From NCBI GenBank assembly GCA_964412955.1, contig CAYPQV010000014.1, positions 20,014 through 84,013 of the forward strand: 64,000 nucleotides of DNA, in the 5' to 3' direction. Origin of the DNA: an uncultured Hyphomicrobiales bacterium. GTDB lineage: Bacteria > Pseudomonadota > Alphaproteobacteria > Rhodospirillales > 2-12-FULL-67-15. The notes below the pieces were generated by a model that was not told the DNA's origin, made no database searches, and saw only the letters and a program-made list of their open reading frames with translations. A program made the position numbers and the translations under genes. This document shows, in pieces, positions 1-64,000 of the stretch (its first letter is position 1; each line of letters starts with the position of its first letter).

Positions 1-1614
1 GACCTGCCGGTGCAATACGGCAAACCGGAGGAGTTTAAATATTACAAGAACGCCCATCCCAAACCGGACATCGGCGCGGTCAGTCGAGACGATCTCATCA
101 AGACCATCCGCAAGTGCCATCAAACCTTATGGGGCGGCGGCCGTCTCTCGCCGCCGATGGCCTTCGGGGAACTCACCAAGCTGATTTTCTTGAAGACGCG
201 AGATGAGAAAAAACCGCGCAAAAAAGGCGAGCCCTACAACTTTCAGATCAAGACTAACGAAACGCCAAAGCGCCTAGCTGATCGCATTAAAGCCCTGTAC
301 GCGGCGGAGCGGCAGGAAGAGCCAGATGTCTTCAACGATGACATCAAAATCGACGACAGCACTCTGAAAAACGTTGTGCTCCACCTGGAAGGCGTCAATC
401 TCACGGCGACTGATCTTGACACCAAGGGCGTTGCCTTCGAGCAATTCATGGATGGCTTTTTCAAGGGCGACTTCGGCCAATACTTCACGCCGCGCAACAT
501 CATTGCCTTTGCTGTTCAAATGCTCGACATCAAAGCAGATGACACGGTGATGGATCCGGCTTGCGGCTCCGGCGGGTTTCTGTTGCATGCTCTCGACCAT
601 GTGCGCAGGCTGGCCGATGATTATTTTCCCGGCGAAGGGGGTGGCGATGGAGAAGAAGAAAGTGGCCGCCATCGAGATTATTGGCATAGTTTTGCCAAAG
701 AGCGCCTCTTCGGCATCGAAATCAATGAAGAGATTGCGCGTGTCGCCAAAATGAACATGATCGTCCACGATGACGGCCACACGAACGTTATCGGAAGCGA
801 TGCTCTGGAGCCATTGGCCGCCATCTCCAGGAAGAACCATGACTTCGCCACCATCGTCGGTATCGACATGGAAACCGGACGACGCGACGAAAGGAAGGGT
901 TTCACTAAGATTCCTACCAATCCCCCTTTTGGTGCGGTCATCAAAGATGATCTGCATGACTACCTTTCCAGCTACGAACTTTCCCGCTACGTCGCCAAGG
1001 GTAGTAGCAAAAACGACGATGATTTGGAGGACGAAAGCGCCGACCCCACCGCTGGCAAGAAGGCCATCAAGCAGCGGGCCAGCGTCAAGACAGAGATCAT
1101 TTACTGTGAGCGGGTCTGGCAGCTCCTCAAACCGGGCGGACAAGCCGCCGTTATCCTGCCGGACGGGCTGCTAACTAACGCCAGTCTGCAGGGGGTTCGC
1201 GATTGGCTGCTGGAGCGCTTCAAGGTGCTGGCTGTGGTGTCGTTGCCGCAATTCGCGTTCGCTCATTTCGGCGCCGGGGTGAAGTCCAGCGTGGTATTCC
1301 TGGAAAAGCGCGCCGCCAAATTGCGCGCCTTGGGCGACGAGGCCATATTCATGGCCATGGCCGAGAACATCGGATACGACGCAACAGGCCGTACTACGTA
1401 TCAAGTAGATGTGTTGGACGAAACGCTGGGGCAGACCCGTATTGAGCGCCAACGCTGCGATCTTTTCGACTGGCAAGTCAACTTCGATTGGATTCCTGGC
1501 GAAGGCAAGAAGCCCGGCCACTGGTCGGAGCGTCATCGCCATGTGTTGCCAGGCAGCGGTTTGCTTGGTCAATACGCCGCCTTCAAGCGGGACCCAAAAC
1601 CTTTTTTCGTCTAG
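1..1614 (+). CDS. hsdM: Type I restriction-modification DNA methyltransferase subunit HsdM (5' end cut by window edge)
   Basis: The reading frame is open to nt 1. It has AdoMet motif I 'DPACGSGGFL' and N6-adenine catalytic motif 'NPPFG', and is directly followed by an HsdS gene. Confidence 0.9.
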   Translation, partial: DLPVQYGKPEEFKYYKNAHPKPDIGAVSRDDLIKTIRKCHQTLWGGGRLSPPMAFGELTKLIFLKTRDEKKPRKKGEPYNFQIKTNETPKRLADRIKALYAAERQEEPDVFNDDIKIDDSTLKNVVLHLEGVNLTATDLDTKGVAFEQFMDGFFKGDFGQYFTPRNIIAFAVQMLDIKADDTVMDPACGSGGFLLHALDHVRRLADDYFPGEGGGDGEEESGRHRDYWHSFAKERLFGIEINEEIARVAKMNMIVHDDGHTNVIGSDALEPLAAISRKNHDFATIVGIDMETGRRDERKGFTKIPTNPPFGAVIKDDLHDYLSSYELSRYVAKGSSKNDDDLEDESADPTAGKKAIKQRASVKTEIIYCERVWQLLKPGGQAAVILPDGLLTNASLQGVRDWLLERFKVLAVVSLPQFAFAHFGAGVKSSVVFLEKRAAKLRALGDEAIFMAMAENIGYDATGRTTYQVDVLDETLGQTRIERQRCDLFDWQVNFDWIPGEGKKPGHWSERHRHVLPGSGLLGQYAAFKRDPKPFFV

Positions 1615-1649
1615 CCCCCGTTCCCGCAGGGCAGCCAATTTGCTTTGCG

Positions 1650-2999
1650 GTGCGGCGGGGGGAACTGCCAGGAGAGCGACTTGACCCAGGTTATGTGCGC
1701 AATGCTAAGAAACAAAGTTACGTTTATCCCAAACGCAGTCTAGCGAGCTTGGTATCAGAAGAGCCCTGCTATGGCACATCGGCACAAGCAATAGAGCGAA
1801 TCAGCGAGGATCAACCTCGCTATATCCGCATCACAGATTACGGGGAAGATGGCATCACATTGCCGCATGAGTTTGTAGCTGCCGAGGAGTGGGCAGATAA
1901 ACACCGGCTTTCGGTAGGTGACCTATTGTTTGCTCGAAGCGGGGCAACCGTCGGCAAGACCTATCTACATGATGCACGATTTGATCCAGCGGTCTTTGCG
2001 GGTTATTGCATCCGATTCAGGTTCAACAATGAGGTTGAGCCCAAATTCGTCTATGGCTTCACCAAAACAGATGCCTATGCATCATGGGTTGCTGCGGTTC
2101 AGCGCCCAGCAGGGCAGCCGAATATCAACAAGGAAGAATTCAAGTCTTTAGAAATACCTCTTCCGCCCCTCGATATCCAACGACACCTAGTGGCCGAACT
2201 CGACGCAGCTCGCGCCGAGCGCGACCGCGCGTTGGCAAAGGCAGAGCAGTTGCTATCGAGCTTCGAACCGTGGGCAATTAAGGAAATGGGTCTATCAATC
2301 CCCAAAGGCCATGGCCGCAAGGTCTACGCAATTAGAAGGAATGTTGTCACCTCCCGGATCGACCCTTTCTTTCACGCTCCTGAATTCGTTGAGATAGAAC
2401 GGGTGATTCAAGCCGCGTCTCATGCGCCGCTTGGTTCTCTTGTTCAGTTCTCTAGCGACACCCGGAATCCGAAAGAACAATCGGAACCAACCTTCCGATA
2501 CATCGAAATAAGCGGTGTTGACCGTCGCAGAGGACAGGCTAAGGCATCCGTCATTTCCGCCGATAATGCACCGAGCCGCGCACGGATGGTTGTTCAGCCG
2601 GATGACATCATCGTCAGCCTTACACGGCCCCATCATGGTTCGATTGCTTTGCTTAACGAATATCATGAGGGGAGTATAGCCTCTACCGGATTTGCAGTAA
2701 TTCGTCATGTTGATGAAAGCCGAGTCAGTCGTACATTTTTGTGGGCCACCTTGAGACTTTCGCTGTCCCTTAAGCAAATGCTTCGCCGGTCGAGCGGTGG
2801 CAATTATCCTGCAATTACGCAGGACGAGTTAGCGAACGTACTGATCCCGATCCCTTGCGTCTCCATACAAAATAAGATTGTCGAGGAGGTTGTTCATCGC
2901 AACAGCGAAGCCGATCGGCTGGAAGCCCGCGCCGAAGCCGTCTGGCGCAAAGCTCGAGAGCGCTTCGAGCAGCTGCTCTTGCAAGGAGATAAAGTATGA
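1650..2999 (+). CDS. hsdS: Type I restriction-modification specificity subunit HsdS
   Basis: Two-TRD layout with a central conserved helix 'LPPLDIQRHLVAELDAARAERDRAL' and a C-terminal conserved helix 'IQNKIVEEVVHRNSEADRLEARAEAVW'. The TRD motif 'ARSGATVGKTY' is present. The ORF is open from 1488, but GTG 1650 (after the hsdM stop) is preferred; the start is uncertain. Confidence 0.8.
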   Translation: MRRGELPGERLDPGYVRNAKKQSYVYPKRSLASLVSEEPCYGTSAQAIERISEDQPRYIRITDYGEDGITLPHEFVAAEEWADKHRLSVGDLLFARSGATVGKTYLHDARFDPAVFAGYCIRFRFNNEVEPKFVYGFTKTDAYASWVAAVQRPAGQPNINKEEFKSLEIPLPPLDIQRHLVAELDAARAERDRALAKAEQLLSSFEPWAIKEMGLSIPKGHGRKVYAIRRNVVTSRIDPFFHAPEFVEIERVIQAASHAPLGSLVQFSSDTRNPKEQSEPTFRYIEISGVDRRRGQAKASVISADNAPSRARMVVQPDDIIVSLTRPHHGSIALLNEYHEGSIASTGFAVIRHVDESRVSRTFLWATLRLSLSLKQMLRRSSGGNYPAITQDELANVLIPIPCVSIQNKIVEEVVHRNSEADRLEARAEAVWRKARERFEQLLLQGDKV

Positions 3000-4621
3000 T
3001 CCTGTCTGGCATCCTGCACACTTCCCTGGGAGGCTTCACGGTTATTCGGGGTGTCGCTCCCCTTGGGGAACTTGCGCGATGCTCGCGTTTTGATGGTGCC
3101 TACCAGCGCAATCTGATCGAAACGCATAAGGAAGAGATCGAGCGCTTCTTAAACGAGCAACAATATCTATTTTTTCCTGAAGTGATCTTATCTGCATCGC
3201 TGCAATTCGATTTTAAAGCTTACAAGGGTAAACGTACTGTCGCTCCGGTGACAGACATCCTTTCTGGATCAGGCTTTACCTCCAACGTTAACGGCCTATC
3301 CGTGAAGACTGTTACCACAAAACTTCCAAAAAAATTAGAAGTTATTGGCGTCGCTAACGCACCACAACTGGCCTACCTGTATTTGCCGGAGGAACAACTC
3401 GACAAGGGCCTTAAATTATTTCGCATCGACGGCAACCATCGTCTGAGCGCCGCGAATGATTTGAAGCCTGGTGAGATTAATTACATCTTACCCACACCTT
3501 TTTGCATCGTGCTACATGATGAGCCGACGCAAGCACAGCGTTTTGAGAGAGTCGTTTTTCACAATATCAATAGCAAGCAGATACCACTAACTTCCGAAGA
3601 GAATTTACGCCTCATTCTTCAGACAGGTGAGGGTGCGTTATTTTCTGACGAAGATTTTCTTATCAAACCGAGTTTTGGCCCGGCGTATTACTTGGCACGG
3701 AAGCTCTTACCGCAGTTCAGTGCGGATTATCTCGGAGGGCTCGCCAGGCATTTCGAGAATCGGTATACCCTTGCCCTTGCCCTTGCTCAGTTCCTTGTCG
3801 CAAAAGATGAAGAGCTAAAAAAAGCTGTCGATGCGAACAATCTTGATTCGCAAGTCTCGCGTTTGCGGAGTGCACTTAAATCAGTCAACGCTATCTATGA
3901 GGAATCTCACCTGAACCGTCTCCAGGAATCAGGCTGCCATGGCGTGCTCATCGCCTTTGCTTACTTCGCTATCAAGAACGATGGTAAGCAGCTTCCTGCT
4001 TTTGCGCGCTGGGTGATAGGGAACCGCATCGACCGGCTTGCTCCGGCGACTACCACGCGGAGTCTGGGCTACCATTATCACCTGGGACGCACCCAGGCAG
4101 TGGATGCGGCCAGCTTAGTCGAGGTATTTGAAAGTGTGCTGACATCTCGTCGCCGCGAGGTATTCGTATCTATGGAATTCGGGACGCACACCGACGCGGT
4201 CTATGCGGCGATTGAGGCCGCCATCGCACAGGTGAATAAGAGTCATTACCTGCAGCAAGCCGGTCTGGCCCTGAAAACTGTCCGTATTGATCGCGTAAAC
4301 AAAGGGCACAGTTACACCATTACCGACGAAATATTGCAAATTATCGACGGCTGCGGGCTCCTTATCGCCGATCTGACACAAAGTAACAAAAACGTTTACC
4401 ACGAGGTCGGATTTTTGATGGGCCTGAACCAAGGGCGGAGAGAGCCGCACGAGAACTTCGTCTTGATCGCAGACGGCAACAAAATAAAAGACGAGGCCAT
4501 TGGGTTCAACTTACGCCCATGGCAGCAGATTCGCTTTAACGACACATTGGAGCTGACTAAGCGGCTGGTCAATTCACTGGAACACCACTTCGAATTGAAG
4601 GGGTCGGGGCCAGCAGTATGA
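2996..4621 (+). CDS. Uncharacterised RM-linked protein: N-terminal DGQHR/ParB(DndB)-like domain, helical middle region, C-terminal TIR-like / nucleoside 2-deoxyribosyltransferase-like domain
   Basis: The ATG at 2996 overlaps the hsdS stop (ATGA), with an AAGGAG Shine-Dalgarno at 2983-2988. 'AYQRNL' (aa 35-40) and 'FRIDGNHRLSA' (aa 142-152) match the DGQHR-family layout. 'VFVSMEF' (aa 389-395) and 'GLLIADLTQSNKNVYHEVGFLMGL' (aa 67-90 of the C-terminal block) match TIR-like/NDT-like domains. The domain calls are by eye only. Confidence 0.6.
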   Translation: MILSGILHTSLGGFTVIRGVAPLGELARCSRFDGAYQRNLIETHKEEIERFLNEQQYLFFPEVILSASLQFDFKAYKGKRTVAPVTDILSGSGFTSNVNGLSVKTVTTKLPKKLEVIGVANAPQLAYLYLPEEQLDKGLKLFRIDGNHRLSAANDLKPGEINYILPTPFCIVLHDEPTQAQRFERVVFHNINSKQIPLTSEENLRLILQTGEGALFSDEDFLIKPSFGPAYYLARKLLPQFSADYLGGLARHFENRYTLALALAQFLVAKDEELKKAVDANNLDSQVSRLRSALKSVNAIYEESHLNRLQESGCHGVLIAFAYFAIKNDGKQLPAFARWVIGNRIDRLAPATTTRSLGYHYHLGRTQAVDAASLVEVFESVLTSRRREVFVSMEFGTHTDAVYAAIEAAIAQVNKSHYLQQAGLALKTVRIDRVNKGHSYTITDEILQIIDGCGLLIADLTQSNKNVYHEVGFLMGLNQGRREPHENFVLIADGNKIKDEAIGFNLRPWQQIRFNDTLELTKRLVNSLEHHFELKGSGPAV

Positions 4622-4773
4622 TCGGAGTTGCTGTCGGTCTAGGGATGATAACTTTTTTGCTTTAGTAAATTTCTAGAACTATGTTGGTTGATAAATATCG
4701 GGCTGTGATCCCAAAAACTATGACTATTTTGCGCCGTGGACAGTTGGCCTAGTAGTGTGAACGATAAAGGTGG

Positions 4774-5946
4774 CTAGGGATTATCCTCCGGGTCTTCTGG
4801 CGGGCCGTTCCCGGCGGCTTGGGCCAGGGCCACCCCCGGCAAGGGCCCACCGTTCTTAAACCACATGGCCTTCGCCCTTTGGGCGCGATCTTGAAGCAAT
4901 CCTAACCGGAACCGCCCGCCCCCCGTTTCCGGAGTCGTGGTGTAATTTCGGACGATGCTGCAAGGCTCTCGATATGGACTAAACCGGGGCATGGGCGCGG
5001 TTCGGGCAATAAGCTCGTTCTCGCGTGGCGACAGCTTTAGGCTTTGGACCGGCATATCTCGATTCTGACGTTTGACCCGAGCCAAGTTTAAGCCCCGGTC
5101 ATTCGCAATCGCGGCGATCTTGCAGCCGTCGTTGTCCAGTTCCCGGCAAAACTCGGCAAAGGCCCCCATGGGCTGCATCAGTTTAAGCTGCCGTATCTCA
5201 ATTGAGAGCCATGCAAGATCACCGGGCGACAGGTGGCCCATTTCAGTCGGCTTGAAAGGGTACTTAACCGCTTCGTCGGCTTTACGGAGGCGGCCCGAAT
5301 CGCGCCAGTGTGCCCCGACATAGGATCGGGTCCGGGCAAGGAACTTCTCCCATTGCTCGGGAGTGAGCTTTTGGCGTGGCGCATATAGGATATTGGCGTG
5401 GAGATGGAAAGTCCGGGCCTGGTCAATAGTGAACTCAGTCCCCCGAAAAATCATCTCCACGCCGAATTTTTGCCGCGCCAGGTTGGCCCATTTGGACAAG
5501 AGGCGATGAAAGCTCTGAATCTCACCTCGCAAGTTGTTGCCCAGGGGAATACGTGGCCCGGCGGTGACGACGGCGAATCGAACGTAAGAACCTTTATTCC
5601 AAGTCTTAAGAAAATAGCGCAGGGCATTTCGCATCGGCGCGCGTTCTTGTTGCGCGACTAGGGGAAGAAAGCGAATTCGCCGGAACTGATCGGGGGTATC
5701 GACGCACCCTGTTACATCGCCAATCAGGCTAACCGGATTATTGCGCTGATAGGCTGGGATACCGGCTGATTCCAAACTATCCGCCAATGTACGGGTTTGC
5801 GCCTTTAGGGCTTCATTGCGTCGGCGAACTTTACGCCAAACATGCAAAGGCACGCCAATGCCGGTATTGGCAGTTAACAAGTCCTCGATTTTAGTGGCGG
5901 CTTCGCCGCCGTTTTTGTCATGCCGGGCCTTAGGGTGGCCCGGCAT
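4774..5946 (-). CDS. Rolling-circle replication initiator-like / HUH endonuclease-like protein
   Basis: HUH-type motif 'FHLHANILY' (aa 180-188). About 45 aa downstream lies 'EAVKYPFKP', resembling the E..KY..K active-site Tyr motif of pC194/pUB110-type Rep proteins. The gene lies in the island backbone. Confidence 0.5.
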   Translation of the reverse strand: MPGHPKARHDKNGGEAATKIEDLLTANTGIGVPLHVWRKVRRRNEALKAQTRTLADSLESAGIPAYQRNNPVSLIGDVTGCVDTPDQFRRIRFLPLVAQQERAPMRNALRYFLKTWNKGSYVRFAVVTAGPRIPLGNNLRGEIQSFHRLLSKWANLARQKFGVEMIFRGTEFTIDQARTFHLHANILYAPRQKLTPEQWEKFLARTRSYVGAHWRDSGRLRKADEAVKYPFKPTEMGHLSPGDLAWLSIEIRQLKLMQPMGAFAEFCRELDNDGCKIAAIANDRGLNLARVKRQNRDMPVQSLKLSPRENELIARTAPMPRFSPYREPCSIVRNYTTTPETGGGRFRLGLLQDRAQRAKAMWFKNGGPLPGVALAQAAGNGPPEDPEDNP

Positions 5947-6031
5947 GACGGGTTCCGGCGCGTTCCGCGCCGGGGCCGCCTTGGGTTTTAGGGCCGGATT
6001 CGATTTTTTGATTCAGCATCGGTGAAAGAGC

Positions 6032-6061
6032 GGGGCGCGGGGGAAAGTGCCCCCGCGCCCC
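6032..6061. repeat. Perfect 12-bp GC inverted repeat (GGGGCGCGGGGG / CCCCCGCGCCCC) with a 6-nt loop, between the alpA-like and rep-like genes
   Basis: Read directly: arms at 6032-6043 and 6050-6061, loop AAAGTG. It lies about 90 bp upstream of the rep-like start codon on the minus strand. Confidence 0.6.
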
Positions 6062-6147
6062 TTTGGTGCCTTCCGGCCCCAAAATCCCCGGCGGTGCGGC
6101 CAGCCCCACCGGGGCAAAACCGGGGAGAGTGAGGGCGCGGCTGGGCA

Positions 6148-6387
6148 TCAGGCCGCATCCTGGGAAGTATTGAACCGGCGGTGCTTCTCGATCCAGGCGA
6201 TCAAGTCTCGGCGGCAATAACGGATAGATCGGCTGGAAATCTTGATGAAAGCGGGCCCACCCCCGCGTACTCGCCAGTTTTGAAGGGCGCGGACGGTGTA
6301 GCCAAGGAAACGCGCCGCGTCTTGCTCGTTAAGAAGTTGGTCGAAGTAATCAGGCGAAACCGGATGTTGGTGCGCCAAGGTATCCAT
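6148..6387 (-). CDS. AlpA/excisionase-family helix-turn-helix DNA-binding protein
   Basis: 79 aa. 'LLNEQDAARFLGYTVRALQNWRVRGGGPAFIKISSRSIRYCRRDLIAWI' is typical of AlpA/Xis-type HTH_17 proteins found in integrative islands. Confidence 0.8.
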   Translation of the reverse strand: MDTLAHQHPVSPDYFDQLLNEQDAARFLGYTVRALQNWRVRGGGPAFIKISSRSIRYCRRDLIAWIEKHRRFNTSQDAA

Positions 6388-6475
6388 GTTGGTGTTCTCC
6401 GAATAGCGATTGAGCTACTCGGACAACATCCATGAAAACAAAATCTCGAAAAACATCTATAAATAGGGTTGGAAT

Positions 6476-7237
6476 TTATAGTTTCGAGATTTGTTTTCTT
6501 TCATTGAAAAGGGGGCTAACTATTTTGGCTAACGTTTTATCGTTAAGGCCTTTGGTTTTCTTAGGATCATCGGGAAAATGCGTCAAAACCCACTCCCGTA
6601 TCATCGGGAAATAATGCTTCATGGGTTTCGAGAAATTAATTGCGCCTGAGGCATGTAACGTATTGAAAGCCTCCGAAATTTGATGCTCTCGGCTTGGGCG
6701 GCCAGGGCTCTTTATCCCTTCAGGGAAATGGCGTGCGATTAACTCGGCTTCTTGCGCTGGGGCAATCAAACGAAGCCCGGCCATTTCGAGGCCATTTCCC
6801 TTCGCGTAGTCCTTCTCCCATTTGATTTCGCCTGCCCAAAGGTCAAGCGGAGCCGGTTGGGGAATATCTTCAGCCCGACGAGGCAAGGTAAAGCCATAAG
6901 CCTTAAGCTTTCCAGACTGAATCCACGCGAGGCAATTTGCCTTAAGGGTGCGATCTAGTGCGAGGTAAGCGGATACGTCTTTATTATATTTACCCATCCG
7001 ATCTGAAGGCGATTTTTTAGACTGTATAACTTCGGTGAAGGCCGCCAAGCCTTTGTCAATTCCGGCAGAGTCTCTGGCTACGACATATTTCTGCCTAAAA
7101 TCGCTCGACGCAAAACTTACAAAGGCGGAGCTGAGAGGAATTCCGCGTTTCCAAAATATCCAAGGGTCCATGATTGTTCTTGGTGATAAGCCAAGCCTCC
7201 GAATTGGTAGGGATAAAATAGGATTTGTTTTTGGCAA
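6476..7237 (-). CDS. Hypothetical protein (island orphan; no recognisable motif)
   Basis: A 253-aa ORF in the most AT-rich part of the window, on the same strand as the alpA-like and rep-like genes. I recognise no motifs in it. Confidence 0.5.
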   Translation of the reverse strand: MPKTNPILSLPIRRLGLSPRTIMDPWIFWKRGIPLSSAFVSFASSDFRQKYVVARDSAGIDKGLAAFTEVIQSKKSPSDRMGKYNKDVSAYLALDRTLKANCLAWIQSGKLKAYGFTLPRRAEDIPQPAPLDLWAGEIKWEKDYAKGNGLEMAGLRLIAPAQEAELIARHFPEGIKSPGRPSREHQISEAFNTLHASGAINFSKPMKHYFPMIREWVLTHFPDDPKKTKGLNDKTLAKIVSPLFNERKQISKL

Positions 7238-7275
7238 AAATTAGGCAGTTGGGCATTGGCGGCGGAGGAAGTGTT

Positions 7276-7424
7276 ACGCCCCGTATACAGCTACGTATAC
7301 GGGGCGTCTGATTGGATAACGTGTTCTAGGGGGGCGTTATCGTTTTTCCCCGTTACGTATACGTTACGAGAGGCTCGTTAAATGGGGCTCCGTATACGGG
7401 CCCGTATACGTATACGTAACGGGG
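7276..7424. repeat. Palindrome cluster A: six GTATAC cores with C/G-run flanks
   Basis: GTATAC occurs at 7283, 7295, 7357, 7392, 7404 and 7410. There is a 13-bp inverted repeat at 7276-7288/7295-7307 and a 16-bp inverted repeat at 7348-7363/7409-7424. Confidence 0.85.
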
Positions 7425-7452
7425 GGGGCGGATCGGTCGCGCGAGACTACAA

Positions 7453-7597
7453 CCCTAGGGGTATTTCTCGCGAAGAATCCCCTTAGGGGAGTATATCGAG
7501 ACTGCCAACGAAAAACCCCTAGGGGTTTTTGGCCCCTAGGGGGGCATGTCGGGGCTGCTGATGAAAAGTCCCTAGGGACTTTATGTCCCTAGGGGCT
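7453..7597. repeat. Palindrome cluster B: five CCTAGG and one CCTTAGG cores with C/G-run flanks
   Basis: CCTAGG occurs at 7454, 7518, 7535, 7571 and 7588. TCCCCTTAGGGGA spans 7478-7490. There is a perfect 20-bp palindrome at 7511-7530 and an 18-bp palindrome at 7565-7582. Confidence 0.85.
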
Positions 7598-9013
7598 CGG
7601 TCGCGGAACATCAGATTGTGCGATTCCCGGTACGGGGATTTGCCCCGTACCGGGAATAGTCGGTACTGGATTTTGGGCCATACTCGGTACTGACTTTTTG
7701 TCGGTACTGACGCTTGCCGTCTTATTCTGACTTCCGCCGAGGCTGTCCCCGTACCGGGATACAGTGTTCTCATTGGCCGGAGGATTAGCCCGGTACGGGG
7801 AATTCCCGGTACCGGGATTTTCCGCCTGGGCCTGTGTGGGGCTTTCGGGGGCGTTGTCATTGCCGCCAAAGAGGGCGCGGGCGATCTCCCCGGATATGCG
7901 ATTGGCGGAATCCCGGATGGGGTTGTCAGCCAAGTGGGCATATCGGGCCGTGGTTTGCACTTGGGAATGGCCCAGGAGCTTGCCGATCATGGGAAGGGCC
8001 TCGCCAATGGCAAGAGCACCCGAGGCAAATGTATGTCGAAGGTCATGTATTCGCACGTCATCAAGTCCCGCCCGGGCACGAATGCGCCGCCAAGGGCGTT
8101 CCAGGTCCGTTAAGTGCTGCTTTTCGACCTGGCCGGTAATGACGTACTCGTTGCCTTTGGTCTTCTCTATCCCGTCTAGAACCTTTCTGGCCGCTTCCCC
8201 GAGGTAAACGATCTTTGGACCGGTCTTGGAATCGGGCAGGGTGATGGTGTTCCCGTTAACGTAAGACCATTTTAGGGTTTGGATTTCTCCCCGGCGGCAG
8301 CCGGTCAGGATCAGGAGCTTGAACGCGGCAATGGCGGCCTTGGATTCCGGGTTCTCCTTAAGCTCATCCTCGAAGGCTTGCCCGAGCGCGGCCATTTCTT
8401 TGGCTGATAAAAACCTTTGGCGTTTGTCTTCCCGGTATTTCTTCACATGGTGGCAGGGATTAGACCCGTCCGGGCGCAAGCCCCAGACTTCCGCCAGATT
8501 GAACATCTTGGAAAGGACGCCCAGGGTCCGGTTCGCCTGATAGGGGATATGCCCCATGCCCTGGTGCAGCTTGGCGATATCGGACCGCTTAACGTCGATA
8601 ACCCTAAAAGCACCAATGGCCGGAGCGATGAACAGGCCAATAGACCGCTCATACTCTTTGGCCGTACTCAGCTTGCAGTGATGGGCGACATGCTCCCTAA
8701 GGAAACGGTCGCATACGTCCTTGATGGTAGGGGACTTGCGGCGGGTGTTGATCTCCTCGGCGGGGTTGTCGCCCTTGGCAACCAGGCCAAGAAGCTCCTT
8801 GGCCCGTTTACGGGCTTCGTCCGGGGTCAGGGTGCCATGACGGCCGATATTCACCCGCCGGGTGCGACCCCCGGAGCGATACTGCACCAGATATGTTTTG
8901 CGCCCGCCGGGCAGTACCCGAAGGGCAAAGCCCGGCAAGCCCTCATCGAAAACGAAGTAGTCCTTCGTCTCGGGCTTCGCGCTATCGACAAAACGCTTGG
9001 TCAGTTTCGGCAT
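7589..9013 (-). CDS. int: Tyrosine recombinase / phage-type integrase (P4-like, with N-terminal arm-binding domain)
   Basis: 'GFALRVLPGGRKTYLVQYR' matches the DUF4102-type N-terminus. Catalytic motifs 'HDLRHTFAS' and 'LLGHSQVQTTARYAHL' are present. ATG 9013 (MPKLTKRF) is preferred over 9031. An unusual tail of about 80 aa is encoded by repeat cluster C. Confidence 0.9.
   Translation of the reverse strand: MPKLTKRFVDSAKPETKDYFVFDEGLPGFALRVLPGGRKTYLVQYRSGGRTRRVNIGRHGTLTPDEARKRAKELLGLVAKGDNPAEEINTRRKSPTIKDVCDRFLREHVAHHCKLSTAKEYERSIGLFIAPAIGAFRVIDVKRSDIAKLHQGMGHIPYQANRTLGVLSKMFNLAEVWGLRPDGSNPCHHVKKYREDKRQRFLSAKEMAALGQAFEDELKENPESKAAIAAFKLLILTGCRRGEIQTLKWSYVNGNTITLPDSKTGPKIVYLGEAARKVLDGIEKTKGNEYVITGQVEKQHLTDLERPWRRIRARAGLDDVRIHDLRHTFASGALAIGEALPMIGKLLGHSQVQTTARYAHLADNPIRDSANRISGEIARALFGGNDNAPESPTQAQAENPGTGNSPYRANPPANENTVSRYGDSLGGSQNKTASVSTDKKSVPSMAQNPVPTIPGTGQIPVPGIAQSDVPRPSP
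7623..7817. repeat. Palindrome/iteron cluster C: GGTAC/GTACC cores (inside the 3' end of the int ORF)
   Basis: There is a 15-bp inverted repeat at 7623-7637/7643-7657. TCGGTACTG direct repeats occur at 7660, 7684 and 7701. CCCCGTACCGGGA spans 7747-7759, CCCGGTACGGGG spans 7789-7800, and the palindrome TCCCGGTACCGGGA spans 7804-7817. Confidence 0.85.
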
Positions 9014-9172
9014 GGCGATTTCTGGAAGCAATCTGGAAGCAGTTGGAAGCAGAATCGGGAGTCAACCAGCGTGAGTCAGTGTAGACCCGCACCGTGAATC
9101 CTCTAAGCAAAACAAGGCGAAATGATGGTGTTTCGTAGGTCAGAGAAGTTGAGCGAAACAGTCCGAGCGAAA

Positions 9173-9217
9173 CTCATAACCTGAAGGTCAGAGGTTCAAA
9201 TCCTCTCCCCGCAACCA
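9173..9217 (+). pseudogene. 3' fragment of tRNA-Met(CAU) (anticodon loop to CCA), marking the island/chromosome junction (att core)
   Basis: CTCATAACCTGAAGGTCAGAGGTTCAAATCCTCTCCCCGCAACCA parallels the 3' 45 nt of a bacterial tRNA-Met/fMet. No complementary 5' acceptor strand (TGCGGGG), D-arm or 5' anticodon stem lies upstream. Confidence 0.7.
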
Positions 9218-9261
9218 CATGAAAAACGCCGCCTCCCGATGGGATGGCGGCGTTTTGCCGT
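9202..9261 (+). repeat. Direct repeat copy 1 (last 16 nt of tRNA-Met plus downstream terminator)
   Basis: A 60-bp repeat with 58/60 identity to 9760-9819. Confidence 0.9.
9223..9256 (+). terminator. Rho-independent terminator-like hairpin after the tRNA fragment
   Basis: AAAACGCCGCC ... GGCGGCGTTTT stem followed by a T-run. Confidence 0.6.
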
Positions 9262-9309
9262 TTTGGTGCTATTTTAGGCTCCGCATCCGCCGCCTCTTGA
9301 GGGACGCCG

Positions 9310-9744
9310 ATGACCGATTCATTTCCCGTCGTGATTCATCACAATCCCCAATGCGGGACGTCCCGTAACGTGCTTTCGATCATCAAGGCGGCGGGGTACG
9401 AACCCGAGGTTATTCCTTATCTCGAAACCGGCTGGACGCGGCCGCAGCTGCTGGCGCTTTTTGCCGCGGCCGGCCTTTCGCCCCGCGCCGCGTTGCGCGA
9501 AACAAAATCGCCCGCCAAGGAACTTGGCTTACTGGAGCCGGGCGTATCCGATGCCGTCATCCTGAACGCCATGCTGATCCATCCCGTTTTGGTCAACCGC
9601 CCGATCGTTGCGACGCCCAAGGGCGTCCGTCTCTGCCGGCCCTCGGAAAAAGTTCTCGATCTGCTCGATCGTTGGCCGCCCGGGCCGCTCGCCAAGGAAG
9701 ACGGCGGTATGATCCTGGACGTCCAAGGCCGGCGGGTCGGGTAG
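9310..9744 (+). CDS. arsC: Arsenate reductase, glutaredoxin-coupled (R773 ArsC family)
   Basis: 'HNPQCGTSRN' catalytic Cys motif, plus 'HPVLVNRPIV' and 'RLCRPSE', which are collinear with E. coli plasmid R773 ArsC. Confidence 0.9.
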   Translation: MTDSFPVVIHHNPQCGTSRNVLSIIKAAGYEPEVIPYLETGWTRPQLLALFAAAGLSPRAALRETKSPAKELGLLEPGVSDAVILNAMLIHPVLVNRPIVATPKGVRLCRPSEKVLDLLDRWPPGPLAKEDGGMILDVQGRRVG

Positions 9745-9759
9745 CGCCGTCGCGAGCGG

Positions 9760-9819
9760 CCTCTCCCCGCAACCACATGCAAAACGCCGCCTCCCGATGA
9801 GATGGCGGCGTTTTGCCGT
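9760..9819 (+). repeat. Direct repeat copy 2 (tRNA-Met 3' end plus terminator)
   Basis: 58/60 identity to 9202-9261. It includes a second copy of the terminator hairpin (9782-9815). Confidence 0.9.
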
Positions 9820-9842
9820 GGCAGGGCCCGGAACCCGGCGTC

Positions 9843-12785
9843 CTACGCCCGGCTCACCTTGCAGAGCAGGGTTTTGAGATTGGTCTGGTCCGAGATCGGG
9901 TCGCGCTGGGTTCGGTCGGTGAGGAAATTCACCGAACGCCACGGATGATGGGGCTGCTTTTCGCCCCAGCCGATCGGAATGAAGACACTTGTTTCCCGGA
10001 TCCCGGTCGTGAGCCACGCCACGGCCTCGATCGCGCCGTGGGCGGTTTCGACCTTGACCCGATCGCCGTCGGCTATGCCGAGCTTCGCGGCGCGCGTCGG
10101 GTGAATCTGAACGTAGAGATTCGACCACATTTCCTGGGCCTGCCAGAAATAATGAGTAAGGCTGTGGAAGTGCGGCGCGGGCGGGCGGCCGGTCACCAGC
10201 TCCAGATCGTATCCTTGCGCCCGCAGTCGTGCGCCCGGCGAGTCGGCGCCCGGTTGACGGATGCGCGCCGGCGAAGCGAACACCGCCATCTTCTGAAGCG
10301 GCGAAAGGATGCCTTCGGCCGTATCCGGCTCCAGGAACTCGACATACGGCAGATCGATCAGTTGCTCGCGCTCGCTGTAGAACTCGGGAAGGGCGGATAG
10401 CCCCAGGCTGCGGAACTTCCTCTCCAACGCCTCGGTGTGGAACTCCAGCTTGCCGCTCGGCGTCGGGAAGCGCTTGCCCGGATGGCCGGGCGGCGACGTC
10501 CCTTCGAGGAACAGGGTCTCCTGTTCGGGCGCGTCCGCGCTGGCCATCGGATAACGGATCCACCGATGCGGCACCGCATGCAGGCGCTCTTGCGTAATGC
10601 CGCGTAAATGATCGGTGTCGATGCACATTTCGTCCCAAAAGAGCGCGGGGTCCTTGTACTTCTCCTGAAGCACGTCGTCGAAGCCGAACCGTTTGCCGAG
10701 CTCGATCCAAATCCAGTCGTCCGATTTGGCGTCGCCCGGCGGCTCGATCATTTTGTCGATCCAGACGATGCGGCGGTCGTCGTTGGCCCGTCCGATCTCG
10801 CCTTTTTCAATGCCGGTCGCGGCCGGAAGCACGTAGTCGGCGTAAGCCGACGTCTCGTTCGCGAACAGTTCGATGTGAACGAGGAGATCGAGGGCCAGGA
10901 ACGCTTCGCGCGTGGCGGATTGCCCGGGCCAATTGGAGAGAGGGTTGTTGCACGCAATCAGGGCCCTGATCGGGTAGGGCTTGCCGACGCGCATCGCATC
11001 GGCCCAGCCGGCCGGGTTGCGGCGGACCATCGGCCGCTTCGGCTTGACGCGGCGATGCTCCGGCGCCGCCGCCGAGAACATGGGCGACGCGGACATGTTC
11101 AGGAACGCGCCGCCGGGACGGCCCCAATTGCCCGTAATCGCGGCCAGGAACATCAGTACGCGGTTGGTCTGAGCCGAATTCGTATGCTGGTTTATGCCGC
11201 GGCTCGCGAAGATCACGCACCCGTCGGCCGCCGCGATGTCCGCGGCGAGGGCGCGAATGTCCGCGGCAGCGAGGCCGGTGATCGCGGCCGCCCACTCGGG
11301 CGTATATCCGCGCTCGAAGATGAAGTCGCGCCAGCGCTCCCAGCCTTCGACCCAATTCTCGCAGAACCGGCGGTCGTGCAAGCCGCGCCCGAGGATGTCA
11401 TGAGCCAAGGCGAGCGCGAGCGCCATGTCGGTGCCCGGCCGGATCGGCAGCCACTGATCGGCCTTGCTCGCCGTCGCCGTCAGGCGAGGATCGATCACGA
11501 CCATTTTGGCGCGGTTCTTGATGCGCCAGTTGTTGACCATGCCGAAATAGACGGGCCGCGCCTCGGCTTGGTTATCGCCGAAGTGGACATACATACGCGC
11601 GCTGCCGATGTCGCCGTCGGTGTAGCTGTTGGGACAGATCACGTCGCCTTGCGTCATCTCGTAGGCGGCATGCTTGCCGGCGGAGCAAAATGGATCGGTT
11701 CCCTCGAAATTGGGAGAGCCCCACATCTGGCCGAAAATCCTGATGTACCCGTTCCTGCTGAGCGTGCCGGTGCGGGTTCCGGCGAATACGGCCAACGCTT
11801 CCGGTCCGAAAGCGTCGCGGGTCGCCCGTATCTTGGCGGCGATCTCGTCGAGCGCCTGGTCCCATGAGATCGGCTCAAAGCGTCCTTCGCCGCGCGCGCC
11901 TACCCGTTTCAAGGGCCGCGTCAGGCGCCGTTCGTTGTTGTAGAGCTGCAGCGTGAGCTGCGATTTGGGGCAAACCTTTCCCTTAAGGACCGGATCGTCT
12001 TCGTTGCCGGTGATCTGCACCAGCTTGTCGCCGCGGAAATGGAACTTGGTCGAGCAGCAGTTGAAGCAGATATTGCAGCCGCCCGGGGCCACGCGGTCGG
12101 CGGTCCGCTCCTCGCGCGGAAGGCAATAGGGGAACGCCGTTTGGGCGTCAGGCAACCGCCCTCCCGCCGCGTCGTCCATGACCGCCGGCCGCCGCCGGCC
12201 TTCCACCGCATCGCTGCGAACCGCAGTCGCGTTGGGGTGCGCACGCGATAGTCGGTCCAGATAGAGGGTCGCCGGACCCATCAGGTAATGATCGTGGTCG
12301 CGCACGGTGCGGTTTTCCGCCTCGGCGCGGGCAAGATGCTGGGTGCGTTCGCCGAAGCTGATCGCATGGCCGGGACAAACGCTGGCGCAAGCCGGCGTGC
12401 GGCCCTGCGCACGCCGATCGGCGCACAGATCGCACTTCACCGAATGGTGGCCGACGGGATCGTAGCCCATCGCGCCGTATGGGCACGCGATCACGCACTC
12501 CCCGCATCCGGTGCATCGTTCCTCGAGGACTCGAACGACCCCCGTATCGGGATCTTTGACGATCGCCTTGGGATTGACCGGGCAGGCGCGCAAGCAGGCC
12601 GGACGCTCGCAGTGCTGGCAGGTGACGGTGAGGAAATCGAGGCCCGGCTGTACCGGGTCGCCGAGCCAAACGACGCGGTTCCTGTACTCGCCGGGCCCGA
12701 GGCCGTGTTCCTGCTTGCAGGCGACCTCGCAGCTCTTGCAGCCGATACAGCGTTCGAGATCGATCATTAACGCCAGTCGACCCAT
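9843..12785 (-). CDS. Fused 4x[4Fe-4S] ferredoxin (DmsB/PsrB-like) and molybdopterin oxidoreductase catalytic subunit (DMSO reductase family); substrate unknown
   Basis: The N-terminus carries Cys clusters 'CIGCKSCEVAC', 'CQHCERPAC', 'CTGCGECVIAC' and 'CDLC..C..VC'. These are followed by 'CNICFNCC-X27-C' and long molybdopterin-binding domains. The start at MGRLALMIDLERC has a GAGGA Shine-Dalgarno. No Tat signal is present. Confidence 0.85.
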   Translation of the reverse strand: MGRLALMIDLERCIGCKSCEVACKQEHGLGPGEYRNRVVWLGDPVQPGLDFLTVTCQHCERPACLRACPVNPKAIVKDPDTGVVRVLEERCTGCGECVIACPYGAMGYDPVGHHSVKCDLCADRRAQGRTPACASVCPGHAISFGERTQHLARAEAENRTVRDHDHYLMGPATLYLDRLSRAHPNATAVRSDAVEGRRRPAVMDDAAGGRLPDAQTAFPYCLPREERTADRVAPGGCNICFNCCSTKFHFRGDKLVQITGNEDDPVLKGKVCPKSQLTLQLYNNERRLTRPLKRVGARGEGRFEPISWDQALDEIAAKIRATRDAFGPEALAVFAGTRTGTLSRNGYIRIFGQMWGSPNFEGTDPFCSAGKHAAYEMTQGDVICPNSYTDGDIGSARMYVHFGDNQAEARPVYFGMVNNWRIKNRAKMVVIDPRLTATASKADQWLPIRPGTDMALALALAHDILGRGLHDRRFCENWVEGWERWRDFIFERGYTPEWAAAITGLAAADIRALAADIAAADGCVIFASRGINQHTNSAQTNRVLMFLAAITGNWGRPGGAFLNMSASPMFSAAAPEHRRVKPKRPMVRRNPAGWADAMRVGKPYPIRALIACNNPLSNWPGQSATREAFLALDLLVHIELFANETSAYADYVLPAATGIEKGEIGRANDDRRIVWIDKMIEPPGDAKSDDWIWIELGKRFGFDDVLQEKYKDPALFWDEMCIDTDHLRGITQERLHAVPHRWIRYPMASADAPEQETLFLEGTSPPGHPGKRFPTPSGKLEFHTEALERKFRSLGLSALPEFYSEREQLIDLPYVEFLEPDTAEGILSPLQKMAVFASPARIRQPGADSPGARLRAQGYDLELVTGRPPAPHFHSLTHYFWQAQEMWSNLYVQIHPTRAAKLGIADGDRVKVETAHGAIEAVAWLTTGIRETSVFIPIGWGEKQPHHPWRSVNFLTDRTQRDPISDQTNLKTLLCKVSRA

Positions 12786-12796
12786 GCCCTTTTCCT

Positions 12797-13651
12797 CTAC
12801 CAATCCGCGAGGTGCCACCACGTGATTGGTCCGCCGTCCGCCACATATCCGGCGAAGAACGTGACCGTCATTACATGGATGAAAATGCCGAAAATAAAGA
12901 GATAGGCCAACGCCAAATGGAGCGGGCGCCAGTAAGCCTGCTCCGGCCCGACCGAAGCCCTCGTTCCCATCAGGCGGTTTTCCTCGCGGACCAGCCGGGC
13001 ATACCGAAGCGCCGCGCGGGGCGTCCGCAGCCAGTGAGCGAGCGTGAGTGAAAAGGTGCCTTCGTCGGCGGTTCCGTCGATCGAGGGCAGCAAGGCGCGT
13101 TTGCGGGCGATCACGTCACGCAGACCGTCTCGCGTCGCGGGTGTCCCGGGCGCGAAGCTTCGTTGCTTGGTGGCGAACGTTGCCGCCATTTGGCGAGACA
13201 GCCGAACGCGGGCCCACACGCCCAACGCGACCAGCCCGAGCAGCGCCAGGAACAGCAGTGCGGGCGGGCGACGCAAATACCCCGCGGAATGCACCCCGAT
13301 CAGCACTCCGCCGACCGTGCTTGCGACGACGTGCGCAATAAACCAAACCGGCGGAAAGCCGCCGCGGCCGGTGCGCTTGACCCACACGAACGCCATGGAC
13401 ACGAGCAGCAGGGCGGTTCCCGCGACACCCGTGAGGTAAAGCTCGGGACTGCCCGGTTTACGCCAGGCTTCCGGCAGGACCGCCTGGACGAACGCAAAAT
13501 AAATGACGAGCGCGGCGGCGGCGGCGGCGATCAGCGCGATCAGCGCGCGATCGCTGAGGTCCGGACGTTTTCGGATCCGTCCATCGTTGGGGCCGCGACC
13601 GTCGCGCTGTGTCGTGCTGATCAAAGGCGAACCCGGCCCGGCATTTTGCAT
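12797..13651 (-). CDS. Integral membrane protein, possible haem-b-type anchor for the downstream oxidoreductase
   Basis: Several hydrophobic segments carry embedded His residues (IAHVV, GVHSAG, PLHLAL, FIHVMT). The stop lies 11 nt before the oxidoreductase start. Confidence 0.6.
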   Translation of the reverse strand: MQNAGPGSPLISTTQRDGRGPNDGRIRKRPDLSDRALIALIAAAAAALVIYFAFVQAVLPEAWRKPGSPELYLTGVAGTALLLVSMAFVWVKRTGRGGFPPVWFIAHVVASTVGGVLIGVHSAGYLRRPPALLFLALLGLVALGVWARVRLSRQMAATFATKQRSFAPGTPATRDGLRDVIARKRALLPSIDGTADEGTFSLTLAHWLRTPRAALRYARLVREENRLMGTRASVGPEQAYWRPLHLALAYLFIFGIFIHVMTVTFFAGYVADGGPITWWHLADW

Positions 13652-13847
13652 CGATCGATCTGCATGAGTGTTCTCTCAGCTTTTAGGGTCTGCGAGAGTT
13701 TGTACAGGATTGCGTTCTGTCCGTATTTATATACGGTAATTAGGATGTTGCGTAACCGGGGGCCAGGCGAAAAGGCGCGTGATTACAGAGGGTTCTGGGG
13801 TTCTCGGTTGTGCGGCCAACGCGGCCCGGGAAAAAAACCGAAAAAAC

Positions 13848-15449
13848 CTAGAACGCCAGAATCATGTCGCTGGCTTTTTCGGCGATCATGGTCACGGGCG
13901 CGTTGGTGTTCCCGGAAACCAGCGTCGGCATGATCGAGCAATCGACGACCCGCAATCCGTCGATTCCGTGAACGCGCAGGTTCGCGTCGACGACGGCCAT
14001 GGGATCGCGGCCCATCTTGCAGGTTCCCGACGGATGGAAAATCGTCGCCCCCTGTTCGCGACAGAACGCGAGCAGGTCGTCGTCCGATGTCGCCGCCGGG
14101 CCGGGACGGAATTCTTCCCGAACGTACGGGCGCATGGCATCGGTTCCGGCCAGGCGCCGGGCGAACCTGACGGCGGCGACGGCGCAGCGGCGGTCGAGGT
14201 CCGTGGACAAATAATTGGGCCGCATCGCGGGCGGCTGCCACGGGTCGGGGGATTGAATCCGAACCGTTCCGCGCGACGAGGGGCGAAGCTGGCAGACGCT
14301 GAAGGTGAATCCGGAAAACGGATGCGGCTGGGCGCCCGCCATGTCGGCCGAAACGGTGGCGAAATGAAACTGGATGTCCGGGGAACGGGACTCGGGCAGA
14401 ACCTTGGTGAACAGCCCTCCCTGGTTGATGCCGACGGCGAGAGGGCCGGAGCGGAGCAGAAGCCATTGCAGGCCGATCTTGGCGGTCCGGATCCAGGATC
14501 GCAGGTCGTCGTTGGTGGTGATGGGCTTCGCGCACTTGAAGATCAATCGGAATTGAAGGTGGTCCTGAAGATTCTCGCCGACGCCGGGAAGATCGGCGAC
14601 GACGTCGACGCCGCAGTCCCGCAGCAGGCGGGCCGGACCGATACCGGACAGCTGAAGCAGTTGCGGGCTTTGCAGAGCGCCCGCCGCCAGGATGACCTCC
14701 CGGCGGGCGCCGGCGACGAATCGCCGGCCGTGCCTGGCGTATTCGATTCCGGTCGCGCGCGGCCGTTGCCCGAGCGGATGGGCGAAAACGATTTTCATCG
14801 CCTGGGCATCGGTCATGACGGTCAGGTTGGCGCGCCCGCGCGCCGGCTTCAGGTAGGCGACCGCGTTGCTGCATCGCCAGCCGTTGCGCGTGAACAGCTG
14901 GTAATAGCCGACGCCTTCCTGGGTCGCGCCGTTGAAGTCGGGGTTGCGGGGAACGCCCAGGGCCTGCGCGCCGGCGATGATCGCCTCGATCAGTTCGTGC
15001 GGCTCGCCGATGTCCGAGCACTTGAGGGGGCCGTCGCCGCCGTGCCATTCGTCGGCGCCGCGGCTGTTCCCTTCGAGCTTCTTGAAATAGGGCAGCACGT
15101 CCCTGGCGCTCCATCCGGCGTTGCCGAGTTCGGCCCAGCGGTCGTAATCCTCGTGTTGGCCGCGGATGTAAATCAAACCGTTGATGGAGGACGATCCGCC
15201 GAGGCAGCGTCCGCGCGGCCAGTAGATCCGGCGGTCGTCCATTCCGGGATCGGGCTCGGTATGGAATCCCCAGTTGAAGACCGGGTGGAACATGGTCTTG
15301 GCGTAGCCGATGGGAATATGAATCCACGGATAATCGTCGACCGGGCCCGCTTCCAGCAGAAGGACGCGATGCCGGCCGCCGTCGCTCAGCCGATGGGCGA
15401 GAACGCATCCGGCGGTTCCCGCGCCGACGATGACGTAATCGTAGTTCAT
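13848..15449 (-). CDS. GMC-family FAD oxidoreductase (choline/alcohol dehydrogenase-like)
   Basis: 'YDYVIVGAGTAGCVLAHRLS' FAD fold, GMC signature regions, and C-terminal 'HPSGTCKMG'. Confidence 0.9.
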   Translation of the reverse strand: MNYDYVIVGAGTAGCVLAHRLSDGGRHRVLLLEAGPVDDYPWIHIPIGYAKTMFHPVFNWGFHTEPDPGMDDRRIYWPRGRCLGGSSSINGLIYIRGQHEDYDRWAELGNAGWSARDVLPYFKKLEGNSRGADEWHGGDGPLKCSDIGEPHELIEAIIAGAQALGVPRNPDFNGATQEGVGYYQLFTRNGWRCSNAVAYLKPARGRANLTVMTDAQAMKIVFAHPLGQRPRATGIEYARHGRRFVAGARREVILAAGALQSPQLLQLSGIGPARLLRDCGVDVVADLPGVGENLQDHLQFRLIFKCAKPITTNDDLRSWIRTAKIGLQWLLLRSGPLAVGINQGGLFTKVLPESRSPDIQFHFATVSADMAGAQPHPFSGFTFSVCQLRPSSRGTVRIQSPDPWQPPAMRPNYLSTDLDRRCAVAAVRFARRLAGTDAMRPYVREEFRPGPAATSDDDLLAFCREQGATIFHPSGTCKMGRDPMAVVDANLRVHGIDGLRVVDCSIMPTLVSGNTNAPVTMIAEKASDMILAF

Positions 15450-15486
15450 TCAATCTCCCCGAACGAAAACTGCATTTAGCAAGAAA

Positions 15487-15505
15487 ATGGAACATATAGT
15501 TCCAT
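15487..15505. promoter_or_regulatory. Putative IclR-type operator palindrome in a divergent promoter region
   Basis: ATGGAACATATAGTTCCAT has perfect 7-bp arms and resembles the TGGAA-N-TTCCA architecture of IclR boxes. It lies between the GMC oxidoreductase and iclR-family genes. Confidence 0.4.
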
Positions 15506-15619
15506 AATAGCGGTCGGCAGTATTGTTCTCCGCAACGATTGTGTCTAGCATGTTGCGGCCCGCCGACGCGATCGATCGGGACGAACAGGGCGCGCGGGAT
15601 TCGCCATCAGGTCCGTTGA

Positions 15620-17878
<2,259 letters not shown>

Positions 17879-18658
17879 ATGACCGACCCTTCCTTCCTGC
17901 GGCGCTGTTTTTCGCTCGACGGCCGCCGCGCCTTCGTCACCGGCGGCAATTCGGGCGTGGGCGCGGCGATGGCGCTGGCGCTCGGGCTGGCGGGCGCCCG
18001 TGTCGTCGTCGCCGGGCGGCGGGAAAAGGAAAACCGCGAGGCCATCGCGCGCCTCAGGCAGGCCGGAATCGAGAGCGACTCTTTTACCTGCGATCTGGCG
18101 CGCCAGGACGCGCTGCCGGATATCGGGCGGACCATCGCCGGACGTTGGCCGGATATCGAAATCCTCGTCAACGCGGCGGGAGTCAACCTGCGCGAGCCTT
18201 TCGCCGAGGTCACGCCCGAAACCTGGCAGACCCATATCGCGCTCCATCTTTCGGCCCCGTTTTTCCTGACCCAGGCGCTGGCGCCGGCGATGGCGGCGCG
18301 CGGCCGGGGACGGATCATCAATCTGGCGTCGCTGCAATCCTACCGGGCGTTCGACAACGGCGCTCCCTACGGCGCGGCCAAGGGCGGCGTGGTGCAGCTG
18401 ACCCGGGCGATCGCCCAGGAGTGGTCTTCGCGCGGAATCACCTGCAACGCCGTCGGGCCCGGCATTTTCCCGACGCCGCTGACTGATCCGGTTTTCAAGA
18501 ACGAAGCCCTGGCCGCGCATCACGCCGCGCGCACCGCCATCGGCCGAAACGGCCGTGACGAAGACCTGCACGGCGTCACCGTTTTCCTGGCCGGCGACGC
18601 CTCCGCCTACATCACCGGACAGGTGATCATGGTGGACGGCGGATACACGGCGAAGTGA
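17879..18658 (+). CDS. Short-chain dehydrogenase/reductase (HpsO-like by context)
   Basis: '[12 protein letters not shown]' (TGxxxGxG) and 'YGAAKGG' (YxxxK). The ATG abuts the upstream stop (TGAATG). Confidence 0.85.
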
Positions 18659-18686
18659 AACGGGGACGGAACGGAATCGCGCCGCC

Positions 18687-19727
18687 ATGAAAGCCTTGGT
18701 CTACACCGCGCCCAACGAAGTTCAACTGCTCGATCGGTCGTATCCCGATCTGGCGGAGGGCGAGGCGATCGTCCGCATCGAGGCGGTGGGCATCTGCGGG
18801 TCGGACATGCATGCGTATCACGGGCACGATCCACGCCGGAAGCCCGGCCTCGTGCTGGGGCACGAGTTTTCGGGGATTGTCGCGGACTCGGCAGACCAAA
18901 CCCTCAAGCCCGGCGCGCGCGTGACCGGCAATCCCCTGATCGTGTGCGGGCAGTGCGAATACTGCCGGCAGGGTCGGGACAATCTGTGCGCCCGCCGCAC
19001 CATGGTCGGCATGAACCGGCCGGGAGCCTTCGCCGAATACATGAGCATTCCGGCGGCGGCGCTGATCCCGGTTCCGGACGACCTCGACCTGACCAAGGCG
19101 GCGTTGGCCGAACCGGCGGCGACGGCGCTGCACGCGGTCGACCTTTCGGTTCGCCACCTGGTCAAGCCGTTGGCCGATTGCCGCGTCCTGATCCTGGGCG
19201 GCGGCGCGATCGGGCTTTTGAGCGCGCTTCTCCTCAAGAGCCGCGGCGTGACGCGCCTCGACGTGGCCGAGGTCAACCCCGAAAGGCGGGCGCGGCTGCA
19301 GGCCGTCACCGGATACCCCGCTCACGATCCGAAGGAAACGCCGCCGGCCGAGTCCGGCGCGGACTACGTGATCGACGCGGTCGGATCGGCGGGCACGCGC
19401 AAGGCGGCGCTTCATGCCGTCCGTCCCGGCGGGGTGGTGATGCATATCGGGTTGCAGGACTGGGCCAGCGAAATCGACATGCGCAAGCTGACCTTGGCCG
19501 AGATCGCTCTTCTCGGCACTTACACCTATTCGACGGCGGATTTGCGCGAAACGGTGGCGGCGATCGCGCGCGACGACTTCGGCGACCTTTCGTGGATCGA
19601 AGCCCGTCCGCTGTCCGAGGGGCCGACGGCCTTCGCGGATTTGCATCACGCCCGGGTGTCGTCGGCGAAGATCGTTCTTCTTCCGCACGAGGCCGGCCTT
19701 CGCAGGGGCTCGGCCTCGTCATGGTGA
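18687..19727 (+). CDS. Zn-dependent medium-chain alcohol dehydrogenase (HpsP-like by context)
   Basis: 'GICGSDMHAYHG', 'GHEFSG' and 'CGQCEYCRQG' zinc motifs, plus the 'ILGGGAIG' NAD fold. Confidence 0.85.
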   Translation: MKALVYTAPNEVQLLDRSYPDLAEGEAIVRIEAVGICGSDMHAYHGHDPRRKPGLVLGHEFSGIVADSADQTLKPGARVTGNPLIVCGQCEYCRQGRDNLCARRTMVGMNRPGAFAEYMSIPAAALIPVPDDLDLTKAALAEPAATALHAVDLSVRHLVKPLADCRVLILGGGAIGLLSALLLKSRGVTRLDVAEVNPERRARLQAVTGYPAHDPKETPPAESGADYVIDAVGSAGTRKAALHAVRPGGVVMHIGLQDWASEIDMRKLTLAEIALLGTYTYSTADLRETVAAIARDDFGDLSWIEARPLSEGPTAFADLHHARVSSAKIVLLPHEAGLRRGSASSW

Positions 19728-20443
19728 TGGAACATTGGCCATGGTTTTTGATCATCGCGATTGCGGCCGGACTGGTGCGGGGGTTGACCGGGTTCGGCGG
19801 CGCAATGGTGATGACGCTTCCCCTGGCGTGGCTTCTCCCGCCGGGGGAGGCCATTTCCGTCGTGTTGCTGATGGAGAGCATCGCCGCCGCGCCGTTGCTT
19901 CGCCGCGCGTACGCCGATTGCTCGGGAAAGACGTTGGTGCCGATTTGCGTGTTCGCCGCCGTTTTTCTGCCGTTCGGCGTCATGGCCCAGTCGCGGATGG
20001 ACCCGGACACGGTTCGGACCGGCATTGCGCTGTTGGTCCTGGTTTTTTCCGTGCTGTTGATGTTCGGAGTCGGAATCCGGAACGCGCCGCCGCGCTGGGT
20101 TTCCGGCGTGGTGGGAAGCGTGGGCGGGTTTCTGATGGGCTCGACCGCGATCGGCGGCCCGATCGTCGTGCTCTATCTCATGGCGTTGAAGGATTCGCCC
20201 GAGGTCGCGCGGGCCAATCTCATGATCTACATTACGTTCGTCGCCAGCTTCGGGCTCCTGATTCTGATCTTGAACGGGGCCGTCGGCCGATCGGGGCTTT
20301 ATCTGATGTTGCTGATGACGCCGATTTACCTGGTCGGCGGATTCAGCGGCGAGCGTCTGGCCCGCAGTCTGCCGGTGAACGCCCTCCGTCGCTTCACGCT
20401 CTCGTTCCTGGCGCTTTCGGGAATGGTGTCCCTATTCCTCTGA
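19721..20443 (+). CDS. TSUP-family membrane transporter (TauE/SafE sulfite exporter family)
   Basis: Polytopic membrane protein with 'GLTGFGGA' and duplicated 4-TM halves. It overlaps the ADH stop by 7 nt. Confidence 0.8.
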   Translation: MVMEHWPWFLIIAIAAGLVRGLTGFGGAMVMTLPLAWLLPPGEAISVVLLMESIAAAPLLRRAYADCSGKTLVPICVFAAVFLPFGVMAQSRMDPDTVRTGIALLVLVFSVLLMFGVGIRNAPPRWVSGVVGSVGGFLMGSTAIGGPIVVLYLMALKDSPEVARANLMIYITFVASFGLLILILNGAVGRSGLYLMLLMTPIYLVGGFSGERLARSLPVNALRRFTLSFLALSGMVSLFL

Positions 20444-20572
20444 CGGAGTTGCGAATATGCAACCTCACATATGAATCCGCGTTTCGGGAAAGGAGGCCGA
20501 TGACCAGAACGTTCGTTGCGAGTGCGTATCCCATGCGAGTACCATGAAACCTCTAACCACAGGGAGATCAAC

Positions 20573-21694
20573 ATGAAACTGTTGAAAGCGATATGCGCGC
20601 TATTGGTGGGGGCCGGCCTTATGGCCGCCCCGGATTTTGCCGCCGCGCAAGGCAAAGCGGTCAAAATCCGCGTTCAATCGGTCATTCCGACGTCGGCCGA
20701 CGAAGTGACGATGCTGAAAGACTTCGCCAAGGACGTCGCCGATCTGACCAACAACTCGGTCCAATTCGAGGTTCTGCCGGCGGGCGCGGTCGTGGCCGTC
20801 GCCGACACCTTGGATGCGGTCGACAAGGGCCTGATCGAGGGCGGCTTCGCCTGGACCCACTATTGGTCGGGCAAGCATCCGGCGGCGACGCTGTTCGGAT
20901 CGCCCGCGGCGGGATCCGGCGTCGGCATGGACAACTTTGCCTGGTTGTCCTGGTACCTTTACGGCGGCGGCCAGCAGCTTTACGACCAGCTGTGGAAGGA
21001 AATGAAGGTCAACGTGAAGGGATTCATGCTCCAGCCGGTCGGGCCCGAGGCGCTGGGCTGGTTCAAGAACCCGATCACCAGCATGGATGACTTCCGCAAG
21101 CTTCGCTTCCGCACGCCGCCGGGCATCCCGGGCCAGATCTATAAGGATATCGGCGTGGCTTCCGTGGCGATGGGCGGCGGCGACATCCTGCCGGGCCTGG
21201 AAAAAGGCGTGATCGACGCGGCCGAATGGTGTTGCCCCAAGCCGGACATGACCTTCGGATTCCAGAAGGTTCTCAAGAACTACTATCTCGAGGGCCTTCA
21301 CCAGGTGGTCGTGAACGCCGATCTCTACCTTAACGGCGATGTCTGGAAGAAACTGACGCCCGGCCAGCAGAAGGCGGTCGAGGTGGCGGCCAACGCGTCG
21401 TTGACCAAGTCGGTGGCCTATCGCATCCACGAAAACGGCAAGGCCCTGCAGGAATTGACGACCAAGCACGGCGTCATCCTGCGCGACACGCCCCCCGAGT
21501 ACTTCAAGCTGTATGGCGAAGCGGCGCTGAAGAACTTCGAGAAGAACGCGAACGAAAACGCGTTCTTCAAGAAAGTCTGGGACAGCCAGAAGGCGTTCGC
21601 CGACACGGCCATCCCGTTCTGGGCGCGCGCCCAGAAATCGAACGCGGCGCTCGGCACCGCCTACGCCGACGTTCTCGCCAAGAAGGGCAAATAA
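20573..21694 (+). CDS. TRAP transporter substrate-binding protein (DctP family)
   Basis: Signal peptide 'MKLLKAICALLVGAGLMAAPDFAAAQG' with GGGAG upstream of the ATG. DctP-like periplasmic domain, followed by Q and M genes. Confidence 0.85.
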   Translation: MKLLKAICALLVGAGLMAAPDFAAAQGKAVKIRVQSVIPTSADEVTMLKDFAKDVADLTNNSVQFEVLPAGAVVAVADTLDAVDKGLIEGGFAWTHYWSGKHPAATLFGSPAAGSGVGMDNFAWLSWYLYGGGQQLYDQLWKEMKVNVKGFMLQPVGPEALGWFKNPITSMDDFRKLRFRTPPGIPGQIYKDIGVASVAMGGGDILPGLEKGVIDAAEWCCPKPDMTFGFQKVLKNYYLEGLHQVVVNADLYLNGDVWKKLTPGQQKAVEVAANASLTKSVAYRIHENGKALQELTTKHGVILRDTPPEYFKLYGEAALKNFEKNANENAFFKKVWDSQKAFADTAIPFWARAQKSNAALGTAYADVLAKKGK

Positions 21695-21712
21695 CCGCGA
21701 TTTGAAGAGTGC

Positions 21713-21745
21713 AAGGAGGGCGGCGGGCGCCGCCCTCCTTCTTTT
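21713..21745 (+). terminator. Intra-operon hairpin/attenuator after the TRAP binding-protein gene
   Basis: AAGGAGGGCGGC-GGGC-GCCGCCCTCCTT followed by CTTTTC. Confidence 0.55.
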
Positions 21746-21759
21746 CGCAAGGAATTCGC

Positions 21760-22368
21760 ATGACCGAACATTTCGAACCCATGGACGAAATGATCGCGGG
21801 CCGGCGCGCCGGCGATCCCAATCATCTTCCGGATGATATGCCGGTGTGGATGCGGCATGCCATCGCCAGGATCGACCATTTTTCCATTTTGACCGGCAAG
21901 GTCATCTGCTGGCTGTCGATTCCGCTGATGGCGGGAATGGTCTATGAAATCACCGCGCGCTATTTATTCACCGCGCCGACGGATTGGGCCTACGACATCA
22001 GCCGGATGCTGTACGGCGCCATGTTCGTTCTCGGCGCCGGGTATGCCCTGCAGAAGGGCGTGCATATCCGCTCCGACTTCCTGTATCGGGACTGGCCGGT
22101 CCGGACGCAGGCTAGGGTCGACCTGGCCATGTATATCGTTCTCTATTTTCCGACCATGATCGTGCTTATGTGGTTCTCCGGTGACTGGGCGTGGACTTCG
22201 CTCGTGCGCGCGGAACGGGGCATGGATACCACGTGGATGCCTTACCTGGGCCCGATCAAGCTATGCCTGCCGATCGGGGTTCTGGGATTGACCATTCAAG
22301 GGGTTTCGGAGGTTTTGAAGGCCGCTTACGCCTCCAAGCATGGGAGGTGGCCCGGCTATGGAGACTGA
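21760..22368 (+). CDS. TRAP transporter small permease (DctQ family)
   Basis: Four hydrophobic segments. Its position is between the P and M subunit genes. Start at MTEHFEP. Confidence 0.8.
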   Translation: MTEHFEPMDEMIAGRRAGDPNHLPDDMPVWMRHAIARIDHFSILTGKVICWLSIPLMAGMVYEITARYLFTAPTDWAYDISRMLYGAMFVLGAGYALQKGVHIRSDFLYRDWPVRTQARVDLAMYIVLYFPTMIVLMWFSGDWAWTSLVRAERGMDTTWMPYLGPIKLCLPIGVLGLTIQGVSEVLKAAYASKHGRWPGYGD

Positions 22369-23674
22369 AATCATCGGCTTGCTCATGGTCGTCGCCATGC
22401 TGGGCGGGATCTTCATCGGATTTCCCATTTCGTTCGTTCTGATTTTCCTGGGAATCGTTTTCGGTTATTGGGGATTCGGGCAGGTGGTTTTCTACCTGCT
22501 CACCCTGCAGTTCTACTCGTCCATGGTGGAACAAACATTGGCGGCCGTGCCGTTGTTCGTGTTCATGGGTGTGATGATGGAACAGGCCAACCTGATGGAA
22601 CGTCTGTTCAATTCGATCCAGAAGCTGCTCGCCAGGGTGCGCGGATCGCTTTATCTCGCGGTCATGTTCGTGGCGACGATATTCGCCGCGGCGACGGGCA
22701 TCGTCGGCGCCTCGGTCACCATCCTGGGGATCATGTCGGGCAAGCCGATGATCCGCTCGAAATACGACGTCAAGCTGTCCGCCGGGTTGATCGCCGCCGG
22801 CGGGACGCTGGGCATTCTCATTCCGCCGTCGATCATGCTGGTGGTCATGGGGCCGATCCTCCAGGTTCCGGTGACGACCTTGTTTACGGCGGCGATCCTG
22901 CCCGGCATCCTTCTCGCGGTGCTGTTCACGGCCTATGCCATGATCCGCTGTTGGATCAACCCCACTCTCGGCCCTCCGTTGCCGCCCGAGGAGCATTTGA
23001 AGGACTTCCGCGAGGCCTGGATCGAGTTCTTCAAGGGGTTGGTGCCGCCGGCGCTGCTGGTCCTGGCGGCGTTGGGAAGCATCATCTTCGGGATAGCGAC
23101 GCCGACCGAAGGCGCCGCGTGCGGCGCGGCGGGCGCCCTTCTGCTGTGCGCGGGCTACGGGCGCCTGACGATGGAAAATCTGACGGACGCGTTGATCAAG
23201 ACGCTCGAGATTTCGGTGCTGATCTTGTTCCTGGTCGGGGCGTCGAATTTCTTCGGCGCGGTGTTCGCCCGGCTCGGCACCCCGGGCATGCTGGTGGATT
23301 TCCTGCTGGGGCTGAATCTGAACCGCTACGTCATCCTGGCGATCGTCATGGTCGTCATTTTCCTGCTGGCGTGGCCGCTGGAATGGGTTCCGATCGTCCT
23401 GATCGTGGTGCCGTTCCTGATCCCGCTCATGGAAAAGCTGGGCTTCGACCTCGCGTGGTTCGGAATCCTGGTCGCGGTCAATCTCCAGACCGCGTGGTTG
23501 TCGCCGCCGGTCGCGTTGTCGGCCTACTTTCTGAAAGGGGTCATCCCGGAATGGGATCTCGGGGAAATATACAGGGGCATGTCCCAGTTCATGGTTCTGC
23601 AGTTGCTGGGACTGGTCCTGGTGATCGTCTTCCCCGGGATCGCCTTGTGGCTGCCCGCGGTGTTGTCCAAATAG
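22358..23674 (+). CDS. TRAP transporter large permease (DctM family)
   Basis: Polytopic protein of about 440 aa. The ATG overlaps the dctQ stop (ATGGAGACTGA). Confidence 0.9.
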   Translation: METEIIGLLMVVAMLGGIFIGFPISFVLIFLGIVFGYWGFGQVVFYLLTLQFYSSMVEQTLAAVPLFVFMGVMMEQANLMERLFNSIQKLLARVRGSLYLAVMFVATIFAAATGIVGASVTILGIMSGKPMIRSKYDVKLSAGLIAAGGTLGILIPPSIMLVVMGPILQVPVTTLFTAAILPGILLAVLFTAYAMIRCWINPTLGPPLPPEEHLKDFREAWIEFFKGLVPPALLVLAALGSIIFGIATPTEGAACGAAGALLLCAGYGRLTMENLTDALIKTLEISVLILFLVGASNFFGAVFARLGTPGMLVDFLLGLNLNRYVILAIVMVVIFLLAWPLEWVPIVLIVVPFLIPLMEKLGFDLAWFGILVAVNLQTAWLSPPVALSAYFLKGVIPEWDLGEIYRGMSQFMVLQLLGLVLVIVFPGIALWLPAVLSK

Positions 23675-23701
23675 GCGGATGGCGCCGTAAAATATGCCAA
23701 G

Positions 23702-23737
23702 AAAAAACGCCGCCGGCCCCGTCAGGGACCGGCGGCG
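23702..23737 (-). terminator. Rho-independent terminator of cspA
   Basis: On the minus strand: CGCCGCCGGTCCC-TGAC-GGGGCCGGCGGCG followed by TTTTTT. Confidence 0.65.
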
Positions 23738-23762
23738 CTTCGGTTCGCGCCCGAAGGGAGAG

Positions 23763-23966
23763 TTACTCGACCTTCAGGTTGGTCGCGGCGGTTTTGCCCC
23801 GCTCGGTCGTCAGATCGTAGACGACCTTCTGGCCTTCGCGCAGGGTATCGAGTCCCGCGCGTTGCACGGCGGTGATGTGGACGAAAACGTCCTTGCCGCC
23901 GTCACCCGGCTGGATGAAGCCGTAGCCTTTGCTGGGGTTGAACCACTTGACAGTGCCGCTAGACAT
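23763..23966 (-). CDS. cspA: Cold-shock protein (CspA family)
   Basis: '[12 protein letters not shown]' (RNP1) and 'VFVHI' (RNP2); 67 aa. Confidence 0.95.
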
Positions 23967-24240
23967 AGCTGGCCTCCTTTAAGCACGTGTTGAGACAAGC
24001 GCCCGCGCGGAACTCCGCGCGGTCACGAACAATCCGGATTTGTGGGGAGTGACTTGAAGTGTGAGCCATTCGGTGGACGCGGTGCGTCTCTCAAGGCGGG
24101 CTGCAAGGCAGGCCAAAATCACGATTGCCGCGGGGCAGGGGACACCATTTGTTCCATCGAGTCAAGCTCTTCCAAGCCCGTCGTTTCGCTCCGAATAAAA
24201 TTTCTTTTTGTTTCAGCCGGTTATCGGATAAGTGGCGAGT

Positions 24241-25596
24241 TCAAACGGCGCGCGAATGACGCGCCTTGCCGGTCGAAAGATAGGTATCGAATATCGCGGC
24301 GATAGTGCGCATGAATGGCCGGCCGGTTTCGGTGAGGCGTACGACCGATCCCGAAACCTCCGCCAGCCCGTCCTCGACCATGGGCCCGAGCGCCTCGACG
24401 TCGGGGGCCAGCGCGTCCTCGGCGAACCCGCGGGCGCGGCAGAGGGCCGCGAGGTCGACGCGCATGTCGCACATCAAGCGCTCGATGGCCGCCCGCCGCA
24501 ATCGGTCCTCCGGCGTGAGTTCGATGCCGCGATGGACGGCGAGCCGGCCGGCCGCGATCGCCTCGTCGTACTCGTGGAAGGGCACGGCGTTCTGGACGTA
24601 GCCTTGCGGAAACTGCCCGATGGCGGAGGTGCCGAATCCGATCAGGATATCCGCCGGATCGTCGGTGTAGCCCTGGAAGTTCCGCTTGAGCCGCCCGTCG
24701 TCGAGCGCGCGGGCCAGCGCGTCGCCCGGCTTGGCGAAATGGTCGAGACCGATCGGGCGGTAACCGCGCGCCGCGAGCGTCTCGGCCATGGTCAGGGCCT
24801 GCGCCAGGCGCTCGCGCGCGCCGGGCAACGCGCTTTCCGGGATCATCTTCTGGTGGGTTTTCATCCACGGCACGTGCGCGTAGCCGAAGACCGCGAGCCG
24901 GTCCGGTTGCAGGGACGCGGCCAACTCCGCCGTGCGCCGCGCGTCGGCGTCGGTCTGATGGGGAAGCCCGTACATCAAGTCCATGTTGAGCGCGTCGATC
25001 CCGGCGCCGCGCAAGGCCTCCGCCGCCTCGGCGACCTTGGCGAACGGCTGAACGCGGTTGATCGCCCTCTGGATATGGTCGTTGAAATCCTGCGCGCCCA
25101 GGCTCGCCCGCGTCACGCCCGTCGCCGCCAGCGCGCGCACGCGCGGCAAATCGAGGGTGCGGGGATCGGCCTCGACCGCGATTTCGGCATCGGGCCGGAC
25201 GTCGAAATGCCCGCGCAAGACGTCCATCAGGCGGAGAAAATCGTCGGCCGCGAGCTGCGTCGGCGTGCCGCCGCCCCAATGGACGTGCCCGACCGCAATC
25301 CGGCGCCCGGCGATTCCGGCGACGAGCGCGATTTCGCGCGCGAGTCGGGCGGCGTAATCGGCAATCGGGGCGTAGCGGGCGGCGACCTTGGTGTGGCAGC
25401 CGCAGTACCAGCACATCTCGGCGCAGAACGGCACGTGCAGATAAAGCGAAACAACCGCGTCCGCCGGCAGCGCCTCGATCCAGCGCCGGTAATGTTCCGC
25501 GCCCACCCCGGCGTGGAAGTGCGGCGCGGTCGGATAGCTGGTGTAGCGCGGCACCGGCCGGTCGTAGCGTTCGGAAAGATGCGGAGCGATGTCCAT
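24241..25596 (-). CDS. hemN: Oxygen-independent coproporphyrinogen III oxidase (radical SAM)
   Basis: 'PRYTSYPTA' and the radical-SAM motif 'CAEMCWYCGC'. Confidence 0.9.
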   Translation of the reverse strand: MDIAPHLSERYDRPVPRYTSYPTAPHFHAGVGAEHYRRWIEALPADAVVSLYLHVPFCAEMCWYCGCHTKVAARYAPIADYAARLAREIALVAGIAGRRIAVGHVHWGGGTPTQLAADDFLRLMDVLRGHFDVRPDAEIAVEADPRTLDLPRVRALAATGVTRASLGAQDFNDHIQRAINRVQPFAKVAEAAEALRGAGIDALNMDLMYGLPHQTDADARRTAELAASLQPDRLAVFGYAHVPWMKTHQKMIPESALPGARERLAQALTMAETLAARGYRPIGLDHFAKPGDALARALDDGRLKRNFQGYTDDPADILIGFGTSAIGQFPQGYVQNAVPFHEYDEAIAAGRLAVHRGIELTPEDRLRRAAIERLMCDMRVDLAALCRARGFAEDALAPDVEALGPMVEDGLAEVSGSVVRLTETGRPFMRTIAAIFDTYLSTGKARHSRAV

Positions 25597-25629
25597 GAAG
25601 CGAGGCTACCAACGGTGCGCGAACGGGCC

Positions 25630-25643
25630 TTGACGGGGGTCAA
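25630..25643. promoter_or_regulatory. FNR/FixK-type anaerobox upstream of hemN
   Basis: TTGACGGGGGTCAA matches TTGA-N6-TCAA. It is centred about 40 nt upstream of the hemN ATG. Confidence 0.5.
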
Positions 25644-25708
25644 AATCGGCGGATGGGGTGGGCCGTCATAATCGGAGAAACGGGCGCTTTTTCAAGCTGT
25701 TATCGCGG

Positions 25709-28405
25709 TCAGGCCTGGAGATCGAGCGTCACTTCGACCACGCCTTCTTCCGGGATCAGGCGTTGGGCGAAGCCGAGGTTGCGGGCCAGTTCCCGCATCT
25801 TGACGTTTTCGGTCATTACCTGGCCGATGATGGCGCGCGTGCCGCGCGCGCGGCAATAGGCGATCATCTTTTCCAGCAGGCGATGGCCAAGCCCCTGGCC
25901 GCCGAGGTCGGAGCGCACCACGATCGCGAATTCGGCGCGCTGGTTGTCGGGATCGGTCGCGGTTCGGACGACGCCGAGGGTTTCGCGCCCGCCGCCGTCG
26001 CGGTCGGCCGAGGCGATGAACGCCATTTCGCGGTCGTAGTCGATCTGGGTGAAGCGCGCCATTTCCGTGTGCGGCAACTGGCGGACCAGGCCGAAGAAGC
26101 GGAAGCGGATATCCTCGGGGCTGAGCTTGGCGATGAATTCGTAATGCTCGGGTTCGTCCTCGGGGCGGATCGGGCGCAGCAGCGCGCGCCGCCCGGACGC
26201 CAGCGTGAAGGTTTCCTCCAATTCGCGCGGGTAGGGGCGGATGCTGAGGCGGCTCGCGCCGTCGCCCTCGACCGCGCGCACGCGGATGCGCGCGTCGAGC
26301 GCGAGCACCCCGTTCGCGTCCGCCAGCAGGGGGTTGATGTCCATCTCGACGATCTCGGGAATATCGACGGTCATCTGCGCGACGCGCATCAGGGCGAGTC
26401 CGAGAGCCTCGGCATCGGCCGGCGCCCGTCCGCGCCCGCCGCGCAAAAGCCTCGCCACGCGCGTGCGGCCGATCAGTTCCCGGGCCAGAGTCATGTTGAG
26501 CGGCGGCAGCGCGACCGCCCGGTCGGCGATCGCCTCGACGGCGGTGCCGCCCTGGCCGAACAGCACCACCGGCCCGAAAATCGGATCGGAAGCGATGCCG
26601 ACGATCAATTCGTGCGCCCCGGGCCGGGCCGCCATCGGCTGCACGGTGAAGCCGACGACGCGCGCCTCGGGCGCGCGGGCGGCGACGAGGCGCAGCATGC
26701 GCTTCGCCGCCGCTTCCACGGTCGGCTCCGAATCGAGGAATAGATCGACGCCGCCGACGTCGGATTTGTGGCTGATGCCCTCGGCCAAAATCTTGAGGGC
26801 AACCGGAAAGCCGATGGCGCGCGCCTTGAGGGCGGCCTCGGCCGGCGTGCGCGCGATGTGGGTTTCGACCGTCGGGATGCCGTAGGCCGCGAGCACCGCC
26901 TTCGATTGCGGCTCGTCGAGCATGATCCCGTCGGCGGTCGCGGGCGCGCGGGTCAGGGTTTCCTCGACCATCAGCCGGGCGGCGGTCGCGGAGACGGTGA
27001 ATTCGGACGGCACCGACGGCGGCGTTTCCATCAGCATTTCCTGGTTGCGCCGGTAACGGTCGAGATGGAGGAAGGCGCGCACCGCCGCCTCGGGCGTGTC
27101 GAACGTCGGAATCCCCTCGCGCGCGAACAACGCCCGCGCCGGAGCGACCGTGTCGCCGCCGACCCAGTTGGTGAGCACCGTGGTTTTTTCGGCGCGGAAG
27201 ACCTCGGCCACGGCGCGGGCGGCCTCGGTCGAGTCGGCGACCGCAGTCGGCGCGTGCATGACCAGCAGGGCGTCGGTTTCCGGGGCGCGGGCGAGAATGC
27301 GGGCGGCCTGCGCGTAGCGCGCGCCGTTCGCGTCGCCGACGATGTCCACCGGGTTGCCGTGCGACCAGGTGGCGGGCAGGACGGCGTCGAGCGCGGCGAC
27401 GGTCTCGGGCGCGAGCGCGGCCAGCCGTCCGCCGTCCTCGATCAGACGGTCCACCGCCATCACCCCGATGCCGCCGCCGTTGGTGAGAACGGCGAGGCGG
27501 TTGCCGCCCGGACGGCGGACGCGGGCGAGCGTCTCGACGGCGGCGAACAGCTCCTCGACGCTGAACACGCGCAGCATGCCGGCCCGCCGTATGGCAGCGT
27601 CGTAGACGTCGTCCGATCCGGCCAGCGCGCCGGTGTGGGAGCGGGCCGCGCGCATGCCGTCGGCGAAGCGGCCGGCCTTGACCGCCACCACCGGCTTGTT
27701 GCGCGCCGCCGCGCGCGCCGCCGACATGAAATTGCGCCGCGCGCCGATCGATTCGATGTAGAGCAGGATGGCGCGGGTGTGGGGGTCGCTGCCGAGAATG
27801 TCGAGCATGTCGCCGAAGCCGACGTCCGCGCCGTCGCCCAGCGAGACGAAGCAGGAAAACCCGATGCCGCGCGCGCGCGCCCAATCGAGCACGGCGGTGC
27901 CGAGCGCGCCCGATTGCGACACGAACGCGATGTCTCCGGGAAGCGCGGAGATATGCGCGAAGCTGGCGTTCAGCCCGATGCGCGGCACGATCGCGCCGAG
28001 GCAGTTGGGCCCGAGCAAGCGGACGCCGTAGCGTTTGGCCGCGGCCAGCATCGTCACCTGGGCATTGGCGCCGTCGATGAGAGTGGTTTGCGCTAGGCCG
28101 GCGGTGACGACGATGGCGGCGCGAGTACCCTTGGCGCCGAGGGCCTCGATCACGCCCGGCACGTTCGTGGGGGGCGTGCAGACAACGGCCAGGTCCGGCG
28201 TTTCGGGCAGGTCGGCCACGTCCGGATAGGCGAGCACTCCGGCGACCGCCTTGCGCTTGGGGTTGACCGGCAGGATCGGTCCCGTGAATCCGCCCGCGAG
28301 CAGGTTGTGCAGGATCACGTGGCCGACGGTGCCGTCGTCGGCGGATGCGCCGATCACGGCGACGGAGCGGGGTGAAAACAGCCGATCGAGGGCGCGAAGA
28401 GACAT
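25709..28405 (-). CDS. Bifunctional acyl-CoA synthetase (NDP-forming)-like / GNAT acetyltransferase (Pat/PatZ-type protein acetyltransferase)
   Basis: N-terminal CoA-binding region 'VAVIGAS', succinyl-CoA-ligase-like and ATP-grasp regions, and a C-terminal GNAT domain 'GQGLGHRLLEKMIAYCRARG'. Confidence 0.85.
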   Translation of the reverse strand: MSLRALDRLFSPRSVAVIGASADDGTVGHVILHNLLAGGFTGPILPVNPKRKAVAGVLAYPDVADLPETPDLAVVCTPPTNVPGVIEALGAKGTRAAIVVTAGLAQTTLIDGANAQVTMLAAAKRYGVRLLGPNCLGAIVPRIGLNASFAHISALPGDIAFVSQSGALGTAVLDWARARGIGFSCFVSLGDGADVGFGDMLDILGSDPHTRAILLYIESIGARRNFMSAARAAARNKPVVAVKAGRFADGMRAARSHTGALAGSDDVYDAAIRRAGMLRVFSVEELFAAVETLARVRRPGGNRLAVLTNGGGIGVMAVDRLIEDGGRLAALAPETVAALDAVLPATWSHGNPVDIVGDANGARYAQAARILARAPETDALLVMHAPTAVADSTEAARAVAEVFRAEKTTVLTNWVGGDTVAPARALFAREGIPTFDTPEAAVRAFLHLDRYRRNQEMLMETPPSVPSEFTVSATAARLMVEETLTRAPATADGIMLDEPQSKAVLAAYGIPTVETHIARTPAEAALKARAIGFPVALKILAEGISHKSDVGGVDLFLDSEPTVEAAAKRMLRLVAARAPEARVVGFTVQPMAARPGAHELIVGIASDPIFGPVVLFGQGGTAVEAIADRAVALPPLNMTLARELIGRTRVARLLRGGRGRAPADAEALGLALMRVAQMTVDIPEIVEMDINPLLADANGVLALDARIRVRAVEGDGASRLSIRPYPRELEETFTLASGRRALLRPIRPEDEPEHYEFIAKLSPEDIRFRFFGLVRQLPHTEMARFTQIDYDREMAFIASADRDGGGRETLGVVRTATDPDNQRAEFAIVVRSDLGGQGLGHRLLEKMIAYCRARGTRAIIGQVMTENVKMRELARNLGFAQRLIPEEGVVEVTLDLQA

Positions 28406-28460
28406 AGGAGGATCCGGTTGGTTTGTTCTCGCCCGTGCCCTCCCCGCGCGGGCTCGGCGG

Positions 28461-30905
28461 CTATTTCGACTTCATCACAAAGACGCCGTCCCATTTCTCG
28501 GGCGGCTCGGCCTTGAGGTGTTCGCAGCGCTCGATGTAGATCTTGGAGAGCTTATCTTCGGAATTGGCCTTCAGCGCTTCCTGGAAGCCGGCGATGGCCT
28601 TATCCCAACTGCCCGCGCGGTAGTGCTTGATGCCGGCGCGGAACTGGTTGATCACGTCCATCATGTTGGGGAAGCTGTCGTCGGTGTGATAATCGAGCAC
28701 TTCGTGAACCGCGACCGGCTGGGTCTTGCCCTTGACCACCACCAGGTCCACCTCGCGCGTGCGATAGGTACCCTTCAGCTTCTTGTAGGTGTTCTCGCTG
28801 ATCAGGACGTGGGCGGCGTACTGCTTGCAGGCGCTTTCCAGCCGCGAGGCGAGATTCACCCCGTCGCCGATCACGGTGTAGTCCATGCGCTTGGGCGAGC
28901 CGATGTTGCCGGAAACCACGGTGTCGGTGTTGAGCCCGATGCCCATGTCGATGGTGAGCAGCCCCTTGGTCGCGCGGTCGGCGTTCCAGGCGTTCATCTC
29001 GCGCATCATCGAGATCGCCGCGCGCACGGCGCGGTCTTCGTCGTCCTCGTGCGGAACCGGCAGGCCGAATTCGGCCATGATCGCGTCGCCGATGAACTTG
29101 TCCAGCATGCCGCCTTCGCGGGTGATGCAGTCGACCATGATCGTGAAATACTCGTTGAGGACCGAGACGATGCCTTGCGGCCCGAGGTTTTCCGAGAGCG
29201 TGGTGAACCCGCGCACATCCGAGAACAGGATAGTCGCCGGCACGCTGCGGCCGCCGAGCGCCTCGGCGCCGCTCGCCAGTAACTGGTCGGCGAGACCCGG
29301 GTCCATGTAGCGGGCCATGGTCGACTTCATCCGTTTTTCCGAACTGATGTCTTCGATCATGACCATCGAGCCGAGCTTCTTGTTTTCCGCGCTGATCAGG
29401 GGCTGGATGGTGACGTTGACCGAGCGCTTGTCGCCGCCGCAGGTCAGCTCGGCGTCCATGGCGATTTCGCCGGCCTGGGATTCCTCGACCTTGGCGATTT
29501 TATCCAGCAGCCAGGCGTTATCGCCGGCGAAATAATCCGCGGCCTTCTTGCCGACCACGTCCTTGGCGGCGGCGCGCAGGATGCGCGACGCGGCGGCGTT
29601 GCAGGTGACGATCGCGCTGTCCTCGTTGAGGGTGATGACGCCGTTCGACATGCTTTGTAGCATGGACTCGTTGTAGTTCTTCATGTTCTGGACGTCGGCG
29701 AAGAGCTTGGCGTTCTCCAGGCCGATGGAAATCTGCGCGGTGAAGGCGCGCAGGCGCTGCTCGTCCTCGTCGGTGAACGGACCGCCCTTCTTGTTGAGAA
29801 CCTGGGTGACCCCGATCACCTTGCCCTGCTTGTTGATCACCGGCACGCACAGGATCGAACGGGTGAAGAAGCCGGTCTTTTTGTCGAAGCCGGGATTGAA
29901 GCGCAGGTCGGCGTAGGCGTGCGGGATGTTGACCGACTTGCCGCTGGTGAACACCGCGCCGGCGATGCCGAGGTGGTTGGGGAAGCGAATTTGGGTGGCG
30001 CCCAGGCCTTCACCGACCTGGGACCACAGTTCGTTGGTCTTGTCATCGTTCAGGAACAGGGTCGAACGATCGGCCTGCAGCATCTTGGTGGCTTCGCCCA
30101 TCACCTTCTTCAGCAGGGAACCGAGATCGATGTCCGACGTGACGTCGGCCACGACGTCGAGGAACTCCATCTCTTTTTCCCGGTTCTTCTTCATCCGCTC
30201 GATGAACTGGGAGCTTTGCAGGGCGACGGTTGCTTGCGACGTCATCGCCTCGAGCACGCGCAAGTCCTCCTCGACGAAAGCCCCGTCTTTCTTGTTCAGG
30301 CATTGGGCGACGCCGATGATCTCGCCCTTCACCGTCTTGACCGGCACCGCGATGATGTTGCGGGTGACAAAGCCGGTCTGCTGGTCGACCTGGCGGTTGA
30401 AGTGCGGATTGCTGTAGGGGTCGTCGACGATCAGGCTTTCGCCGGTCTGGAAAACGTGACCGGCGATGCCCTGGCTGTTGAGGAAGCGGATTTCGCGCCG
30501 GAAATTTCCCTGGGCGAAGCGGGAATAGAGCTCGCCGGTCTGCGCGTCGTTGAGAAACAGGGTGGCGCGCTCGGCGCCCAGTTCCCACGACGTCATTTCC
30601 ATGACCGTCTCGATGATCTCGTCGAGCGAATCGATCGCCGCCACCTTGCGCGACAGCGCGAGCAGCATCTCGGCGTTCTGAAGGCGGCGCCGCTCCTCGA
30701 CGGTGACCGCGCCCGCGCCGTTCGCGGCCGGCGGGGACGGTTCCTTCGCCGTGCGCGGCACGGCGGCGACGACCCGGCCGGACGGCGGACGGTTCGGATC
30801 GGCGGACTTCAGGCGCGCGCCGGAACGGTCGGATTTCGCCGACGCGGCGCTTGCGGCGCCGGACCCGGCGGAGGCGGACTGCGGCGGGGCCTTGCCGTCG
30901 TTCAT
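28461..30905 (-). CDS. GAF-GAF-PAS sensor adenylate/guanylate cyclase (class III)
   Basis: Cyclase core 'ILFSDVRGFTTLSE', 'FIGDAIMAEFG' and 'GDGVNLASRLES'. Two GAF-like blocks and one PAS-like block lie upstream. Confidence 0.85.
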   Translation of the reverse strand: MNDGKAPPQSASAGSGAASAASAKSDRSGARLKSADPNRPPSGRVVAAVPRTAKEPSPPAANGAGAVTVEERRRLQNAEMLLALSRKVAAIDSLDEIIETVMEMTSWELGAERATLFLNDAQTGELYSRFAQGNFRREIRFLNSQGIAGHVFQTGESLIVDDPYSNPHFNRQVDQQTGFVTRNIIAVPVKTVKGEIIGVAQCLNKKDGAFVEEDLRVLEAMTSQATVALQSSQFIERMKKNREKEMEFLDVVADVTSDIDLGSLLKKVMGEATKMLQADRSTLFLNDDKTNELWSQVGEGLGATQIRFPNHLGIAGAVFTSGKSVNIPHAYADLRFNPGFDKKTGFFTRSILCVPVINKQGKVIGVTQVLNKKGGPFTDEDEQRLRAFTAQISIGLENAKLFADVQNMKNYNESMLQSMSNGVITLNEDSAIVTCNAAASRILRAAAKDVVGKKAADYFAGDNAWLLDKIAKVEESQAGEIAMDAELTCGGDKRSVNVTIQPLISAENKKLGSMVMIEDISSEKRMKSTMARYMDPGLADQLLASGAEALGGRSVPATILFSDVRGFTTLSENLGPQGIVSVLNEYFTIMVDCITREGGMLDKFIGDAIMAEFGLPVPHEDDEDRAVRAAISMMREMNAWNADRATKGLLTIDMGIGLNTDTVVSGNIGSPKRMDYTVIGDGVNLASRLESACKQYAAHVLISENTYKKLKGTYRTREVDLVVVKGKTQPVAVHEVLDYHTDDSFPNMMDVINQFRAGIKHYRAGSWDKAIAGFQEALKANSEDKLSKIYIERCEHLKAEPPEKWDGVFVMKSK

Positions 30906-30908
30906 GCG

Positions 30909-31454
30909 TCAGGTTCCCGGGGCGTGTTCGAGCTTGAGGGCGCGCGAGGGATCGCTTTTGCCGGTGCGCGCGGCGATGCCGGAGCGCTGGGCGCTTTCGA
31001 GCCGGTCGCGCAAATCCTGGATGGCGGCGCGCAGTTGCTTGATTTCGTCGTGCGCCTCGCGCTGCGATTGCTGGATGCGCTGGTCGGCGTCGTAGCGCAC
31101 GTTGTCCATCTGGTCGCGCAGCGCCTGGGCGGCGCCCTTGAGTTGCGCGATTTCGTCGGCGGTATTCCGTATCGCGGCCTGCACGGCGTCGTCCTTGCCG
31201 GCGTTCACCGAGTCCACCTGATCGCGCATGGCGGCCACGGTGGCGCGAAGCTGGGCGATTTCGTCGTTGGCGACGGCCACGGCCGTTTGCACCGCCTGGT
31301 CGCGGGCATATCGTTCGCTTTCGAGGGATTCGCGCAGCGCGGCGATCGTGCCCTTGAGATGGCGGATTTCCGTTTCCGCCGCGCGCAGGGCGTCCTGGGC
31401 GGCGTCGCTGCTCCCGTTGCTCGCGTTGCTGGCGCGGGGGCCGTTGACCGGCAT
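30909..31454 (-). CDS. Coiled-coil repeat protein (four ~30-aa 'DEIxQLR...LRDxxD' repeats)
   Basis: Repeats are TEIRHLKGTIAALRESLES, DEIAQLRATVAAMRDQVDS, DEIAQLKGAAQALRDQMDN and DEIKQLRAAIQDLRDRLES. The stop lies 3 nt before the cyclase start. Confidence 0.65.
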   Translation of the reverse strand: MPVNGPRASNASNGSSDAAQDALRAAETEIRHLKGTIAALRESLESERYARDQAVQTAVAVANDEIAQLRATVAAMRDQVDSVNAGKDDAVQAAIRNTADEIAQLKGAAQALRDQMDNVRYDADQRIQQSQREAHDEIKQLRAAIQDLRDRLESAQRSGIAARTGKSDPSRALKLEHAPGT

Positions 31455-31542
31455 ATGGGACTTTCCTCAAGACCTTTCGTGCCGGAAGGATAACTCGTCT
31501 CCGCGGGCTTCGCCATATGGCCGAGCCGCGAAAAACCGCCGC

Positions 31543-32253
31543 CTACCAATCGCCCTTGGGACACAGGCGGCGTTCGTTGGCGTAGGCCTCGGCCGTGTCC
31601 AGGGCGGCATTTTCCCGTTCCACCTCCCGGCGCATGGCGTCGAAGATCCTCGACAGGTCGTCGTGCAGCATCTTGCGCAGCCGTTCGGCCCCTTGTTTGG
31701 GATCGGAGACCCGCACCATGGGCAGGGTCGGCACCGCCTCCCGCAGCCGCCGCTCGATCAACGGCCCGTAGCGATCGATGGCGGCGCGATGGATGGCGAT
31801 GTGCTTTTCCTCGTGGTCGCGCACGACCCGGAACGGGCACGATCCCTGGCGGTATTCGCGCGTGACGTAGGCATCGAGCCGGGAGGAACCGAATTTCACG
31901 TCGGCCGCGATCAGGCGGGCGCAAAACTCCTGCGTGCCGGAATTCGCCCGGCGCAGCGGCACGGCGTCGACGCGAACGTCCACGGCCAGGACAGTGGTCG
32001 CGAGCGTGAGGCCGATCGACTGCCAGTTCGGGCCGGCGGCGGCGACCTTGCCGCCCGATCGCGCGCGCAAGATACGGATTTGGTCGCGGGTCTTGTCGTG
32101 GTGCCAATTGACGGTGGCCGGTTGAAGGCTGAAGGCGACGTCGGGGGCATTGAAGGGGCCCCGCCGCGAGCATTCGTTGGCGGTCGCCGTCATCGGTGTC
32201 GCCAATGCCAGCGTAAAAACGAGCCCGGACCGTAAATGCTTGATCGCGATCAT
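31543..32253 (-). CDS. Exported putative Zn-metallopeptidase (HExxH; DUF922-like)
   Basis: Signal peptide 'MIAIKHLRSGLVFTLALATPMTATA' and 'HEEKH' motif. The family assignment is from memory only. Confidence 0.5.
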   Translation of the reverse strand: MIAIKHLRSGLVFTLALATPMTATANECSRRGPFNAPDVAFSLQPATVNWHHDKTRDQIRILRARSGGKVAAAGPNWQSIGLTLATTVLAVDVRVDAVPLRRANSGTQEFCARLIAADVKFGSSRLDAYVTREYRQGSCPFRVVRDHEEKHIAIHRAAIDRYGPLIERRLREAVPTLPMVRVSDPKQGAERLRKMLHDDLSRIFDAMRREVERENAALDTAEAYANERRLCPKGDW

Positions 32254-32339
32254 GGTACGGGCATTATTATAGAAGAATAATAACGGGCGTGCTCGCGTCT
32301 CTTGCCGGGCGGCCTGTCGAACCAAGGAGGGACGCGCGT

Positions 32340-33035
32340 ATGAGCGGGCAGGACATCAAGCTGAAGGCCAAGGACGGCGGCAGCTTCACGGGCTATCTCG
32401 CCAAACCCGGATCCGGCCACGGGCCGGGCGTGGTGGTCATCCAGGAAATTTTCGGCGTCAACGCGGTCATGCGCGGCATCACCGACCGGTTCGCCGAGAA
32501 CGGGTACGTGGCGCTGTGCCCCGATCTCTTCTGGCGCCAGGAACCGGGCATCCAACTGACCGACCGGACCGACGCGGAATGGGCGCGCGCGTTCGAGTTG
32601 TTCCAGGGGTTCGATCTGGACAAGGGAGTCGCCGATCTCGACGCGACCATCGAAACCTTGCGGAAAATGCCGGCCTGCTCGGGCAAGGTCGGCACGGTCG
32701 GTTTCTGCCTCGGCGGGCGGCTCGCCTACCTGACCGCGACCCGCACCAGGACCAATGCCGCCGTCGGCTACTACGGCGTCTACCTCACCGAACACCTCAA
32801 TGAAATCATCCGTTGCCCGCTCATGCTGCACGTCGCGGGGGCGGACGAATTCGTCCCGGCCGAGGCGCAGAAGCAGATCCATGCCGCCCTCGACCGGCAC
32901 GCCAAGGTCACGCTGCACGACTATCCCGGCCTCGGTCACGCTTTCGCGCGCGAAGGCGGCAAGCATTGGGACGCGCAGGCGGCCAAGACGGCGAACGCCC
33001 GCACGTTGACGTTTTTCGGGAAGCACCTTGCCTGA
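32340..33035 (+). CDS. Dienelactone hydrolase family protein (carboxymethylenebutenolidase-like)
   Basis: 'VVVIQEIFGV', nucleophile elbow 'GFCLGG' and 'GLGHAF'. Confidence 0.85.
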   Translation: MSGQDIKLKAKDGGSFTGYLAKPGSGHGPGVVVIQEIFGVNAVMRGITDRFAENGYVALCPDLFWRQEPGIQLTDRTDAEWARAFELFQGFDLDKGVADLDATIETLRKMPACSGKVGTVGFCLGGRLAYLTATRTRTNAAVGYYGVYLTEHLNEIIRCPLMLHVAGADEFVPAEAQKQIHAALDRHAKVTLHDYPGLGHAFAREGGKHWDAQAAKTANARTLTFFGKHLA

Positions 33036-33038
33036 ATC

Positions 33039-33533
33039 ATGGTTCTCTTTCGGGTCGGCGTCGGACTTTTCGGCCTGTGGCTCGCGCTGGCTTTGCCGGC
33101 GGCGGCCGAGGAACTGTCGGGCCGCGCGCGGGTCGTCGATTCCAACACGATCGAGATCGCCGGTCGCCGCGTGCGCTTGATCGGGGTCGATGCGCCCGAT
33201 CTCGATCAGACCTGTCCGACGCGCAAGGGCGAAACGTATCCGTGCGGCCGGGTGGCGGCGCGAACGCTGGCTGCGATCGTGAAGGACGGGCGGCTCGACT
33301 GCCGGGGCGAGCGGACCGACCCCGCCGGACGGCTTCTGGCGCGTTGCGCCATTCGCGGCTTCGACGTGGGCGGGCAATATATCCTCGCCGGGCGTGCCTT
33401 CGCCGATCCCGAGAGCGGCGGCGATTACCGCCGCGCCGAGGCCACGGCGGAAATGCTGCGCGAAGGCATGTGGCGGGGCGAGTTCCAGAAGCCGTGGGAA
33501 TGGCGCGCGGCGCGGGCCAAAGCGGCGCAATAA
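33039..33533 (+). CDS. Secreted thermonuclease (SNase)-family nuclease
   Basis: Signal peptide, then 'VVDSNTIEIAGRRVRLIGVDAPD' and 'YRRAEATAEMLREGMW', typical of staphylococcal-nuclease homologues. Confidence 0.75.
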   Translation: MVLFRVGVGLFGLWLALALPAAAEELSGRARVVDSNTIEIAGRRVRLIGVDAPDLDQTCPTRKGETYPCGRVAARTLAAIVKDGRLDCRGERTDPAGRLLARCAIRGFDVGGQYILAGRAFADPESGGDYRRAEATAEMLREGMWRGEFQKPWEWRAARAKAAQ

Positions 33534-33549
33534 CGTCGCCGGCGCAAGC

Positions 33550-33577
33550 AAAAAAAACGGAGCGGCTCGCCGCTCCG
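33550..33577 (-). terminator. Rho-independent terminator (minus-strand reading) after the SPW-repeat gene
   Basis: On the minus strand: CGGAGCGG-CGAG-CCGCTCCG followed by TTTTTTTT. Confidence 0.65.
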
Positions 33578-33632
33578 GACGATGAGTTTTACGTGACGTT
33601 CTTGTCGTCGTTACCGCCGTGATCGGCGGCGT

Positions 33633-34025
33633 TCACGTCCCGGCGTGACCGGGATGATGCACGCTCCAGGTCGTCCACCCGGCGAGACCGACGATCAGCG
33701 CGCCGGTAAAGACGAAGCTCCATGTGGCGGAGTAAAGGGCCTCGACCTCGACCGCGAAAGTCGTGACGGCGAAGTCGAGAATCCACGGCGAGACGATCAG
33801 CCAAAGGCCGAGGACGATGTTGACCCATTCCTCCCACTCGTGGAACGCGACCAAAGCCGCCGCCGCGGCGACGGCGATGGTGACGCCGAAAACGTACGCA
33901 TTCCACACCGCGTTCGGGGTGTCCGTGAATCCGATCGCCCACGGCGAAGCGATCAGCCAAAGGCCGAGGAGCAGGTTGCCGACGTCCTGCCACTGGCGCT
34001 TCGCGGTTTGCAACAACGCGTCCAT
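33633..34025 (-). CDS. SPW-repeat membrane protein
   Basis: Duplicated motif 'LLGLWLIASPW' / 'VLGLWLIVSPW'. AGGAGGAG Shine-Dalgarno before the ATG at 34025. Confidence 0.75.
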   Translation of the reverse strand: MDALLQTAKRQWQDVGNLLLGLWLIASPWAIGFTDTPNAVWNAYVFGVTIAVAAAAALVAFHEWEEWVNIVLGLWLIVSPWILDFAVTTFAVEVEALYSATWSFVFTGALIVGLAGWTTWSVHHPGHAGT

Positions 34026-34265
34026 TGCAGCATCTCCTCCTTGCGAGTCGAAGTGTCCGGAGCGCACGGCTGGAAGGAGGCGCCAGACCCGGCCCACTCC
34101 CGCGGCCGGCACTGCCGTTACCCCATCAATTAATGGGCCGGGACGCGTGTGCAAGGGCGGGGGAACGCCGCGGAAATGGCCGGGATTTCAGGACCCGCCG
34201 GCGCGGACCGGCGAAAGAGCCCGCCCCTCGGGATGTCCGGGGGCGGGCTTTCGCGTCGATTGAAA

Positions 34266-34341
34266 TGGCTCCGGCGGTAGGACTCGAACCTACGACCCAG
34301 CGGTTAACAGCCGCTTGCTCTACCGACTGAGCTACGCCGGA
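34266..34341 (-). tRNA. tRNA-Asn (GTT)
   Basis: The reverse complement folds as a cloverleaf: acceptor TCCGGCG/CGCCGGA, D stem GCTC/GAGC, anticodon stem AGCGG/CCGCT with loop CTGTTAA, T stem GTAGG/CCTAC, and CCA end. Confidence 0.95.
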
Positions 34342-34369
34342 ATATGGCGATAAAATATCACAACAGCAT

Positions 34370-34443
34370 TGGAGGCGCGGGCCGGAATCGAACCGGCATA
34401 CAAGGATTTGCAATCCTCTGCATCACCACTCTGCCACCGCGCC
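34370..34443 (-). tRNA. tRNA-Cys (GCA)
   Basis: In the reverse complement: acceptor GGCGCGG/CCGCGCC, anticodon loop TTGCAAA, T stem GCCGG/CCGGC, and CCA end. Confidence 0.95.
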
Positions 34444-34626
34444 GAAACCCGGACCCTTTTATATGGGCCCCGCGCGAGGGTGGGGACCTTAGAGGCCCCC
34501 CCGACCCCCGTCAAGGCGGGGCCGCGCCGCGCGGCCCGCGCCGTTCCGTTGAGTTTTCGGCCCTCTCCCGCTAGCCTGTCGCCACCGCGCACGTCCGCTG
34601 AACTCCGCTCAACATGGACCGCTCCG

Positions 34627-35292
34627 ATGGATTTTGCGACCCTCCGGCACAACATGATCGAAGGCCAGGTTCGCCCCAACCGGGTCACGGACGAACGTAT
34701 CATCGAGGCGATGGGCGCCCTCCCGCGCGAGTTGTTCGTGCCCAAGGCCCGGCGTGCGCTCGCCTATGCCGACGAGGCGGTGGAGATCGCCCCCGGCCGA
34801 TATCTGATGGAGCCGATGCTCGCCGCGCGCCTGGTCGAGATCGCCGCGATCCGGCCGACCGATGCCGTCTTGCTGATCGGCGCCGGCAACGGCTATCTGG
34901 CGGCGGTACTGGCGCGGCTTGCGCCGGCGGTGGTCGCGCTGGAGAGCGACCCCAAGCTCGCCAAGGAAGCCGGACAGCGGTTGAGCGAAGTCGGCGCCGA
35001 CACGGTGACCGTGATCTCGGGGCCGTTGGGCGCCGGCTATCCGCGCCAGGCGCCTTACGACGTGATCGTTTTCGACGGCGCGGTCGAGGACATTCCGCAA
35101 CCGATACTCGCCCAGCTCGCCGACGGCGGGCGCCTGGTGGCGGTCTTCGCCCACGCCGGACCCGGTACCCTGCGAGGCGGCAAGGCGGTGGTGGTGACGC
35201 GGGTGGGGGATGCTTTTGCGCGCCGCGAGGCGTTCGACGGCGGCACGCCCGTGCTCGCGGAATTCGCGCGCAAGCCCGCGTTCGTTTTCTGA
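34627..35292 (+). CDS. pcm: Protein-L-isoaspartate O-methyltransferase
   Basis: 'MIEGQVRPNRV' N-terminus, AdoMet motif 'LLIGAGNGYLAAVLA' and 'YDVIVFDGAV'. Confidence 0.85.
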   Translation: MDFATLRHNMIEGQVRPNRVTDERIIEAMGALPRELFVPKARRALAYADEAVEIAPGRYLMEPMLAARLVEIAAIRPTDAVLLIGAGNGYLAAVLARLAPAVVALESDPKLAKEAGQRLSEVGADTVTVISGPLGAGYPRQAPYDVIVFDGAVEDIPQPILAQLADGGRLVAVFAHAGPGTLRGGKAVVVTRVGDAFARREAFDGGTPVLAEFARKPAFVF

Positions 35293-35548
35293 CGTCTTCC
35301 GCGGACGATTCGGCCGATTTCCGGGCGGATTCTCGAAACCGGCGCCCCGTCGGACGGTTAACAACCTGAATAAAATGAGCTTTTTCAGGGCATTGACCGC
35401 CGATGGGGGTTTCTGGTCCTTTTGTTAACCAAGGTGAAGTTGAATGATTCCCTCGAAACCACAAGGTGTTGTGGCAGAAGGGGATCGAACCGAGCCGATC
35501 GCTTCGAGCCTCCGGCCAAGGCGGGCTATTACGTTGGCGAAATTCGCG

Positions 35549-36931
35549 ATGAACCTGACGGCGGTCGGTTGCGCGCTCGCGTGCGCGGTTGCGTCGGGCA
35601 TCCTTCCGTTCGGCGCGCGCGCCCAAGGGATCGCGGACGCGCTGGCCGAAGCGTACCGCAACAATCCGCAATTGCTGGCGCAACGCGCCCGCGTCCGGGC
35701 CACCGACGAACAGGTGCCGCAGGCGCTCGCCGGCTGGCGTCCGACCGTGGACATGACCGCCGACGCAGGCACGTCGCGCTACGAAACCAACATCCCGTCA
35801 TCCTCCAGTCCCGCCCTCCAGCACCGCGAGCCGAAAAGCACCAAACTCGAATTGACGCAACCGCTCTATCGCGGCGGCCGCACCCAGGCGGCGACGTCGG
35901 AAGCGGAAAACAACGTCAAGGCCGAGCGGGCGCGGTTGGTCACCGTCGAACAACGGGTGCTGCTCGACGCGGCGACCGCGTATCTCGATCTTTATCGGGA
36001 AATCGCGGTTCTCGATCTCAACGTCAACAACGAGCAGGTTCTGCGCCGTCAGCTCGAGGCAACCCGCGACCGCTTTCAGGTCGGCGAAATCACCCGCACT
36101 GACGTCTTTCAGGCCGAGGCCCGTCTTGCCCGCGCCACCGCCGACCGGATCAAGGCCGAGGGCGACCTCGAAATCGCGCGCGCGTCCTATGTCAAGGTGA
36201 TCGGCGCCGCGCCGCCGGCCACGCCGGCCTTGCCCGCCTCGCCCGACCAGGTGCCCGAGGACAAGGACAAGGCGATCCGCGACGCGGCGGTCCAGAACCC
36301 GGCGGTGATCGCCGCGGAATTCGACCAGAAGGCGGCGAAGGATCGGGTGGACGGCGCCGAAGGCGAGCTGCTGCCCACGTTCCGGTTCGTGGCGTCGGCC
36401 GGAAAGGATTGGGAGTCCTCGAACGAAAGCTCGCGCATCTCCAACCTCGAGGCCAAGCTCAAGTTCTCGATGCCGCTCTACGAGGCGGGCGCGACTTACG
36501 CCAAGGTGCGCGGCGCCAAGCAGACGGCGGCCGAACGCCAGAACCTGATCGACAAGGAACGCCGCGACGCGGTCCAGATTGCGACCCGCGCCTGGGACAC
36601 CCTGCAATCGGCCCGGGCCCGGGTCGATTCGTTCGATTCGCAGATCAAGGCGGCCACCGTCGCTCTCGAAGGGGTCGAACGGGAGGCCGCGGTCGGCTCG
36701 CGCACCGTGCTCGACGTGCTCAACGCGGAACAGGAATTGCTCGACGCCAAGGTCAATCATGTCCGCGCCCAGCGCGACGAATTGGTGGCGGCATTCGAGC
36801 TTAAATCGGCGGTCGGGCTGCTCACCGCCGAGCGGCTCCGGCTTGCGGTCGGTCTCTACGATCCGGTCGTTAATTACGACGAATCGCGGGACAAATGGTT
36901 CGGCACTTCCGTCAAGGGTGGCGTCGAATGA
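35549..36931 (+). CDS. tolC: TolC-family outer membrane efflux protein
   Basis: Signal peptide, 'LAEAYRNNPQLLA', and tandem OEP repeats with long helical segments. Confidence 0.9.
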   Translation: MNLTAVGCALACAVASGILPFGARAQGIADALAEAYRNNPQLLAQRARVRATDEQVPQALAGWRPTVDMTADAGTSRYETNIPSSSSPALQHREPKSTKLELTQPLYRGGRTQAATSEAENNVKAERARLVTVEQRVLLDAATAYLDLYREIAVLDLNVNNEQVLRRQLEATRDRFQVGEITRTDVFQAEARLARATADRIKAEGDLEIARASYVKVIGAAPPATPALPASPDQVPEDKDKAIRDAAVQNPAVIAAEFDQKAAKDRVDGAEGELLPTFRFVASAGKDWESSNESSRISNLEAKLKFSMPLYEAGATYAKVRGAKQTAAERQNLIDKERRDAVQIATRAWDTLQSARARVDSFDSQIKAATVALEGVEREAAVGSRTVLDVLNAEQELLDAKVNHVRAQRDELVAAFELKSAVGLLTAERLRLAVGLYDPVVNYDESRDKWFGTSVKGGVE

Positions 36932-36996
36932 CGGCTTGGGGTAAAAGAAACCGCTAGGAACAGGGCGCGCGAATTGCGCGCCGCAGGGGTGAATCG

Positions 36997-37611
36997 TTGG
37001 GCGATCAGAGCGCACAAACCGGCCAAGAACCGTCGATGGAGGACATTCTATCCTCCATCCGGAGGATCCTCGCCGACGACGAACAACAGGCAGCGCCGCC
37101 CCCGCCGAAAACCGAGGCCGCGCCGCCCCCGCCGCCGCCGCCCAAGCCCGCGGCCGCGCCGCCGCCGCCGAAGCCCGCGGCCGCGCCACCGCCGCCGCCG
37201 CCCCCTCCGCCTCCGCCGCCTCCTCCGGAGCCCGAGCCCGAGCCCGAGCTCGAGATGGATATGGCGGCCGCGATGGAGCCGCCACCGCCGCCTCCGCCGC
37301 CGCCGCCCCGGGCGGAGCCCGAAGTGCTTGAGCTCACCCGCGAAATGGTGGCGCCGATGGAGCACATCATCTCGCCGCCGACGTCGCTCGCCGGGTCCGA
37401 CGTGCTCGCCGAACTGGCCCGCGCCATTCTCGATCGGCGCGACTTCGCCGTCCGCGACGGCCGCGACATTACCCTCGAGGGCATGGTGCGCGAAATGCTC
37501 CGCCCGATCCTGCGCGAGTGGCTGGATCGCAACCTGCCCTACCTGATCGAGCGCCTGGTCAAGCGCGAGATCGACATCATGGTCAATCGGGCCGAACGGC
37601 TGGAAGAATAG
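36997..37611 (+). CDS. popZ: PopZ-like pole-organising protein (DUF2497)
   Basis: N-terminal 'MEDILSSIRRILADDE', a long poly-Pro/Ala linker, and C-terminal 'LEGMVREMLRPILREWLDRNLPYLIERLVKREI'. The start codon is TTG. Confidence 0.8.
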   Translation: MGDQSAQTGQEPSMEDILSSIRRILADDEQQAAPPPPKTEAAPPPPPPPKPAAAPPPPKPAAAPPPPPPPPPPPPPPEPEPEPELEMDMAAAMEPPPPPPPPPPRAEPEVLELTREMVAPMEHIISPPTSLAGSDVLAELARAILDRRDFAVRDGRDITLEGMVREMLRPILREWLDRNLPYLIERLVKREIDIMVNRAERLEE

Positions 37612-37671
37612 CCCGCTGGAAACCGCCGCGCGCGTTGGCTAGATTGTCGCCCCTTCGAGAGGCGCGGTTTC

Positions 37672-40395
37672 ATGCTCGACAAGACCTTCAATCCCGCCGA
37701 GGTGGAGCGGCGTCATTACGCCGCCTGGGAATCCTCGGGCGCGTTCGCTGCCGGCCGGCGCGCGGGCGAATCCCCGCGCGCGTCAAATGATGCGCCCCTA
37801 TCGGGGCGCGCTAACGCCGCGCCGTATGCCATCGTCATCCCGCCGCCCAACGTCACCGGCAGCCTGCACATGGGCCATGCCCTCAACAACACGTTGCAGG
37901 ACATCCTGGTGCGCTGGCGGCGGATGAAGGGCGACGACGTGCTGTGGCAGCCGGGCACCGACCATGCCGGCATCGCCACCCAGATGGTGGTCGAGCGCCA
38001 GCTGGCGGCGGAAAAAAAGACCCGCCACGACCTGGGCCGCGAGGCGTTTATCGCCTGCGTCTGGAAATGGAAGGAACAATCGGGCGGAACCATCACCGGG
38101 CAGTTGCGCCGGCTCGGCGCCTCGTGCGACTGGTCGCGCGAGCGTTTCACCATGGACGAGGGACTCTCGCGCGCGGTGCGCAAGGTGTTCGTCGATCTCC
38201 ACAAGCAGGGCCTGATCTACCGCGACAAGCGCCTGGTCAACTGGGACCCCAAGCTGCATACCGCCATATCCGACCTGGAGGTGGAGCAACGCGAGGTCAA
38301 GGGCAAGCTCTGGTACTTCCGTTATCCGATCGACGGCGGCGGGCCCGGCGCCTCCGGCGCCAACACCTACGTGACCGTCGCCACCACCCGGCCCGAGACC
38401 ATGCTCGGCGACACCGGCGTCGCGGTCCATCCCGACGACGAGCGCTACAAGGCGTTGGTCGGCAAGCACGTGATCTTGCCGCTGGTCGGGAGGAAGATTC
38501 CGATTGTCGCCGACGACTACGCCGACCCGACCAAGGGCTCGGGCGCGGTCAAAATCACGCCCGCCCACGACTTCAACGACTTCGAAGTCGGCCGGCGGCA
38601 CAATCTCGCCGCAATCAACGTGCTCGACCGCGACGCCAGGCTCAACGACGACGTTCCCGAACGCTTTCGCGGCCTCGACCGCTTCGTCGCCCGCGAGAAG
38701 ATCGTGGCGGAGATGGACTCTCTCGGGCTCCTCGAAAAGATCGAGGAAAATCCGATGATCGTGCCCTACGGCGACCGCTCCGGCGTGGTCATCGAACCCT
38801 GGCTCACCGACCAGTGGTACGTGAACGCGAAAAAGCTGGCGGAACCGGCGATCAAGGCGGTGGAGGAGGGGCGCACCCGCTTCGTGCCCAAAAATTGGGA
38901 GAACACCTATTTCGACTGGATGCGCAACATCCAGCCCTGGTGCGTCTCGCGCCAGATCTGGTGGGGCCACCAGATTCCCGCCTGGTACGGTCCCGACGGA
39001 CATATCTTCGTCGAACTGACGGCGGAGGAAGCGGCCAAGGCCGCGCGCGCCCATTACGGTCGCGCGGTGGACCTGAAGCAGGACGAGGACGTGCTCGACA
39101 CCTGGTTCTCGTCCGCGCTATGGCCGTTCTCGACCCTCGGCTGGCCGGACAAGACGCCCGAACTCGCGCGCTATTACCCGACCAGCGTGCTGGTGACCGG
39201 CTTCGACATCATCTTCTTCTGGGTCGCGCGCATGATGATGATGGGCCTTCATTTCATGCACGAGGTTCCGTTCCGCACCGTCTACATCCACGCCCTGGTG
39301 CGCGACGAAAAGGGCCAGAAGATGTCGAAATCCAAGGGCAACGTCATCGACCCCTTGGATCTGATCGACAAGTTCGGCGCGGATTCGCTCCGCTTCACCT
39401 TGACCGCGCTCGCGGTCCAGGGCCGCGACGTGAAGCTTTCGGAATCGCGGGTCGAAGGCTACCGCAATTTCGCGACCAAGATCTGGAACGCGGCGCGCTT
39501 CTGCGAAATGAACGGCTGCCTGCCGAAGAAGGGCTTCGATCCGGCCTCGGTCAAGCTCACCCTCAACCGCTGGATCGTCGGCAAGACGGCGGAAGCGGCG
39601 GCGACGGCGGACGCCGCGTTGACGGAATTCAAGTTCAACGAGGCGGCGGGCGCGATCTATCATTTCACCTGGGGGACGTTCTGCGACTGGTACCTGGAAT
39701 TCATCAAGCCGGTGCTGCAGGACGAGAACGCCGATCCCTCGGCCAAGGCCGAAACCCAGGCGACGGCGGCCTGGGTGCTCGACCAAACCCTGTGCCTGCT
39801 CCACCCGATCATGCCGTTCATCACCGAGGAACTGTGGCAGCGCATCGCCGGAGATCGTTCCGGCGCGCTGGCGGCCGAACGCTGGCCCGCGATCCCGCGC
39901 GCGTTGCGCGACGCCAAGGCCGAGGCCGAAGCCGATTGGCTGGTCGAGTTGATTTCCGCGATCCGCGCGGTGCGGTCCGAAATGAACGTGCCGGTGGCCG
40001 CCAAGATCGCGCTCCGCCATCGCGGCGCGTCCGCCGAAACCGCGGCGCGGCTGGAGCGCTACGGGGATCTGATCCGAAGGCTCGCCCGAATCGAGACGAT
40101 CGAGCTTTCTGCCGGCGCCGAGAAGGGCGCGGTGCAGGTGGTGGTGGGCGAGGCGACGTTTATTCTGCCGCTCGCCGGGGTCATCGACTTGGCCGCCGAA
40201 AAAGCGCGGCTCGACAAGGAAATCGCCCGGATCGAAGGCGAAATCGTCAAGTTCGACCGGAAGCTTTCCAACCAATCCTTCGTCGCCAAGGCGCCGCCCG
40301 AGGTGGTCGAGACCGAGCGCGAGCGCCTGGCCGAGGCTCGCGCGCTTCAAGCCCGCGTCAAGGACGCGCGCGCCCGGTTGCTCGCGGCGATGTGA
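37672..40395 (+). CDS. valS: Valine--tRNA ligase
   Basis: '[14 protein letters not shown]' (HIGH), 'KMSKSKGN' (KMSKS), and a C-terminal coiled coil. Confidence 0.97.
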
Positions 40396-40432
40396 TTTGA
40401 ATCCTTGATTTCTATTTCGTTATCGTGACCCA

Positions 40433-40789
40433 ATGACCCGAAGGCTTTTGGCCGTACTGCTCGTCATTTCGATCACCGTGTACGGGCCTCCCCCGGGAGT
40501 CGCGCAGGCCGGGATTCCTGCTGGAACGACTCCCTCCGAGTCCATCGAAGGGATCTGCCACTGCCCGCCCGGCGAAAACGCGTGTGACGTGAACCAAAGT
40601 CCGGAATGTGAGGACCTGCTCGGTTGCATAGCCCTTTGCGCCGGGTCGCCGCCTCAATTTTTCGGCGGCCAAGAATCGTTGTTCGTTCCATTCGACCTCC
40701 GAGCCGGATTAGCAACCGAATTCGATCCGGCCGCGTCCTGGTCGAGTTGCCCACCCTTCCGCCCCCCTCGCGTTTCGCTCCCCGTTTGA
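40433..40789 (+). CDS. Small exported Cys-rich protein (hypothetical)
   Basis: Signal-like N-terminus 'MTRRLLAVLLVISITVYG' and 'CHCPPGENAC...C...C...C'. It lies 105 bp upstream of the efflux adaptor gene in a locally AT-richer patch. Coding status is uncertain. Confidence 0.35.
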   Translation: MTRRLLAVLLVISITVYGPPPGVAQAGIPAGTTPSESIEGICHCPPGENACDVNQSPECEDLLGCIALCAGSPPQFFGGQESLFVPFDLRAGLATEFDPAASWSSCPPFRPPRVSLPV

Positions 40790-40894
40790 GGCCGACGGCT
40801 CCTTGAGTCGTCGCGTCGGCATGGCGCGTGTAGCGGCACGCTTGGTTTCGCGCGCCCATGCCCGTGCAATTACGGCAACGCAGGAACGATTCAA

Positions 40895-42475
40895 ATGAAA
40901 CGACGTCACATGGCGCTGCTTGCGGGCAGCGCGACTATCGTAATCATTATTGCAGCGATTTTTTCCACTCTTGACCATCTCGGTTCCGCGGTCGCAAGTC
41001 AGCATGGCTTCCGATGGGAAGCGGTCAGAAGCGAAATTCCCGTCGGGAAAGGCGTCCGCGTTGAAGTTCGTCTCGTCGATACCGATTCGAGACCGGCTCT
41101 CGGCGCCGTTTCCGCTATGTCGGCGCGACTCGACATGGGGCCCGATGGGATGAAGACGATGGCCGCTCCGTTACGGCCCGCGTCCACGGCGGAGCCGGGC
41201 GTGCTGGCGTTCGAGACGGATATTGCCATGGCCGGAAGATGGGCGCTCACCATTACGGGCGCCGTCAAAGGTTCGGGCCAACCAGTCGAAGGCGTCGTCG
41301 TTTTTACCGCGATTGAAAAACGGTCGGATGCGGAATCCGCCGCTCCGGTGGAGTCGGAACGACGTGTATTGTATTACCGCGATCCGATGGGACTACCCCA
41401 CGTGTCGCCGGTGCCGAAGAAGGATTCGATGGGGATGGATTTCATCCCCGTTTACTCCGACGAGGTCGCCGGTCCCGCGGGGACGGTTCGGATCGCTCCG
41501 GAGAAAATTCAACGCGCCGGTGTCCGGACGGAAACAGTCGAACGACGCCATCTCATGCGCTCCGTCCGCGCCGTCGGCACCGTTGTTGCCGACGAAGGGC
41601 GGGTCGCGGTGGTAACCACCAAGTTCGACGGATTCATCGAGGAACTGTTCGTTCCCGTTACCGGAGCCGATGTCCAACCTGGTCAGAATCTTCTCCGCGT
41701 CTGGATCGACGGCCGGGACATGCTTCAAAAGCAGTCAGACCTTCTGGTTGCGCTGCGGGGCACCGGCGGGCGCGGCGGCGATGTCGAGCGTGCCGAAGCC
41801 AATCTACGTCAGTTTGGCATTCCCGATCGGGTGATCCAGGATCTTCGACGGACGCGCGAACCCGTCCGATCGATCGTTTTGCCCGCTCCGATCGGCGGTA
41901 CCGTGGTGGAGAAACCGGCATTGAATGGTCAGCGATTTTCGGCCGGGAATACGCTCTATAAAATCACCGATCTCTCGACCGTGTGGATCATTGCCCAGGT
42001 CGCCGAACGCGATCTTGGCGCGCTGCGCGCGGGGCAAAGCGCCCGGATCGATTTCAAGGCGTTTCCGGGCGAAAGTTTCGAGGGGCGGGTTTCCTTCGTC
42101 TATCCGGAGCTTAACATGGCGACGCGGACCGCCCAGGCGCGGATCGTGGTCGCGAACAAGGAACGGCGGATTCGAATCGGGCAGTACGCCGACATTACCG
42201 TCGAATCCCCGGCCGCCTCCGGCCCCGTCGTTGCGGTTCCCGGCTCGGCGGTGATCGACAGCGGGACTCGGCGTATCGCCTTGGTTGCGAAAGGCGACGG
42301 CGTGTTCGAGCCGCGGGACTTGGTTCTTGGCGGACGCGGCGACGGCTACGTCGAAGTCAAGAAAGGACTGAACGAGGGCGAGCGCGTCGTCGTTCGCGGC
42401 AATTTCCTTATCGACGCCGAAAGCAATCTCCGTGCGGCGTTGGCCGCGTTCACCGCCGGGGAGACTAAGCCATGA
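40895..42475 (+). CDS. Heavy-metal RND efflux periplasmic adaptor (CusB-like) with an extra N-terminal YtkA-like domain
   Basis: HlyD/MFP beta-barrel and lipoyl regions. 'YYRDPMG...MGMDFIPVY' resembles the metal-binding segment of CusB-type adaptors. An N-terminal domain of about 110 aa carries 'RLDMGPDGM'. Confidence 0.8.
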   Translation: MKRRHMALLAGSATIVIIIAAIFSTLDHLGSAVASQHGFRWEAVRSEIPVGKGVRVEVRLVDTDSRPALGAVSAMSARLDMGPDGMKTMAAPLRPASTAEPGVLAFETDIAMAGRWALTITGAVKGSGQPVEGVVVFTAIEKRSDAESAAPVESERRVLYYRDPMGLPHVSPVPKKDSMGMDFIPVYSDEVAGPAGTVRIAPEKIQRAGVRTETVERRHLMRSVRAVGTVVADEGRVAVVTTKFDGFIEELFVPVTGADVQPGQNLLRVWIDGRDMLQKQSDLLVALRGTGGRGGDVERAEANLRQFGIPDRVIQDLRRTREPVRSIVLPAPIGGTVVEKPALNGQRFSAGNTLYKITDLSTVWIIAQVAERDLGALRAGQSARIDFKAFPGESFEGRVSFVYPELNMATRTAQARIVVANKERRIRIGQYADITVESPAASGPVVAVPGSAVIDSGTRRIALVAKGDGVFEPRDLVLGGRGDGYVEVKKGLNEGERVVVRGNFLIDAESNLRAALAAFTAGETKP

Positions 42476-45400
42476 TTTCGGACGTCATTCGATGGTCCGC
42501 GAAGAATATCGCCTTGGTGTTGATCGGGGCGGCATTTGCGACGCTGGCCGGACTCTATGCCGTCACGCGCATCCCGCTCGATGCGCTTCCGGACCTTTCC
42601 GATACGCAGGTCATCGTCTACACGGAATACCCCGGTCAGGCGCCGCAGGTTGTCGAGGATCAAGTTACGTTTCCGTTGACGACGGCGATGTTGAGCGTTC
42701 CCCACTCGCGGGTCGTGCGCGGATTCTCGTCCTTCGGCGTTTCGTTCGTCCATGTCATATTTCACGACGGAACGGACATCTACTGGGCGCGGAGTCGCGT
42801 CCTGGAATATCTGAGTACCGCCGCGCAACGTTTGCCGCGGGGTGTAATACCTAACCTTGGTCCCGACGCGACCGGAGTCGGCTGGGTATATCAATACGCC
42901 CTCACCGCCCCCGACCAAGATCTCGCACAGCTTCGATCTCTGCAAGACTGGCATGTCCGATTCGGGATCGCCAAGGCCGAGGGGGTCGCCGAGGTCGCGA
43001 GCGTTGGCGGCTTCGTCCGACAATACGCCGTCGTGGTCGACCCAAACCGGATGCGCGTGTTCGGGCTCACCTTGGAAGCCATTCGCGACGCCGTCCGCGC
43101 GAGCAATATGGATGTCGGCGGGCGTACGATCGAGCTTGCCGAGACCGAGTTCATGATCCGCGGGCAGGGGTACGTCAAAAACGTCGGCGACATCGAGCGA
43201 GTCGTTCTCAAGGTCAATGACGGCACGCCGGTCCTGTTGCGGGACGTGGCCCGCGTCGAACTCGTTCCGGATGAGCGACGCGGGATCGCCGAACTCAATG
43301 GCGAGGGCGAGGCGGTGAGCGGAATCGCCTTGCAGCGATACGGTGCCAACGCGCTTGACGTCATCGCCGCCGTCAAGGACCGGATTTCGGCGGTCGCGCC
43401 TAGCCTGCCCGCGGGCGTCGACATCGTTCCGGTTTACGATCGCTCCGACCTGATCCATCGCGCCATTTGGACCCTCGCCAAGACGCTCACCGAGGAAAGT
43501 ATTGTCGTCATGCTGGTCTGCTTCGTCTTTCTGCTTCATGCCCGAAGCGCGCTCGTCGCCATCGTCACCTTGCCCATCGGGATATTGATCGCCATTGCGG
43601 TCATGCGCGCGCTCGGCGTCGGCTCGAACATTATGAGCCTGGGCGGTATCGCGATCGCCATCGGCGCGATGGTCGACGCCGCGATCGTTATGATCGAAAA
43701 CGCGCATAAGCGCCTGGAAAACGCCCCGCCCGAGGCGAATCGGGCCGAAGTCATCATTGCCGCCGCGCAACAGGTCGGCCCCGCGCTTTTTTTCAGCCTG
43801 CTGGTCGTCACCGTATCGTTTCTGCCGATTTTCGCGTTGGAAGCCCAAGAGGGTCGCTTGTTCAAGCCATTGGCCTTCACCAAGACGTTCGCGATGGCCG
43901 CCGCCGCTGTCCTCTCGATAACATTGGTTCCGGCGTTGATGGTTCTGTTCGTCCGCGGGCGGATCGCCCGCGAGAGTCGGAATCCGATCAACCGAGCGTT
44001 AATTTGGATCTATCGGCCGGTAATCCGTCTCGTCCTGAAGGCTAAATGGCTGACCGTGCTCTTGGCGGTCGCGGTGGTTGCGGGCACGGCGATTCCCGTC
44101 CAGCGTCTCGGGTCCGAGTTCATGCCCAACCTCAACGAAGGCACGCTGTTTTACATGCCGACCACCCTGCCGGGGTTATCGGTCACCAAGGCGGCGGAGC
44201 TTCTGCAGACCCAGAACAAGATCATCAAGAGTTTTCCCGAAGTTGCGTCGGTTTGGGGTAAGGCGGGACGTGCCCAAACGGCGACCGATCCGGCGCCGAC
44301 CGAGATGTTCGAAACCATCATTAATCTGAAGCCCGAAAACCAATGGCGTTCCGGCATGACGTTCGACAAGCTGGTCGCCGAGATGGACGCGTCCCTGCAG
44401 TTTCCCGGTGTCAGCAATGCGTGGACGATGCCCATCAAGGCCAGGATCGACATGCTCTCGACGGGAATCCGCACCCCCGTCGGCGTGAAAATTTTTGGTA
44501 AAGATTTCAAGGAACTTGAGCGCGTCGCCCGCGAAGTCGAGGCGATTCTGCGCGCGGTCCCGGGTACGGCCAGTGCCTACGCAGAGCGCGTCAACAGCGG
44601 GTACTTCCTGGAAATCGCACCGGACAGGGATCGTATCGCCCGCTACGGTCTTTCGGTTGAGGCGGTTCAGCGGACGGTGGCCTTGGCGATGGGTGCCGAG
44701 GCCGTCACGACGACGGTGGAAGGACGCGAACGGTACGCTATCGTCATGCGCTATCCGCGAGACATTCGGGGTGATCCCGAGGCGATCGCCTCGGAAGTGC
44801 TCGTTCCTCTGTCGAGCGGTGCCGCAATTCCGCTTGGTGATATCGCCCGAGTCGAGCGTACCCAGGGGCCGACCACGATTCGGACGGAGGATGGCCAACT
44901 CGCGGTTTATGTTTTCGTCGACATCCGCGATCGCGATCTCGGAGGCTACGTCCGTGACGCGCAATTGGCCGTCGCCACCCACGTGAACTTCCCATCCGGT
45001 TATTACGCGACCTGGAGCGGCCAGTTCGAATATCTGGAACGGGCGCGGAAACGGATGATCATTATCGTGCCGGCGACGCTGCTTGTGATTTTCTTGCTGC
45101 TTTATCTTAACTTCCGACGCCTGTCCGATACGCTTATCATCATGCTGTCGCTGCCGTTCTCGCTGGTTGGGGGCCTCTGGTTCATGGACTGGATGAACTT
45201 CAATATGAGCGTCGCCACGGCCGTCGGGTTCGTCGCGCTGGCCGGCGTCGCCGCCGAGACCGGGGTGGTGATGCTGATCTATCTCCACCAGGCATTTGGC
45301 GAGATAAAGGCGCGTTGCGAGGCGGAAGGCCGGGTGTGGTCGCCGGCCGACCTCCATCACGCCATCATGGTTGGAGCGGTCCATCGGGTTCGGCCGAAGA

Positions 45401-45636
45401 TCATGACGGTTACGGCGATCATGGCGGGGTTATTGCCGATTCTTTGGAGCACCGGCGTCGGTTCGGAGGTCATGCAACGAATTGCCGTACCCATGATCGG
45501 CGGAATGGTATCGTCGACCGTATTGACGCTAATCGTGATTCCGGCTCTGTTCGCCCTTGTGCATGAACGCGGCGTGGCGTCATTGGGACCGCGTCCGAAA
45601 CGAAAGGGATGGACTCTTGCGATTAAGCGTCGGTAA
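42472..45636 (+). CDS. cusA: Heavy-metal efflux RND pump (CusA family)
   Basis: 'LGGIAIAIGAMVDAAIVMIENAHKRLE' and 'FLPIFALEAQEGRLFKPLAFTKTFAM' are nearly collinear with E. coli CusA. The ATG overlaps the adaptor gene stop. Confidence 0.9.
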   Translation: MISDVIRWSAKNIALVLIGAAFATLAGLYAVTRIPLDALPDLSDTQVIVYTEYPGQAPQVVEDQVTFPLTTAMLSVPHSRVVRGFSSFGVSFVHVIFHDGTDIYWARSRVLEYLSTAAQRLPRGVIPNLGPDATGVGWVYQYALTAPDQDLAQLRSLQDWHVRFGIAKAEGVAEVASVGGFVRQYAVVVDPNRMRVFGLTLEAIRDAVRASNMDVGGRTIELAETEFMIRGQGYVKNVGDIERVVLKVNDGTPVLLRDVARVELVPDERRGIAELNGEGEAVSGIALQRYGANALDVIAAVKDRISAVAPSLPAGVDIVPVYDRSDLIHRAIWTLAKTLTEESIVVMLVCFVFLLHARSALVAIVTLPIGILIAIAVMRALGVGSNIMSLGGIAIAIGAMVDAAIVMIENAHKRLENAPPEANRAEVIIAAAQQVGPALFFSLLVVTVSFLPIFALEAQEGRLFKPLAFTKTFAMAAAAVLSITLVPALMVLFVRGRIARESRNPINRALIWIYRPVIRLVLKAKWLTVLLAVAVVAGTAIPVQRLGSEFMPNLNEGTLFYMPTTLPGLSVTKAAELLQTQNKIIKSFPEVASVWGKAGRAQTATDPAPTEMFETIINLKPENQWRSGMTFDKLVAEMDASLQFPGVSNAWTMPIKARIDMLSTGIRTPVGVKIFGKDFKELERVAREVEAILRAVPGTASAYAERVNSGYFLEIAPDRDRIARYGLSVEAVQRTVALAMGAEAVTTTVEGRERYAIVMRYPRDIRGDPEAIASEVLVPLSSGAAIPLGDIARVERTQGPTTIRTEDGQLAVYVFVDIRDRDLGGYVRDAQLAVATHVNFPSGYYATWSGQFEYLERARKRMIIIVPATLLVIFLLLYLNFRRLSDTLIIMLSLPFSLVGGLWFMDWMNFNMSVATAVGFVALAGVAAETGVVMLIYLHQAFGEIKARCEAEGRVWSPADLHHAIMVGAVHRVRPKIMTVTAIMAGLLPILWSTGVGSEVMQRIAVPMIGGMVSSTVLTLIVIPALFALVHERGVASLGPRPKRKGWTLAIKRR

Positions 45637-45653
45637 GCGAGAGGCAATGCGAT

Positions 45654-46178
45654 ATGGGGGTCAAGAATAGTTCCGCGAATAAACCGGGGGGAGAAACGAA
45701 AACCAAGGCAAAACTGCCGGGTCCCTCGCCCGAGGAGCGCGCCGATTTCGTCGTCAAGCGGCTCGAGGAATTCATCCGCGAGAAGAAAAGCCCGGAAGGG
45801 ATGAACTTCAAGCACTGGCAGGCGCTGTGCAAGGCGGAGATCGCCGCCGCCATCGCCGCCGCCATGAAGGAACAGAACCGGGGCGATGCCGCCTTGAAGC
45901 GGGTTCTGTTCGCCGGCGCGGCCGCGCTGGTCACCATCGGCTTCTGGGGAACGGCGGTCTCGCTCGGCCGGGCCGACTATATGATCGCCGGCATCGTCTG
46001 CCTCATCGCTGGGCTCATGTTCATGGCCGTCGCCGCCGATTGGACCCTGGCCGGTTGGCGCGCCAAGCGCCGCGCGCGCGAACGGATGGAAACGCTCGCC
46101 CGCGTCGGCGATCTCGACCGGCGCCTCAAGGCGATCGAGAAGGAAAAAGAGAAGGAAGCGGAAGAGGCGGGTAAATAA
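45654..46178 (+). CDS. Hypothetical membrane protein (two TM segments, Lys/Glu-rich C-terminus)
   Basis: ORF with two hydrophobic segments, immediately after cusA. Confidence 0.5.
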   Translation: MGVKNSSANKPGGETKTKAKLPGPSPEERADFVVKRLEEFIREKKSPEGMNFKHWQALCKAEIAAAIAAAMKEQNRGDAALKRVLFAGAAALVTIGFWGTAVSLGRADYMIAGIVCLIAGLMFMAVAADWTLAGWRAKRRARERMETLARVGDLDRRLKAIEKEKEKEAEEAGK

Positions 46179-46180
46179 CG

Positions 46181-46215
46181 AAAAGGCGCCGGCCGTTTCC
46201 TCGCGGCCCGGCGCC
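46181..46215 (-). terminator. Terminator-like hairpin after hsp20
   Basis: GGCGCCGGGCCG-CGAGGAAA-CGGCCGGCGCC followed by TTTTCG on the minus strand. Confidence 0.45.
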
Positions 46216-46243
46216 CGGAAGGCTCGCGCGATCGCGGTTACTT

Positions 46244-46738
46244 CTACTTCTTGGCCTTGACCGCGATCTTCTTGGTCCCGGAGCGGACTTCCGCCGGCTT
46301 GGGCAACACGATCTTCAGCACGCCCTTGTCGAACTCGGCGGCAACGTCCTCCTCCGCCACCTCGTAGGGCAGCCGGAAGGTGCGCTCGAACACGCCGTAG
46401 GACCGCTCGACGACGCGGTAGTCTTCTTTCTTGCGCTCCTCCTCGATCTTCTTCTCGCCCTTGATGGTGAGCAGGTCGCCGCGCAACGTCACGTCGACGT
46501 CCTTCTCCTCCACCCCGGGCAGTTCGGCGGTGATGCGGAGCTCCTTCTCGGTTTCGCTCATATCGATCTTGAAATCCGCCATCTCGCCGTTGCCGGGCCA
46601 ACGCATCGCCGGGAGCCGGCCGAAGCTCTCGAAGGCCTTTTCCACCTCCTCGTGGAGGCGAGCAAAGGGGTCATGTCCCCGCCGCTTGGACGGCAGCGAA
46701 GAACCACCCCATTCGAACGGGATCAGGGACTGGAACAT
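46244..46738 (-). CDS. Small heat-shock protein (Hsp20/alpha-crystallin family)
   Basis: Alpha-crystallin domain 'AELPGVEEKDVDVTLRGDLLTIKGEK' and 'GVLKIVLPK'. GGAGGA Shine-Dalgarno 6 nt before the ATG at 46738. Confidence 0.9.
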   Translation of the reverse strand: MFQSLIPFEWGGSSLPSKRRGHDPFARLHEEVEKAFESFGRLPAMRWPGNGEMADFKIDMSETEKELRITAELPGVEEKDVDVTLRGDLLTIKGEKKIEEERKKEDYRVVERSYGVFERTFRLPYEVAEEDVAAEFDKGVLKIVLPKPAEVRSGTKKIAVKAKK

Positions 46739-46851
46739 GGTGTCCTCCATTGCCAGAGTGAACGCCCGACCGCCCCCATAATCCATAGGGACAACCGGAC
46801 GCGATTCGCCGCGTCCTCGCGGCGAACCGAAAAGCTACTCTCTTGAATTTG

Positions 46852-46880
46852 ATATGGGTTCCGCCGTGTAAGCGCGCAAG
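46852..46880 (-). promoter_or_regulatory. Putative sigma-32 (RpoH)-type promoter of hsp20
   Basis: On the minus strand: CTTGCG-N15-ACCCATAT, resembling CTTGAA-N13-17-CCCCATNT. It lies about 110 nt upstream of the start codon. Confidence 0.35.
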
Positions 46881-47028
46881 AGCCGGTTTTCTGGGGTTTT
46901 TCGCCCATGTGCGAAACGGGACTCGATCGCCCTTTTCCAAGGGACGGTTCGGGGCCATGGTCGGCGGAACGCGGCGCCGAGCCTTCCGGCGCCGCGCAAC
47001 AACAAGAACGCGAGGTCGGGCGATCGTC

Positions 47029-47478
47029 ATGGATCAATCGCAAACCACCGTGGTGGTGCGGGCGGGTTTCCGGGCCGCCGTCGCGCTCGCGGTCGAAACG
47101 TTCCGCCGGCACGGTTTTTCGGTCGCGCCGCCGCTCGACCTGCAAGGCGCGTTTCGCGAGCGCCTCGGCGTGCCGTATCGGTCCTATGTCCTGCTGCGGC
47201 TGCACCACGACGATTTGGAACTGAAGGCGCTCGCCCTTTCCCCACGCGCCGGCGCGGTCGGCACCTGCACCGTGTCGGTGCAGGGGATGGAGGACGGCGT
47301 GGTCGAAATCGCGATTCTCGATCCGCTGTCGTCGCTGTTGTCGGCGGCGATGGTCGAGGAGGAGGCCGTGACCCTGATCGCGGCCGAAATGCAGGAGAAG
47401 ATCGCCGCCGTGATGGGGGCGCTCGCCGACGTCGGCGCGGAGCGGGGATACGAGGCGAAAATCGCGGGCGGGAGCTGA
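47029..47478 (+). CDS. DUF302-like protein
   Basis: The pattern 'GFSV...YVLLRLHHDDLELKAL...GTCTVSV...VVEIAILDP' resembles DUF302 family proteins. Assigned by eye. Confidence 0.5.
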   Translation: MDQSQTTVVVRAGFRAAVALAVETFRRHGFSVAPPLDLQGAFRERLGVPYRSYVLLRLHHDDLELKALALSPRAGAVGTCTVSVQGMEDGVVEIAILDPLSSLLSAAMVEEEAVTLIAAEMQEKIAAVMGALADVGAERGYEAKIAGGS

Positions 47479-47483
47479 ACGCG

Positions 47484-47801
47484 TCAGCCCGGCGTCTTGG
47501 AATTCCAGAACACCCACAGCACCCACGCGCCGAAGACGAACATGCCGGCCGCGAACGGCGGGGATGGAATCCCTCTCTCCTTGTCGGGCGGCTCGCCGCG
47601 CCAATAGGCGTAAAGCCCCCGCGCGCCGAAAACGAAACAGAGCAACCCGACCAGCATGCCGGTCGCCCAGCCGGCCCATGTCGTTTCCCTTTCCGAAAGC
47701 CATGCGAAGATGTCGGCCGCCGGCGCGGCCGGCGCGCCCGGCTCCGGCGGCGCCGCGGGAGCGTTGGCGGGCGCCTGGGACGCGGCGGACGGATGGGTCA
47801 C
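47484..47801 (-). CDS. Small membrane protein (hypothetical)
   Basis: Two hydrophobic segments; lies downstream of the CHAP gene on the same strand. Confidence 0.45.
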   Translation of the reverse strand: MTHPSAASQAPANAPAAPPEPGAPAAPAADIFAWLSERETTWAGWATGMLVGLLCFVFGARGLYAYWRGEPPDKERGIPSPPFAAGMFVFGAWVLWVFWNSKTPG

Positions 47802-47810
47802 GTTGGAATT

Positions 47811-48335
47811 CTAGTTCGACGCGATTTGGCTGTCGGCGGCGGGATGAATGAACCCGTAGGTCGGATAGACGCGCCGGCCGAGGGAATCGGAAGGCGCGTG
47901 CCAGACCCGAACCGCCGACCAATCGTTGTTCGCCGACACGTCGACGACCCGGACCGAGCGGTCGACGTTGCCGCGCGCGCTCCGGTCGCGGCGCGCCGCC
48001 CAATTGGCGTGATCGACCGTGATCTCGCGGCGCCCGACGACCTCGGCGACCACCGAGACGTGGCCGCGCGCGAGCCGGTCGGTCCGCCGGAACACGAGGA
48101 TCGAGCCGATCTCCGGGGCACGGCCGCGGGCGAGCCCCGCGCGGTTCGCCTTGCCCCACCAGGTCCAGGCGTCGCCCTGGAGCGGCACCTGGGTGATCTC
48201 GCGGGCATACTGCACGCATTGCAGGACCGCCGCTTCCAGCGGCGCCGCGGCGAGGGCGACGACAAGGGCAACGGCGACGGCGAGCCACGCGGTGCGTGCC
48301 CACGACGTCGCGATTCGGAACGGTCGAACGATCAA
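47811..48335 (-). CDS. CHAP-domain protein (exported amidase/peptidase-like)
   Basis: Signal or anchor segment, then Cys 'LQCVQYAR' and His 'RGHVSVV' at the spacing typical of CHAP domains. Confidence 0.7.
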   Translation of the reverse strand: MIVRPFRIATSWARTAWLAVAVALVVALAAAPLEAAVLQCVQYAREITQVPLQGDAWTWWGKANRAGLARGRAPEIGSILVFRRTDRLARGHVSVVAEVVGRREITVDHANWAARRDRSARGNVDRSVRVVDVSANNDWSAVRVWHAPSDSLGRRVYPTYGFIHPAADSQIASN

Positions 48336-48435
48336 CGGAAAAACCCCTGTCTCGGAGAACGCCGGTTGACCCGGCTTTTAGCCCATGCTCCCGTCTAGCA
48401 AAGGACGGGCACGGCGGGCAAGGGGGCCGCGCGCG

Positions 48436-49164
48436 ATGGCGGAATTGGCGGCGGCGGCGGGGGTCGGGGCACTGGTGTTCGACGTGTTCGGCACCTGCGT
48501 CGATTGGCGAAGCGGAATCGCGCGCGCATTCGAGGCTTTCGCCCGGACCCACGGCATCTCGGGCGTCGACGGCCGGGCGTTCGCCGACGCTTGGCGCGCG
48601 CGCTATCAGCCGCAAATGGAGGAAGTGCGCTCGGGCCGCCGGCCGTGGACCATTCTCGATGTGCTGCACCGGGAAAGCCTGGATCGGGTGATCGCTAGTT
48701 TCGGGATTCGAAACATTTCCGCGGCCGCCCTGGACGAGCTCAATCTCGCCTGGCACCGGCTCGATCCCTGGCCCGACGTCGTCGAGGGGCTGACCCGCCT
48801 CAAGGCCAAATACGTGATCGCGCCGCTTTCCAACGGCAACGTGGCGCTCCTGCTCGACATGGCGAAACGGGCGGGATTGCCGTGGGATGCGATTTTGGGA
48901 GCCGAAGTCGCGCGCGCCTACAAGCCGCTGCCGGAATCGTACCGGCGCACTGCCGAAATTCTCGGCCTCGCGCCCGCGCGCGTGATGCTGGTCGCCGCCC
49001 ACAACGACGATCTGGCCGCCGCCGGCCGGGCCGGCCTGCGATGCGGGTTCGTGCCGCGTCCCCGGGAATACGGCCCAAATCAAATCAAGGATTTGAAGCC
49101 GGAGCGGGATTACGACGCCGTCGCCGCCGATTTTTGCGACCTCGCCCGCCGGATGGGGTGCTGA
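48436..49164 (+). CDS. Haloacid dehalogenase type II family hydrolase
   Basis: 'LVFDVFGTCVDW' (DxxGT motif I), 'APLSNG' and 'VAAHNDDLAAA'. Confidence 0.8.
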   Translation: MAELAAAAGVGALVFDVFGTCVDWRSGIARAFEAFARTHGISGVDGRAFADAWRARYQPQMEEVRSGRRPWTILDVLHRESLDRVIASFGIRNISAAALDELNLAWHRLDPWPDVVEGLTRLKAKYVIAPLSNGNVALLLDMAKRAGLPWDAILGAEVARAYKPLPESYRRTAEILGLAPARVMLVAAHNDDLAAAGRAGLRCGFVPRPREYGPNQIKDLKPERDYDAVAADFCDLARRMGC

Positions 49165-49314
49165 CGCCCAAACAAAAAACCTCACGGAAAATCCGGAGCG
49201 GATTCCGTCCGCGAAACGTCAAGCAAATTTCATATCCATTCCCATCACAACGTGCATAAAATAGCAACATAAAACCAAAAAACGCCACAACAGCCCACAT
49301 CAGGAGATCACGAC

Positions 49315-50370
49315 ATGAGAGTACGGAACGCTATCGCGGCGGCGGTCGCCGTCGCCGCGCTCGCTTGGACGGGCGTCGCGGTCGAGGCTGCGGAGGTCTC
49401 GGACAAGCGCCTCAAGGAAATCTACGCCATGTCGCCGGAACAGATGGCGATGACCGGCGCCTGGACGCGCTCGAACTTCGATCGGCTCGCGACTCACCTC
49501 AACTCGATCAAGGACCCGAAGATCCGCGCGCTGATCCTCGACATGGTCAACAATCCGAAATCGACCGTGTTCAACGCCACCGCGCAGAAAAACGCGTTCC
49601 GCGTCATGCCCGCGGCCGGCGGTCCGGGCCATCACTTCTATCCCGGCGGGCTCGCCGTGCACGCGGCCGAGAACATCGAGATCGCCTTCGGCTGGGCCGA
49701 CATGTTCGCCCGGGTTCACGGAGTCACCGACGTCAACCGCGACATGGTGATCGCCGCGCTGACCCTGCACGACTGGGCCAAGGTCTGGTACGAGTGGGAT
49801 GCGGCGACCGGCGGGATCAAGCGGCCGGCGTGGTTCCCCGCCTACTGGGGCGGCGACCAAGGCATCGCCAAGTGGAAATGGATGGGCGGCCACGGCGCCA
49901 TCGTCTATTCCGAACTGATGAAACGCGGCGCGCCGACCGAATTGATCATCGCCACCGCCGCGTCCCACTTCGATCCGTTCTGGGACGTGGAAAAAGCCGA
50001 CGGCAAGGAAGGCCTGAACGCGGCGCTGGCCGAAGCCGCCAAGCTCGCCGGCGTGCCCGCGCCCAAGGTCGATCCGGCCAAACGCATGGCCGAATGGTGG
50101 ATGTCGGTCTTTTCCGACGGTTCATGGTCGTTCTCCCATTACATCGCCGGACAGTTCGCGCATAACTGGATCCGCGACGTGGCCAAGGACCTCGGCATCG
50201 ATCCGAAGTCGCCGGAAGCCAACAAGCTCGCCTGGTTCGTGTTGACCCGGATTTCCGACTTCAAGCTCTACAGCGTCTATCAGAGCGCGGGATTCAACGC
50301 GGATACGGTCAAGAAGCTGATCATGTCGATCCTCAAGGATTCGTCGGCGTACGAGGTGCCGGCGAGCTGA
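49315..50370 (+). CDS. Exported HD-superfamily metal-dependent hydrolase-like protein
   Basis: Sec-type signal 'AAAVAVAALAWTGVAVEA'. 'GHHFYPGGLAVHAAEN' followed by 'ALTLHDWAK' matches the H...HD pattern of HD domains. Confidence 0.55.
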   Translation: MRVRNAIAAAVAVAALAWTGVAVEAAEVSDKRLKEIYAMSPEQMAMTGAWTRSNFDRLATHLNSIKDPKIRALILDMVNNPKSTVFNATAQKNAFRVMPAAGGPGHHFYPGGLAVHAAENIEIAFGWADMFARVHGVTDVNRDMVIAALTLHDWAKVWYEWDAATGGIKRPAWFPAYWGGDQGIAKWKWMGGHGAIVYSELMKRGAPTELIIATAASHFDPFWDVEKADGKEGLNAALAEAAKLAGVPAPKVDPAKRMAEWWMSVFSDGSWSFSHYIAGQFAHNWIRDVAKDLGIDPKSPEANKLAWFVLTRISDFKLYSVYQSAGFNADTVKKLIMSILKDSSAYEVPAS

Positions 50371-50461
50371 CATCTTGTCGGGTCGTTTCTAACCTGCCGT
50401 CCCCCGCCCTTTGTCCCGTGTTGTCGGAAAAAAGGGCGGGGGATAAGTTTTAGCGGTCGGC

Positions 50462-50848
50462 ATGTATCGGCGCTTCATCCCCGTATTCGTTTTGGCGGCG
50501 CTGGCGGCGTGCTGGCCCGCGCCGCCGGCGCGCGCCGCCGAAGCGGTCCGCGCGTTCGAGATCAAAGTGGAAAACGGCGCGGTCGCGCCCAAGCAACGCA
50601 CCCTCAAGGTTCCGCACCAGGCCGAGGTCAACATCATCTGGTCGGTCGACCGCCCGCTGGTGATTCATCTCGAAGGCTATGACGTTACGGTCGAAGTCCG
50701 GCCCGGCCGGCCCGAAACCATGCGCCTCAAGGCGCATATCACCGGGCGTTTCCCGGTTCATGCCCACGAAATCGATCGGGGCGCCGCCGGGAAGCCCGCC
50801 CACGCCCACGGCCGCGCGCTGCTTCGCTTGGAGGTGCATCCGCGATGA
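50462..50848 (+). CDS. Small periplasmic cupredoxin-like protein with His-rich motifs
   Basis: Signal peptide, a beta-rich sequence, then 'VHAHEIDRGAAGKPAHAHG'. The fold assignment is tentative. Confidence 0.5.
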   Translation: MYRRFIPVFVLAALAACWPAPPARAAEAVRAFEIKVENGAVAPKQRTLKVPHQAEVNIIWSVDRPLVIHLEGYDVTVEVRPGRPETMRLKAHITGRFPVHAHEIDRGAAGKPAHAHGRALLRLEVHPR

Positions 50849-52314
50849 GGCGCGCGGCGGCGGTGCTGGCGCTGTGTCTCTTCGCGTGGGCCGCGAGCGG
50901 CGATCCGGCGCACGCTCATGCCTTCGGCCAGCGTTACGAACTGCCGGTGCCGGTGTGGCTGTTCGTGATCGGCGGGGCGCTGACGGTGACGGTGACGTTT
51001 GTCATGGTCGCGGTGTTCGCCCGCGGCGGGGCCGAGGCCTACGCCGAGGCCCGGCTCGATCTCTCCCGCAATCCGCTCGGCCGCGTGCTCGGCCATGCCC
51101 TGATCCGGGCGTCGGCGCGCGCGTGCGGCGTTCTGGTGTTGGCGCTGGCGCTGCTCGCCGGTTTCTTCGGTCCGTCCGATCCGAACGCGAACCCGGCGCC
51201 GGCCCTGATCTGGATCGCCTGGTGGGTCGGCTTTTCCTATCTGGTGATGCTGGTCGGCAATCCGTGGCCGCTGGTCAATCCGTGGCGGACTCTCTTTGAT
51301 TGGGCCGCACGGGCCGGCGTCGGGTTGTCGGCGCGCTACCGTCCTTATCCCGCCCGTCTCGGCGCCTGGCCGGCGGTCGGATTCCTGCTGATGTTCTTCT
51401 GGTTCGAATTGATCTTTCCCTTCTCGGCGATGCCGAAAACCCTGGCGACGCTGGTGGTCGCCTATTCGCTGGTGACGTGGATCGGCATGGCGGTCTACGG
51501 CCCCGAAGCGTGGCTCGCCAACGCCGATCCGGTACACCGCGTATTCGATCTCTACGCCCGCTTCGCCCCGGTGGGCGCGGAACGGCGCGGCAACGGCGCT
51601 TCCGCGTTGACGCTGCGCCCTTACGCCGCGGCCCTGCTGCGGCGCGACGAGGCGGTCGCGCCCGTCGCCGTCGCCTGTTTCGTGGTTGCGCTGCTGACCG
51701 GCGTCTTGTTTGACGGTCTGCTCGGCAGCGGCCATTGGACGCTGGTCGAGAACGCGGTGCATGACGCCTATCCCAAGCTCGGCGATGTCGGCTGGGTGCT
51801 GATCCACACCGCGGCCTTTTTGCTTTTGTGGCTGGCGGTTCTCGGGCTCTTCTGGGCGACCTGCTGGTCGATGGCCAGGGTCGCGGGCAGCGGCAAGGAT
51901 ACTCTCGATCACATGCGCGCGTTCGCGCTGACCCTGATCCCGATCGCGGTCGGCTACCATTTTGCCCACACCTTCACCTACCTGCTGGTTCAGGGTCAGT
52001 CGCTGATCCCGCTAATTTCGGATCCATTCGGCCTCGGCTGGAATCTGTTCGGCACCCGCGCCTATCGGATCGATATCGCGGTGATGAGCACCAGGGCCGC
52101 CTGGTACCTGGCGGTCGGCGCGATCGTCGTCGGCCATTCGGTGTCGGTTTATCTCGCCCACGTCGCCGCCGACCGGCTGCTGGCGAGTCGGGCGCGCGCG
52201 TTTCGCGCCCTGGTGCCGATGACAATCCTGATGATTGTCTATACGGTGGTCAGTCTGCAGATTCTGGCGGAGCCGCTGGTGCGCTACTCCGGCCCGCAGG
52301 AAACGATCATCTAG
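50845..52314 (+). CDS. Polytopic membrane protein (hypothetical), translationally coupled to the upstream small protein
   Basis: ATGA overlap with the upstream gene. Signal peptide followed by 'DPAHAHAFGQRY', and at least 10 hydrophobic segments. Confidence 0.6.
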   Translation: MRRAAAVLALCLFAWAASGDPAHAHAFGQRYELPVPVWLFVIGGALTVTVTFVMVAVFARGGAEAYAEARLDLSRNPLGRVLGHALIRASARACGVLVLALALLAGFFGPSDPNANPAPALIWIAWWVGFSYLVMLVGNPWPLVNPWRTLFDWAARAGVGLSARYRPYPARLGAWPAVGFLLMFFWFELIFPFSAMPKTLATLVVAYSLVTWIGMAVYGPEAWLANADPVHRVFDLYARFAPVGAERRGNGASALTLRPYAAALLRRDEAVAPVAVACFVVALLTGVLFDGLLGSGHWTLVENAVHDAYPKLGDVGWVLIHTAAFLLLWLAVLGLFWATCWSMARVAGSGKDTLDHMRAFALTLIPIAVGYHFAHTFTYLLVQGQSLIPLISDPFGLGWNLFGTRAYRIDIAVMSTRAAWYLAVGAIVVGHSVSVYLAHVAADRLLASRARAFRALVPMTILMIVYTVVSLQILAEPLVRYSGPQETII

Positions 52315-52331
52315 GTTTATTCCGCATCGCG

Positions 52332-53072
52332 ATGCCCGACTTTCTCTGGTTCCTCGTCGCCGGCGTTTTCGCCCTGGGCGGCACGGTCAAGGGCATCATT
52401 GGCCTCGGAATGCCCGCCATCGTCATGGGTCTGCTGGTGGTCGTCATGACGCCGGGCGAGGCGGCGGCGATCCTGGTGTTGCCGGGGCTGATCCTGAATA
52501 TCTGGCAGATGCTGGCGGGGTCGCATCTGCCGGCGCTCGCCCGCCGCCTGTGGCCGCTGATCCTGTGCGTGGCCGGGGGCACGCTTTCGGGCGCGGGATG
52601 GCTGACCGGCGCCAACGCGCGCTACGGCACCGCCGTTCTCGGCGTGACGTTGGCGGTCTACGCCTTGATCGGGCTCCGCTCCCCGCGCTTTTCCGTGCGG
52701 GCGTCGTCGCGGCGGTGGGCGGACCCGCTGGTCGGCGTCGTCACGGGATTGATCGGCGCCGCGACCAGCGTCTTCGTCATCCCCTTGGTGCCGTACCTGC
52801 ACGCGACCGGGCTCGAGAAGGACGAACTGGTGCAGGCCCTCGGGTTGATGTTCGCGGTCTCGATGGTCGCGCTCGGCGTCAATCTCTACTTCGCCTCCGC
52901 GCTCCATTGGTCGCTCGGGCCGGCCGCCGCGGTCGCGCTCGCGGGCGCGGCCGCCGGGCAGTGGTTCGGCCAGTCGGTGCGGCGCAAGCTGCGCCCGGAC
53001 GTGTTCCGGACGTGCTTCTTCATCGGGTTGCTGCTGCTCGGGATTTACTTGTTCGCCCGTTCCGTCGCTTAA
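52332..53072 (+). CDS. TSUP-family membrane transporter (TauE/SafE family), second copy
   Basis: 'GIIGLGMPA' and duplicated 4-TM halves; 246 aa. Confidence 0.75.
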   Translation: MPDFLWFLVAGVFALGGTVKGIIGLGMPAIVMGLLVVVMTPGEAAAILVLPGLILNIWQMLAGSHLPALARRLWPLILCVAGGTLSGAGWLTGANARYGTAVLGVTLAVYALIGLRSPRFSVRASSRRWADPLVGVVTGLIGAATSVFVIPLVPYLHATGLEKDELVQALGLMFAVSMVALGVNLYFASALHWSLGPAAAVALAGAAAGQWFGQSVRRKLRPDVFRTCFFIGLLLLGIYLFARSVA

Positions 53073-53650
53073 GGTCTGATGCTGCCGACGATCGCGAGCT
53101 TGTCGCCCTCGCGCCTGAGCACGATCCCCTCGCCCGACCCGGTTGGACGGTCGATGATGGCCATGATCGTGAACTGGTGCGTGGCGACGACCAGCGCGCC
53201 GGGGCCGTCCCACGCGAGCAGGATGCGCCGCGCGATCTCGGCCTGGGCGGGTCCTCGGCTCCGGTCGGCGTGGAGCGAATCGAACGCGGGCTCCGGCACG
53301 GCGTGTCCCGGAAACGCCAGTTCGGCGGTTTCCGACGCCCGGCACCAGCGCGACGTCAGCACGCGGCCGACCGCGATTCCGCGTTCGCGGAACGCCTGGC
53401 CGATGCGCCGGGCCTGGGCGCGGCCCACGTCGTCGAGGTTGCGCTGGGTCGCGCAGTCGTCGAGGCGCATTCCCGGCGGATCGTAGTTGCCGGGGGCGTT
53501 GGCGTGGCGAAAAAGGACGATGCCGCCGGCTTTCAACGCCGCCCACGCGGCGTCCTCCGCCGCGCGCTCCGATGCCGGGGCCGGCGATGCGGTCGCGGCC
53601 GCTAGCGCCAACGCGAGGGCGCAGAATCTACTCAGATATCCGCGTAGCAA
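53069..53650 (-). CDS. Exported histidine-phosphatase-family protein
   Basis: '[11 protein letters not shown]' RHA catalytic motif, and a signal peptide '[16 protein letters not shown]'. The proposed TTG start at 53650 overlaps the ilvD 3' end. The ORF-track ATG at 53764 would lie deep inside ilvD. Confidence 0.6.
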
Positions 53651-55386
53651 TGGGTTTCCGCTCCGCCGCCGGGGTGCGTGACCGCGCCCTCGCAGGCGTC
53701 GCCCACGTTGCGGGCGTAGCGCCAGAGCGTGCCCGACTGGTAGTCGTGCGCCCTCGGCTTCCACGCCTTTTTCCGCTTGGCGAGTTCGGCCGCCGAGAGA
53801 TCGACGTCGAGGGTGCCCTTGACCGCGTCGATGCGGATCCTGTCGCCGTTCTTCAAAAGCCCGATCGGGCCGCCGACCGCGGCCTCCGGCCCAACGTGGC
53901 CGATGCAGAAACCGCGGGTCGCGCCGGAAAAGCGCCCGTCGGTGATGAGCGCGACCTTGTCGCCCATGCCCTGGCCGTAGAGCGCCGAGGTGGTCGACAG
54001 CATCTCACGCATGCCGGGGCCGCCGCGCGGGCCTTCGTAGCGGATGACGATCACTTCGCCTTCCTGGTACTTGCGGTTGACCACGGCATCGAACGCCTGT
54101 TCCTCGGAATCGAACACGCGCGCGGGTCCGGCGAACTTGAGCATCTTCATGCCGGCGACCTTCACGATCGCGCCTTGGGGCGCGAGGTTGCCCTTGAGCC
54201 CGACCACGCCGCCGGTCGGCGACAGCGGCTTCTTCGGGTGGCGGATCACGTCCTGGTTCGGATTGAACTTCACGTCGCGCAGGTTCTGGGCGACGGTCTG
54301 GCCGGTCACGGTCATGCAATCGCCGTGCAAAAGTCCGGCGTCGAGCATGACGCGCATGAGCATCGGCACGCCGCCCGCCTCGAACATATCCTTGGCGACG
54401 TATTTGCCGCCCGGCTTCAGGTCGGCGATGTAGGGCGTCTTGCGGAAGATGCGGCACACGTCGTCGAGGTCGAACTTGATCCCGGCCTCGTGGGCGATCG
54501 CGGGCAGGTGCAGTCCGGCGTTGGTCGAACCGCCGGTCGCCGCCACCACCATTGCCGCGTTTTCGAGCGCCTTGCGCGTGACGATGTCGCGCGGGCGGAT
54601 CTTGTCGGCGAGCAGTTTCATGACCGCGTGGCCGCTCGCCTCGCAATAGGCGTCGCGGGATTCGTACGGCGCGGGCGGGCCGGCCGAGCCGGGAAGGGCC
54701 AGGCCCAGCGCCTCCGACACGCAGGCCATGGTGTTGGCGGTGAACTGGCCGCCGCACGATCCGGCCGAGGGGCACGCCAGGCTTTCGATGTCGTGCAGGT
54801 CCCGGTCCGAAATCTTGCCGGTCGAATGCGCGCCGACCGCCTCGAACACGTCCTGCACCGTGATGTCCTTGCCCTTGTAGCGGCCGGGCAGGATCGAGCC
54901 GCCGTAGATGAAAACGGAGGGCACGTTGAGCCGCGCCATCGCCATCATCAGCCCGGGCAGCGACTTGTCGCAGCCGGCGAGGCCGACCAGCGCGTCGTAG
55001 CAATGGCCGCGCACCGTCAATTCGACCGAATCGGCGATTACCTCGCGGCTCACCAGCGACGACTTCATGCCTTGGTGGCCCATGGCGATGCCGTCGGTGA
55101 CGGTGATGGTGGTGAATTCGCGCGGGCAGCCGCCGGCCGCCTTGACGCCCTTCTTCGCGGCCTGCGCCTGGCGCATGAGCGCGGTGTTGCACGGCGCGGC
55201 CTCGTTCCAGGTGGTGACCACGCCGACGAACGGCTGGCGCATTTCGTCCTCGGTCATGCCCATGGCGTAGTAATAGGAGCGGTGCGGCGCGCTCGCCGGG
55301 CCGACGCTGGTGTGCCGGCTCGGCAGCCTGCGCGCGACCTTGTCGATCTTTCCGGCGGCGCCGGATTTTGATTTTTTCCTGGCCAT
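53632..55386 (-). CDS. ilvD: Dihydroxy-acid dehydratase
   Basis: IlvD/Edd family motifs 'GCDKSLPG', '[16 protein letters not shown]' and '[13 protein letters not shown]'. Confidence 0.9.
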
Positions 55387-55451
55387 GGTCTTTTCCCTCG
55401 AAAAAAGCGGAACCGGCGAACTCTAGAAGGGCGGGCGAGGGGGTGCAACTC

Positions 55452-56243
55452 TCATCGGTCGCCGAGTTCGCACCAGATCGGCGTGTGGTCGGAGGCCTTG
55501 TCGAGCCCGCGTGGGCCCCGGTCTATGTCGCAGGCGGTCAGGCGGTCCGCGGCCTGGGGCGAGAGCAGCAGATGATCGATGCGCGCGCCCTGGTCCTTGG
55601 GCCAGGCGCCGCTGCGGTAATCCCACCAAGTGTAGCGCTGCGCATGGCCGTGCCGGGCGCGGAAGGCGTCGGTGAGACCGAGGAACATCAGCTTGCGGAA
55701 CGCCGCGCGCGAGTCGGCGTGGTAGAGCGCGTCCTTGTCCCAGCCTTCCGGGTCGTGGACGTCGATCGGCTCGGGGATGACGTTGAAGTCGCCGCCGAGT
55801 ACGAATGGGTCCTCGGTTGCCAGGAGATCGCGCGCGTGACGGTAAAGCCGCTCCAGCCAGGCCAGTTTGTAAGTGAATTTATCGGTGCGCCTGCCCGCTT
55901 CGCTGATCGGGTTGCCGTTGGGCAGATAGATCGAGGCGACCCGCACGCCATTCGTGAATCCCTCGACGTAGCGGGCCTGGGCGTCGTCGTTCGCGCCGGG
56001 CAGCCGGCGGTGATCGACCTCGATCGCCGATTTGGAAAGAATCGCGACCCCGTTGTAGGTCTTCTGCCCGGCCACGGCGAGGTTGTAGCCCAACTCCTCG
56101 AACTCGAGGGCGGGAAACGCCTCGGTCTCGCATTTCAATTCCTGCAGCAGCAGCACGTCGGGCGCGGCGTCCCGCGTCCACGCCAGCACGTTGGGAAGAC
56201 GCGCGCGAACCGAATTGACGTTCCAGGAAGCGATCTTGACCAT
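55452..56243 (-). CDS. xthA: Exodeoxyribonuclease III
   Basis: 'KIASWNVNSVRAR', 'LLLQELK' and 'SDHTPIW'. Confidence 0.9.
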   Translation of the reverse strand: MVKIASWNVNSVRARLPNVLAWTRDAAPDVLLLQELKCETEAFPALEFEELGYNLAVAGQKTYNGVAILSKSAIEVDHRRLPGANDDAQARYVEGFTNGVRVASIYLPNGNPISEAGRRTDKFTYKLAWLERLYRHARDLLATEDPFVLGGDFNVIPEPIDVHDPEGWDKDALYHADSRAAFRKLMFLGLTDAFRARHGHAQRYTWWDYRSGAWPKDQGARIDHLLLSPQAADRLTACDIDRGPRGLDKASDHTPIWCELGDR

Positions 56244-56465
56244 GTGGGAAATTATCCGCGCGCGAAGGGATCGCGGTTTAGCGTTGCCGGTCATCCTAAC
56301 AGCCGGTCCGGACGCTGGAAACCCGTCGGCGCGTGGTCGCGAGCAATCCGAACGCGGATTCACCGAGGCCGCTTGCGTCTTCCGGGGGTGGGAAAATCAC
56401 CAATGGCGGGGGTGGGGCGGCGCGTGCCACATTACCGCCGCGAGAGCATTTTTCGAAATTCGGCC

Positions 56466-57908
56466 ATGAAATTTCACCTGCTGCGGTTTTTCGCCGTCGC
56501 CGCCGCGCTCGCCTTTTTGGCGGTCGGGATCGGCATTTTCGTCCTGTTTCGGGATCACGAATTCAAAACCCTGATCCGAATCCAGGAGTCCCAGAACGTG
56601 ACGCTGGCGCGGGCGCTCGCGAACGGGATTTGGGGCGGGTTCGGCCCCTATGTGCGGGACGCCGACAAGTTCGACCTTGCCGAGTTGCGTACCGGCGCGA
56701 TCGCGATCAGGTTGGACCTGGACGTCGCCCGGTTCGCCCGCGGCCTTCCGGTTCACAAGGTCAAGATCTACAACGTCTCCGGACTCACGGTTTACTCTTC
56801 CGAACTCGCGCAGATCGGAGAAAGCCGCGCGGATAATCCCGGCTTTCGGATCGCGGTCGACCGGCGCCGACCGGCGAGCAAGCTCAGTTTCCGCGATACC
56901 TTCAGCGCGTTCTCGGGGGAAAAGGCCTCGGTGCATTTGGTCGAGACTTATGTCCCGATCGAGGGTGACGGCGGCGCGCTTCAGGGCGTGTTCGAGATCT
57001 ATATCGAGGTCAACGCGGGGGTCCAGCAAATCCGGAGCTCGACGATATGGGTCGGTTCGATATTGGCGGTGGGATTGGGGTTTCTCTACGGGATTTTGAT
57101 TTTCATCGTCCGCCATTCAAACAGGATCATCGCCGCGCAATACCGGGAATTGGACGAGCGGGAAGCCAAATTGCGCGTGGCGCGCGACCGGGCGGCGGCG
57201 GCCAATCGCGCCAAGTCGGAATTTCTCGCCACCATCAGTCATCATCTCCGTACCCCGCTCAACGCGATCATCGGATTTTCCCAGATCATTCTCCGAAGGT
57301 CGGACAGGGCCGCGGCCGACGACAGGAGCAAGGAGTACGTCGCGGGAATCCTGAGATCGGGGGAAGGCCTGCTGGCGATGATCGACGACATTCTCGATAT
57401 TTCCGCGATCGACGCGGGGACGATACGGCTTGATGTCGCGCCGGTCCACGTCGCCCCGCTCGTGCCGGAATGCGTTCGGCGATTGGCCGGCGAGTCAGAG
57501 GAGGGCGCGGTCACGGTGGAAACCGAACTCGCGCCCGCGTTGCCCCGGTTGAACGCCGACAGGAAACGGCTCGCGCAAATTCTCGTCAATCTGCTGTCCA
57601 ACGCGATCAAGTTCAGCCCGCGAGGGGGGCGGGTCGTGCTGAAGGCTGAGCTCGACGCGCGGGACGGATACGTTTTTTCGGTGCGGGATTCGGGTGCGGG
57701 CATGGATGCCGCGGGCATCGAGAAGGCCCAACAACCGTTCGGACGGATCACGGGCCCCTTTGTCCGCACGCCGGAAGCCTCGGGGCTCGGGCTGCCGCTG
57801 GCGAAATCGCTCGTCGAACTGCACGGGGGCCGCCTCGATATCGACAGCGCGCCGGGCCGGGGCACGACCGTCACCGTCCGTTTCCCGCCCGAACGGACGA
57901 TCCGTTGA
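56466..57908 (+). CDS. Membrane sensor histidine kinase
   Basis: Two TM segments flank a periplasmic region. H-box 'SHHLRTPLNAIIGFSQ', N box 'LLSNAIKFSP', and G boxes 'DSGAGM' and 'GLGLPLAK'. Confidence 0.9.
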   Translation: MKFHLLRFFAVAAALAFLAVGIGIFVLFRDHEFKTLIRIQESQNVTLARALANGIWGGFGPYVRDADKFDLAELRTGAIAIRLDLDVARFARGLPVHKVKIYNVSGLTVYSSELAQIGESRADNPGFRIAVDRRRPASKLSFRDTFSAFSGEKASVHLVETYVPIEGDGGALQGVFEIYIEVNAGVQQIRSSTIWVGSILAVGLGFLYGILIFIVRHSNRIIAAQYRELDEREAKLRVARDRAAAANRAKSEFLATISHHLRTPLNAIIGFSQIILRRSDRAAADDRSKEYVAGILRSGEGLLAMIDDILDISAIDAGTIRLDVAPVHVAPLVPECVRRLAGESEEGAVTVETELAPALPRLNADRKRLAQILVNLLSNAIKFSPRGGRVVLKAELDARDGYVFSVRDSGAGMDAAGIEKAQQPFGRITGPFVRTPEASGLGLPLAKSLVELHGGRLDIDSAPGRGTTVTVRFPPERTIR

Positions 57909-57929
57909 AAACGCAACCGGGTTGTTCGG

Positions 57930-58283
57930 TCAAACGACCGAGAACGACGTGCCGCAGCCGCAGGTCGAGACCGCGTTCGGGTTGCTCATCTTGAAATAGG
58001 AGCCGACCAGGTCCTCGACGAAATCGAGGGTCGCGCCCTTGACCAGGTCGAGCGACGTTTCGTCGACCACCACCTTGACGCCGTTCCGCTCGAACACGCG
58101 GTCGTCGTCGGCCGTGGTCGCGTCGAGCTTGAAGCCGTACTGAAAGCCCGAGCAGCCGCCGCCCGAAACCGTGACCCGCAGCATCAGGTCGGGGTTGCCT
58201 TCGGCCGCGGCGATGGCGCGAATGCGCCGGGCGGCGTTTTCGCTGACGACGAGACCGGACTCGGGAACGGGCGTGTCGGGCAT
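57930..58283 (-). CDS. erpA: Iron-sulfur cluster insertion protein (ErpA/IscA family)
   Basis: 'GGGCSGFQY' and C-terminal 'CGCGTSF'. Confidence 0.9.
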   Translation of the reverse strand: MPDTPVPESGLVVSENAARRIRAIAAAEGNPDLMLRVTVSGGGCSGFQYGFKLDATTADDDRVFERNGVKVVVDETSLDLVKGATLDFVEDLVGSYFKMSNPNAVSTCGCGTSFSVV

Positions 58284-58475
58284 GGGAATCTCCGCCGGCA
58301 ACAGTAGGACTTTATTTAACCTACCGGGCGCGCTTGTCAATCGAGCGCCATCCCGTCCCGTTTTCCGGGACGGAGCGTTTTCGCGAGTCTTACGCCGATA
58401 AAAGTGCTAAAATAAATGTTGTTTTCCGATACCGCGAAGAGAATGGCCATGGGTCCCGTGATCGACAAACGCGAG

Positions 58476-59774
58476 ATGCGGATCAAGCCTCCCCGTCGGC
58501 GCGGAGGCTTTCGCGGAACGCGCGGGGCATCCATCGCCCTGGCCCTCGGTGCGGTGGTTGCCGTCTGGGCGGGCGGACCGGCGCAGGCCGATTTCATTCT
58601 TCCCGATACGCCCGCCAATCGGTCGCGCGGGGTCGTCGGCTGCGTGCAAAGAAGCAGCGGCAGCATCGATTGCGCGGGACGCTCCAGCGGCTCCAGTTCG
58701 CAAGGCGGCAGTTCCCCTTCCGCCCCTTCCTCGGCTCCTTCCCGCCAAGAGGACTATCGCCAGCGGCAGATCGAAGCGGACGCCATCCGCAAGCGCCAAA
58801 GCGAGGCGGCGCGCAAGCACCTCGACTACCCCGATGTCCAAAGCGGCATAAGCCGCGGCGAATACCGGGCTCGTCGGCAGCAAAACGAAGCCGCGAATAT
58901 CGAGGCGATCCGCAGACTGCGCCAGCTGCGCGAAGGGTCGGCCGCGCAGAAAGAACCGCCCCATATCGACAAGATCGAAGTCCCCGCGCCTTCGGCTCTC
59001 GACCAACAAACGCGGTATCGGGACGGATGGCGGGAAAGTTTATGGGAAAAAATGTGGCGGTTGTGGGATTCGCCGGAACGTCTTGAGTATACCACTTGGT
59101 TGAACGATCCCATGCATCGCGAATGGCTCAGCGATGCATTTCAGATTGCATCCTTTCCAATGGACCTTCAGGGGTTTGCGCATGCCATCAAGTCGATCAA
59201 GTCACCTGTCGGAAGAACGGTACAAGAAATCTTGGCCGAGGAGCACGGCGTGTTGTTCCCAGGTATGTTCAAGGAAGCGGGTTCTGCCAGCGGCCTTAAA
59301 TACGCCGAAGAGCTTCAGGCCATCTCTAAGAAGTACGGCGTACCCTTTGATATCGTAGGGTCGCTTGCTGAAACCGAGCTGGGCAAGATGAGGCGGGCCA
59401 ATCCTCTGCTGCGGGAGGTCTTGCCTGAATTCAGACAAGAGAAATGGTGGTGGTCGGGAGGCGATATAGATATTCGGTTCTCCGAAGACACGCTTAAAAA
59501 AGTCGGCCCGGAGCGGGCGCTCAAAGTGGTCGAGGATGTCCACAAGGTTATCACCGGCAAAAGCTATTACGAGCCCGGCGGCTGGTCCGTAGATGTGGCT
59601 TATTCGAAAATTTATCCGACAGAAGAGAAGATGAAGGGGCTGCCCGCGCTGAGATTCGAGCCCGGCGGGTGGCGTCAGGAAATGGGCTGGGGTGCGCCAA
59701 CGTTCACGCCGCCCGTGGAGAACAAAGTGCTGTACGAGAATCCGAAATACGGGCTTAATCTGCGGCTGAATTGA
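58476..59774 (+). CDS. Exported hypothetical protein (Ser-rich linker, Arg/Gln-rich helical region, globular C-terminal half)
   Basis: Signal peptide 'RGASIALALGAVVAVWAGGPAQA' (the ORF is open from 58416). It lies in a lower-GC patch. I recognise no motifs. Confidence 0.55.
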   Translation: MRIKPPRRRGGFRGTRGASIALALGAVVAVWAGGPAQADFILPDTPANRSRGVVGCVQRSSGSIDCAGRSSGSSSQGGSSPSAPSSAPSRQEDYRQRQIEADAIRKRQSEAARKHLDYPDVQSGISRGEYRARRQQNEAANIEAIRRLRQLREGSAAQKEPPHIDKIEVPAPSALDQQTRYRDGWRESLWEKMWRLWDSPERLEYTTWLNDPMHREWLSDAFQIASFPMDLQGFAHAIKSIKSPVGRTVQEILAEEHGVLFPGMFKEAGSASGLKYAEELQAISKKYGVPFDIVGSLAETELGKMRRANPLLREVLPEFRQEKWWWSGGDIDIRFSEDTLKKVGPERALKVVEDVHKVITGKSYYEPGGWSVDVAYSKIYPTEEKMKGLPALRFEPGGWRQEMGWGAPTFTPPVENKVLYENPKYGLNLRLN

Positions 59775-59811
59775 CGCATGTGAACGGAATCGGCGAGACG
59801 GGGATGGTGGC

Positions 59812-60378
59812 ATGATCTTAGGCAGGCAAATCCTGGTTTTGGCCGCGGTCCTGCTGGCGTGGGAAACGATGACCGACGTCGGCGCGGCACGGGCTCAGGG
59901 GAAATCCCCGGATACCGGCATCGCGATTGTGGATGTCGGCGCCGTCCTGGAGAAATCGCTGCCGGCGAAAAATTTGCGGCAGATCATCGAGAAGACGCGC
60001 GCCGATTATAGGCGCGAAGTCGACGCCAAGAGAGACGAGATCGAAAAGCTGGGCGAGAGCATAGAACGGACCCGCGGCGGACTTTCGGAGGACGAATTTC
60101 AAAAGAGAATGCGGAACCTTCGGCAGAAGATCGCGAACAATGAAAGCGATATGCGCGAACGCCAGAGTAAGTTAGAGGGCGCATTCGCTTCCGCCCCACA
60201 GAAAATCGGGGTGACGATCGAACAGATCGTCGATGAAATCAGGAAGGAACGTAAGTACCAACTGGTTTTGCCGCGATCCGTCGTTGTGGGTGCGTCCGAC
60301 GCCCCCGACATCACCCAGGAGGTTCTCGATCGTCTCAACAAACGCATGCCCACGGTCGACATCGATATTCCGAAATAA
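59812..60378 (+). CDS. OmpH/Skp-like periplasmic chaperone
   Basis: Signal peptide, 'IAIVDVGAVLEKS', and a long charged coiled-coil typical of Skp/OmpH. Confidence 0.7.
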   Translation: MILGRQILVLAAVLLAWETMTDVGAARAQGKSPDTGIAIVDVGAVLEKSLPAKNLRQIIEKTRADYRREVDAKRDEIEKLGESIERTRGGLSEDEFQKRMRNLRQKIANNESDMRERQSKLEGAFASAPQKIGVTIEQIVDEIRKERKYQLVLPRSVVVGASDAPDITQEVLDRLNKRMPTVDIDIPK

Positions 60379-60391
60379 AGGGCATAAGCCC

Positions 60392-60967
60392 ATGGGCGCC
60401 TCGCACTTCAAGACGATGTTCCGTTTGGCGGCGGCGATTCTGTCGGCGGGGGTTGTCTTCGGGGCCCCTTCCACAAGCGCCTCCGATCTATCCGCAAGCG
60501 AGCGCAAACAGGAACAGGCGAACACGATCCGCGAACGGGCCAAGGCCGGCGCGCGCGTCGACCTCGGTTACGAAGACGTCTTTCCTTCGTTGCGCCGCGA
60601 CTATTACGACCCCTATCTGCTCAGCCAGCAGATCGCGCGCTTGGCGGCGATGGTTCGCCAACTCGCCGACACCGCGGCCGCCCGCCCGCCTGGCGGCCTC
60701 GCGTTGGGCGCGCCGCCCGGGTTGCGTCCGACCGTCGAGGGCGACGATGTCACCGCGCTGTACGGGCCGAAAGGTCCGACGGTGGAGAGCGTCAAGCTGT
60801 TGCTCGATTATTATCTCATGGTCGCGGGCAATCCCCGCCTCACGGCGGGACGGGTCCGCGACGCGGGAGACGCCGTCAATGCCCAGGTCGTGACCAAGGA
60901 CGGCGGGGCGGTGGTTGAGGAATACGCCGTGAATAAAAAGTCGGGCGTTTGGGTTCCGCTGCGCTGA
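60392..60967 (+). CDS. Exported hypothetical protein
   Basis: Signal peptide 'FRLAAAILSAGVVFGAPSTSA'. No recognised motif. Confidence 0.5.
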   Translation: MGASHFKTMFRLAAAILSAGVVFGAPSTSASDLSASERKQEQANTIRERAKAGARVDLGYEDVFPSLRRDYYDPYLLSQQIARLAAMVRQLADTAAARPPGGLALGAPPGLRPTVEGDDVTALYGPKGPTVESVKLLLDYYLMVAGNPRLTAGRVRDAGDAVNAQVVTKDGGAVVEEYAVNKKSGVWVPLR

Positions 60968-60993
60968 ATCATGATCGGGAAAGGAGCCGTCAC

Positions 60994-62031
60994 ATGTTAC
61001 GAGCCATCATCCTTGCGGTTGCGGGCGCGGCGTTTCTGACGGCCTGCCAAACCACCGAGGACAAGTCCTCGGATAAGACTCCGGCGATGCAATTGGCGCA
61101 AGCCGGTTCGACCCAAAGCGACGCGAGCGGAGCAGGCGCTTCCTCCGCACCGCAACTGGCCCCGCCGACGGGCCCGAAGCGGACGGTCGCCGTCGGCAAG
61201 TTCGACGCGATCGGCGCGTTCACGGCCAAGTATGGCGAATGGGACATCGGCGGCGGACTCGCCGCCATGCTCACCACGGCGCTGGCGGAATCGGGCCGGT
61301 TCGTCGTGATCGAGCGCGCCAACCTGTCCCAGATTCTGGGCGAGCAGGAACTGAAGGCGGGCGGCCTCGCCAACCCGGAAACGGGCCCCAAGCTGGGGCA
61401 GCTCACGGGCGTTCAATTCCTTATTTACGGTTCGGTGACCGAATTCGGCCACGACGAGAAGGGCGGCGGGTTCAGTTTCGGATTCAGCGGCGCGAAGATT
61501 CCGCTGGGCTTGTCGCAACAGAGCACCACGGGCACCGTCGGCATGGACATTCGGGTGGTCGACACGACGACCGGCGTGGTGCTGGAAACCCATCGCGTGC
61601 GTGAAAGCATCTCGACCGAAGGCTGGGATGTCAGCGCCGGATACAAGGGGATCAGCTTCGGCACCAACCAGTTCGACAAGACTCCGCTCGGCCAGGCGTC
61701 GCGGTCGGCAATCGTCCGGGCGGTGGAATTCATCGCCGTGCGTGCGGAAAAATCGCCTTGGACCGGCCAAGTGGTCGAGTACGACGGCAAGCGGTTGTAC
61801 ATCAACGCCGGCGAGCGCTCGGGCATGAAGGTCGGCGATCAGTTCATGATCGAGCGGGCGGGCAAGGTGATGACCGATCCGGCGACCGGCGAAGTGCTGA
61901 GCGTGCGCAAGGAGGAAATCGGCGTTCTGCGACTGGGCAAGGTCGAGGAGAAGATTTCCTCGGGAACTTTCACTCCGCTGTCATCCAAGCCGCCGCAACG
62001 CGGTGATTCCGCTCAATTGATGTCGCGTTAG
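60994..62031 (+). CDS. CsgG-family outer-membrane lipoprotein with an extra C-terminal beta-domain
   Basis: Lipobox 'FLTAC'. CsgG-type motifs 'VAVGKFD', 'FVVIERANLSQILGEQEL' and 'LTGVQFLIYGSVTEFG'. A C-terminal segment of about 90 aa carries 'YINAGERSGMKVGDQFMI...DPATGEVL'. Confidence 0.75.
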   Translation: MLRAIILAVAGAAFLTACQTTEDKSSDKTPAMQLAQAGSTQSDASGAGASSAPQLAPPTGPKRTVAVGKFDAIGAFTAKYGEWDIGGGLAAMLTTALAESGRFVVIERANLSQILGEQELKAGGLANPETGPKLGQLTGVQFLIYGSVTEFGHDEKGGGFSFGFSGAKIPLGLSQQSTTGTVGMDIRVVDTTTGVVLETHRVRESISTEGWDVSAGYKGISFGTNQFDKTPLGQASRSAIVRAVEFIAVRAEKSPWTGQVVEYDGKRLYINAGERSGMKVGDQFMIERAGKVMTDPATGEVLSVRKEEIGVLRLGKVEEKISSGTFTPLSSKPPQRGDSAQLMSR

Positions 62032-62480
62032 CCTTTTTCGGATTTCGCGCGACCCTTGCGCGCGGCGCGCCGGAACGCGCGCACGCCCGCCTCGGCGCAG
62101 GCGCGGTCCTGCTCGGGGGTCCCTGAGCTGCAGCCGATCCCGCCCACCACCACGCCATTGACTTCCACCGGCACGCCACCGCCGACGGTCGAGAAGCGTC
62201 CACCGTGCGCGCTCTGGATGCCGAAGGCGAGGTTTCCGGGCACCGCGCGCGCGTTATAGTCGTGGGTCGGCCGGCGCGAGATCGCGGCGGTGAACGCCTT
62301 GTCCTGGGAAAGCTGGACCGAAAGAACCTTCGATCCGTCCATGCGCGCGAACGCGATCAGGTTGCCCGATTCGTCGGTGACGGCGACGCACATAGGCGCC
62401 TTGATGCGCCGCGCGTGGGCCGAAGCGCCCGCGATCAGGATTTCGGCGTCGGCCAGCGCGAGGCGGGAAATCGAGAGCAT
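62028..62480 (-). CDS. GlcG/HbpS-like haem-binding family protein (DUF336)
   Basis: 'CVAVTDESGNLIAFARMDG' and 'GGGVPVEVNGVVVGGIGCSSGT'. Confidence 0.8.
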   Translation of the reverse strand: MLSISRLALADAEILIAGASAHARRIKAPMCVAVTDESGNLIAFARMDGSKVLSVQLSQDKAFTAAISRRPTHDYNARAVPGNLAFGIQSAHGGRFSTVGGGVPVEVNGVVVGGIGCSSGTPEQDRACAEAGVRAFRRAARKGRAKSEKG

Positions 62481-62487
62481 GGGCCGC

Positions 62488-63003
62488 TCACGACTGGGCC
62501 GGCGGATCGCCGGCGTCCGGGGTCGGATAGGCGGTCGGCTTCGGCGGCAGGCGATGCACGACGACGGCGAGCGCCACCAGCAGCACCGTTCCCGCCAGCA
62601 CCGGGATCAGGAGAAAATCCACTCCGGGGTGGTCGAACATGACGATGAGCGGGTTGGCGCCCGCCGGCGGATGCATGACGCGCGCGGCGGCCATGGCGAC
62701 CAGGCTGACGCCGACCCCGAACCCGTAGGCCCACCAGGCTTCCGATGGTAGCCAGGCGTCGACGGCGAGCCCGACCGCGGCCGCGACCAGGTGCCCGCCG
62801 ATGATGTTCATGGGCTGCGAATACGGAAGTTCCGGCATCAGGAACAGCATGACGCTGGTCGAGCCGAACGACGTGATCAGGAACGGCAGCGCCGTCGATT
62901 CGGCGATCAGCGCGACCAGCGCGAGGCCGATCGCCATGCCGACGCCGGCCTTGACGGTGCGCGCCGGGTCGGGCGGGGTTTGTCGGTGCCACCAGAATCG
63001 CAT
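62488..63003 (-). CDS. HPP-family membrane protein
   Basis: 'HPPAGANPL' motif and four hydrophobic segments. Start at ATG 63003; the rest of the 373-aa ORF is a GC-driven upstream extension. Confidence 0.75.
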
Positions 63004-63141
63004 TGCGCGGGCTGCTCCCGAAGGAAAAGCCCCCAAGGGACGGGGGCGGGAATCCAGGCTATCCCGGCCCGTCGGTCCGGCCAAGAGCGCCGTTGTCGAT
63101 CCGCGCCCGCGAGAGTAGTTTCCGCCACCAGGAATCGATCG

Positions 63142-64000
63142 ATGACTCTCGCCCCTTATGCCAGCCGGCCCGAGCGGAGCCGGGGCCGGCTTCACCGCGA
63201 ACCGGAAAGCCGCACCCGCGACGGCTTTCAGCGCGACCGCGACCGCATCGTCCATTCCGGCGCGTTCCGCCGCCTGCAATACAAGACCCAGGTCTTCGTC
63301 AACCACGAGGGCGATTTCTACCGCACGCGGCTGACCCACAGCCTGGAGGTGGCGCAGATCGCGCGCTCGCTCGCGCGCAACCTGGGCCTCAACGAGGACC
63401 TGACCGAGGCGCTCGCGCTCGCCCACGACCTCGGCCATCCGCCCTTCGGCCACGCGGGCGAGGACGCGCTCCGCGACGCCATGAAGCCCTTCGGCGGGTT
63501 CGACCATAACGCCCAGTCGCTCCGGGCGGTGACGCGATTGGAGGAACGCTATCCCGCCTTCGACGGCCTCAACTTGACCTGGGAAACCCTCGAAGGCGTG
63601 GTCAAGCACAACGGCCCGCTGCAGGGACGGTACGCGAAAAAGAAACCGCTACCGCGCGCCATCGCCGAATACGTGCGGACGCACGACCTCGAACTCGACA
63701 CCTTCGCCGGGCCCGAGGCGCAGATCGCCGCCATCGCCGACGACATCGCCTACAACAACCACGACATCGAGGACGGGCTACGTGCTGGACTGTTCGCCGT
63801 CGAGGATTTGCGCGGCGTGCCGCTGATCGGGCCGATCTTCGCGCGCGTGCGCAAGAAACATCCGCGCCTCGCCCGCGCGCGCCTGATCCACGAGGCGGTG
63901 CGCGAACTGATCGGCGCCATGGTCGCCGACCTGCTCGCCGAAACCCGCCGCCGGCTGCGCGCGGCGGACCCGCGCTCGGCCGAGGACGTGCGGCGGCTGC
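63142..64000 (+). CDS. dgt: Deoxyguanosinetriphosphate triphosphohydrolase-like protein (3' end beyond window)
   Basis: Absent from the ORF track because no stop occurs before the window end. Translation from ATG 63142 gives '[24 protein letters not shown]', '[14 protein letters not shown]', '[13 protein letters not shown]' and '[14 protein letters not shown]'. Confidence 0.85.

Follow-up and report, generated by a model that had tools for sequence, protein, structure and literature searches.

In the window, the whole 64,000-nucleotide stretch of DNA that was analysed, the ORF listing and the sequence place four genes on the + strand with spacings of 37, 13 and 26 nt, which agrees with the four same-strand genes and gaps of 13-37 nt described in the original prediction. 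Gene g1 (58476..59774) encodes a modular exported putative effector; start candidates at 58416, 58449 and 58476 give products of 452, 441 and 432 aa with a common end at 59774, and the coordinates used here are those of the 432-aa form. It is followed by g2 (59812..60378, +), encoding an exported Skp/OmpH-like protein of 188 aa, g3 (60392..60967, +), encoding a 191-aa exported protein of a new family that we take as a partner of the lipoprotein, and g4 (60994..62031, +), encoding a CsgG-family outer-membrane lipoprotein of 345 aa with an extra C-terminal beta domain. All four products carry signal-peptide-like N-termini, and the prediction that all of them are exported held.

The locus is a composite and not one uniform operon: it consists of a g3-g4 core, a cargo N-module inherited with the core, and a swappable cassette. 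The GC content of the g1 payload and of g2 was 0.546 and 0.568, respectively, against a window mean of 0.636, and the values of the g1 N-module (0.686), g3 (0.665) and g4 (0.640) were typical of the window. Low GC3 was likewise confined to the cassette, which forms the low-GC patch. The AT-richer patch that had been ascribed to all four genes therefore covers the g1 payload and g2, and leaves out the g1 N-module, g3 and g4. Among windows of the same size, the cassette GC ranked in the bottom tenth, a moderate rather than an extreme dip.

By sequence, g4 is a member of the CsgG family, as had been claimed. It matched the Pfam CsgG model (PF03783) at positions 8-208 of 210 with an E value of 3.4e-36 and 125 bits (cut-off 20.8), and this match defines the CsgG domain (61174..61767, +; residues 61-258). 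Residues 85-216 matched E. coli CsgG structures (E 1.8e-6). The lipobox LTAC with Gln at +2 is present in the window; its Cys is absent from 3 of 13 g4 homologues (L002, L013 and L020). The family alignment showed an invariant loop, GPKRTVAVGKFDA.G.FT..YG.WDIGGGL.AM. Judged by eye, the equivalent of the TM1 hairpin has an E. coli-like length and that of TM2 is about 6 aa shorter. The extra C-terminal beta domain noticed earlier was also recovered (61786..62031, +; residues 265-345). It is FlgT_C/TsaP-like: residues 265-327 resembled Pfam FlgT_C (PF16538; E 1.2e-4, 22.9 bits, below the cut-off of 27), and residues 268-334 matched the P. aeruginosa TsaP chain 6ve2_O (E 9.4e-6). Weak matches of g4 to FlgT_M (E 2.7e-6) and to LpoB (TIGR02722, E 4.7e-8) were obtained as well; LpoB was rejected as an identity for g4, with 33.3 bits against 110.55 and a match over residues 90-150 only.

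For g3, no family was matched in Pfam and NCBIfam. Its AF2 model consists of two long helices and a small helix and 4-strand domain, with a pLDDT of 87-93 in the C-terminal domain, and a Foldseek comparison of the model with the PDB gave nothing better than E 0.07. There are 16 g3 homologues among 5.8 billion proteins and 12 g3 loci among 185,579 species genomes. Wherever the downstream flank was readable, g3 lay directly 5' of a g4 homologue. Earlier regarded as a substrate, g3 is more plausibly a fixed companion of the lipoprotein.

The N-terminal ~155 aa of g1 are conserved and comprise a signal peptide, a 30-aa two-cysteine tag, a Ser-rich linker and a basic helix. The signal peptide (58476..58589, +) spans residues 1-38, with a cleavage site predicted after AQA, read by eye from the sequence with the -3/-1 rule. 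The tag DFILPDTPANRSRGVVGCVQRSSGSIDCAGR (58590..58682, +) contains two Cys residues, presumed to form a disulfide loop, and AF2 gave a pLDDT of 87-94 for residues 40-70 in this region. The Ser-rich low-complexity linker (58683..58745, +; alignment A1) had a pLDDT below 50 at residues 77-84, and the basic Arg/Gln-rich helices (58746..58946, +) were modelled at residues 89-114 and 127-156 with a pLDDT of about 90. These helices hold the motif R.Q..A..IR.R....AR..L.YPDV (~58758-58859), and hhalign aligned the basic helix with the first helix of g3 over 34 columns (probability 88%, E 3.1e-6). The linker, the Arg/Gln-rich helices and the Trp-rich domain named in the original prediction were all seen.

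A word index found only 4 g1 homologues among 5.8 billion proteins, and in two of them the likeness was limited to the N-terminal ~155 aa, followed by a lipase or an M48 peptidase. Between loci with unrelated payloads the N-modules were 69-75% identical. Close relatives thus share a conserved N-terminal region joined to unrelated C-terminal domains, one of the traits by which polymorphic toxin systems are recognised. P0042 and P0045 likewise have ~330 N-terminal residues in common and then diverge. A tag profile search of 1.84 billion representatives returned 44 clusters, about 40 of which carry [x1-4]LPDT.ANR.RGVVGC.QTSSGI.C directly downstream of the signal peptide and vary in their C-termini. 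The wider tag family consists mostly of TPR or coiled-coil proteins that are not obvious toxins, and many resemble TPR scaffolds. No CsgG-like gene was found beside the tag genes in the 8 tag-bearing metagenome loci, with flanks of up to 10 kb.

The g1 payload (58947..59774, +) is a Trp-rich domain with a conserved G-S...DxD...D pattern. No family was matched for g1 in Pfam (E up to 0.1) and NCBIfam, consistent with the earlier statement that it has no known motif, and Pfam and PDB sequence searches with the payload gave no match. The payload is remotely related to the C-terminal parts of P0042, P0059 and P0022. Foldseek returned nothing significant, and several of its weak matches were Pol-beta-type NTases, a weak lead towards a putative nucleotidyltransferase-like payload. 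The Skp/OmpH likeness of g2 was upheld, with a full-length match to Pfam OmpH (E 1.5e-21, 77.5 bits, cut-off 32.4) and the OmpH-like structure 4kqt as the best PDB match. Against the NCBIfam equivalog for the housekeeping Skp it scored only 16.5 bits (threshold 237), and g2 is therefore a divergent paralogue.

Comparison with the syntenic locus L001, which has xthA, a His kinase and erpA in common with the window, showed ~80% DNA identity until 58946 and then none until ~60518 inside g3. On this sequence evidence, the span across which DNA homology to L001 is lost (58947..60391, +), made up of the C-terminal two thirds of g1 together with g2, is a replaceable cassette. In L001, L003 and L008 the cassette position is filled by a lipase and an exported protein of 295-297 aa; the two genes overlap by 25 nt, and no family was matched for the 295-aa protein. 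The window, L006 and L031 share the cassette with the g1-type payload and Skp, and similarity of the core does not predict which of these loci carries which cassette type. Catalytic motifs are kept in the payloads (GHSLGG in the lipase, HELSH in the M48 peptidase), and the closest solved structure to the lipase is the T6SS lipase effector 7ubz_B (E 2.2e-7). The partner gene varies with the payload: it is Skp-like for the g1-type payload and the overlapping exported gene for the lipase, and no partner gene lies beside the payload in the M48 locus (L002). A g2-type Skp gene was present in L006, L007 and L031, which have g1-type payloads, and in L017, where it is 54% identical and stands alongside a different payload; it was absent from the lipase cassettes. 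The Skp-like 'chaperone' goes with one payload type and not with the channel. A chaperone gene had been correctly noticed at the locus, but its assignment to the module as a whole has to be revised.

In each of the 24 related loci with readable flanks g3 and g4 were direct neighbours, and those of the 24 that could be classified were all alphaproteobacterial MAGs. Only this pair is invariably linked, and the proposal that all four genes are conserved as a block failed in the neighbourhood comparison. An N-module protein adjoins the g4 homologue in three arrangements: same-strand in the window clade, convergent in L002 (GC 0.51, M48 payload) and divergent in L017, which has a variant tag. Some g3-g4 loci have no tag gene, L002 has no g3, and no obvious cargo gene was found in L010 and L030. 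A large exported-protein gene stands beside g3-g4 in 11 of the 12 loci with usable flanks. In L014-L016, L019 and L020 an exported protein of 2200-2900 aa is encoded directly 3' of g4, and in L005 an insertion-sequence pair lies between g4 and such a gene. The giant protein encoded in L020 belongs to the Rhs type (RHS_repeat E 2.3e-50) and has the core-end motif and a ~210-aa C-terminal domain, and the giant proteins of other loci include Big_9-bearing ones. The best plasmid match to g4 (30% identity) was a Polaromonas plasmid example of the CsgG/HfaB-DUF4810-GNA1162 cluster described below.

Like curli (type VIII) secretion, the locus has a lipoprotein, g4, with matches to the full Pfam CsgG model and to E. 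coli CsgG structures, and an exported accessory partner, g3; its proposed cargo would leave the cytoplasm by Sec, bear a targeting segment at the N-terminus and pass through in an unfolded state. However, Pfam and NCBIfam detected no CsgA, B, E or F homologues at the locus, as had been stated before; g3 has an unrelated fold, the cargo is enzyme-like and polymorphic rather than amyloid, and g4, with its extra FlgT_C-like domain, was rejected as a curli CsgG orthologue (NCBIfam PRK15184, 25.6 bits vs 505 required). Caulobacter HfaB, an alphaproteobacterial CsgG homologue, is required for surface placement of HfaA and HfaD (PMC6707917). Like g4, it is an alphaproteobacterial CsgG-family protein with exported proteins as neighbours, but g4 scored 20.8 bits against 300 for HfaB (NCBIfam NF037935) and has no HfaA- or HfaD-like neighbours, and this identity was also rejected. 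A widespread three-gene cluster, CsgG/HfaB-DUF4810-GNA1162 (bioRxiv 10.1101/2021.05.19.444899), is another uncharacterised CsgG-family operon that has no curli genes; its partners are two small lipoproteins, whereas g3 matches neither DUF4810 nor GNA1162, and genes for these two are absent from the window and present in the Polaromonas locus L032. The C domains of TsaP encircle the PilQ secretin as a ring (bioRxiv 10.1101/2020.05.29.123786). The C-terminal ~80 aa of g4 resemble this beta-roll domain of TsaP and FlgT, which builds rings around outer-membrane machines, but in g4 its fusion partner is a CsgG domain and not LysM or FlgT N/M, and its Pfam score is just under the cut-off. In Neisseria, the polymorphic toxin MafB, which is Sec-dependent, is secreted by an oligomer of the lipoprotein MafA, and the authors likened MafA to CsgG (PMC7738311). 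Both systems place an outer-membrane lipoprotein gene beside a Sec-dependent protein with a constant N-terminal and a variable C-terminal domain, with small genes downstream. In contrast to MafB, g1 has no DUF1020 (Pfam, E up to 0.1), g4 is a true CsgG-family protein, and no sequence relation of g1 or g4 to MafA or MafB was detected with Pfam; the Maf system is an analogue only. The lipase cassettes resemble the pairs of T6SS Tle lipase effectors and periplasmic Tli immunity proteins in their T6SS-effector-like lipase and the overlapping exported-protein gene that follows, but the proposed delivery is by Sec and an outer-membrane module instead of a T6SS, and the 295-aa protein has no known family.

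A conserved outer-membrane pair beside an exported enzyme with a swapped business end suggests an undescribed putative export route for toxin-like proteins. Our preferred reading, tentative and a little short of an even chance, is that the locus encodes a two-step, CsgG-based module which exports or displays polymorphic putative effectors, analogous to MafA/MafB of Neisseria. In its more specific form, which we consider possible if on balance rather doubtful, g3-g4 would be the outer-membrane part of an undescribed two-step pathway, in which a CsgG-family channel exports Sec-dependent polymorphic toxins, among them enzymes with the disulfide-loop tag and, in other lineages, giant and Rhs proteins, and payload-plus-partner cassettes are exchanged between strains. 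The core would combine a channel-type g4, with constriction-loop and hairpin segments and a periplasmic FlgT_C/TsaP-like domain, with its partner g3, and cassettes would be exchanged by recombination at the Pro-rich junction behind the g1 helix. The g1 protein would cross the inner membrane by Sec, the Skp-like g2 may act as a holdase that keeps the payload unfolded, and the N-module would dock on g3/g4. Threading through the CsgG-like oligomer would then take the polypeptide to the cell surface or into the medium, where the payload may work as an exo-enzyme or antibacterial toxin. The CsgG-family membership of g4, the constant g3-g4 linkage, the change of payload behind a conserved N-module, the recurrence of N-module proteins next to g4 homologues, the helix that g1 and g3 appear to share and the MafA/MafB precedent count in favour of this module, and the Rhs protein beside g3-g4 in L020 and the T6SS-effector-like lipase count indirectly for a putative toxin cargo. 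Against threading stand the narrow CsgG channel, a cargo of 430 to 2900 residues and no energy source. The shorter TM2 equivalent, the loss of the lipobox Cys in some homologues, the tag loci with no nearby CsgG, the TPR/coiled-coil bulk of the tag family, and the loci that lack g3 (L002) or an obvious cargo (L010, L030) also count against the preferred reading. The locus does look like the distinct CsgG-based module with its own cargo that had been proposed, and it is the export step that we infer.

The tag might instead stay bound in or under the g4 barrel, so that the cell keeps the payload or giant protein on its surface, in the role of an anchored enzyme, an adhesin or a contact-dependent toxin, and does not release it. 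In published CsgG:CsgF structures the N-terminal peptide of CsgF occupies the CsgG lumen. The tag would be placed in a comparable way, at the extreme N-terminus after cleavage with a flexible linker behind it, but the tag and CsgF show no resemblance by eye. Display would also suit the giant Big_9-bearing and Rhs proteins directly 3' of g4 elsewhere and the need for HfaB in surface placement of the anchors HfaA and HfaD (PMC6707917), and it is opposed by the channel width and by the tag genes that have no nearby CsgG; we consider it unlikely. About equally unlikely is that g3-g4 form an outer-membrane-tethered ring of the LpoB, FlgT, TsaP or PelC type and not a channel, with the N-module bringing enzymes for the producer's own periplasm (a BepA/LoiP-like M48 protease, a phospholipase, a Skp chaperone). 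The classical quality-control factors of the outer membrane include Skp and M48 peptidases, and such a periplasmic scaffold for envelope maintenance would agree with this, with the TPR repeats in many tag proteins, with the ring-building type of the extra g4 domain and with the weak matches to FlgT_M and LpoB. However, the full-length CsgG match takes in both hairpin segments, and with 12 loci in 185,579 species genomes the module is very rare. The exchange of payloads, the low GC of the cassette, the exported gene that overlaps the lipase gene, the likeness of that lipase to a T6SS effector and the Rhs toxin beside g3-g4 are all typical of conflict systems and not of housekeeping.

The cassette junction lies inside g1, and therefore the N-module stays with the core and the payload alone changes. 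This is hard to square with a chance neighbourhood, in which g1-g2 would be an independent effector-plus-chaperone island using a general export route at a recombination-prone site by unrelated g3-g4. The wide spread of the tag family with no adjacent CsgG, the g3-g4 loci that lack a tag gene and the foreign composition of the cassette would all fit such an island. But the adjacency recurs in three lineages and three orientations, g1 and g3 have a helix motif in common, and a large exported-protein gene accompanies g3-g4 in nearly all loci whose flanks were usable, so that we regard coincidence as very unlikely.

So far, CsgG channels have been linked chiefly to curli amyloid and, by inference, to holdfast anchors. 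If the periplasmic-scaffold reading were right, the locus would represent a new mode of tethering envelope-maintenance enzymes. If the preferred reading of a CsgG-based export or display module is true, the role of this channel type would broaden to a dedicated module for swappable enzyme or toxin cargo, and a short transferable N-terminal tag would be defined. In the more specific, toxin-exporting form of this reading, the locus would represent the first CsgG (type VIII-like) system that exports toxins, and the N-terminal tag family, with its ~40 protein clusters, would gain a function. Sec-dependent toxin export of the MafA/MafB type is poorly understood, and a module as in the preferred reading would also provide it with a relative defined by sequence and would give a hint as to how signal-peptide-bearing Rhs proteins leave the periplasm.

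Four genes lie on the + strand between 58416 and 62031, separated by gaps of 37, 13 and 26 nt: g1, which ends at 59774 and may start at 58416, 58449 or 58476; g2 (59812-60378); g3 (60392-60967); and g4 (60994-62031), whose product carries the lipobox LTAC. They are flanked on the minus strand by an erpA-like gene (57930-58340) and an HbpS/GlcG-like gene (62028-62480). All four products have signal-peptide-like N-termini, g2 matched Pfam OmpH (E 1.5e-21) and g4 matched the whole Pfam CsgG model (E 3.4e-36), bearing out the original prediction of four exported-protein genes with a CsgG-type lipoprotein last. The AT-richer patch, which had been assigned to the whole cluster, was confined to the C-terminal part of g1 (the payload, GC 0.546) and g2 (0.568), where GC3 was also low; the g1 N-terminus (0.686), g3 (0.665) and g4 (0.640) lay outside it. 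The cluster is composite and not uniform. Scanning it against Rfam and for promoters and terminators yielded nothing of use. A low-GC island (about 0.49) at positions 1-9031 of the window encodes the methylase (10-1614) and specificity subunit (1488-2999) of a type I restriction-modification system, an unknown protein of 541 aa, a minus-strand protein of 390 aa and a tyrosine-integrase-like gene (7589-9031), and looks like an integrated mobile element.

Few homologues of g1 were found. A word-index search with the whole of g1 returned four matches and was swamped by Ser-rich words, while the payload alone retrieved only itself and one 90% relative. Two homologues resembled g1 only over its first ~155 residues (the N-module) and continued as a class-3 lipase in P0003 and as an M48 peptidase in P0004. 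P0003 is encoded on contig L001, which is syntenic with the window and carries xthA, a histidine kinase gene and erpA upstream. DNA identity between the two was ~80% up to 58946, was then lost, and returned inside g3 near 60518; between 58946 and g3 the window encodes the Trp-rich payload and the Skp-like g2. At this position L001 and two further loci, L003 and L008, carry the lipase payload and an overlapping gene for an exported protein of 295-297 aa. The low-GC, low-GC3 patch coincides exactly with the swapped segment, and across the swapped loci the N-modules are 69-75% identical while the payloads are unrelated. The g1 payload and Skp cassette was found in the window, L006 and L031, the last having the most divergent core (g4 identity 81%), whereas the lipase cassette was found in L001, whose upstream region is syntenic with that of the window, and in L003 and L008. 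Cassette type therefore does not track similarity of the core, and no fewer than two replacements must be assumed.

The lipase payload retains the catalytic motif GHSLGG, and its nearest solved structure is a T6SS lipase effector (7ubz_B, E 2.2e-7); the M48 domain retains HELSH. In the g1 payload the residues D.D, R, R, Y and W are invariant; it showed no significant match to Pfam (E up to 10) or to PDB sequences. Foldseek returned non-significant matches for it, several of them Pol-beta-type nucleotidyltransferases. A nucleotidyltransferase-like fold is only a lead, because the AF2 model of this payload was of low confidence; in the same g1 model the tag was confidently predicted (pLDDT 87-94).

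After the predicted cleavage site, the mature N-terminus of g1 reads DFILPDTPANRSRGVVGCVQRSSGSIDCAGR, and a Ser-rich linker then leads to the basic helices. An N-module profile search of 1.84 billion representatives yielded 44 clusters. In about 40 of them the motif LPDT.ANR.RGVVGC.QTSSGI.C lay no more than a few residues from the end of the signal peptide and was followed by a Gly/Ser linker and highly dissimilar C-termini. Two members, P0042 and P0045, have ~330 N-terminal residues in common and diverge beyond, P0042 ending in a g1-type payload. A wider family (P0025-P0060) has the N-terminal LPDT.ANR.RGVVGC tag, followed by a Gly-rich linker, an MM..LMN.F..G..RGLE segment, one TPR-like unit and a coiled coil, with repeated FFG.GGG and LFSKGTKYSAPVDLR motifs and variable C-termini; this architecture was not described in Pfam or NCBIfam. 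The 3464-aa P0023 was rejected as a member, its 35 short matches to the N-module profile all falling in the Ser-rich linker region and being a low-complexity artefact. A Tat signal for g1 was discarded since RRRGGF is off-motif and the leaders of relatives are plain Sec-type, and VVGC was dismissed as a lipobox since 20 charged residues separate it from the hydrophobic core. A plasmid search with the N-module found nothing.

The conserved core is the g3-g4 pair. Searches recovered sixteen g3 homologues in 5.8 billion proteins and, in 185,579 species genomes, 12 g3 loci, which come exclusively from MAGs with the labels Alphaproteobacteria, Rhodospirillales, Hyphomicrobiales or Thalassospiraceae. 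In 24 of 24 related loci with a readable downstream flank, the gene directly 3' of g3 encodes a g4 homologue that also has the C-terminal domain. The pair is present on the complete MAG chromosomes OZ245851.1, OZ245815.1 and CBDDIB010000002.1. As anticipated for g1 and g3, neither had a Pfam or NCBIfam match. AF2 modelled g3 as two long helices plus a small, confidently predicted domain with one helix and four strands; for this model Foldseek against PDB gave nothing significant, only generic weak cystatin/NTF2-like matches. The first g3 helix is homologous to the helix after the g1 linker (58758-58859; hhalign probability 88%, E 3.1e-6), the motif of 34 residues ending in L.Y[PE]DV in both, which suggests a common docking surface. 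In L030, which by its g4 (90% identity) is the nearest relative, the gene 5' of g3 (3-380) ends in an unrelated 125-aa C-terminal fragment unlike every cassette seen, which may represent either a third cassette or the lack of one.

Across loci, the N-module gene adjoins a g4 homologue in three arrangements: upstream of the core and in the same orientation in the window clade, convergent in L002 (GC 0.51, M48 payload, no g3), and divergent in L017, where the tag is a variant (ADFVVPPVGPGKCVANCP), the payload differs and a Skp-like gene has 54% identity to g2. Directly 3' of g4, five other loci (L014-L016, L019 and L020) encode an exported protein of 2200-2900 aa, and L005 encodes a comparable giant after an insertion-sequence pair (transposase genes). 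The giant of L020 is of the Rhs type and has both a core-end motif and a C-terminal domain of ~210 aa. Here two tandem signal-peptide-bearing Rhs genes (12000-18584 and 18694-20534) have their N-terminus in common, and the first ends in NRIDPLG and a Cys/His-containing C-terminal domain. A neighbouring gene for a large exported protein was present in 11 of the 12 g3-g4 loci with usable flanks. The giants and the N-module have a similar layout of signal peptide, short Cys-containing segment, low-complexity linker and charged helix, but hhalign found no significant relation between the giants' N-termini and either g3 or the N-module (probability 1-3%), and the likeness appears to be resemblance, not homology. 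In L014-L016 the charged helix of the giants is followed by a G-Y-x-x-V ending similar to that of the g1-g3 helix motif, a match without statistical support. Divergent from g3-g4 in the same loci (L014 7422-9698, L015 7512-9707, L016 7516-9705, minus strand) is an exported protein of 730-758 aa with a signal peptide, ANGCCGK, an Arg/Glu-rich helix and a long Thr/Pro-rich region, followed by an exported protein of 277 aa; neither matched in Pfam, and they may be another cargo-plus-partner pair.

E. coli CsgG structures aligned to g4 residues 85-216 (E 1.8e-6), and the region equivalent to the CsgG constriction loop, GPKRTVAVGKFDA.G.FT..YG.WDIGGGL.AM, is highly conserved in the g4 family. The extra C-terminal domain noticed earlier was recovered as a Pfam FlgT_C match just under cut-off (265-327) and as an alignment of residues 268-334 to TsaP in the P. 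aeruginosa PilQ complex (chain 6ve2_O, E 9.4e-6); the C domains of TsaP resemble FlgT_C and build a ring around the secretin (bioRxiv 10.1101/2020.05.29.123786). Orthology of g4 to curli CsgG, HfaB or LpoB was rejected, scores being below curated cut-offs. The window copy of g4 is intact and occurs on 5 contigs. On two metagenome contigs ~90% identical to the window, L006 (4700-5736) and L007 (1785-2822), the g4 homologue is broken into two ORFs at differing positions, which could be pseudogenisation or sequencing indels.

Two other readings of the core, surface anchoring of the cargo and a periplasmic scaffold, are live. They draw on the tag loci, since a metagenome scan with the tag gave 8 short loci with CsgG in the flanks of none, and on the wider tag family, which consists largely of TPR or coiled-coil proteins. 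They draw also on g4 itself, because the lipid-anchor Cys is missing from three homologues, the segment equivalent to TM2 is short, and g4 also resembles ring lipoproteins that are not channels, such as FlgT_M and LpoB. For export, g4 would form a channel and the cargo would dock and pass through it, and the payloads may be toxic. The dedicated Skp paralogue g2 would fit keeping one cargo class unfolded for a narrow channel.

The contexts in which CsgG-family proteins are known comprise curli, HfaABD and the CsgG-DUF4810-GNA1162 cluster, and no description of an arrangement like the present one was found in the literature. The nearest functional precedent is MafA/MafB, where oligomers of an outer-membrane lipoprotein secrete a polymorphic toxin that depends on Sec, by way of the toxin's conserved N-terminal domain (PMC7738311). 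The best-supported interpretation is that g4 and its novel partner g3 make up a CsgG-based outer-membrane module, which would serve Sec-exported, N-terminally marked cargo with an exchangeable functional end.
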